Source: Hydrurus foetidus (taxonomy: Eukaryota). Taken from it: DNA of 41,421 nt. Each line of letters starts with the position of its first letter. The stretch's first letter is position 1. Both the position numbers and the translations under genes were made by a program. Below are positions 1 to 41,421 of the stretch, piece after piece. Under the pieces are notes generated by a model, which saw nothing but the letters and a program-made list of their open reading frames with translations, was not told the origin of the DNA and did no database searches. The stretch spans positions 1-41,421 of the forward strand of contig UYFQ01000855.1 in assembly GCA_900617105.1 (NCBI GenBank), in the 5' to 3' direction.

Positions 1-638
1 TTGGAGTCAATAAACCTGTCGCGGTTTCCGTGATCGATCAACGCGGCCACCTCCTCTCTTAGTCGTAACTCGGCGACGGATGAATGAATCCAGCCGCTAC
101 TAATGTACACTACACGTCGCCTCAGCTATGTTCGTGACCTCATTAGATTTTCAGCAATTAAGATAAGTCTGTACAAATCAGCCGATAGAGCACAGTAGAG
201 TGAAGTAGAGAGACATGAATTATTTTGAGGTAGACAGACGAAAGCACGTCTCCCCGATGGGCAGCAAAGCACACGATTTGTAAGAAATATTGTAAAGAAT
301 TTTGACACAATGCCATCTCATTGCGTCCCGCTGATCGATCTCAATTTCTTTAGGTCACGAGACATTCCCAGTATAGTAAGGTGCCGATGGAGTCGTTGCA
401 AACGACCACTAATCCTTGCGTCAAATCAAAGACTAAATTCTCAAAATGTAGAGTCGGTTGGCTCGCGAGCAGCCGTTTAGTGGAATGTATTCACCAACGT
501 TCTATTCAGAAAATATTCACGTACTACACAACATCTTTAATTTTAAGATTGCAAGGTTGCTTGTGTTGCGAAACTGGCGCATTGTAAAAAGTCATTGTGT
601 CACCATGGGTGACTCTGTACTACTGCAAGACAATCTCA

Positions 639-3600
639 TCACATCATGCTGCTGACATAATTCCTCGCTTTCTCCTTAACGGCTTCTTGTTGCGCCTCGC
701 TGCCATGGAGCTGTTCGAAAGAGAGGAACTTCTTGAAGGCCGCCTTCATGGCCTTCGCGCTGCTCTTCGACAATATCATACGTTCGAACAGCTGCCTTGC
801 TTGTACATGATTGCCGCACTTCACCTCTTTGTCGACGTAGACGTGCCATAAGTCAGTTCTCTTGGGATAGCTGCCGACGAGGTCTTCGAACACGCTTCTG
901 CCTCTGTCTTCGCTGCCCACGTCGTACTCGCACACAGCGTATCTGCAGAATTAGAGAAGGATGTCGTCATGATCACGCGTTATAAAATTGGCAGGTGAGG
1001 TATATGGGGTGTGTAGCGGTTGAATCACTGAATCAATCAAATGCAGCGTTAGGTCAGTGACTCACTTTATTAACACTTCGATGTGCTTGTGTCTGCTCAG
1101 AGACTGCATGGACCTGCTCAGTAGAATCTTCGCTCCATCGCTATCGCCTGTGCGTAACTTATAATGTTGGTACGCCATCCAAACCTTCTTACTGGTTTTA
1201 TACTTCTTGAGCGCCTTGTCGTATATTGCAGTGGCGCCCTTAGTATCTTCAGCCGCCTCGTAAGCCTCTGCTAAGTTTAAGTGAACGGTTTTGCCCTTGC
1301 TCTCCGAGACCGCTCTCTTGAACACACTGTCGAGAGAAGCCATGTCGCCGTACTTGTACTCCATATTCACGTACGCCATCCACACATTCAGTTTCTCGCC
1401 CTCTTCCTTGAAGTTGATGGACCGCAGGGCCTTCTCGGCTATTTGACGGGTGGCATCTATGTCTGCCTGTGACAAGTAGTGGCTCATGTACTGGACCCAC
1501 AGCAACGAAGAGGAAGGCTCAGCGAGCAGAAGCCGCTCGAAATCCTCCGGTCTCTCAGGCAGTGAGTTACCAGCTTCGAGAGAGATTTCACGCGCCCGTA
1601 TGGCTTTCTCCTCCTTGCGTCTCGCGCTCTCTTTCTGTCTGGTTCTCGATCCCTTGCTCGCATCTTCGACTTCCTCTTCTTCTTCCTCTTCGCTGTCATC
1701 TCCCGATCCTCCGTCCTCTGCTACAGCAACTGATGGAACGGCTCCTTTGGGCTTGAAGTCTGTCCACTGCATGCTGCTGCTGCTCCCTGCCTTCAAGACC
1801 TTGGGTGGCGCGAATATCGAGGGGCCTGCGTCACTGTCATCGTCACTATCATCATCTTCTTCGTCCTCGTCCTCCTCTTCTTCTTCATCGGAGATGTCCA
1901 GTACCACTACCTCGTCAGCGATTTTCAGCGGCTTCTTCTGCGATTTGGTGCCCTTCGGAGTAACACCCTTGTCTTCTGATGTCCGCACCGTTGCAGCTTT
2001 GATCATAGCGTCCATCTCATCGTCTGACTCATCGCCGTCAGCATCAAGCATCTTGATGCAACCATCGCTATCCTCCTCTGAAGCTGCCTCGTGATCTTCA
2101 TCACTGTCATCGTCATCAGAGTCGACATCGGCGTTGTCCTTCCCATGCTTGTCCTCTTTGGAGAAGAAGGAGGCTTTAAGCCCTAGAGAAACCTTCTTGC
2201 TCTGCCGGGACACAGACAGCACTTTGGCGCGAACGAACGCACCAATTTCGTACAATTCGGCCATGTCTTCGGACTCTTCACAAGCAGCGGATTTGCGACA
2301 GAGGCCAACGATGCTCGTTCCCTTGATGGTGACGTGCACCCCTATAGGGCTGATACGCAGGACCGTCCCTTCCACGGTGCTCCTCACAAATATTCCCTTG
2401 ATATCCTCCGCCGCCTTCTTGTCCCCTATGATCACGCTCTGTTTGAGGGTCAGCTTGGCGGTGCCTTCAGTCTGACTAGCTGAGAGCACGTAAGTGGAAA
2501 GCAGCCGTCCTACAGGGAAGAGTACCAGCGGTTCAGTGACGAAGTCATCGCTCAGATTGCGCAGTAGCACTTGCCCTGTCATGCCGTGCGACATGCGCAA
2601 GAAGCAGCCCTTGCCCTTCGTGTTGTAGTTAGCCACATATGCGGTTACCACAGACCCGTCCGAGGGAATGGGGTCAGGCTTAATCGATTCTTTTTTGTTC
2701 TTGCAAGCCTGCAGTTGTTTTAGAGTAAAATAGAGTTGGGCTAATTGAGTAAGGGAGAATGAGTGGTGATTGTTGGGTAGATGATGGAAGAGAGGGGAGC
2801 ATCGTGTAGTAGTAAGGGATGAATGTTCACGAACCAGTCTAGATGGCCTCAAAGAGAGCTCCACGACATCGAGAGAGTCCGTGGTGGACTTCCCATTAAC
2901 AGCGATGACCCGGCACTGCACTAGATCTCCGTGCTTTCTCCCATCAGGTAGTTGGATGTCTGCTTTTGATGAAGACGAGGAGGGCGCTTGGAAGATATGT
3001 GCGCAGTCCTGCCAGTCCGCAGGGTCAGACAGCTCCGTGATGCACACACGACCGACTTTGCCCCCTCCGAGGTACACTTGGAATGCGGGTGGCCGCGGAA
3101 TGCGGCCTCGTTGGAGGAAGGACCTCAGGTCCAAGATCCCGAATGTCAGTGCCCCAGGAGCACATGTCGCTGTGCCGTCCTGGAGAGCGGGAGACGCGAT
3201 GGCTGCATCGCATATGGTGCTGAGGGAGTCGGTGGTTGAGAGGCGGTGCTCGATAGTCGCCCTGCTGATGTTGATTCCCTTGGGCTTCGTCTTCAACGGG
3301 TTCTTAGAGTCCAGGTTGAATGACGTCACTTGGGACAGCACCCGCTGACCGACAAATGCTCTCTGCTTGAACAACTTCACGACTTCTTCATCGGAACTCA
3401 CGTCCATGAAGTGCAAACGAGTTGTTATGTATGGCGAGAAAGATACTATACAGCCCGTTTCCTCCATCTTCGTGATACAACCAGCGTACACACCACTAAG
3501 CTTCACGGCATTTTTACCGTACAGTTGAAGAAGAGGGCAGTGGCTGCTGTCCGCTTCCACCTCTGCCTCCCTCTTCCTCTTGCCGACAATTTTAGGTTCA

Positions 3601-6600
3601 TTAGGGTCAAATTTAAGCCCTCTGGACAGTCCGACAGTTGAAAGATTGATGATGATTTCTTCAGAGGTAGCATTATTCCCTTCAACTGAACCTTTATCAG
3701 CTACCACTTTTGCGTCATGACGAATCTGCTGTATGCGACCAAGTATACGTCCACCAACCGTTATGCCGTGGAAGGGGTGATTTTCTCCGATGCCCGACTC
3801 ATTACTTCCTCTGGTGGCGCGGCCAGTGAGCGTGTTGTGCATGTCATCAGTGCCGTCTGTTTGGTCGAGAGTGCCTGTCAAGTGGACTGTGGCCTTCACC
3901 TTCAGACCCATCACTTCCACGTAGTCGGGCTTGACAACCATTTCCAATGGCCCAATGCTGATCACCCGCCATTTCAATACTTGACCGAGTCGGATCGTAT
4001 CTAGAAACTTTTTCTTCAGTACCTCAGCATCGATGACTTTGCCGCTAGGAGAGGTTATGCTCGATTTCATGGATGCAAGGCTCTCATCTTTGTAGGCAAC
4101 ACCGGTGGATACGGACAGAATGGCGAAGGAAAAGTGAGGATTGGAGCCATCTTCCTCCGCAGAATGTGCTGCAGTTTCAACCCTCAGTGAAATCTCCTGG
4201 TTCTCCACGTATTCGGAGGGAGAGGGAGGAGAGGGGCAGTGGTAGTCGGCGACTGAAACATACGCCAAAACGCAATTGCCCACGGAGACCACTAAGTACT
4301 TGCCGTCTGACTGCACTAGCTGCACCTTCCCTTTGATGACGCTGCCTTTGACTGACAGAGCTGCAGCAGTATCTGCGAATAGAGCGGCCTCCTTCTTGCT
4401 CGGCCTCGATTTCGGGGACCCCCTTGCAGTCACATTCTTGATCAGCAGGGGGTCTAGAGTGACATCAAGGACGTTGTTCTTGAAATCGACATCCAATACG
4501 AGCACATTAACGACCTGTCCCACCTGCACCACTGCCTTCGAGTGGATCCCTCTAGCGAGCATCATCGTAGCCTGGTCGGCACCAGTCAGCACCAAGCCGT
4601 AGCTCTCCACAGAAGAGATCGTGGCTGACACGACAGAGCAGAGAGGAATATTCCTCCAGGATGGTGGTGACTTTCCTTCGACTGTAGCTTTCGCGGTGAG
4701 AGCTAGGTAGTTCTCTCGAAGTAATGCTTTGAGGTATGAGGTCGCACCGTTGGAAGGACCCACCATTCCGGTCTTGAAAGTCGCGATAACTCTTTCTCTG
4801 ACTAGGTCCACTCTTTGAATCACGCAACGCACGCTATCTCCGACGTTGAACAGCCCTTCTGGAGTGGCTAAAAAGCGGTCAGCGACATTCGGCCTAGGAA
4901 CCAGTGCGGTCAGCCCTTCTCTGAATCGGACCATCACACCGTAGCTTTCAACCTTAAAAATGAAACCAGCCACTAGTTGACCGGGGACTAGATCTGCTAC
5001 AGTGTCAGGCACGCTGATTGCTTCGACTGAGCTCAATCCTGTATCAGCATCGGCAGCAGCGGCTGCGAGCAGTAAGGGCTTGACGGAGAGGGCCAACACT
5101 TTCTTGCTCACTGATAAAACAAGGGCATTAACAATCTTGGTTCCAATGCTGTACTGGGCTGTCTTCTTGCCAGATGGTGTAAAGTATGCGTCTGCAGTTG
5201 ACGCAAAGTCGGCACTTTGGTGCTTCTGCATGGTGCCAAGCCTTCCGTCAGAGAGCCTCACCGACACTCCGTCGACATCCACTTTGTACACGATGCCCGA
5301 GACGAACTCTCCCACAGACCTCTTCCCAGAGGGAGCAGTGGCGAGTGTCTCTTGAAGGGGGGACTGCGCGCATATCAGAGAGGCCACGGGCTCTGTTGTC
5401 GCAGTGATGGCTGTCGCTGCTTTTGACTCAGGAGCGAGACAGCTGAGAAGGGACTGTACTTCAGCCGCATCACACGTGCCCAACGCTAGAGCAAGCACCA
5501 CCCTTGGATTCAAAATACCTCTAGAAGCTTTCTTTCCGTGCCCTGGGATCGCTTTGCACGTTTCCTTGCTCAGCACGAGACATTTGATCACTTGTCCTGC
5601 TCTGTAGGAGTCCGCAGCATCTGCCACGCCTTGGTGCGCCAGAATGCTCATGGGGATGGTGCCTCTGACTTTGTTGAAGAAGTTCACCTTCAGGCCCTTC
5701 TCGCTGACCCTGCCCACCACTCCAAGAGATAAGCCTCCCTCCGTTAAATCGTCGTATGAGAGAATGGGCGATTCCTTGTCGTCAACAATGCTTTTCTTCA
5801 TCGTGACCATGATCGCGCTGCCGTTCGCCTCCCAGACACGAAACTTGTGTGTCTGTCCCATTTTGAACCTTTTGTTTAGCTGCATTGTTGTGAGTGTGAG
5901 ACCAGTATCGCTGAGATGCAGTAGCGGACACACAGCCTGCACCTTCGCGCTGATCTTGATGACGAGGCCGAAGTCCTTGATGGCCGCGATGGAGGCCATT
6001 AGTGTCTGCCCCACAGATATCTTAGACCAGTGCAGCACTTCACTAGTGATGGTGGCTGTCACATTCGTACCCACCGACATGCCCTCAACGAGGTGATAAC
6101 CGATCACTTTTACGAGTTCCACCTGTTCCCCCACCTTGTACTGCTTCTCAATGTCGGTTTCGCTGACTTGTGCGGTCGCGGCGCTCCCCTTCGCTACCAC
6201 GCCTGAATCACCTTCGGCAGTTGCTGGATCTGTCTTACGGTTAGCCAGGGCAGACTTGTGAATAAACACTCCCAACACTGATTCGTTAATTTCCTTTCTT
6301 CTCTTCGCGTCAGCAGCCAGCATCTTTTTGTCCAATCTCGCCGCTCCCTTTACCCTACCTTCAGCAGAGCCATTGTCGGCAGCTTTGCTCACTATTATTC
6401 CCGATGTGAGGATTGCTTCAGCGTCAGCAGCCTCAAGGCCCCCTAAAGAGAGAAGCACCCCTTGCTTTTTCGCAACGCATTTTATGTCGAGATTGTTCAA
6501 TGTGGATCCCAACTCAGGCAGGTTGGCAGGAGCCCTCATGTCCAGTACGTGAGGGCGCATGGACATACGCACGCTGCGAGAGCCGTGATCCACAAACACT

Positions 6601-7916
6601 ATTCTAGCCTCATATGTTACACCGTCTTTGCCTTTGATGGCACTCATGGAGTTCTGCAGCTCCTTGGACGTCATGGGCCGCGAAAGAGAATAGTTGTCGA
6701 TGACCCCATGAAAGTCGTTCATGAACTTCACCAACAGTCCATTCTACGAAAGAGACAGGCTGAGATTAAATTTTGAAAGTCATGCCAGTAATTATAGAGG
6801 CGAAGATAGGCCACGCATACCTGAACAACTTTTTCGACCGTGACATTGAATTTCATTCCTGGAGACAGAGCGTTGAAGGGCAGCAGATCTCCCTTGGTCA
6901 CTGTCTCCGCGATCGCCTTTCGCTGTGCGCGCAGTGTTACAGAGCGGGCAGTCTCATTGACTGTCTCAACAATGCACTCTACAGGCTGGCCTATACAAAG
7001 ATTACTTCCGATGGGTGGGGTAGACGGATGCAGAGGATCTCCACTAATAGTTTCGCTTTTCGTTACCGCGGTAGCCTTCGATGTCGAGGAGCTTATGTCG
7101 ATGAATAGGGCCAGGGGCACTGCCTTAAATGGCAGAAAAAAAGTGATGTCACTGACACCAGCGGTAACGATATAGCCATGGTCCTCTTTACTGCTAATAC
7201 ACCCAGATATGGGAAATCCGGGTATCATATGTTTCATAGCGAGCCCCCTGTTCACAAGAGAAGAGCGCATTGAAAGCACGAGAGATTTTCGCCTCGAGGC
7301 AGTCTTTTCAATAATATCCAGGATGTAGCATCTGACGGGTTGCATGAGATTTACAAGTTTCCTGATATCAAGTGACTCAGTTTTACATGCGTCCTCTTTC
7401 TTACTGCCTATCTCTGTTTGAGATAACTTGTGCAGGGCATCCGAAATTTCTGATTTCGTCACAGTTCCGGCGACGCCGCCAGGGAGCGAAATGACAATGT
7501 TATTGTCATATATTTGAAGAACAAATCCAAGCGCTGACGTTCCAGTTTTGTATTTGGCAAACGACATATTATCTATTTTCACAGCTTTGCTGGTTCCTGA
7601 GGAGCGAGTCATGCCCAAACCCATCGCACCAGAGAGAGGTGATTTCAAAAGAGCTGCAGAGGTTATTGTCCCTTGAGTTTTTTTGCTCTGTGCTTTCGAT
7701 TGAACTATCTCTATTCTACGTGTCCTCTTCAATCCGAAAATATTTTCCTCCTGCAAGTTGACAATTACGCAATGTTACATCTGAATGTAAAGTTGCTTAG
7801 AATGAGCTTTATCAACGACGTCGATGAGTCATACTAACCTCATTTCGGACTCTCTTGTTCGTAGCTGTTACATTTTCCCCAGCACCGCTGCCTCGTGGAA
7901 AAGGGACGTTTGACAT
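639..7916 (-). CDS. RRP5: rRNA biogenesis protein RRP5/PDCD11 (S1 repeats plus C-terminal HAT/TPR), 5 exons, about 2287 aa
   Basis: Exons 7916-7839, 7750-6821, 6743-2835, 2708-1066, 942-639. All introns are GT-AG and the joined length is 6864 nt in frame. Protein has N-terminal FPRG motif, multiple S1-like repeats, an acidic linker and an RRP5-type C-terminus (PEDFERLLLAEPSSSLLWVQYM...EKLNVW...YPKRTDLW). Confidence 0.95.
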
Positions 7917-8125
7917 GTTGCAATGATCTGTTTGACACCTTCAAATCTGCAACGAGGAACGTTGGTAATGAATCAACGAGTAGGAGGGCATGGACATGAG
8001 TCCTCGTAAGTGTTTGCCTTACTTATCTGAATCGATTGAGTTGCAAGCGCACCTCTCCATAGAAGGTGATTGACTGGCTGGAAAAAGATACGTACAGCCG
8101 TACAGTACAGGCTGACTGGTCGGCT

Positions 8126-8347
8126 TGTTGATCAGAGTACATACACACAGTACGTACACGTCGCGTACACCGTACATACACACAGTACGTACACGTCGCG
8201 TCGTACGCTATCAGATTCAAACACATGCAATGTAGTCACAGTACCTCATAATGAATTCTCCAGTTTACACATAACTTACTTCCAACACTCGTGAAACACG
8301 TAAATTACTTTCACATTTGGTACGCAATCAAATCTGCGTCATCAACA
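8126..8347 (+). repeat. Copia-1 5' LTR (contains an internal 35-bp tandem duplication)
   Basis: Direct repeat of 13416-13637 with 3 substitutions in 222 bp. Confidence 0.97.
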
Positions 8348-8367
8348 GTTGGAATTACTGCATTGCC

Positions 8368-9422
8368 ATGTCCACTTCTCCAGTCACGCTCCTGGAAAAC
8401 CCTCGGCAAAATTTTAGACAATTTCATCGTGCCGTCGTTGCCGCATGTGGCGCCGAATGTCCCACCATATACACGCATGGACTTCTTGGGTTCATAGTCA
8501 GTGACACCCAATGGGCGCAGCTCCCCGGGAATCTGGTTCAACCTGACGACAACGAGCTTCCACCGATACTGCTTCCTCGCCCTAATCGGTTAGGGTTAGG
8601 GTTAGGGTCAATGCGAGCTCCCTCACAATCAAAGTATGGGAGCGCAAGCTTGCGGATAATCTACTCAGTACTGACAACTTGAGGCGACTAAAGCAATCAC
8701 TACTGGCCAGTATCACGCCGGCTGATCTTGTCGTGCTCCACGATCCGCTTTTCGGTTTGCTTAACGTCACAGCGTTATCCATCATGGAGCATGTTACTAT
8801 ATTACATGGTACACGGAATCAAACTGACTTCGCGCACCTACGCGCACAACTCCTTTCTACGATGACCTCTCAAGACTCAGTTCAAGATTTCATTGGGTCG
8901 CACCAACTCCTACACGATCAATTCGCAGAGTCCCACCAACCGCTTTCCGAGCTAGATAAATGTCATCACTTCCGTGAGGCAGTGCAGTCGCAAATACACG
9001 TCCAACATGCTATTGAATCTTATCTTGTCGCCCACCCATTGGTTGGCGACCAAACATTCTTGGCTCTCACAACCCATGTCATACAACAAGCCTCAAATTT
9101 CGCGCCAACAATCGCATCTATGGGATACTCTGCTAGTACAACCATCGAACGTCCTAACACCCCTTCAGAAGCATTTCTCTCTTCTCCAGCATTTGTCGCC
9201 ATGATAACCTCAGCTGTTCGTGCGGCTCAACCCGCTCCTCGCAAAGCTCGACGCGAGCGCGCGCCCACACAGCCAAAGCCGAGAACATACTGCTTCCAAC
9301 ACGGTTATGATTCGCACAACGGTATTGACTGCCGTCATATGACTGCACACACATATACACCGGCCCAAAAAATTGCTCAAACACACTTGGATGTCACCGG
9401 CGGCTCCATCAACCGACTCTGA
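8368..9422 (+). pseudogene. gag: Copia-1 gag, frameshifted at the telomeric-repeat tract
   Basis: ATG 8368 frame reads to ...LLPRPNR. After (TTAGGG)3 the gag continues in another frame (NASSLTIKVWERKLADNLLSTDNLRRLKQ...) to a CoDi-type knuckle (YCFQHGYDSHNGIDC) and TGA at 9420-9422. Confidence 0.85.
8590..8607 (+). repeat. Interstitial telomeric repeat (TTAGGG)3
   Basis: Three exact TTAGGG units, preceded by CCCTAA (8580-8585) and TCGG. Confidence 0.9.
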
Positions 9423-12400
9423 CATGAAGGGACGGATAGCGAAATTGATTCTTCCGTGCACGCTCACTGTAATCTAACTCAACCAATTTCGTCATCCGCC
9501 CCCCCTCCTTTATGTGCTGATACTGGCTCCACACACACGCTCTTAAGAGCATCCGATGCCACACACATCGTTCGCACTACGTCTACAGTCGATACTCTCA
9601 CAGTTATGCTTCCTAACGGACACTTAATTACATCCATTGGCATCTGCCATCTACAATTGCCGCATCTTCAGTGCCCCTTCGTCGCGCATGTTTTTTCAGA
9701 CTCAGCACTCAACACTTCACTGCTCTCCATTGCCCAACTTTGCCGACTCGGATGCATCGCCACATTCACTTCCACTGAGGTCCACATTACCATCGATCAG
9801 TCCACTGTTCTTCATGGCTTCAAGTTGCCCAATGATTCCTTCTGGTCTATTCCGCAGCCTGCTCTATTCACCTCGCCCTTCATCGCCAATGCCACACAGG
9901 CACTTCCAAACGACGCTGCGTTCATTAAATTTGCGCGCGCTGCGCTAGGGAGCCCTGCCATATCCACATTAACTCAAGCAGTCAGACGCGGATATTTACA
10001 TTCGTACCCATGTCTAACGTCAAAAATGCTTGCAGCACATCCTCCGATGTCCATAGCTACCGCTAAAGGCCACCTCGACCAACACCGTCAGGGGCAACGA
10101 TCCACACACACTCCTATCGACATGTTCGAAATCGAGGACACTTCAGACATTGACAGCATTAACTGCTCATCCGTACAGTCGGAACATACAGTTTCACAGG
10201 CATACACCCGAATTATCCTGGCATCATCTACACTACATTCAGATTTGACAGGTCGATTTCCCGTTACATCACGCACTGGTGCGCAATACATGTTTGTATC
10301 CGTCCTCGATGGTTATATCCACGTGGAACCAATGAAAACTCGACATCACCAAGAGTATATCACCGCCTACAAACGAACATTAAACTTCTTCGGTCAATTT
10401 GGACGTCGACCATCATTCCAGAGGCTTGATAATGAGACATCCGCGCCCCTCGAAACCTTCGCTCTTCAAAACAATATAAGCATACAATACTGCCCACCAC
10501 ACACGCACCGCTCGCTTAAGGCAGAGCGTGCCATTCGCACTTTCAAAAATCACTTCATAGCCACTCTATTCACAGCAGCACCAGATTTTCCACTCACACT
10601 CTGGGATGACATGCTTCCACAAATGGAGATATGCCTCAATCACCTACTTCCCTACGCTCCTAACGTCGCTGTGTCAGCATATGCTGGCCTCCATGGCGGC
10701 GCCTTCGACTTCTCAAAACATCCCATTGCTCCAATAGGAACGCGACTTCTCATTCACGACAAACCAACTGCACGCACATCGTGGGCGCCTCATGGAGTCC
10801 CAGGATTCTATCTAGGCCCAGCCCTTCAACACTATCGCTCGTACCGAGCATGGTCCACCACCACTCACACAATGCGCATTACAGACACTGTTGCGTGGTT
10901 TCCACACGACTTCGCTATGCCCGGCCCCTCCATGCACGACATACTCGTTCGCACCATCGATGACTTGCAAGAAGCTCTGCACAAATTCTCGGCATCCGCT
11001 CCGTCTGTACGCACTACCACCCAGCCCGCTTCGCTAATCACAACCATAGCCAACAACTTGCACATCATTGCCAACATGCATGCATCTCCCCAGTCGTCAG
11101 TCTTCAATAATCCCGCTTCAGAACAGAGGGTGTCGCCGTCACCACCCTCCGTCGCACACGACGGCACTATCGCGCCTGAGTCTATCCGTCCACTACACGC
11201 TCAGCCAATTCGCCCGTCTGTGCCACTGCCTCCACAACTATACACCACACCTGTCGCCAACAATACACTCAATCTCGATGACACAGGCCAACCCCTCACA
11301 TACGCGACAGCCAAATCAGGCAGTAATGCTCCTCAATGGCAGATCGCTGAAACAAAAGAACTCGATCGCCTTCTCAGCACACAAACCATTCGACCTATTC
11401 TTGTTGCCAATCAGCCACATTCGCGACGGCGCGATACAACCTATTACAATCCACAGACCAAGGAAAAAGAGAATGCCTCTGGTGAGCGTACATTTCGCAT
11501 CAGAGGTACTATAGGCGGCGACAGAGTCAACTACCCCGGCCCCACTACAGCACGCACTGCAGCTATGCCGCTCGTCAAAATACTCATACATTCAGTCATT
11601 TCTGACAACGCCAATTGGCTCACCATCGACATAAAAGACTTCTACCTCAACACGCCTCTCCCGCGCCCTGAATACTTGCGCATACCCTCCAAGTACCTTA
11701 CACCTACCATCATAACCAATTATGCCCTACAGTCATATCTACACAACAATTCCATCTTATTTGAAGTCAATAAGGGAATGTACGGGCTTCCGCAGGCAGG
11801 ACTCCTTGCGCAACAGCGTTTACTTCACCATCTATCACAGCACGGCTACCACCAGACAGACACCTCATGTCTTTTCCGACACACGTCTAACGGCACCGTC
11901 TTCTCCTTAGTCGTCGATGACTTCGGCGTCAAATACACAAACAAGAAAGGAGTCGACCATCTCATCCATACACTCGAAATGCTATATTCCATCACTGTCG
12001 ACTGGGCTGGAGCTAAATATCTAGGTTTTTCTATTGCCTTCGACAGAACACTCCACACTGTCACGCTCACCATGCCGGGATACATCGCCAAGGTGCTTCA
12101 ACGTTTCGCTCCGTCTCTCACGAACGGTGCCAACTCGCCTGCTGTGTACATTCCTCCACACTATGGAATAGGACTACAGACATCCACAGTCGACACTAGC
12201 ACCCCACTCTCTCCAACCCAAACAACAACGCTGCAAGAACTAGTTGGATCACTCTTGTACTACGCGCGTGGTGTAGACGTCACCATACTCCCTGCAGTAA
12301 CACACCTCTCCTCGCTACAAGCGCATCCCACACAAGATGTACTCCAAGCCTCCCACCGCTTACTTGCCTACTGTTCCAGATTTCCAAACAATGCACTACG

Positions 12401-13208
12401 CTACCACGCTTGCGATATGACCCTTCACATCCAATCGGACGCTTCGTACCTGTCTCGTCCTCATGCACGCTCAGTTGCAGGTGCCATTTTTTACTGAGGC
12501 AATGTCAACCAACCTACATATATCAACGGCTCCGTCCACTCACTCAGCACCATCATACCATCAGTCGTCGCTTCTGTAGCTGAAGCTGAATATGCTGCAC
12601 TCTTTCTTGCTGGTCAAGAGGGAGTATGGCTACGCCAAATTCTTCACTCTCTCGGGTACCCGCAAAACCCCACTACAATACTCTGCGACAACCAATGCGC
12701 CGTAGGCATTGCCTTGGACACAATCAAGCCAAAACGAACAAAAAGCATAGACATGCGCTTTCACTGGATGCGAGACCGCATCGCACAAAAGCAATTCACA
12801 GTCACGTGGTGCAAAGGTGCTGACAATCTAGCAGACTTTTTCACTAAACCATTACCCGTCCACGTTCATCAATCCATCATGCCTCTTCTAGTACACACTC
12901 CTCCAGCATCACCTGACGCCCTAATTACACCGTCAGCAATTCGTGCAACAAAATGGCAAAGCCACCAGACGCATCTGGCAGCGGAGCCCACGTATCAAGT
13001 GGACCTCCACCTCACAGTGGGGAGGTGCGGGGAATTCATTGTCATGCCACCGACAACCCTGCTACCACATGTCAACCCTAGAGTTGAACTCATGGCCCCT
13101 CGGATTATAATTGAATACGTATATCCAATCACGTCAGCGCTCCCTGCTGACAATTCCAAAAATATTCTGTCCAGTTTTCACCGAACAGGCAGCCCATGTT
13201 CCACATAG
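9423..13208 (+). pseudogene. pol: Copia-1 pol (protease, integrase, RT, RNase H) with a nonsense codon in RNase H
   Basis: Motifs ADTGSTH (PR), SDLTGRFP / RLDNE / AERAIRTFKNHF (INT), DIKDFYL / YGLPQAG / VVDDF (RT), SDASY...AEAEY...ADFFTK (RH). An in-frame TGA at 12495-12497 (FY*GN) separates ORFs 9456-12497 and 12714-13208, which share one frame. Confidence 0.93.
12950..13142 (-). ncRNA. tRNA-Tyr-like head plus structured 3' domain, module B (putative Pol III/SINE-like RNA)
   Basis: Minus strand: A-box-like TGACGTGATTGG, D-stem ACGT/ACGT, anticodon-like loop TT-ATA-AT, B-box GAGTTCAACTC (13091-13081), multi-stem domain 13067-12976, then T4 at 12953-12950. The cloverleaf is degenerate. Confidence 0.45.
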
Positions 13209-13352
13209 TACCGTCTCACACGACGGGTGCGGAGGATTCTCGCACTTTTCAGCGCGCCGACACCCCTACTACCGAAAGCTGAATCACACTGGGACTCGAG
13301 CCGGCGGCCTTTCGATTACAGCCGGTTATTTAAACCAACTGCGTCAACACTC
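13158..13352 (-). ncRNA. tRNA-Tyr-like head plus structured 3' domain, module A (putative Pol III/SINE-like RNA)
   Basis: Minus strand: A-box-like TGACGCAGTTGG (from 13346), loop CT-GTA-AT, B-box GGCTCGAGTCC (13302-13292) at canonical tRNA spacing, structured domain 13272-13205 with a GAAA-capped hairpin, then T5 at 13162-13158. Confidence 0.45.
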
Positions 13353-13406
13353 GTTGGTATTACGACCGCTAATTACATATAGATACGAGACACACATCAT
13401 CTGTTT

Positions 13407-13415
13407 GAGAGGGTG
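13407..13415 (+). promoter_or_regulatory. Copia-1 polypurine tract
   Basis: GAGAGGGTG immediately 5' of the 3' LTR. Confidence 0.8.
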
Positions 13416-13637
13416 TGTTGATCACCGTACATACACACAGTACGTACACGTCGCGTACACCGTACATACACACAGTACGTACACGTCGCGTCGTACGCTA
13501 TCAGATTCAAACACATGCAATGTAGTCACAGTACCTCATAATGAATTCTCCAGTTTACACATAACTTAGTTCCAACACTCGTGAAACACGTAAATTACTT
13601 TCACATTTGGTACGCAATCAAATCTGCGTCATCAACA
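13416..13637 (+). repeat. Copia-1 3' LTR
   Basis: Direct repeat of 8126-8347, followed by TSD CGGCT. Confidence 0.97.
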
Positions 13638-14042
13638 CGGCTGTGTTGGGGAGTACAGACTTTTTTGGTAAAATAAAACGTAATACGCATACAGATGTCT
13701 GATAGCCTCGAGATCTCAACTCTCATCGCATAGAACTCTGCAGAAATCATTCGATACTGGATGTTATCGGATACCATCCAGCACCTCTTGTAGGTGAATA
13801 CGTGACGTATCTGATGCAGCGATTTGTCGAGCTGAGCAAAAATTACTCTAAAAGCAAAGCTTTTGAAGGTGATAACGACCTCCTGTTTCAGTTCATGGTT
13901 TCATAAGCAGTATTTTACCTTTGAGTTTGCTCTCCGACATACTGAGTCTTTCAGACTAGGTCGCTCATAACCCAATTGTTGGGACTATTGCATGATACAC
14001 AGTTTTTTTGTTCCTTGACATTCTTGAAAATTTAATTTCAGG

Positions 14043-16659
14043 ATGTCAAAAGGTGCAAAAGACATCACACTGCCGATCGAATACTGCGCGTTCATGGTGG
14101 CAATAATGATGACCCGTTACGAAACCAACTTTGAGAATAACAAAGTTCAACAAACAGTCAAAAACATTGCGAAAAAATTGAATTCTCTACGATTCGGACA
14201 GAAGCCAAATTATCACGTCACGGCACTAGCTCTCCACCATGGTGTAGCCATATTCAGAAAAGTTTCGATATCACAAGGCTACATGGTTATTGAAATGTAG
14301 GTGAAGACAAGCAGCTTCAAGAATTCATGTCTCTGTCGGGTGGAAAGAGAGGGTACGAAGTGAAGTTTCCCGATTTTGAGACGTCAACTTTGCCTGAGGA
14401 CTATACTGAAGAAATTCTCAATAATGCAATATTAACAAAGAAAGATTTCATTCTGCTGAAAAGCAATCATGCTAAATCAGTATTTTATTCGTGCTCCTCT
14501 GTTTCTATGGAGTTATTCGTCGATAGTGATGCGACGGTGAAAAAAAGTACAGAAAAAGAGGAAACATACTTATCGCCTCCTGCAGCTGTAGAAAAATATT
14601 CATTCAAAGCAAGGAAAGCGATCGACGAACTAAGTGATCGTTCAATCAAAAATAACGGCAAGAGAATTCTTGAATATGTGGAAAATGGTTACGGAGTTGT
14701 AGATGCAGAACTATAAATAAATGCAGCATATGATCTAGTTGTCAAAAATAATAGAAAGAATGGTACGCCTGAGTTAAGATCAATATCTTATTTAGAGCAA
14801 ATAAACGGGAAAAAAAATTACGATGAGGGAATTTTCGATAATGATATGCGAGTAGTGAGTGCACTAAGAGTGATTGAAAAAAAATGTGTTGTAATGTCTG
14901 CGAAAGAAAAATGCCAAATACTCACAGTGTTTGACGCTGTTAAATCTGTACTGACTGAAATTGGTATTGCAGATATCGACCATGAATCAGCTGAAGCAAC
15001 TCATAAATTGATACAATCACACAGTCAACTCTGTAACATGAGTATCAGATCGATTGTAAGGCTTAACGAATGCAGAGGCGCCGTATTAAAACAAAGAGGG
15101 ATAACAATTCAAACTAAATTTGAGGCCGAGGTTTGGGGTAACTTAATGTTGTGTTACTTCGACACAAACAACAACATGGTGAGAACAGTACCGTGATTTA
15201 TAATCATTTGTACTGCGTTTCTGTACTTACACTTATACCTGCACGTACGTACATAAACATACAGATTAACGATGAAGCTCCGATGGAAGCCAAAATTAAA
15301 TTCAATGTCGTTTACTCCTACGATGTTATTATAGAAACAGCAAAGGAGGTGCAGTCAAAATTGACTTGGCAGTCAAATGAGCAAGTCATAAATTTACAGT
15401 TATCAACTTCGTGGGTTCGAGGAATGTTAAATAGAGCATCACTAAGAAGGCGAAAGATTACGAGAGAAGATAAGGTGATACCAAGCATAAATGTGATAAA
15501 GGCCATTCTGAGGATAGGACAAGATATGTGCCTAGCTAAAGGTCATGATGAGAACACTATATTCAACATGGATGAGACAGCGTACACTTGGGCGGTTGGA
15601 CCCACGCACCTGTACGTCCCTTGCGATCAAGAAAGGGCATCAAATTTGGGGGTTGCAAACACAAAACTCTGCATTACAGCAATTATTACTGTTGGTGCTA
15701 ATGGTGCATTCGCCCCTCTGATGATCATAATCAAACATTCGGTATGCTCCAAAGTGCGTCCAGATCAGTCTAGAATGAAAGTTATCAAAGATTTGTTTAG
15801 ATGACCTGACTTCGGAGAAAGAAACGGATGGCGCTTAGTTCTGTGGGAGAAAACAATGCAGATTGGAGAAAAAATGGAAGATCATAAATGTTGGTACATG
15901 ACTCATGATCAAACAAATCAAGTTATAACGAGCCAACACAAGGCATGGTACGATCAAGTCAGAATGACAATGTGGTTAGAATTGATAATGCTTCCCATAA
16001 AGATGAGATTAGGAAAAATTTTAATATGGTTTGATAACTGCGGCTGTCATAAAACTGCTATAGTGCAAGACTACATTGAAGAGATCGGAATAGATGTGGC
16101 TTATCTTCCTCCTAATATGACGGCGATATCACAAGTATTAGATTTGGTAGTTAACGGTCCTCTCAAGGCACACGTTAGACAGTTGAGAGCTAAGAGATTA
16201 GTACGCAGTTTCAAAGAATTCATGGAGTTTTACCGTCAGGATAGTGAAAAAATTGAGGGCGAAAGAGAAAATCCGACTTTTTTACCGCCTAAACCGGAAA
16301 TGGTGCAAGCTGGAATAGATCTATTCCAGCTATTCGAGAACGGATTTAAGGAGGAAAAATTCAGAAATGGGATTAAGTCATCATTCATCAAAACGGGGAC
16401 TATGCCCATCAGATCCAACGACTCAGACGCCTACCATTTTGTTGAATATACTGCTAATCTGATAAACGGTACCATGAAAACCGTTGTCCCCACAGGGACC
16501 AAAATGGAATCGGTCGTAGGCCCAGTTGCAAATGATGAAATGATGCTAGAAGAGGCAATAAACATGTTTGTGGATGGCGAGGACGTCGACGAAGTCACTG
16601 ATGAGAGTGTAGAAGCCGAGGACAGCTTAGACGGAGTGACTGAAGAATGCGATGAGTAG
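14043..16659 (+). pseudogene. pogo/DDE_1-type transposase, disrupted
   Basis: Catalytic motifs IFNMDET, IWFDNCGCH and YLPPNMTAISQVLDLVVNGPLK, with 35 residues between the 2nd and 3rd D. CENP-B-like LSTSWVRGMLNRASLRRRK. Intron 15179-15264. In-frame stops at 14714-14716 and 15802-15804 and a frame break near 14270-14300. Confidence 0.85.
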
Positions 16660-16789
16660 TGATATTCAAATTATCACATAAGTATTTTTTTCAATTTCAT
16701 TTTATTCCACTTTAGTTAGTTGCAAAATAAAATTGCGCGACAGCAGTTTAAGCTCATTAATTTTAATTCCAACATGTTCAAATATTAAA

Positions 16790-17305
16790 TCAAATTATAC
16801 GGGTAGGATTCAATCCTTTCTCATGCATATATAGCATCAGTGAATCAATCCAGGTAGTTGAGTTGTTAGATTGCACGACAATATCAATATCGTATCCTAG
16901 TTTACTACAGTTCGTGTCATTGTAGCTCAGCAGGACAACAAACAAACAACCCGATTTGTAGCGAGAGCAATCAGTTGCACTCGAAGGATTACCCTCAAAA
17001 CCTGCATCCATCAATACCGCCAGGACTTTGGCACAATCTTTCGCAACGTGTCCAATGTGCTGTCCGTGATCAAAACGAGCACCATCTCCATCGCCGCCTG
17101 AGCGTGGAGCCTTAATCTGGATGCAGTTACTGTCTGTAAAAAATGATGATCGATTACTATCGTCGAGGGTTGATATTTAGAAGGAGGCCAAACGCTCACC
17201 ATGAACGTTGGCACTGTTGCGAAGTAGAGCGCAGACTGTTCCTTGGAGGACCTTGAAAGCGGAAACTCCCTTTCCACGGCTCTTGACCTTGATAATGTCT
17301 TTCAT
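16790..17305 (-). CDS. HIRAN-domain protein (149 aa), cargo gene inside the pogo-like element
   Basis: Exons 17305-17200 and 17133-16790 joined by a 66-nt GTGAG...TTTTACAG intron. Product MKDIIKVKSRGKGVSAFKVLQGTVCALLRNSANVHDSNCIQIKAP...GQHIGHVAKDCAKVLAVLMDAG... matches the HIRAN pattern L.R...N..D.NAI.V...G..IG(H/Y)V....A..LA.L.D.G. Confidence 0.7.
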
Positions 17306-17734
17306 GCTGTTGATGAAAATAAGGTTATAATTTTGAGACAAAAGCTGGGTATTATGGTCTGTAACTGCTTTTCGATATATTAGAATGGAGTTTCTTGATG
17401 ACTTTCGACGGTAGTCATGTGCTATAGAGGCCAATCACTCGAATCCAAAAGCAAGCAGGTGAAATTGTCGGATCGAAAAAATATCTCGCTTAAAAAGTCG
17501 AGATGAGTGCTGAAATTCAACAGGTAGAAAATTGAAGGTGCACAGGATGAGAAACAACTTACTTCTCTCCAATCGGTGATGCGTGCACTTTTATCTTGGT
17601 CTGTGAGTTCTAGCGATTTGGATGTTGATAGACCTACGTTGCAATGCTCTCGGAGATCGGACTATTACCACCACACCACTGAGACTTTTACCAAAAAAGT
17701 CGTCGGAGACGGTATCCGGGGAAAATGCACTGTA

Positions 17735-18175
17735 GTAGTTGTATAGTATAATATGTGTACGTTATGCGGCACGTACGTACGTAAGCACATAAGTATATAT
17801 GCTAACATGCAAACGTACACTCGTACTTACACATGTTAATGCATACTTTTAAAAGCATGCGTACGCATACATACTTACACATGTACGTACATAGTCAATA
17901 TGCACGTACGTACGCACGCCTATAGCATAGCATACACCGGTATGGTCATGCACACACGTACACACGTACGTGCACATGTTAGTGCATACTATCATATGCA
18001 TACGTAAACACACGTACCTACATATGTACGTAAATATATAATATGTACGTATGTACGATCGCCTGTAGCGTAGTACATAGATGTATAGGCGTACATACGT
18101 AAGTACCCCTGTACTTACGCATGTGCGTTCATATACAGATACATGCATACGTATTCCTGTACTATCGCCATGTAG
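17735..18175. repeat. Low-complexity alternating purine-pyrimidine tract (TACGTA/TACA/TGCA-rich)
   Basis: About 440 bp dominated by tacgta, cacacgta, catatg and gtac words. Confidence 0.75.
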
Positions 18176-18378
18176 CAGTTAGTATGAACCCTCTGACCAC
18201 ACGCGAATGAACGTTCGCTTTTCATGATTCTTCAGTATCGCCAAAACACTTTGTTACTGTAAGCCTTCATTCAACGTTCCTCAAGCACATGCTATGAACA
18301 ACACATCTCGCTGTGAACTTTGTCTCAAGGTAGTTCCAATGTCATGAACTGTTCCGATAGCTCTTTTGCATGGCTATC

Positions 18379-18876
18379 TGTAAGATCTAATCAGAATTTA
18401 ATACGTTGTACTTCACAGCTTCGTCTACTCGATAGCTCACTGAATTGAGACAGTAGCCTGCAGCTACTTCTCCACCTTCGCTGCGAACGCTAGAAGGTGA
18501 CATCTTGTCTTTAGTCTTACAAGTTCCTCTCGAATAGCACGTTACTCAGCCAAAAACAACCGGTTGTTGAGTAAAAGGACTGCTTAAAAGTTCTCTGCGC
18601 GAGGGATTTTGGATTTTCCAGGCGATGCACTGGAAATCGACGAAAGGGACGAAGGAAACTATAGGAAAGAGACGATATCGGAGGCGAGTGACGTCACTGT
18701 GGCCCAGAAGGAACTAGGCTAGCGGGCTAGGAGGTGTTGGTTAGGCTTACAAGGGGTTGTCAAACTGTGAGAAGTGTAGGAAAACATCCTAATAGGTGGT
18801 TAGGAGTCTACCTAGAAGTCTACAGTGTGTTTGGGTATGTACCTAAACAGACGGAATGGGACCTCAGGCGGCTACA
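18379..18876 (-). mobile_element. Possible solo LTR
   Basis: TGTA...TACA termini with near-duplicate flanks GCTATC/GCTATT, no ORF. Minus strand shares short words in the same order (CCAAAATCCC, CAGTC, TGAGTAAC) with the LTR-like region at about 38700-38752. Confidence 0.3.
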
Positions 18877-18878
18877 GC

Positions 18879-19100
18879 TATTAGGACCGCAGAATAAAAC
18901 TTCGAAACGGTAATCCTGCACAGGGGAGGGTGCACAACAATAGCACTTTCAGGACTTTTCTATACGAAAAGTCCACAGAAAAATGAAAATTGGTTTAATT
19001 TTTCATTTTTTGTGTACTTTTCCGGTGTGCATCCCCCCTCATCAGACGTTTTTTTCTTTTTTCAGTGCGAAAGTGCAACTTTTATTCTCCGGGCGTAATA
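18879..19100. mobile_element. Imperfect about 220-bp palindrome (foldback MITE)
   Basis: Nested inverted pairs: TATTAGGACCGCAGAATAAAA / TTTTATTCTCCGGGCGTAATA, GGGGAGGGTGCACA / TGTGCATCCCCCC, and GAAAAGTCCACAGAAAAATGAAAATT / AATTTTTCATTTTTTGTGTACTTTTC around a centre near 18993. Confidence 0.65.
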
Positions 19101-19110
19101 CAGTACAGTA

Positions 19111-20057
19111 TACCAGTGCCGGTAATAACGCGGTTTCGGTAAAAACGCGGTTATTCGACCCGGCAGGTCCGATATCTCTCCAAATTCTTCATGAAAAAGT
19201 TTTTGTCAAACATTCTCACAGGTAGTTCCTATTTACTACGGTGACTAGACTCTAGCGCGACTTTTTTTAAATTTAAAATAAATTGCAAGAAACACTTTAT
19301 GTGTAGCTTGGAGGATTTCGATTTGCAATAGCTTCATCAAACTCGAAAACGAAACTAGAGGAAAGTCACCACATTTTAGCTGAAGCATAGCAAAATAATT
19401 GGTCAACAAATTTTAAACTGAATCAGAACCAACCACTTGCAGAATATGAATCAATAGGTGTTATTTAATTTCTTTGAACTTCCGTTAAAAATGCTTTATC
19501 CTCATCTTGGTTTCACCAGCCAGCAGGGTAATTGAAAAGTGCTACTTCCATTTCGGCAGTCGATTCTTTTGATAACCATAATGTCCTTCCTGATATTCCT
19601 ACTCTTTTAATTTCGCTCCAATTCATCTTGATTGCATCTGAAGAATGGTCATCAGTTTCAGAGACCAAAAATGTGCCTTTTTCACGTATTTGGGATGCGA
19701 TTTCCCAATATTTCAACGAAAAAGGCACATTTTTGGTCTCTGAAACTGATGCATCTCAGTGACTATCGTGATTTGTACGAAATCCTCGCGTATCCATACT
19801 AATATGACTGCTGCCTACAAGATAGAATACCTAACTCATACTCTTGCTTCATCTATATCCGACATTGGTGAATCGCCAAAAGTGAATAATGTCGATCTCG
19901 TGATGAAATCATCAATTTTAGAAAATTATAATAATCGAAACGGATGTAAAACTATCGAAGTATCTGTGAGAATGTTTGACAAAAACTTTTTCATGAAGAA
20001 TTTGGAGAGATATCGGACCTGCCGGGTCGAATAACCGCGTTATTACCAGCGCTGGTA
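19111..20057. mobile_element. Non-autonomous TIR element (MITE) with TA flanks, Tc1/mariner-like
   Basis: TIRs 19111-19221 and 19964-20057 (94 bp; the left copy has a 17-nt internal duplication). Ends TACCAG...CTGGTA with TA on both sides. No intact transposase. Confidence 0.85.
19650..19751. repeat. Perfect 34-bp inverted repeat (hairpin) inside the MITE
   Basis: CATCAGTTTCAGAGACCAAAAATGTGCCTTTTTC (19650-19683) is the exact reverse complement of 19718-19751. Confidence 0.95.
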
Positions 20058-20255
20058 TACGGTATACGCCCTCGGAACGAGGTGCCCCCTCTTTATTTCC
20101 CCCAAAGGGATAGAGCACGATCCGCCGGATTCCCCAGCGAATTCTCAAGAGGATTCAACTTCGATCTGAAGTCTGAATGAAGCCTTCAAGATATAATACG
20201 GAATATTCCGCAAATAAACACCATATTATACGACTTCATACTCAGTACTTTACCG

Positions 20256-21392
20256 ATGTCAACACAATTAAAACAATTATCAAATATGTCCTCACCTGAG
20301 TGGACTCCTGCACCTTCGGTCACAGCACTATTCGAGACAGCACTTGCTGGGAACAAGTGGGCTGGCACGAATGCCCCTACTGCAGGACCGAGGACTGAGA
20401 AAGCTTTGCCCTCTGGAAATGCCAAGTTTCAGCTTTACTCACTTGCCACGCCTGTAAGATATGCTTTTTTTGTGAAACAAATTGTTATGATTTCTCATTC
20501 ACTAAACTTCGCACATCTCATTCAAAACGATTTAGAACGGACAAAAGGTTAGCATCCTGCTGGAAGAGCTCGGCATTGATTACGATGCACATGGTGAGAT
20601 TTACACTGAATTTACTAACATATGCTCTCAACTGATTCGTATTGAATGGGCTGTGGTCATTACATTTATTCCTGCAAGTTGTGAACATTATGGATGGGTC
20701 CCAATTCACGAGCGGATTTTGCGCTGTAAATCCAAACTCCAAGATCCCAGCGGCAGTGGACAACGACGGTCCTGATGGGGAGAGGATAGAACTCTTTGAG
20801 TCTGGATCGATAATTTTGTACCTTGCTGAGAAGCACAAAAAGTTCTACCCCACAGATGTTAAATTGAGGGCCCAGATAATGAACTGGATTTTTTGGCAGG
20901 TGAAGTATGTTAAATCAGAGCAAATACTGTTACAGCTTGAACAAAACCCTCCATTCAGATCTTAATGGTATCGTTCATTTCTCTCAGATGGGTGGTCAAG
21001 GTCCTATGACGGGGAATTTCGGGCATTTTTTCGTGTACGCCCCAGCATCTAAAATTGAGACTCGGGACTACGGAGTGGCAAGGTACGGCATGGAGGTAAT
21101 GCGCCTATCTGACGTCCTTGATAAGCATCTTGCTTCACGGACTTATCTGGTGGGAGAAGAATATACCATAGCGGATATGACCTGCTTCACTTGGTACTAC
21201 CAGCTGAAGAACTACAAACACGCTTGCGGCGTCACGGCAGCAGAATATCTCGGCATGGAAAAGTACACACATGTGAATGCGTGGGCAGCGAGAATAGCCG
21301 CTCGTCCTGCTGTACAAAGAGGGCTGCAAGTGTGCGGCTTCAATGGTGTTGCCAAGCCATGGCTTGTTTCCAGCTCGGCGGTAGACGCATGA
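20256..21392 (+). CDS. Glutathione-dependent disulfide-bond oxidoreductase, YghU/YfcG (Nu-class GST)-like, 4 exons
   Basis: Exons 20256 (or 20286)-20453, 20536-20593, 20679-20899, 20988-21392. Motifs QLYSLATPNGQKVSILLEEL, VNPNSKIPA, LFESGSIILYLAEK, WQMGGQGP, EEYTIADM, RPAVQRG, plus a YghU-like N-terminal extension. Confidence 0.92.
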
Positions 21393-22225
21393 AAGGAAAA
21401 GGACGAGGCGCGGAAGAAGCAATGTCATTTTCAACGCTACAGTCAATTTTCACGAAAATATGGGTTTTAATACTTTGAAAGGCATAGTGTCTGAAAGTGA
21501 ATTGATTCATCGCGGCTATCGGACATGAAGTAACCCGGCGTAAGAGACTGCCGGTAATGCTAAATTTCTAATACACCTGCGGCTTTTGGGGTAATGTTTC
21601 CCCTTAAATATACTTTTCTTCCGCAAACAGTTGCCCTCAATGTAGCACATTTTTAAGCTAATTTATCTATAATTATTACAAGCGGCCGATTTGACGAGTG
21701 TGCTGACATGCGTCTCTTGCGTTAGTTGGGTGGACTGTGAAGTTTGTTTCACAGGAACACTTATGACGGAGGACGATTAGTCAGCCACCGCCGTAATTCC
21801 TCGACTTTTCCGTAAAAAAGGGAAGAGGATAATAGGGTCTACATGTACTTATTACTTCGCTGTCGTCAATGACATCGGGAGAGTTCACAAAAGGGACTGG
21901 GGTCATCTGATAAAATAGGTGCAAAATATTTCTCGAAGCAAAATCAATAGTCGCATATCATAGGCAAAACAGCGGGAGGATAGGGTAAAAGAGGACTTTA
22001 CATCATATCATCTGTAAGATTGCTGGGCGTTTGATCCCTGTAACATCAATCTATAGAGGTAAAAGCTCACTACAGCGCCTTAATGCGAGATGGAGCGCGT
22101 CTCGGCTTCTTTCGGCTCTAGTAGTTAAGGACGTTCTCGGAATCGTGGGATCCATAGTATTCCTGAATATCCGATGGTGAGGTGCAAGTTACTTATCACC
22201 GAAATTATTATGCTGTCCTGTAAAC

Positions 22226-24657
22226 TCAGGGGTATTGCGAGAAGCGCGGAAATGTCACCTTCGAGTCGCTGCCAGAGGAGGTTCTCATGGCGGCACGGGC
22301 AGCGGCAGCCCTTGTTGCCGGGTTAGACCGCTTGAATGTCGCTTTCGCAAGATGGCTCGCTCTCGTGCTGGCAGCTCTCGTCGAAGTGTCTGCGGCACGA
22401 GCGTTAGCAAGTAAGGTCCTGACGGGGCCGATCTTCTTGGATACGTCAAGAGCAGTCTTCCCGTCCTGTGAATGAGCACGAGAAACTAGTACGTGAGAGC
22501 TGATGGATAAAGAAAATTCCACTACGAGTTGGTTCGGGATAAGCTGCTACCATAGTCCGACTCACATTTCCGCAAGCTTCAACGTTGGCGCCCCTCTCCA
22601 GCAGCAGCATCACCACTGCCACGTGGTCGAAGTGGGAGGCTTTTATGAGTGCAGTCTCGCCGTTCTGCCAAATTTATGAAATCAAGGAGGAAGAAGTGAG
22701 GCAAGCTGCATCATAGCATGGCATGGCAGTGTCTCCCAACATGAAGGACCCAGACACTGTGACTGACTAAACATATTGTCGTGGCCACTAATGCTGATTA
22801 AATGAGGTCTGAAAGTCCCTCAGTGGAGAACATGTGACACAGTAATCAATCGGATAATAAGTGCATGCAGTGGAACATTGTCAGATATGTGTCAATTCAA
22901 GTCAAGTGGCCAGCAATGAAACGTCTCACGAAAAAGGTGGATGTATTCACTTTCTGTAAAATCAGACATTATGTCTTACATTGTTAGAGGCCTCTATGTC
23001 TGCTCCTCGATCTAGTAGAGTGGTAGCCACCTCCAACTGCCCATAATACGCAGCCATGACGAGAGCTGTGCCACCCCCCTAAAATCACAAGGAGAGAGAA
23101 TAAAAAGTAGAAAAATTATTTGAACAGAAAAGTTTGACGATGCAGTCCTTTCATTTCTTCTTCGTCGTGAAACAGATGCTATGGTTGTTGCTTTAGACTC
23201 TCGCAGCGCGGATAACGAGAGACGCGGTGAAGATGCGGAGTGTGTAGTATGTCTTACGTGTTGAGGAGCAGACTCTATGTCGGACCCCTTATCCAGCAGC
23301 AGCCTCACTGCCTCAGCATGACCCTTGGTGGCGGCCTCCATCAGAGCGGAGTAACCGGCCTGTAACAGCGATGTCGAGGTGAGATAAATGACTAACAGAC
23401 AGGTCACGGTGGATTGCAGCACATTCGACAGATGATGCACTTCGGCAGGGCACTTCACAAATAGCACATTGTTCAGTGTCTGGCATATATGGGCCAATTT
23501 GCGACGCATTGCTCGCTATCGTTACTCAGCAAACTTCCAGACACATAGGCGGGGAGGGCAGGTCTCAGCCTTCAAGCTCAACAGTCCTCCCCACAGAAGG
23601 CACTGAGTACTGTCCCTCCATGACCATGCTGCTAGAATATAAGCAGTAATGAAATTACTCACATTATCAAGCGCATCTTTATTCGCTCCTTTCTCGAGTA
23701 ACTTCGCGACAATGCCCGAGCGCCCAAAGTGTGCCGCTTTTATGAGTGCAGTGGAACCATCCTATGCGTCACGACAATCAGAATCATCATGAGATGGTAA
23801 TGCGACTAAGGCTTTGTCATAGCCAGCGCTAACAATGTTCCTGGAATAGCACTGGCTGTATTTGAGTGTATTCGTTTTCTGTGAAGTAAATTAACGTGCT
23901 TTACAGCTCCTAATGAAGATCAAATACATCGCGCTAAATTGAAATTACGAGAATGTGCTGTGACTAGATTTGTTCACGACAGACCTTTGACACTGCATCG
24001 ATGTCTGCCCCCTTCTCTACTAGTAGCGCTACTGCATTAACGTGATCACCATATGTGGCTTTGAATAGGGCTGTTTGACCGCCCTGAGAGGAATCAGGGG
24101 TAATGTGCAGGCAGTAAAGAAGAAGGCATCTTGTGACTTATGCTTTCAATGAAGTACTGGATTCTAGTGACTTGCCATGCATTCGACGTGAAATAGTGGG
24201 TTGCACGGTAAACTGGAGTATACGGTCAGACGTGTGCAATTTAGAAAATCGGTGATATGAACAGTTTAAACGCATTGAAGAAAACTGTCGGATTGCTTTT
24301 CAAGCGATGAATTATCATCGGGCGATGGTCAGCAAGTTACTTTAGATTGATTGTGGAAAAGTGTGTTACTTCGAGAAATTCTAATCGGTAAGACACTAAC
24401 CGGATCCCGGAAATTGATTTGAATACCGTCTTGTAAGCTTCCAAGAATTTCCGATAGATCTCCACACTCCGCTGCGCTAAGCAGTCGGCCACCCTGCGGG
24501 AAGAATTGTAAGAGTATCAGCAACGACTTCAACAGAAAAACGAATTGATTGTAAATTTGGTGACCCGCCGGAAAAATTAGAAGACAGTCAGTGAAGTATA
24601 CTTCAGTGCTTCTGGTGCTGTCGGAAGCGACAGATGCAGCAAAAGTAGTCTTACCAT
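22226..24657 (-). CDS. Ankyrin-repeat protein, about one repeat per exon
   Basis: Exons: ATG 24657-24655, 24493-24401, 24083-23985, 23761-23663, 23359-23258, 23078-22980, 22664-22566, 22465-22226. All introns are phase-0 GT-AG. Repeats read G.TAL..A...G....V..LL(E/D)(K/R)GA(D/N). The 3' end may splice further. Confidence 0.85.
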
Positions 24658-25007
24658 CGGCTAGAAGTATTTGGTCGTCGGGTTTGAAGGGCAGACAAGA
24701 AACTTGTACTGGAGGAGGGAAACTAGATACACAGCCTTTAATCTAAAATTGGCTATTATTAATACTTCATAGAATGCTGGCGCTGGGTTTGCTGTAAGTT
24801 TCGCGTTGGCGATTAGACAAACTTTCGCGCTTCAATGCAATTGAGCTGACTACAGTACCAGAGAAAGAGTCTCCACGTGGGTTGTACGTAGGCGGGCAGA
24901 CAAATATTAAAAACAGTCCACTGAATGGCATCTTCGGTAATATTTTGATCACTGATCGATCAGATCAAAATTTTAGTGACGAAAGTTTAAAATTTGGACC
25001 TCCTCGA

Positions 25008-25214
25008 TTTTGGAGATAATATCGTAGTTTATGACACGGACACAATCAGTGTACTTATGCACTCGTACGGTCGTACGGATTAATTTGTGTGTGTGTGTGT
25101 GTGTGTGCGTACATGTGTGACGACGATGAATGGACCCGTGCATCGTCTCTGTACTTCAAGCGTAGTGTAGAATGTATTTTGTTGTTGCGTTGAAAGGGAC
25201 TCGGGGACTTCAGC
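25008..25214 (+). repeat. Copia-2 5' LTR, upstream piece (contains a (TG)n tract)
   Basis: Near-identical to 35481-35684. Confidence 0.95.
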
Positions 25215-25361
25215 GGGAGCAGGTATCCAGGCCAACGAACGAGGCCAAAAGCCAGGCCAGAGATAGTACAGCATTCACATTTCCCACATCCATCACTTCA
25301 CTTGTTCATCTCAGTCTTCAGTCTAATTATCTTTCCAATAAATCAGCAAATTATTTCGACT

Positions 25362-28300
25362 ATGGAAGAATCCGATATGATTCCAGTGGACAAGACTTTC
25401 ACTAGTCCGCCAGTGGAGGACCCTATCGCAAGTTTGCCACCTTTTGAGGAGGCCAGAAAAAGAATCAATCTCGCTTTGAGAGACGTGAAACAAAATAATG
25501 TCCCGCTTGAACGATTTCCCTGCCCGATTTTCCATGGGTGTCGACTGAGTTCTGTTGGTGCTGCCAATTTTAAGACAGTGGAAACTTTGTTTTTGCATCT
25601 ATGTAGCGTGCAGGACCAGAGGAGATGGTCATCGAAAAGTGGATATATTACTTCTAGAGGCATCAGAGCACACAGAGGTGTCTGTTCGAGATCAGGAACG
25701 CAAAAGCACAATCTGATGCATCGCAATTTGAGAACTTCACCTAAATGCAAGTGTATGGCCTCATTTACGCTTTTTGATGACGGCAGCGTGGTCTTCAAAA
25801 ATGAACACAATGAGCTTTGCCTACCAGATCCAAATATGGGTAATGATGGCTATGTCTTTAGTGCAGGGCTATCACCAACGAAAAAGCAAGCAATCATTGC
25901 TAATATCTCAGACATGCTGAGTGACTACGGCACAACACCTGCTGCTGCAAGGAAACAAATAGAACATTCTTTGGTGAAAAGTGGTGACACTGGATTCGGC
26001 TTAGGTAAATTTTTTATGATCAACCACCATATATGTACTTCAACATTTAACTAATCAGCACAGCTATTGGCACTTTCAGGTCAACTGTGTGCGCCTCCGA
26101 CGTCGTTTTCCAAAAGTATTATCCTCAGCGCGAAGAAGTCCACTGGATTTATTTGTGGGTCCAATGTAGACTCTTTGAATGAGTTCCTACAAAATTTAAT
26201 TGATGAAGAATTGCCCCACAGAATACTTCACGATAACGACAACGACGTCATCAAGGCTGTAAGCTTCCATGATCCGAAATGGCTCCCTGAAAAGGCAATA
26301 AACAATCAACTACAGTTCAATGTCGCTGTGTCTGATGTCACTTTCGGTATAACATCACCTAGAAGTGGCATCAGCAAATGGTCCTTTATAACACTTCTCA
26401 CTCCTGGTCACGAAGCTTTCGTTGTAGTAGCTTCAGCTATAACTCAAGAAGACACAATGACTTTTATGAATGAGATGGACGTGTTGCTGGACCTTTATCC
26501 AAACTTGAAGTATGACAGCTGGGTTCTCATAGTCGATGGGGATCCTGCGAAGTTTAAAGCGGCAAGAATCAAATTTGAGAGGGTCCGTATCATCCTCTGT
26601 TTGTATCACGCAACAGAGAATATCAAAAAGCACCTTGGTCACCTGTGTCTCACATTGAAGACTGAAACTCCAGGCAAGTTACCTTGGTCACCTGCAACTC
26701 ACATCAGTTGAGATGGCAGCTTCTCTAATAAGTTTTGTCCCTGCTTTCATTGTCAGGCATTCCCCTAATCAAGAGCCGCTGGATTCAATGCGATTTATGC
26801 TCGAAGTGGCGCAAAATATGCAACGAAAAAGAATTTCCTGAAACGTTTGTTTGCAACTCTGATGGTCAAGATGCTCCGTATAATGTTTGCGATGCAGATG
26901 TGGAGGAAGGACTTCCGAAGTTGTTCGAGGCGGGTCAGGATAACTTAGATGATGAGGTAATTAAGATTGAATGTGACATGCTTGTCCAATTGCGCTATTA
27001 ATTGTGCTACACATGGATGCTTTGAAACCAATTACAACTCTAACTTGCCATCACATCCGATAGGATTGTCTATTACTCACCAGACTAAGCACAGAGCTTA
27101 CATCTATAACATGGTACACTATTTGGAAGTACATACGGACTGCATCTAATTACTTTTGAAATTTCCAAAGTCAAAAACATATTTGGACTTTCTATGGCGA
27201 AACGTTTCAACCTGGGCAACGTGTGCATTCACGTGGGAACTTGATTATGGATTTCAAGCGAGTTCTATGTAAGAGGGTATGATAGAATTTCACTAATACT
27301 ATGATTGTTATGCCACTTGTCATCTCCACCATTGCTGTCAGAACACTGTTATGTAATTGTAACGATTATCTTGGATGAACTTTTTACATATTACTTACGA
27401 AATGATTTATAATGTTGTAGGAATACACTCAACCCTCAAGCTCAACCTGAGAAATGTTCTCATTCCGCTCCACAAGACGATTCCATTTTTTAGGGAATCG
27501 TTGACAAGGCGTAAATTGAATGTCGACAGAAAAAATTCCGGTGCATCAGTGAAATCACTACTAGAATTGGCTAGTAAGGCAGGATTTACGAGTTTCTCCA
27601 AGATTTTGACGTCCTCGCTGACAGACGAGGGGATCAAGCTCACGTTGGATCAATTTCACAAAGGTATCTGTTACAGAGTAGAGAAATTAGCAGATTCTTC
27701 TGCCATCGATGAGTGCCTACAGACCATCTTACTGAGGAGAGGACCTTCATCTGAAAGGTTTCGCTGTTTAATTACCGTAGTGGTTGACAGCAACAGCGGA
27801 GAGAGGAAATTCGTGGAAGGTGACTATTATAAAGTTAAATCGCGCTCAATCAATGGATCAACGGATATCGTTCTCATCAGCTCCGGGGGTAATATTGCAT
27901 GCACTTCACCTTCCTACGCAAGATGGGGCATCCCGAGCAAGCATATTTTTGCTGTCTTCTATGATGGCGGTATCTGCATAAATATGAAGCAGCATTTTCA
28001 CCCTGTATATCATCTACCATTTATGAACGGTATCGCTGTCGACTTCGTAGCTGACTTCACAGCTACAGCTGATATTCAAAACGGTCAAGCATTCTCGACT
28101 GACTCCACAACTTCTTGGAATTGGGCCCAACAAACATCCTCAGATTCTTGGGAGTTAATTGGCTTAGGGGGAGCTGAATTTAGTTCAGTGGCTCATCCAA
28201 CTGCCAGATCCATAAGTAAGGCACCAGAGAGCAGCATTGAAAGGACAAAGAAGACTATCAATTACCTAGTCCCGTACATAAACAACAGTTTGGAAGAGAG

Positions 28301-28610
28301 AAAGGTGTTTTTCCTATATTACGAAGGAGTGCTGAAAAGGTATGATCATTTGACAGCAACGCATTTTAAGGACATCGACTCTTTCTCTCACCAGCGATTC
28401 TTTAACATGTTCAGGAATGCCGAGAGAGCTGTGATGGAATCAAATGCTCATCGCAGAAGTCTAGGAATGGATGCTCTCGATCCAACACTTTCTGCTGAAA
28501 CCCAACCGATTGTTCCGGCATTGTCTACGTTGACCGTTGGAAGAGGCAAGAAACGTCTCAAACCAGCTGTCGAAGCCCGCAAAAAAAGAGTCATGAAGAT
28601 CTGTAAATAA
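25362..28610 (+). pseudogene. MULE transposase with FAR1/WRKY-like DNA-binding domain, embedded zf-CW and degenerate SWIM; disrupted
   Basis: Exons 25362-26004, 26080-26673, 26757-26956, 27064-27276, 27421-28610 (possible extra in-frame intron 28340-28414). Motifs CSRSG...KCKCMASF...EHNE, SDVTF, VDGD, CLYH, SSM*EGIHSTLK. Frameshift near 27150 and TAA at 27270-27272. Confidence 0.85.
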
Positions 28611-28689
28611 GTGCTTGTGTAAAACCTATTTTTAATTTAACGAAGAAATTCATGTGAGCTTACTGCAAGAGAATCTTTTAATCATGTAC

Positions 28690-30050
<1,361 letters not shown>

Positions 30051-30757
30051 ATGCGGTTGGGGATTTATTAAGTGTAGGAATGCAACATCACAGAATTCCC
30101 TCTAATATATTAGCTAATCCAATATATAAGGTGGATTGCAAGCAAAGAAAATGCCATGAAATGTAAGGAGTCTTGAAAAATCACTACGAAATTCAGTTCA
30201 GATTGATTTTAGCAGATCAGATGAAGAGGAAACTCTTAAAGTCACAACATTCCATCGCTCGCAGAATGCTAGCTGCCCACTCTAATTATCACGAATAATG
30301 ACAGGCAAAACAGTCGATCAAGTTAGTGAGAAAATAAAGCGACCACGAGGACATTCTAAATAAATGCCAACCTTCCATGCAAGATCAGCGACTGGATTCT
30401 TCTTGACAATAGTCCTCAAGAGCTTCATCCTGGTAAAAGAGAGAGAACTCGATGGATGAGAGTGCAAGCTATGATAATCAAAATCCATTAAATCTTGTAC
30501 CTTTGCTTCTGAGGGGGAAAGAATCATCGAATCGCAAAAAGAACTGCCACCAAAGCCACCTGATAGAGCGAGCCATCCTGGAGAGGACGTGATGCTGCCA
30601 AGCTTCACAGCCTTTGAATTAGTTGTGTTCTATCGATAAAGGAACTATCGTCGAGTGAGATCAAGGGATGAGGATTACTGCCACTGAATGCTGCACTATC
30701 TCTGGCCTGGCTTTTGGCCTCGTTCGTTGGCCTGGATACCTGCTCCCGGGTTTCAGC

Positions 30758-30823
30758 AGGGATGAAGCACAGTCAATTAACAAGTGTTTACTGCCATTCC
30801 AGAGCTTATTTCACGAGTCCTGA
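30758..30823 (+). repeat. Copia-2 5' LTR, downstream piece, truncated
   Basis: Matches 35685-35750, then jumps straight into gag coding sequence. Confidence 0.92.
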
Positions 30824-33800
30824 ACTATACGGGATAGTTGGCATGTTCTTCACCACAAATGTGAGATACGAGCTTCCGAGAGTTTCTTACAGGGATTACC
30901 CTGCAGACTCGTCATTGGAAAGCTCCAGTTCCGAAGAAGATGACGAGATAGTCGAAGGTCAACAGGAACAACCGCCTGACCCAGAGACCGTGGCGTACGC
31001 CGCCGCGAGGCCTGCTCGCATCGCCGCCAGACAGGCGAGGAACGAGAGGAGGCGTAAAGCGTCAGAACGCTCTAGAGCAAAATTTAAAAAAGATGATTAC
31101 ATACAGAGAAAGAGGGATATCAAAACGCAGAAAGAGAACGAACGTACAATGTACCCGATGATGTGGAAGCGCATGTCGCTGCTATCACAAAGTAGGGTGC
31201 GGGAAGAGGAAAATTTCAAGACCGCATATGACACCCTGGACTGTGTCATGCTGTGGACACTCATAAGAAGGACTCACCTCACACACATGTACGGGGGCGA
31301 TGAGACACTGCAGGAGTACAACCAACACGAACAGGAGAGTAAGTACAGCTCAATGAGGCAAGGTGAGAGAGAGCGCATTGTCACCTTCAAGAACAGATTC
31401 GATGAACAGGTGACCGCGAACGCTGCTGTCGGAATCGCCGCGGTGACAGAGTCGAAGCGAGCATTGGATTTCCTAGGGAAGCTCGACACTCGAAGGTACA
31501 AGGTCATGCTAGACGACATGAAGCACGACGCCCTACGACGCAAACCAGGGGCGTTCCCAACCACGCTCGCCCTAGCCTTCCACATCGCCTCAGAGTGGAA
31601 TGACCGAGTCCCTGCATCCACACCCACACCAACACCGGCGGGTGCGAACGCAGCGTACGTGACTGAGGGAGTCCACGTCACAGCGGCCAAGGACCCGGAA
31701 AAGAAAGCGGGGAAAGCCGGAGGTGGCAGCAAGAAATCCTTAGCAGACGTGGGGTGTAGCTCTTGTCACTGCTGATGAAATATGCTGCTTCTCCAGATTC
31801 GATGTGCTGTTAGACAACGAGGACTCGCTCAACATATTCAATAACGCTGAACTACTTACTGACCTGAGGAAGTCGCAGTCGACAATTCGAGTGAGCGGTA
31901 TCCAGCAAGGAGGAGGAGTGAGCGTAGATCGGGAAGGGGAGTTCGGAGAGTTTGGCACGGTGTACTACAGTAGTTCGGCATCGGCAAACATCCTGTCTTT
32001 CGCGTCGCAGGTCGACTCAGGTGCGTCGATCAGATATGACCACCTGAGCGACTGCTTCACTCTGAGGCCGAAGAGCAGCACGAGGATCTATCGGTTCGGG
32101 AGAAAGCGAGTCATAGGAAGCGAGGGGAGGTTCTACTCGTGCGACTGGAGAGATGTCGAGCACGACAAAGCGTTAGTAACTACGGTTGTTGAGAATCTGA
32201 AAGCATTTACGAAACGAGAGATCGAGCAGGCGAGACGAGCTCGTGAGCTGCTCGCTAGGATGGGCTTCCCGACGGTGGAACAGGCGATGTCGATCGTGAA
32301 CAGCGGAAGTAGTTTCGACATTACGGCGAGAGATTTCCAGATCGCTGATGCGATATGGGGCAAAGATATAGCCTCTATAAAAGGGGAAACAGTAAAGAGA
32401 GCTACTGCTATCGCTGATATTACAGTCAGCACGAAATTAATGCAAAGGGATCAGGTGCTGTCTATCGACATTATGTTTATAGACAAACTAGCGATACTAG
32501 TTGGGGTATCTACACCACTGGGACTAACTATTGCATATAGCCTAAACACAGCAGATCTTACAAAGCCAGCAAGGACAGCAGCCCAAGTGAAGATCGGGAT
32601 AAACCATTTTATCGCGGTCCTCGCTGCACAAAACTTCAGGACCTCCATAATCATGAGCGACGGGGAGGGGGCTGTCAAGAGCCTCATTGACGAGCTGGGA
32701 AGGCTCGGCGTGGAGGTTGACGTGAGTGGAGCCGGCGGCCACGTCGCTAGGATTGAGAGAAAAATTCGCATTGTTAGAGAACGGGTACGATGTCACGTAG
32801 CGTACCACCTTCCGTTCACACTATCGACGGTGGGTATCGCCATGCTCATACTGTACTGTATATCCAGGCTGAACTACGAACCGGCCGGATTACGGGAATG
32901 GGGCCCGAGTCCGCGTGAAGCATACATCGGTAGGAAGCCTGATGGTAAGAGAGACTTTAGATGCTCGTTCGGAGATTATGTGCAATGTACCGTTCCTAAC
33001 ACTGATTCAGGATTCAAGAGCCGAACCGAGGACTGTGTGGTTATGCTCCCCCTCGGAAATCGCACGGGCTCAGTGAGAATGCTTTCGCTCAGCACAGGAA
33101 GACTAGTGAACAGGGACCAATTCAGAGTGCTACCGATGCCAGAGTCCGTTATAAAGAGACTAAATGAACTCGCGCATGCAGATGGTAGAGTGATCTGTAC
33201 GCACGGCCTACGTCGTACGAGCAGTACGGGAACGCTGCCAAGGGGCTGCCTGACACGGTGGAACCCAACGTCAACAACGGTGTGGATCCATCGATAGAAC
33301 CTCTAGATGACGACCGTGAGACTAGAAACGAAGAGGTAGACAACGGTGACCAGCATCAAGACAGTGGAGGAGAATTGGGTGAACAACAGTACGACAACAG
33401 CGAAGCACCGAACGAAGTAGACCCGAGGGACAACAGTGAACCATATGAGGAAGCGGTACAGGCCGAACAACCTGAAGAGCACGACAATGATATAGATGAT
33501 CTGGTCGATAGTATGAACCGGATGCGAGCTGGACCGAGGGACCAAGTTGAAGATCCCACGGGGGGACTAGATGAGAGGGGTATACCGGAGGACTACACAT
33601 CGACAGACGGGACACGAGACGAGTACAGCGAAGCGAGAGGAGCAGTGAGCCGAGCGACGGAGCTGCTCGCTGCACCTGCACCGCACTACGGGATAAGTAG
33701 ACATGAGGTGATGAACTTCTTTAGGAACGGTGGTGGAACCGCACTTCTAACGCGCAACTACGACGGTGACGGTGCAGACTGGGGAGACTATGTACTGAAC

Positions 33801-35414
33801 ATATCGGTGAACGAAGCGCTGAGGACCAGGGGTGATGCGGCGCTGAGTGTGATTGAAAAAGAGCTAAAGCAGATGATCGATAAGAAGGTGTGGGCACCTG
33901 TCTCTGTGAGCGACCTATCAGCGGAGGAGAAGCACCGAATCATCAGGTCAAGCATGTTCCTGAAGGAGAAATTCCTCGCGAGCGGGGAGTTCGAGAAGCT
34001 TAAGGCGAGGCTGGTCGCCGGAGGGAACCAGCAGGATCGAGATCTATACGATGATCTATCGGCACCGACAGTTGCGACGAGCTCAGTGTTCACACTGCTG
34101 AGCATAGCAGCGCACGAGAATAGGATGATCACAGTGATTGACATCAGCGGCGCATTCCTCAATGCGGACATGGATACGGGACTAGCTGTGCACATGAGGT
34201 TAGATAGGAACATGTCGAACATTATGACTAAATTGGCTCCCCATTACTCGCGCTTCACAGATCATAAGGGGTGCATAGTGGTGAAGCTGGACAAGGCACT
34301 GTATGGGTGTGTGGAGTCGGCTGCACTATGGTATGAGAACCTGAGAGCGAGCCTGTCCGATTTGGGATACTCACCCAATGCACACGACATGTGTGTCTTC
34401 AACAAACACGACGAGTACGGGGTGCAATGCACTATTGCGGTGCACGTAGATGATCTGATGATCACTAGTGCGAACGGTGAAATGATCGAGTCAGTGTCGG
34501 CCGGTCTGATAAAAAGGTATGGAGACATTACGAGGAAAAATGGACCTATTGTGAATTACCTAGGCATGGTGTTCGACCTTACCACTGCAGGCAGAGCGCG
34601 AGTGTCGATGACGGGATACGTGGAGGACATGCTGAGGGAAAGCGGTACAACAGGGGGTGCAAGGACCCCAGCAACGGAGGGGCTGTTCGATGTGAGAGAC
34701 GACAGCGACATGGCGAGTGAGGAGCAGCGGGTACGGTTCCACAGATTGGTGGCGAAAATGCTCTACCTGGCGAAGCGTGCGAGGCCCGACTGTCTGACGG
34801 CGGTGGCATACCTGGCAACACGGGTAACACGGTGCAGCGTGGACGACCTTGGGAAGCTTGAGCGTCTGTTGAAGTATGTGAACAACACGAAGGATAGAGG
34901 TATAGTGTTCGAGGCAGGTGCGAAGGGAATCGTCGTGAGTGTTCTCATCGATGCGGCGTACGGAGTACATCCGGACGGGCGGTCGCACACAGGGAGCTGC
35001 GTGGTGATCGGAACAAGGGGTGCGGTGCATAGCAAATCAGCGAAGCAGCAGATCGTCACCAAGTCGAGTACGGAGGCGGAGCTCGTTGCATTATCTGACT
35101 CAACTAACCAAGCGCTTCACATGAGACACTTCATTATAGGACAAGGACACACGTGCGGACCAGTGACAGTGTACCAAGACAACATGTCATGCATGTCACT
35201 GATCGAGAGAGGGCGGTCAGCGGCGGAGCGGACGCGCCATATCGCCATCAGATACTTTTGGCTCAAGGAAAGAGTGGATCAAGGAGAAGCGAGAGTGCGA
35301 CACCTGGGGACCAAGGAGATGTACGCGAACCTTCTGACGAAGCCGCTACAAGATGCACAGTTCAACTGCGAGAGACAAGGGCTTACGGGATGGGATGCAA
35401 CGACAGTAGTTTAG
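30824..35414 (+). pseudogene. Copia-2 gag-pol, 5'-truncated with two frameshifts
   Basis: gag to ...KKSLADV, frameshift near 31750 with no zinc knuckle, then PR (VLLDNEDSLNIF) and INT (SIDIMF, SDGEG, IERKIR). Second frameshift near 33190, then RT (KLKARLVAGG, DISGAFL, LYGCVES, HVDDL) and RH (IDAAY, KSSTEAEL, ANLLTKPL). Confidence 0.92.
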
Positions 35415-35480
35415 TTGAATTATTACGACAGCATATGCGTGATGTGTGAATAGAAATGATTGTGATGTGGCGTAGGGGTG

Positions 35481-35817
35481 TGTTGGAGATATCGTAGTTT
35501 ATGACACGGACACAATCAGTGTACTTATGCACTCGTACGGTCGTACGGATTAATTTGTGTGTGTGTGTGTGTGTGTGCGTACATGTGTGACGACGATGAA
35601 TGGACCCGTGCATCGTCTCTGTACTTCAAGCGTAGTGTAGAATGTCTTTTGTTGTTGCGTTGAAAGGGACTCGGGGACTTCAGCAGGGATGAAGCACAGT
35701 CAATTAACAAGTGTTTACTGCCATTCCAGAGCTTATTTCACGAGTCCTGATCGAGTGACCTTCAACCACAGTACAGCGAGAGGCGTACGTGTGGGCCAAA
35801 CCGAAGATCCGTCAACA
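35481..35817 (+). repeat. Copia-2 3' LTR (337 bp)
   Basis: TGTTGG...GTCAACA, preceded by PPT and followed by TSD CTCGA. Confidence 0.95.
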
Positions 35818-36189
35818 CTCGAGTCAGCCGGAGCTAAAATTGGGCTTCGGTAAATGTACCGGAGCTGAATTGGCATTTACCGGTCATACCGGCCGGTAAA
35901 TCCGAAACCGTGTAAGAAAGAGCACTATACCCGACAATCCAGCCATTGTACTCAATGCTGATACTCAACACTTCGACTATCAAACACGCAAGCACAATTA
36001 GATAGCGCCAATGAGTCGTTACTCAACTTCCGGCCCCTGGAGTGACCAGACGATCAGATACGGCTTGAATCTTCTGCAATTTCTAATTGCATTCCACGAG
36101 ATCTGCCAAGCACATCTTCATATTATCGAACTGTCACTTCAACGTCTTTATTTCTCTCAATGTCACACATATTCAAATCTGACAAAAAC

Positions 36190-37125
36190 TTAACTATACC
36201 ACAGTTGTTATACTGCTGATATGCACATATTTTCGAGTAGCAAGTATATAATGGTCCCCATATTAATAGAGGGATACTTTTAGGCTTTCGAGCTGTTCCC
36301 TCTCTTTTAATAATTCGATCCTCATTTACTTTTCCTTCATTTAATGCTGTTTCTTGTTTTGTGTGCGACATCATAATATTCGTTTTCTCTTGCATTTCAA
36401 TACGTCATAGTAACATTTGATAGACTGACTTTTCACGTGTACCTGATGATGGTAGGAGTATGTTCCATCATAATTATGAATATAAATTTTAGACGATGCG
36501 AAAGTGTCTAGTTTACAGATGTCATGAAAGAAATCACGCGCAACGCTGAGATCCAACTTATCATCTCTTATTTCTCTATCTTTCGGTGACAAGACTGTGT
36601 GGTTTTTTTTTTGCATTTCTTTACTGATGCATTAATTCCTTCCGACTCCATTACATTATTGGACACTTTATCAATACTCCATTCATCTGATGACTACAAC
36701 TTTTCTAAAGGATAATCAGATATTTTTTATTTTCTTCTTTCTCAATTATGCCATTAAATAATTCCCTTTTCACTTTTCCACTTACTATTCTTCTTGTCGA
36801 TACATTAAGTAGTTTTGCTAATTCTACATTATTTGAGTTGACATCTAGTACGGCAGTAAGAACACTTTTGACTGTGCTTCCCACGGGTTTAAATTTCCCT
36901 CCATATACGCGTAGACCAGTGGAATATATTCTTTAAGAGTTCACTATACTAAGATTCGTTTCGTTATTTACTTCACTACAATCTTTAAACTCGTAACAAC
37001 TTTTCAATTTGTTAATCACACCTTCTACAATTTGAGCTCTCTCTTAGATTAAAAAAACTACTTTGAAAACCACTTCGAATCTTTTTGCAATAGTCCATTA
37101 GAGTTTTGTAGATCGATATATCCAT
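36190..37125 (-). pseudogene. Degenerate AT-rich coding relic, possibly a DNA-transposase N-terminal fragment
   Basis: Successive minus-strand reading segments broken by stops and frameshifts (ELAKLLNVSTRRI; SPKDREIRDDKLDLSVARDFFHDIC). No catalytic motif seen. Confidence 0.3.
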
Positions 37126-37438
37126 TTCGAATCGTTCACATTCACTGCATATTATCACAGTACAGATGATTCACATTCATCACAGTACAGATTATTTGTC
37201 CGGTTGTCGGTGCGATTGATCTACGAAAAATTCTCAGGTCGGATTCCTCTGTGGAGTTTTGATTTATTATTACGGATCCGTGCGCACGATCGTCCAACCC
37301 CGGCATGACCATAAAACAGAGGCGTTTTTCGTACCGAGGGGTACGAAAAACCTCTTTTTTGTACCGCTGTGATCTTCAGTCTACCTTTCCGTACCACTGT
37401 GAGTGTCGGTCTACCTTCTCGTACCTGCGGTACGAGCT

Positions 37439-38304
37439 TTATGGTACACATGCAACAGTGTACAGATAAGGACTTAAGTAATCTAACAAAGCGGAAATAC
37501 ATGCCTCATCGTCAGATGAGTGTCCTCTAATTCTGCCGACAGTTACTCCAGGCTCTTTAGAATTTTTAAATCTAACAGCAAAAGGTCCTATACAAAAGAA
37601 ACAGTAGTAGTAAGTGTGTTGGAAATTATGAGATTCACAGTAGAGCTTAGAACTGATCAGAAAGTATGTACGTTCAGTTTGGTTTGGTTTGGTTTACTGT
37701 TGAAGTTGTAGTTAGTTTAGTACTTACAGTAAGGCCTACATACCGTATACCGTATACATGCACATCTGATTCTTTATGGGAATGTGTTGACCCAAGAATC
37801 TCAATATGACCGTCAAATGATTGTTGTGAACCCTGATCGAGCGTTACCGTTCGGTTGCCGCAACTACCATATTTTGAAGTCAGATCATATTCAATAAACA
37901 AGTTACCGTTGAAACAACCTACTTTGTGTTGCAAGTCTAGGAAGAGAGCAAAATCTCGAGTTCTGATCTAATCGATCGTCCGTTTCGTCGACGGCGCACT
38001 CTCTGAGTTTCCTACATAATTGAATATTAAATCCAGTGGTTGGCTTTTGAGCGGCGCTGAGTGTCAACGATTTTGACGATTGGCTGCAGTACATTTTGTC
38101 TTCAACTGAGCTGAGTTCTGGGTCCAAAATTATCACCTGAGAGATCATTGTACTCGAATTGCTTGGAAGGCTGTCCGTTGCCAATTCGTACTTTCGTGAG
38201 ACAGATTTTTTTATTTTCCAGTAGTTGTCTACCGCGAGAGCTTCAGGTATTATTTTAAGATTCAAGAAATTAGCTCCAGCGGCAAAATCAGAAACTGTCG
38301 TCAT
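37439..38304 (-). CDS. Hypothetical spliced protein
   Basis: Exons 38304-38016, 37936-37751 and 37587-37439 join in frame through GT-AG introns, but the second donor (GTATAC) is weak. No recognisable domain. Confidence 0.35.
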
Positions 38305-38423
38305 CAAAATTTATCTTCAATTCGGCAAGGCTAACAACTTTCAACTCTTGAAGACTTACCAACTAAATCACCGTTCCATAGAATTTGGCTTTCAAGCAAA
38401 TGTTATCAAGAATAACGTCCCAT

Positions 38424-41421
38424 TGTGACCCGCACACCCGTACGGGCTGTACGGGTACAGGCGTAGGTTCGGATCGGATCGAGGACGATCCGATCCACCC
38501 GATTCATTGCCATGATACCTGCTGTGTTTATCTGTAAGCTAACCACATTGTTATTCATAGCAATAGCTCTCCCAGCTTCCTTTCCCTCGCTCCCGCTCCC
38601 AGCTGACCCGCTCCCAGTGCCCAGATCCTGGCAAGGCCACAATACCGGTATTTGGAACCAGCTAGCGATCTCTAAGATCCAAGTTGACCAAACGTCCAAA
38701 CCAAAAATCCCGCAACGACCGTAAAACAGTCTGAGCAAACAAGTTGAGTAACTCTCTAAGAGTGAAAACCACCCGAAACGCTACTACAAAGGTCTCATCA
38801 ACGCGACAGCCTCTGAATCGTAGTCAAATTGGTGATATATTCCCAAAATATCGTGCAGCTCTTCTACGCGAAGGCTTACGAAGGAAAGGAACTTGCAAGC
38901 AAGTAACACCTCCCAAACTCGTTCACGAACGAAACCCAACGCGCCCACGCCCAGCTTCGTACCTTACGAAGCCGCCGCCCACGTCCAAATTTTGTTGCGA
39001 TTTCCTCCCGAAATCGCACCAAACCATTCCAATCCCCCTGACTCCTACTACCACATCCTTTACCTACTATTCCTCACACTCGAAGAACCTACTCCTCTTT
39101 TCCCTGAATCACCGCGTCCGCGTCCCGTCGCTGTCCAAGACGCAGAGTTCCAGTGAGAATTCCACGCCAAGTTTTCAAGATGGTTAAGGCCCAAAAACCC
39201 AAGAAAGAGAGCTCTAGCGAAGCTAGCTCGTCTTCCAAACGCTCCAAACCCCAAAATATCCTCTTCCTATCGGATAAAGAGAAGGCTAAACTCGAGCGTC
39301 TCGCTCGAGAAGACAATATAGCCAACTCCATGAAGACGCTGGGCAAATCGGCTATCAAAGCCTCGAGCACCCATACGCGCATATCCGACGAATTGGCGGC
39401 AAACGAAGCACGCTTCCTGCAGCTACAGCAAGAACGTGAACGCAATCGCGTGCGACTTGAGGTGCTGCAGAAACAGGCTGACAACAGATCTGATCTCGAA
39501 GATCAAGAACTAAAAGACTTGTCAGCCTGGATGCAAGAGACAAATGACTTACACAGTCTAATCCCTCAGTCAGATGAGGATGGCTCTCCAATCCGACCCC
39601 AAACCGAAGAAGAAGAGGATATCAATCTTTCTCAAACGGAAGAGGGCGACGATAAAATCGGTACCAAAACATCTCCGAAGGAAATTCTCTCCGACGATGA
39701 TAACGTCTCGGTGTCTAACAACGCCTCTGAAGAGGCGGAAGACGAACAATCCAATGACGAGGAAGAGGAGGAAGACAACAACCCTGACGATACCAAGTCC
39801 AAATCGGACGAGGAAGATCAAAGTGAGTTGGAAGCGTCAACCCCGCCGTCACCAAAACCGAAAAAGAAAAAGGCTATGCCAATCAAACCCCTAGCCAAAA
39901 CAAGGGAGGCAAAACCAACTTCTGCCGTCCAATCTGAAGACAAACCCACGCGTGCTACCAGATCCAAAACGTCCAAAGCAACGGTAGCAGCTGCAAAGAA
40001 GCCAGCGACAGCTTCCACGAAAGCGGCTGCCACTTCAAACCGCAAGCGCAAAACCGAAGAGGCCAACACAACCTTCGAACAACAACGAACACCCCAAGCA
40101 CTCACAACTTCCCTCATCAACATGAAGGAAGTGTTCTATGTAACACGTGAGACATTACTGAAGGACATGGACGGCACAGCCCGAAAGTTCTATACACAGG
40201 CGCACCGCCCTCAGTTTAATGCACCTTGGAAGGATCTCATCGAAGACGAAGCTGTCCATGTGATCCGAGACAGTCTGCTTCAAAATCGAAAGACTCTCGG
40301 ATACACAATCAAAATGTGTCAAACCTGGCCCATCATCGACGACAAACTCCTGTCCATTCGCGACATGGCCACCGATCTCAAGAAACTCTTCTTCAGTGAT
40401 CGCGCCACAGAGTCTACCTATGACTTGGACCTTGCCCTGAAAAACTGGCAAATGAAGATCAAATGGCAAAACCCAAACGTAGAGTTGGCGGCAATTGCAC
40501 GACTCCGAGACATCCTCTTCGGATACTACGGCAGCTACGACAATATCCCTGCAGACCGCCAACATGAGATCTGTAAGATCATCTACAAAAAGCTCCCTCT
40601 TGATAATAAGTTCACTGAAAACTTCATGAACATTACAAAGGACAAAACAAGAAACAACAAGAAAGATTCCATCCCAAACATGTTGTGCCGAATGAATCTC
40701 TGCCTCAGTGAAGCTCGGCAAACAGTTATCAACGCGTCCAACATGGGTGGTCTTCGTTACGACTTCGAGACCAAAATCACTCCCGACACATTGTCGTCCA
40801 GCAACATCACGCAGCTCTCCGCCTCCTACCGCACAATACCCAAACGCGAATCCGACGCCTACCCAGGGTTGAGCAAAACAGTCGAAACTTGCCACACCTG
40901 CGGTCGCGCAGGACACAATCGCTACGATTGTCGCAATTTTATGAACCCTCATTGCAACAACACGTGCTGCACGTGATACCAATCCACGATGGCTACAGAG
41001 TTCAGGAGAATTGGCCACGACCAATTCGTCCCAAACGTCCTACTAAATGGCGAAATGACCAGAACGACCAACAATCCTGGCGCGGCAACATACGTCTATC
41101 CCACAGATGACGTCGAAAACGACATGGGTCCCGCCGCAAAAGACGACCCTCGCAAGTCCAACAACAACAACAACAAGGAAGCCAACAACAACAACAACCG
41201 TAACAACGACCAGTCCAACCGCGACAACGACCGCAAAGACAATCGCGACAACGACCGCAAAGACAACCGCGACACCGATCGCAACGAAAATCGCGATACT
41301 CGCGACATCAAAGACCGCGGGTACAAAGGAAAACGTGAGTCCAAAATTCCGTATGCGGAAAATATCTCGGAAACTCGTATTTTGCCAAACATGCAACTGC
41401 TTTTATCAACAATCATACCCA
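38424..41421 (+). mobile_element. 5' portion of a probable Ty3/gypsy-type LTR retrotransposon, truncated by the window end
   Basis: Starts TGTGAC, then about 750 bp non-coding with hairpins, then a long gag-like ORF. No second LTR or pol in the window, so superfamily and boundaries are inferred. Confidence 0.5.
39180..41421 (+). pseudogene. gag-like ORF with acidic/basic N-terminus and CCHC zinc knuckle; single internal TGA
   Basis: CHTCGRAGHNRYDC (CX2CX4HX4C). The frame stays open after TGA 40974-40976 to the window end and includes N/D/R-rich 24-bp repeats. Confidence 0.7.

What the first reader, a model, noticed from the sequence alone, without database searches (positions are those of the whole stretch)
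12950..13352. Two diverged antisense tRNA-Tyr-like plus structured-RNA modules in the 3' region of a copia element
Seen: between the RNase H core and the PPT, the minus strand has two tandem, mutually similar units of about 190 nt. Each begins GAGYGYTGACG..TTGG (A-box-like), has a Tyr-type anticodon-like loop (GTA in A, ATA in B) and a B-box at tRNA spacing (44 nt after U8 in A; 46 nt in B with a 2-nt longer D loop). Each continues into a shared domain GTAGYAGGGKTGTCGG...TGAMAA...GAATYCYCCGCACC...TGTGAG..GG and ends near a T4-5 run. The 3' domains fold into multi-stem structures (GGGTG-T-CGG/CCGCACCC, CGCGCT-GAAA-AGTGCG, GTCCAC/GTGGGC) whose G-U pairs favour the minus strand. The two modules are far more diverged from each other than the LTRs (3/222), and I see no TSD or poly(A) around them. 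Inference: the element may carry its own Pol III antisense ncRNA cassette, analogous to the 5S-derived sequence in Cassandra TRIMs. It could act in priming, self-regulation or boundary function. An old dimeric SINE is the alternative.
Basis: partly seen in the sequence, partly recalled or inferred. Interest (0 to 1): 0.85.

Follow-up and report, generated by a model that had tools for sequence, protein, structure and literature searches.

The report
Antisense structured RNAs inside a retrotransposon
One branch of copia jumping genes from freshwater microbes carries one or two backward-facing 190-base units that keep tRNA-gene promoter signals and a shared base-paired fold, so they are likely small RNA genes of the element's own, possibly decoys against host silencing, though no transcript has been seen.

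Summary
The two units are real. Module A (13352-13158) and module B (13142-12950) lie on the minus strand between RNase H and the PPT of a copia element. They share 115 of 184 aligned bases. A has the best A-box/B-box pair in the window, and both end in a hairpin plus T4-5. They are not tRNAs: there is no cloverleaf, no ARAGORN or Rfam hit, and 'Tyr' is not established. The head refolds into a 10-bp hairpin kept in both units by compensatory changes; helices shared by A and B exist only on the minus strand. Related copia families carry one or two units at the same place. In one contig the unit is 91% identical to A while pol is 79% identical. Carriers form one clade, and 0 of 88 more distant relatives have the unit. 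A priming role is rejected: the lineage appears to self-prime without the units. Best reading: an element-encoded Pol III RNA under structural selection, likely acting in trans as a decoy. Transcription and function are untested. The scan earlier noted a smaller antisense tRNA relic in a gypsy element and self-priming diatom copia on other DNA.

The parts
13158..13352 (-). Module A: about 195-nt structured unit, tRNA-derived head plus conserved 3' domain plus T5
   Evidence: shared by related families
12950..13142 (-). Module B: about 193-nt paralogue of A; its 3' part overlaps the variable C-terminal tail codons of pol
13335..13346 (-). A-box of module A (1 mismatch to recalled consensus)
13292..13302 (-). 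B-box of module A (1 mismatch), 44 nt after the A-box start
13125..13136 (-). A-box of module B (2 mismatches)
13080..13090 (-). B-box of module B (2 mismatches), 46 nt after the A-box start
13318..13342 (-). Hairpin P2 of A (10 bp), replacing the D and anticodon arms; counterpart in B at 13107-13132
   Evidence: 10 of 10 pairs kept in A and B, 3 double and 4 single changes
13227..13272 (-). Conserved core of A (GTAGYAGGGKTGTCGG ... GAATYCYCCGCAC)
13025..13065 (-). Conserved core of B
13158..13188 (-). Terminal hairpin and T5 of A (candidate Pol III terminator); counterpart in B at 12950-12981 with T4
8126..8347 (+). 5' LTR; 5-bp TSD CGGCT flanks the element
8348..8357 (+). Non-tRNA primer site, complementary to LTR 8277-8286 (7 bp in this LTR, 10 bp with one G-U in the 3' LTR copy 13567-13576)
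9423..12893 (+). pol (integrase-RT-RNase H order, copia type), with an in-frame stop at 12495-12497 in this copy
13407..13415 (+). Polypurine tract
   Evidence: same motif before the LTR in 68 of 88 related loci
13416..13637 (+). 3' LTR

Best explanation
The two units are tRNA-derived, minus-strand modules that one copia clade keeps at a fixed place before the PPT, and each is likely a separate RNA polymerase III gene making a compact folded RNA of about 190 nt that would act in trans as a protein-binding decoy against host silencing. Shown: paralogy, promoter boxes, T runs, loss of the cloverleaf, a replacement fold kept by compensatory changes on the minus strand, retention across families, and higher conservation than pol in one contig. 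Inferred: Pol III transcription from the A-box to the T run (about 0.6). Inferred: backward orientation keeps the fold out of the genomic RNA, so whatever binds or cuts it spares the genome. Guessed by analogy with viral Pol III RNAs: the decoy role (about 0.3).
For: A/B-box pair of A best in the window, 0 of 1000 shuffles; the peptide of relative P0007 forces the canonical T in the B-box where A deviates (inference from codons). Each unit has its own boxes and its own hairpin plus T run. P2 keeps 10 of 10 pairs with 3 double changes; all ten pair in 0.3% of permutations. Three helices of 7 bp or more are shared by A and B on the minus strand (null mean 0.43; 4 of 500 column shuffles reach 3) and none of 6 bp or more on the plus strand. 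Of 8 substitutions listed in A, 5 are unpaired and 2 keep a pair on the minus strand only; of 4 more forced by relatives' peptides, 3 keep P2 pairs, 2 of them on the minus strand only. Same contig (X7 record 28): 9 of 102 differences in the module versus 130 of 605 in pol, p=0.002. Reading frames shift across the module between families, so the conservation is non-coding. The 7 rows with module-derived tails lie in one clade (97/94), and the 12 rows whose ORF runs into the PPT lie outside.
Against: No transcript or Pol III occupancy is shown. B's boxes alone are not significant (81 of 1000) and its strand preference by z-score is slight. One listed substitution (13362) and one peptide-forced change (13285) break predicted pairs. 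The first core pair appears broken in the B-type units of P0125 and P0250 (codon inference). The second conservation comparison, across different contigs, gave p=0.07. Covariation rests on two full sequences; several helix registers were set by hand, and one search showed only 40 of 416 difference rows. No stem exceeds about 11 bp, so a Dicer-substrate decoy is doubtful. Most of the lineage does without the unit (0 of 88 loci). Nothing here tests the decoy role.
Confidence: 0.45

Rival explanations
1. Cis-encoded antisense regulator. The RNA is made, but it works by pairing with the element's own genomic RNA just upstream of the PPT to limit copy number or to tune reverse transcription.
For: It is perfectly complementary to its own element by construction. 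Variation falls in loops while stems are kept, as expected for such RNAs (recalled from plasmid antisense RNAs).
Against: It does not explain why A and B keep the same unpaired core letters at about 62% overall identity, nor why the unit was duplicated.
Confidence: 0.15
2. Self-cleaving ribozyme or nuclease-recruiting fold of an undescribed class. It would cut antisense transcripts running in from the 3' LTR, or mature the Pol III RNA, and so avoid double-stranded RNA.
For: Two further helices shared by A and B (13349-13342 with 13262-13255; 13303-13297 with 13196-13190) use the most conserved letters and would cross each other as pseudoknots. Backward orientation would spare the genome from cleavage.
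Against: No Rfam match. By eye it lacks the recalled hammerhead, HDV-like, hairpin, twister and group I cores. Setting P2 aside, two such helices arise in 8% of shuffles. Forcing the first costs 5-6 kcal/mol. The P0007 peptide fits the second helix only in part (inference).
Confidence: 0.13
3. SINE relic or hitchhiker. A tRNA-derived SINE inserted once, was duplicated, and is carried passively or swapped between families by recombination.
For: A tRNA head with A/B boxes and no cloverleaf plus an unrelated body is SINE anatomy. A 9-nt direct repeat flanks the pair. Recent exchange could also make the module more alike than pol.
Against: No poly(A); the repeat depends on a base private to this copy. 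Changes between families respect the fold. The matching contigs and peptides whose context could be read are copia. No third copy in 41 kb. The host genome could not be searched.
Confidence: 0.12
4. DNA-level element only: B-boxes recruit TFIIIC as a boundary next to the 3' LTR or as an integration landmark, or the fold acts in the single-stranded minus cDNA.
For: Boxes are kept in both units; the minus strand exists as single-stranded DNA during reverse transcription (established knowledge).
Against: A boundary needs no covarying helices. With DNA parameters the strand difference is small (A -28.6 versus -24.0, B -31.5 versus -29.0 kcal/mol). A cDNA fold needs no promoter or T runs.
Confidence: 0.1
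5. Primer RNA. The antisense RNA primes minus-strand synthesis in place of a tRNA.
For: The primer site is not tRNA-type, and the 10 nt just before A on the minus strand (13353-13362) match its complement at 9 of 10 (chance about 0.05).
Against: 29 of 55 related loci without modules show a duplex of 10 bp or more between primer site and their own LTR, with many different sequences. The window's LTR has the same feature. The leader of A varies in other families, and B has no such match.
Confidence: 0.03

Closest known systems
TRIMp3 elements: Helenus (tRNA-like), Cassandra and Ajax (5S-derived); PMC10886601
   Same: LTR retroelement carrying an RNA-gene-derived Pol III promoter with conserved boxes and no working tRNA fold.
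   Different: There the piece lies inside the LTRs of short non-autonomous elements and is proposed to make the template RNA; the paper calls a functional RNA unlikely. Here it is internal, antisense, in a pol-coding copia, tandem, with its own T runs and a covarying fold.
Bovine leukemia virus Pol III miRNA cluster (PMC12498455, abstract) and foamy virus Pol III miRNAs (search listing)
   Same: A retroelement genome encoding small RNAs from internal type 2 Pol III promoters with degenerate boxes.
   Different: Those are pre-miRNA hairpins of vertebrate retroviruses; BLV B-boxes lie downstream of the terminator. Here the B-box is inside the unit, stems are 11 bp or shorter, and the unit is multi-branched.
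Gammaherpesvirus 68 TMERs (PMC4337559, abstract), EBV EBERs (listing), adenovirus VA RNAs (recalled)
   Same: Tandem Pol III RNAs of roughly this size with a tRNA-like promoter head and a structured body.
   Different: DNA viruses of vertebrates; TMERs yield miRNAs from pre-miRNA hairpins. No sequence or Rfam similarity was found here.
tRNA-derived SINEs (SINE2)
   Same: tRNA head with A/B boxes, lost cloverleaf, unrelated body.
   Different: No A tail, no convincing TSD, fixed position in one copia clade, structure-preserving change.
Self-primed LTR elements: Tf1/sushi, and plant copia TAR (Houba, Osr-1); PMC6317226 passages
   Same: The host element's primer site is complementary to its own LTR.
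   Different: Concerns the element, not the modules; here a CoDi-like copia lineage of freshwater microbes.

Membership tests
tRNA gene (Tyr) | Cloverleaf with acceptor, D, anticodon and T stems | tested here: not met
   ARAGORN 0 genes; no Rfam tRNA hit at E up to 10; folds give a 10-bp hairpin across the D and anticodon arms
tRNA gene (Tyr) | Tyr anticodon register and identity | tested here: inconclusive
   GTA/ATA and TGT/TAT registers both fit the spacing; the relaxed ARAGORN call for B is Ile(TAT) at a noisy threshold; no host tRNA set was available
Type 2 Pol III gene | A-box and B-box at tRNA spacing | tested here: met
   A: 0 of 1000 shuffles; B weak alone, 81 of 1000
Type 2 Pol III gene | T4 or longer run at the 3' end | tested here: met
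   T5 at 13158-13162, T4 at 12950-12953
Type 2 Pol III gene | Transcript and Pol III/TFIIIC occupancy | not testable with these tools
   needs stranded RNA and ChIP data from the host
TRIMp3 (Helenus, Cassandra, Ajax) | RNA-gene-derived promoter inside the LTR | tested here: not met
   modules lie at 12950-13352, outside both LTRs
TRIMp3 (Helenus, Cassandra, Ajax) | Short non-autonomous element without pol | tested here: not met
   5.5-kb element with RT and RNase H
tRNA-derived SINE | A-rich or simple-repeat tail and TSD | tested here: not met
   no A tail; the 9-nt repeat rests on a private base within pol codons
tRNA-derived SINE | Dispersed copies outside the LTR element | tested here: inconclusive
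   none in the window; contexts seen are copia; no host genome held
Pol III miRNA cassette (BLV, TMER) | Pre-miRNA-length hairpins | tested here: not met
   predicted hairpin stems are 5-11 bp
Known self-cleaving ribozymes and riboswitches | Match to an Rfam model | tested here: not met
   only E above 0.6 matches to miRNA, snoRNA, CRISPR and lncRNA models
Known self-cleaving ribozymes and riboswitches | Cleavage or ligand binding in vitro | not testable with these tools
   bench assay
Ty1/copia LTR retrotransposon (host element) | LTRs, TSD, PPT, integrase before RT, RVT_2 | tested here: met

The most novel reading that the evidence does not exclude
The modules are a new class of pseudoknotted RNA, built on a captured tRNA promoter, that a copia clade expresses antisense as a ribozyme or silencing suppressor: the first RNA gene of its own in an autonomous copia retrotransposon.
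Probability: 0.2. Interest if true: 0.9.

Novelty: new variant of a known kind. Interest (0 to 1): 0.65.

Why it matters
Pol III RNA genes are known as accessory genes of vertebrate retroviruses and DNA viruses, and as promoters in the LTRs of small non-autonomous elements. In ten literature searches I saw no listing of a structured antisense Pol III RNA inside a pol-coding copia. If it is expressed, a retrotransposon has an RNA accessory gene with an undescribed fold. Sister lineages lack it, which gives a natural control for how elements evade silencing in microbial eukaryotes.

Tried and rejected
No whole genome is held, so dispersed copies could not be counted. No RNA holder listed. The exact core pattern found 0 matches in metagenome, genome and viral contigs; the P0007 peptide later showed a 1-nt longer spacer that the pattern would miss. 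A 16-nt half pattern gave 33 viral hits, none with the second half. RNase H queries found no relatives in viral contigs. blastn against phages gave 3 short chance matches and against plasmids none. blastn, nhmmer and a two-sequence covariance model found no module in 88 loci with 28-67% RNase H identity; 59 of the 68 with a PPT have a gap of 170 nt or less, too short for a unit. The DNA of close relatives could not be fetched, so no deep covariation test was run; variation among families comes from the rows shown and from peptides. A coding role for the 152-codon open frame over A was rejected because frames shift between families. Resemblances to glmS, RNase P, HDV-like, hairpin, VS and group I cores were considered from recall and dropped: no Rfam support and key residues missing. 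Atlas searches did not settle the host. The 9-nt flanking repeat was rejected as a TSD.

Full report
The element. The finding lies in a 5.5-kb Ty1/copia element. LTRs are at 8126-8347 and 13416-13637 and differ at 3 of 222 bases; the TSD is CGGCT. pol has an RVT_2 domain and an in-frame stop at 12495-12497 in this copy. No genome is held. Runs holding the element are freshwater sediment, biofilm and water metagenomes plus one coded organism. Two named relatives, at 51-53% RT identity, come from the chrysophytes Spumella and Dinobryon, and one Atlas cluster names diatoms. The host is therefore likely a freshwater stramenopile; this is inference.

The observation. Module A (13352-13158) and module B (13142-12950) align with score 45, which 0 of 2000 dinucleotide shuffles reach. 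Most of the signal is in the 3' domain (1 of 2000) and less in the head (54 of 2000). 115 of 184 aligned columns are identical. The A-box and B-box of A, 44 nt apart, have 2 mismatches to a recalled consensus. That is the best pair in the window, and 0 of 1000 shuffles match it. B's pair, 46 nt apart, has 4 mismatches and is matched by 81 of 1000 shuffles. Both units end in a hairpin and a T4-5 run.

They are not tRNAs. ARAGORN finds nothing. At a threshold that yields 72 calls in the window it labels B Ile(TAT) and leaves A uncalled. Four Rfam searches at E up to 10 give no tRNA or other credible family. The loop letters fit a Tyr register and a Thr/Ile register equally well, so the parent tRNA is open.

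A replacement fold on the minus strand. A folds better on the minus strand (z -3.1 versus -0.8); B only slightly (-2.1 versus -1.8). Hairpin P2 spans the old D and anticodon arms, and its register is fixed by conserved flanks. It keeps 10 of 10 pairs in both units with 3 double and 4 single changes; permuting B's 3' letters gives ten pairs in 0.3% of trials. Over 38 pairs in the helix sets I counted, 15 are unchanged, 11 change on one side, 11 on both, and 1 is broken. Several of those registers were set by hand from the folds, and I left out an alternative register of one hairpin in which 2 of 5 pairs break. An unbiased count finds three helices of 7 bp or more shared by A and B on the minus strand (null mean 0.43; 4 of 500 shuffles reach three) and none of 6 bp or more on the plus strand. 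Two of the three are long-range and would cross as pseudoknots: 13349-13342 with 13262-13255, and the B-box strand 13303-13297 with 13196-13190. Alone these two are only suggestive (8% of shuffles give two), forcing the first costs 5-6 kcal/mol, and the P0007 peptide fits the second only in part.

Relatives. Contigs of four DNA runs laid at 80% likeness cover A with many divergent contigs but B with few (depth is no copy number). In 3 of 4 runs a contig joins 12937 to 13187 with 64 other letters, which is a family with a single unit. In one such contig (X7 record 28) the module part differs at 9 of 102 positions and pol at 130 of 605 (p=0.002); a comparison across two different X5 contigs gave p=0.07. 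One search showed 40 of 416 substitution rows. Of the 8 in A, 5 are unpaired, 2 keep a pair on the minus strand only and 1 breaks a pair; of 5 insertions, 3 fall between unpaired bases and 2 at loop edges. Of 92 pol tails examined, six read into module-like sequence: P0123, P0125, P0003, P0124 and P0004 into a B type, and P0007 through a whole A type. A search with the open frame over A returned 3 proteins, all module peptides; P0245 runs on into the PPT and LTR. Frames shift across the module between families, so the conservation is not of protein. Four changes forced by these peptides were mapped: three keep P2 pairs, two of them only on the minus strand, and one breaks a loop-closing pair. 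Matching contig lengths (4782 and 5641) in the clusters of P0003 and P0244 suggest a second family with two units (inference). Peptides of P0125 and P0250 suggest that B-type cores vary more and lose one core pair (inference).

Distribution. On an RNase H tree of 37 rows, the 7 rows with module tails fall in one 16-row clade (97/94). The 12 rows whose ORF runs straight into the PPT lie outside it; 18 rows could not be labelled. None of 88 more distant loci (28-67% RNase H identity) shows a module by blastn, nhmmer or covariance model. 59 of the 68 with a recognisable PPT have no room for one. This fits one gain followed by duplication.

Priming is explained otherwise. The primer site abuts the LTR and is complementary to LTR 8277-8286. 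In 29 of 55 distinct module-less loci a duplex of 10 bp or more joins the primer site to the element's own LTR, with many different sequences; some of the other 26 end before the site. This is the Tf1-type signature, predicted for plant TAR copia in PMC6317226 (passages). The 9-of-10 match of A's leader to the primer site (chance about 0.05) varies in other families.

Mechanism. Shown: paralogy, boxes, T runs, lost cloverleaf, minus-strand covariation, clade-wide retention, conservation above pol in one contig. Inferred: each unit is a Pol III gene (about 0.6), and selection acts on the RNA fold (about 0.7). The backward orientation would keep the fold out of the genomic RNA. I commit to a trans-acting, protein-binding decoy against host silencing, by analogy with viral Pol III RNAs, at about 0.3 for that specific role. 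The stems are too short for a pre-miRNA or a Dicer substrate, and the conserved unpaired core points to a tertiary fold. Rivals are a cis antisense regulator, a new ribozyme, a SINE relic spread by recombination, and a DNA-level boundary.

Comparison with what is known. PMC10886601 (first sixth of the text and passages) describes tRNA- and 5S-derived promoters in the LTRs of non-autonomous TRIMs and judges a functional RNA unlikely; this finding fails two defining features of that group. PMC12498455 (abstract) describes Pol III miRNAs in bovine leukemia virus, and PMC4337559 (abstract) the tRNA-miRNA hybrids of gammaherpesvirus 68. EBERs and foamy virus miRNAs were seen as search listings only; VA RNA is recalled. 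PMC5445492 and PMC3601003 were read as passages on priming. No supplements were opened; those of PMC10886601 hold consensus sequences that I did not compare. Ten searches listed nothing on an internal antisense Pol III RNA in a pol-coding copia; subscription journals and Repbase were not searched.

Verdict. The feature is real and under structural constraint, the Tyr label and the priming idea fail, and expression is untested. It is a new variant of a known kind, interest 0.65.

Noticed in passing
window 8277-8286, 8348-8357, 13567-13576; L040-L112: Tf1-like self-priming signature: primer site complementary to the element's own LTR in this element and in 29 of 55 related loci, with many different sequences. 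The 5' LTR here has a variant at 8279 that shortens the duplex to 7 bp.
   Followed up: partly
window 8587-8609: About three and a half TTAGGG telomere-like repeats interrupt gag, suggesting a break healed with telomeric DNA.
   Followed up: no
window 12495-12497 and 12958: This copy is defective: an in-frame stop between RT and RNase H and a 4-nt difference near the pol end that the laid runs do not share.
   Followed up: partly
window 25019-35687: A second copia with 199-nt LTR copies about 10.5 kb apart, containing an inserted element with 64-nt inverted ends (25214-25277 and 30685-30748), a MULE-like domain and long ATC and GTGA repeats. No module match in it.
   Followed up: no
window 1062-7774 (-): RRP5 gene; the copia is inserted about 350 nt upstream of its first open frame.
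   Followed up: no
window 19104-20064: MITE-like element with 91-nt inverted arms and an internal perfect 34-nt inverted repeat.
   Followed up: no
window 13427-13497 (LTR): The LTR holds a tandem duplication of about 35 nt that some relatives lack.
   Followed up: no
L113-L121: Copia RNase H relatives sit in contigs of nine bacterial MAGs, probably eukaryotic contamination.
   Followed up: no
L068, L069, L075, L076, L080, L082, L098, L108: Other relatives have long, unrelated, less structured 3' spacers of 270-530 nt before the PPT.
   Followed up: partly

Follow-up and report, generated by a model that had tools for sequence, protein, structure and literature searches.

A predicted CW zinc finger in the transposase of a MULE pseudogene from Hydrurus foetidus

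The MULE and its target site

The window, i.e. the whole stretch of 41,421 nt from Hydrurus foetidus (contig UYFQ01000855.1) that was analysed, contains a MULE at positions 25215-30747. Its terminal inverted repeats (TIRs) comprise 63-64 nt, with arms that are 98% complementary (left TIR 25215-25277, plus strand; right TIR 30685-30747, minus strand). The element interrupts the 5′ LTR of a Copia element, of which the first part lies at 25019-25214 on the plus strand and the remainder at 30758-30823; the RVT_2 match of this Copia falls within 33189-35411. The twin 3′ LTR (about 35480-35750), which shares 99% identity with the 5′ LTR, carries the empty site, which sets the length of the target-site duplication (TSD) at 10 nt. 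The left copy (25205-25214) equals the empty site, and the right copy (30748-30757) matches the left one at 8 of 10 positions, the other two being mismatches. If the terminal C/G is counted as part of the TIR, the TSD is to be read as 8 nt with 6 matching positions. The element thus has both TIRs and a TSD within the 8-11 bp described for MULEs (Dupeyron et al. 2019, PMC6446971). Transposition of the window copy was recent and took place in trans or not long ahead of its decay. Low-complexity simple repeats occupy 28690-30050 of the element, where 1.4 kb of GTGA, TAAA and CAT repeats represent a real microsatellite or a long-read artefact.

The neighbouring host gene on the minus strand (21900-24657) encodes ankyrin repeats according to Pfam. 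Its predicted ATG at 24657 opens an ankyrin-like exon and lies 558 nt from the MULE end, in agreement with the earlier note on this DNA, which had placed the insertion in an LTR about 560 bp from a host start codon. That note had also taken the site as a hint of targeted integration, and here we do not follow it: before the MULE arrived, the Copia LTR already lay at a distance of about 355 nt upstream of this ATG. As the Copia element took this site first and as it is a single case, the promoter-near position of the MULE says little on targeting. Two further host genes were recognised, a GST gene at 20181-21392 (plus strand, Pfam) and a long gene at 1062-7774 (minus strand), a candidate RRP5 gene.

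Gene model of the transposase

The transposase gene was modelled as five predicted exons, all on the plus strand like the element's introns, yielding 963 residues with X at two breaks. Exon 1 (25362-26004) encodes the N-terminal region with a tentative FAR1/WRKY-like zinc domain; this region is without a Pfam match and was placed in the FAR1 cluster of the Atlas (0.90, 144 shared features). Exon 2 (26059-26673, alternative acceptor at 26079) supplies D307 (codon at 26334), D374 (26535) and a CxxH motif (26598-26609). It is followed by a predicted GC-AG intron of 83 nt in phase 1 (26674-26756, reading CAG/GCAAGT...TCAG), which leads into exon 3 (26757-26956). The zf-CW finger is encoded at 26777-26908, with W428, C431, C434, W437, C452, C464 and E469-E470. 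A GT-AG intron of 107 nt in phase 0 (26957-27063) separates exon 3 from exon 4 (27064-27276), which specifies insertion-domain helices, a conserved Trp and the catalytic Glu (27273); a distant copy has a GT at the equivalent place of this intron (loose end at 26945). Exon 5 (27421-28610) encodes the remaining catalytic helix, a degenerate SWIM-like motif and a basic C-terminus. The order in the spliced model is D307, D374, C395-x-x-H398, CW 428-470 and E567.

Splicing of these exons is predicted from the DNA. At the GC-AG intron the phases match and the intron sequence is diverged in a sister copy; similarity ends at this site in eight of nine close relatives and slightly earlier in the ninth. 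The entry into exon 3 through this intron, as proposed before, is thereby supported, and VDGD (D at 26535), CLYH (26598-26609) and the Glu (27273) are located where the proposal implied. A direct joining of exon 3 to EGIHSTLK, which the same proposal contained, had to be abandoned due to a phase mismatch: exon 4 intervenes and itself encodes the Glu. The frame of exon 4 from 27064 is fixed by the pattern of differences among sister contigs from public runs, as 21 of 30 exonic differences found among 40 rows (97 further rows lie outside this count) are synonymous in this frame, whereas only 5 and 4 are synonymous in the two alternatives. The alternative acceptors at 27083 and 27089 were rejected on the same grounds. 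Skipping of exon 3 was discarded as well, since its 200 nt would shift the frame.

A motif at the SWIM position (model residues 728-742) is degenerate in the window, which gave no Pfam SWIM match; the relatives P0052 and P0082 match the SWIM profile. A SWIM finger behind the catalytic domain is common in MULEs but not obligatory. Only one Cys and the His of this motif are kept in the window, and it is also eroded in the CW-bearing relatives P0011, P0015 and P0018. Two RNA runs of one sample carrying the same species label (about 6% of the data) yielded 34 and 45 reads, all from the LTR part and none from the transposase, in a count made without a host-gene control and with most reads less than 99% alike, to which we attach no weight.

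Lesions of the window copy

Compared to sister copies the window copy is missing 31 nt at 27148. Furthermore, its codon at 27270 is TAA, whereas a sense codon is present there in most sister contigs (in run X1, at 3445 of 3553 depth units). A relative with 61% identity (P0114) is continuous across both places. As it stands, the window transposase ends after 517 amino acids. Because of the 31-nt loss and the nonsense codon the copy is dead; it is a pseudogene and lacks the intact frame of an autonomous MULE. A sequencing error at 27270 was considered and rejected, as the T is also present in the depth minority of runs X1, X2 and X3, of which X1 may be the source of the window.

The CW finger

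The peptide encoded at 26777-26908 matches Pfam zf-CW (PF07496) with 36.5 bits (cut-off 27.5, E 5e-9, profile positions 2-46 of 47), and its best sequence matches in the PDB are MORC3 CW chains (E 1.6e-5). The earlier note had already read a zf-CW pattern from the exon at 26757-26956. The Pfam scan suggested at that time gave a divided result for the predicted product, with zf-CW above its cut-off and the MULE profile below it (exon 2, E 2.8e-4, 21.7 bits, cut-off 27.6); unlike the window, some relatives exceed the MULE cut-off. The finger begins about 30 residues past the CxxH motif and precedes the catalytic Glu. In the alignment with the MORC3 CW domain all four Cys are kept and W428 and W437 correspond to both pocket Trp, whereas the position of MORC3 Glu453 is taken by Gly, with a Glu-Glu pair one and two residues earlier, and the core Trp of the fold is replaced by Phe. 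Zinc binding by the transposase finger would be expected.

The CW pocket is described as consisting of two Trp and a variable C-terminal residue completing it, which differs between binders (MORC3 Glu453, ZCWPW1 Trp303, ZCWPW2 Phe78; PMC9043364). The MORC2 CW domain, which is without the floor Trp, bound no histone peptide according to PMC5811534. The retention of both cage Trp in the window thus makes a histone reader plausible. By analogy, methylated H3K4 would be a likely ligand in those members that have both Trp (W/W members), and the likeness to MORC3 and ZCWPW2 would favour the di- and trimethylated forms.

In a divergent sister contig 26752-26920 is retained, with 20 differences in 169 nt, and the flanks do not align. 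At 80% identity, exon 4 of more distant family members aligns and exon 3 does not.

Relatives and spread of the insert

Exon 2, which contains no CW sequence, was used as query and yielded 109 representative homologs. A total of 62 of these, selected for length or for extending past the CxxH motif, were scanned, and 15 matched zf-CW (9 above cut-off), always downstream of the CxxH region. Neither a missing zf-CW match nor an absence of the exon from other copies, each of which would have spoken against the earlier note, was observed, and divergent relatives share the architecture. A profile of our own matched 20 of the 51 homologs in which a recognisable CxxH is followed by 70 or more residues, a count that is circular for the 15 sequences from which the profile was built. 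In P0010, P0015 and P0018 both Asp, the CxxH motif, a W/W finger and the Glu are arranged in a single reading frame, and these unbroken frames settle the architecture independently of RNA.

The core of the window transposase is just 35-54% identical to that of seven W/W carriers, so the cage has been retained through deep divergence. Nevertheless, of 30 inserts with four Cys, chosen with the profile or by eye, only 10 contain both Trp and 15 an aromatic pair, according to which many members have lost histone reading or can do without it. The Cys are nearly invariant among CW carriers, and relatives differ in the length of the linker, which ranges between 28 and 110 residues.

At the same site 6 of the 62 scanned homologs match SAP or HeH, with only P0084 above the cut-off. 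SAP/HeH-like modules, some labelled by eye, were noted in a sister group (P0020, P0038, P0043, P0064, P0081, P0082, P0084 and P0090), and some relatives of this group have no domain there. An unrooted tree was calculated without the insert from 42 homologs and the window, the other 67 of the 109 being too short or missing a motif. It contains a branch of 17 rows, 14 of them SAP-like, with a support of 94/93 (not starred). Two changes account for the four-Cys insert on this tree, and a single clade was not rejected (AU p 0.40, for a group named post hoc). P0023, P0025, P0028, P0032, P0035 and P0040 form a starred sub-branch (100/98), in which the four-Cys insert lacks the cage Trp and is followed by an Ala-rich stretch. 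In this sub-branch the CW finger has possibly been turned to another use.

The records of ten homologs that were looked up are unnamed or designated 'hypothetical'. With only exon 3 as query, a word-based search had no match among 7 candidates. Of two metagenome locus scans, one had no match among 179 stretches and the other a single weak one among 216. An Atlas search with P0010 returned just generic MULE clusters (<0.9).

Structure of a relative

An AlphaFold model was obtained for the relative P0010, which is 48% identical to the window over exon 2, from an alignment of 65 rows (pLDDT 90, pTM 0.82). It consists of an RNase H core with a CxxH helix (211-222), a beta-hairpin (237-252), a low-confidence linker, insertion-domain helices starting at 303 and a Glu helix (362-377). 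The linkers flanking the finger are weaker (pLDDT 65 and 48). The insert was superimposed on the MORC3 CW domain with an rmsd of 1.9 over 46 columns and on ZCWPW2 CW with Z 7.1 and an rmsd of 3.1 over 51 aligned residues; exon 3 of the window folded alone reached a pLDDT of 44.

Both programs used for structural comparison named the IS256-family transposase ISCth4 (PDB 6xg8, PMC7780238) as top match of P0010 (E 3e-5; Z 14.8, rmsd 5.0, 279 aligned). Both enzymes have an RNase H core interrupted by a helical insertion domain that is led by CxxH, but the prokaryotic ISCth4 is only about 10% identical and has a minimal insertion domain of four helices with nothing between helices 1 and 2. Insertion domains are described to expand by additions at this very place, to touch flanking or target DNA and to bind partners such as RAG2 (PMC7780238). 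According to the model the CW finger is predicted to reside on flexible linkers between helices 1 and 2. Its former description as lying inside the DDE domain holds for the order in the sequence; structurally, in the P0010 model, it occupies a loop between helices of the insertion domain.

Comparison with known systems

With MULE/Mutator transposases as described by Dupeyron et al. (2019, PMC6446971) the family shares TIRs, a TSD of 8-11 bp, a tentative FAR1-like N-terminus, a degenerate motif at the SWIM position and a DDE enzyme with CxxH and helical insertion domain, the last being evident from the window residues, the Pfam matches of relatives and the P0010 model. It differs in the CW finger, which Table 1 of that paper does not give for any of its 50 groups, and in a SWIM motif with just one Cys and the His. 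The fingers given in that table are SWIM, FLYWCH, CCHC, C2H2 and a RING as well as PHD for the outgroup Rehavkus, also a mobile-element enzyme with a domain of the chromatin-reader type but of another fold.

Chromovirus integrases likewise carry a reader-type domain with a fold other than CW, a chromodomain at the C-terminus. The CW domains of MORC3, ZCWPW1/2 and ASHH2 share the four Cys, the two pocket Trp and the beta-hairpin fold with the transposase finger (rmsd about 2 Å for P0010 vs. MORC3) but belong to host chromatin proteins, and the third residue of the pocket has no conserved position.

Another comparable system is RAG1-RAG2, a recombinase of the DDE type that also has a helical insertion domain and is both recruited and stimulated by a linked H3K4me3 reader (PMC5175335); for the transposase, reading by CW is predicted. 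RAG differs in being a domesticated enzyme with the PHD finger on a separate subunit, whereas the MULE would carry its CW in cis on a mobile transposase. A transposon-encoded CW domain was not described in the literature searched, which did not extend to Repbase Reports and most subscription journals, and the search for literature on Zisupton/SAP found nothing. The branch of MULE transposases with a CW finger in the insertion domain is real and, within that literature, apparently undescribed.

Possible role of the finger

In W/W members, and given H3K4 methylation in the host, the finger might bind methylated H3K4 tails, serve as a tether of the transpososome on nucleosomes where active genes start and thereby bias insertion, as the PHD finger of RAG2, which brings RAG to H3K4me3 (PMC5175335), does for RAG1. 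We give this reading, the leading one, about an even chance; any effect on target choice is putative. Mu insertions of maize correlate with H3K4me3 (PMC2774946), and plant MULEs favour the 5′ ends of genes although no CW is listed for them in Table 1 of PMC6446971. The bias towards 5′ ends therefore needs no built-in reader, and a CW finger would not account for plant Mu. A wider interpretation, which we put forward tentatively as somewhat less than an even prospect, is that in this undescribed branch the loop between helices 1 and 2 is a swappable chromatin-sensing slot, filled with an H3K4me-reading CW or with SAP/HeH depending on the sub-branch. The CW members would then be single-chain analogues of RAG1 plus the RAG2 PHD, which read the mark on their own and direct cut-and-paste integration to active promoters.

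Other roles have to be weighed against tethering. The finger could bind H3K4me and yet be mainly a switch. It would keep the insertion domain blocked or in another shape as long as no marked nucleosome is bound, and binding would then license strand transfer or excision from active donors rather than decide on the site. Such behaviour has precedents, since the CW of MORC3 autoinhibits its ATPase until H3K4me3 is bound (PMC5811534), binding of RAG2 to H3K4me3 boosts catalysis (PMC5175335) and the insertion domain moves in the course of the reaction (PMC7780238). We nevertheless consider a switch unlikely, because the low-confidence linkers (pLDDT 65 and 48) and their highly variable lengths fit a tether better than a fixed switch. 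The presence of SAP/HeH at the same site in a few homologs, only one of them above the cut-off, and the lack of the Trp pair in 20 of 30 four-Cys inserts would also suit a general accessory module that binds DNA, the transposase itself or a partner protein, can be exchanged for SAP/HeH and reads no histone mark; indeed, the cage-less CW of MORC2 binds its own ATPase module (PMC5811534). This explanation is in our opinion improbable, as the complete WxQC...CxKW signature is found in ten homologs and the window despite low core identity.

There is little to recommend the idea of a captured host fragment slowly decaying in a permissive loop with no role in transposition, even though MULEs are known to capture host fragments (PMC6446971), the loop varies strongly in length and content and some relatives have no domain there. 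The nearly invariant Cys among carriers, the retention of exon 3 while adjacent introns diverged and the small number of changes on the tree (only two) all speak against such a passenger.

If the finger does tether the transpososome, a transposase with its own reader would allow mark-directed targeting to be tested through two residues, and the relatives, in which the cage is lost, SAP is present or the loop is empty, would serve as natural controls. As to the landing of MULEs close to gene starts, a 2026 preprint on 3.2 million Mu insertions still refers to unknown chromatin or DNA determinants (10.64898/2026.05.18.725947). Furthermore, the insert site tolerates whole domains, which may be useful for the design of targeted transposons.

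Further features of the window

A second young Copia-type element is located at 8126-13637, with LTRs of 222 nt that are 99% identical and an RVT_2 match. An interrupted pogo/Tc1-type transposase was found at 14028-16659 (DDE_1 match at 15805-16656), and a MITE-like element with inverted arms of 91 nt and 32 nt at 19104-20064 includes a perfect inner 34-nt hairpin at 19650-19751. An ORF of 622 amino acids (39108-40976) with a C-terminal CCHC-like knuckle appears gag-like by eye and has no Pfam match. Within exon 5 of the MULE transposase, 675 nt (27807-28481) reach a depth of 10,000-20,000 in runs X1 and X4, compared to 300-1000 elsewhere. A contig joint leads from 28481 back to 27807, possibly reflecting a tandem satellite or a circle derived from the transposase gene.
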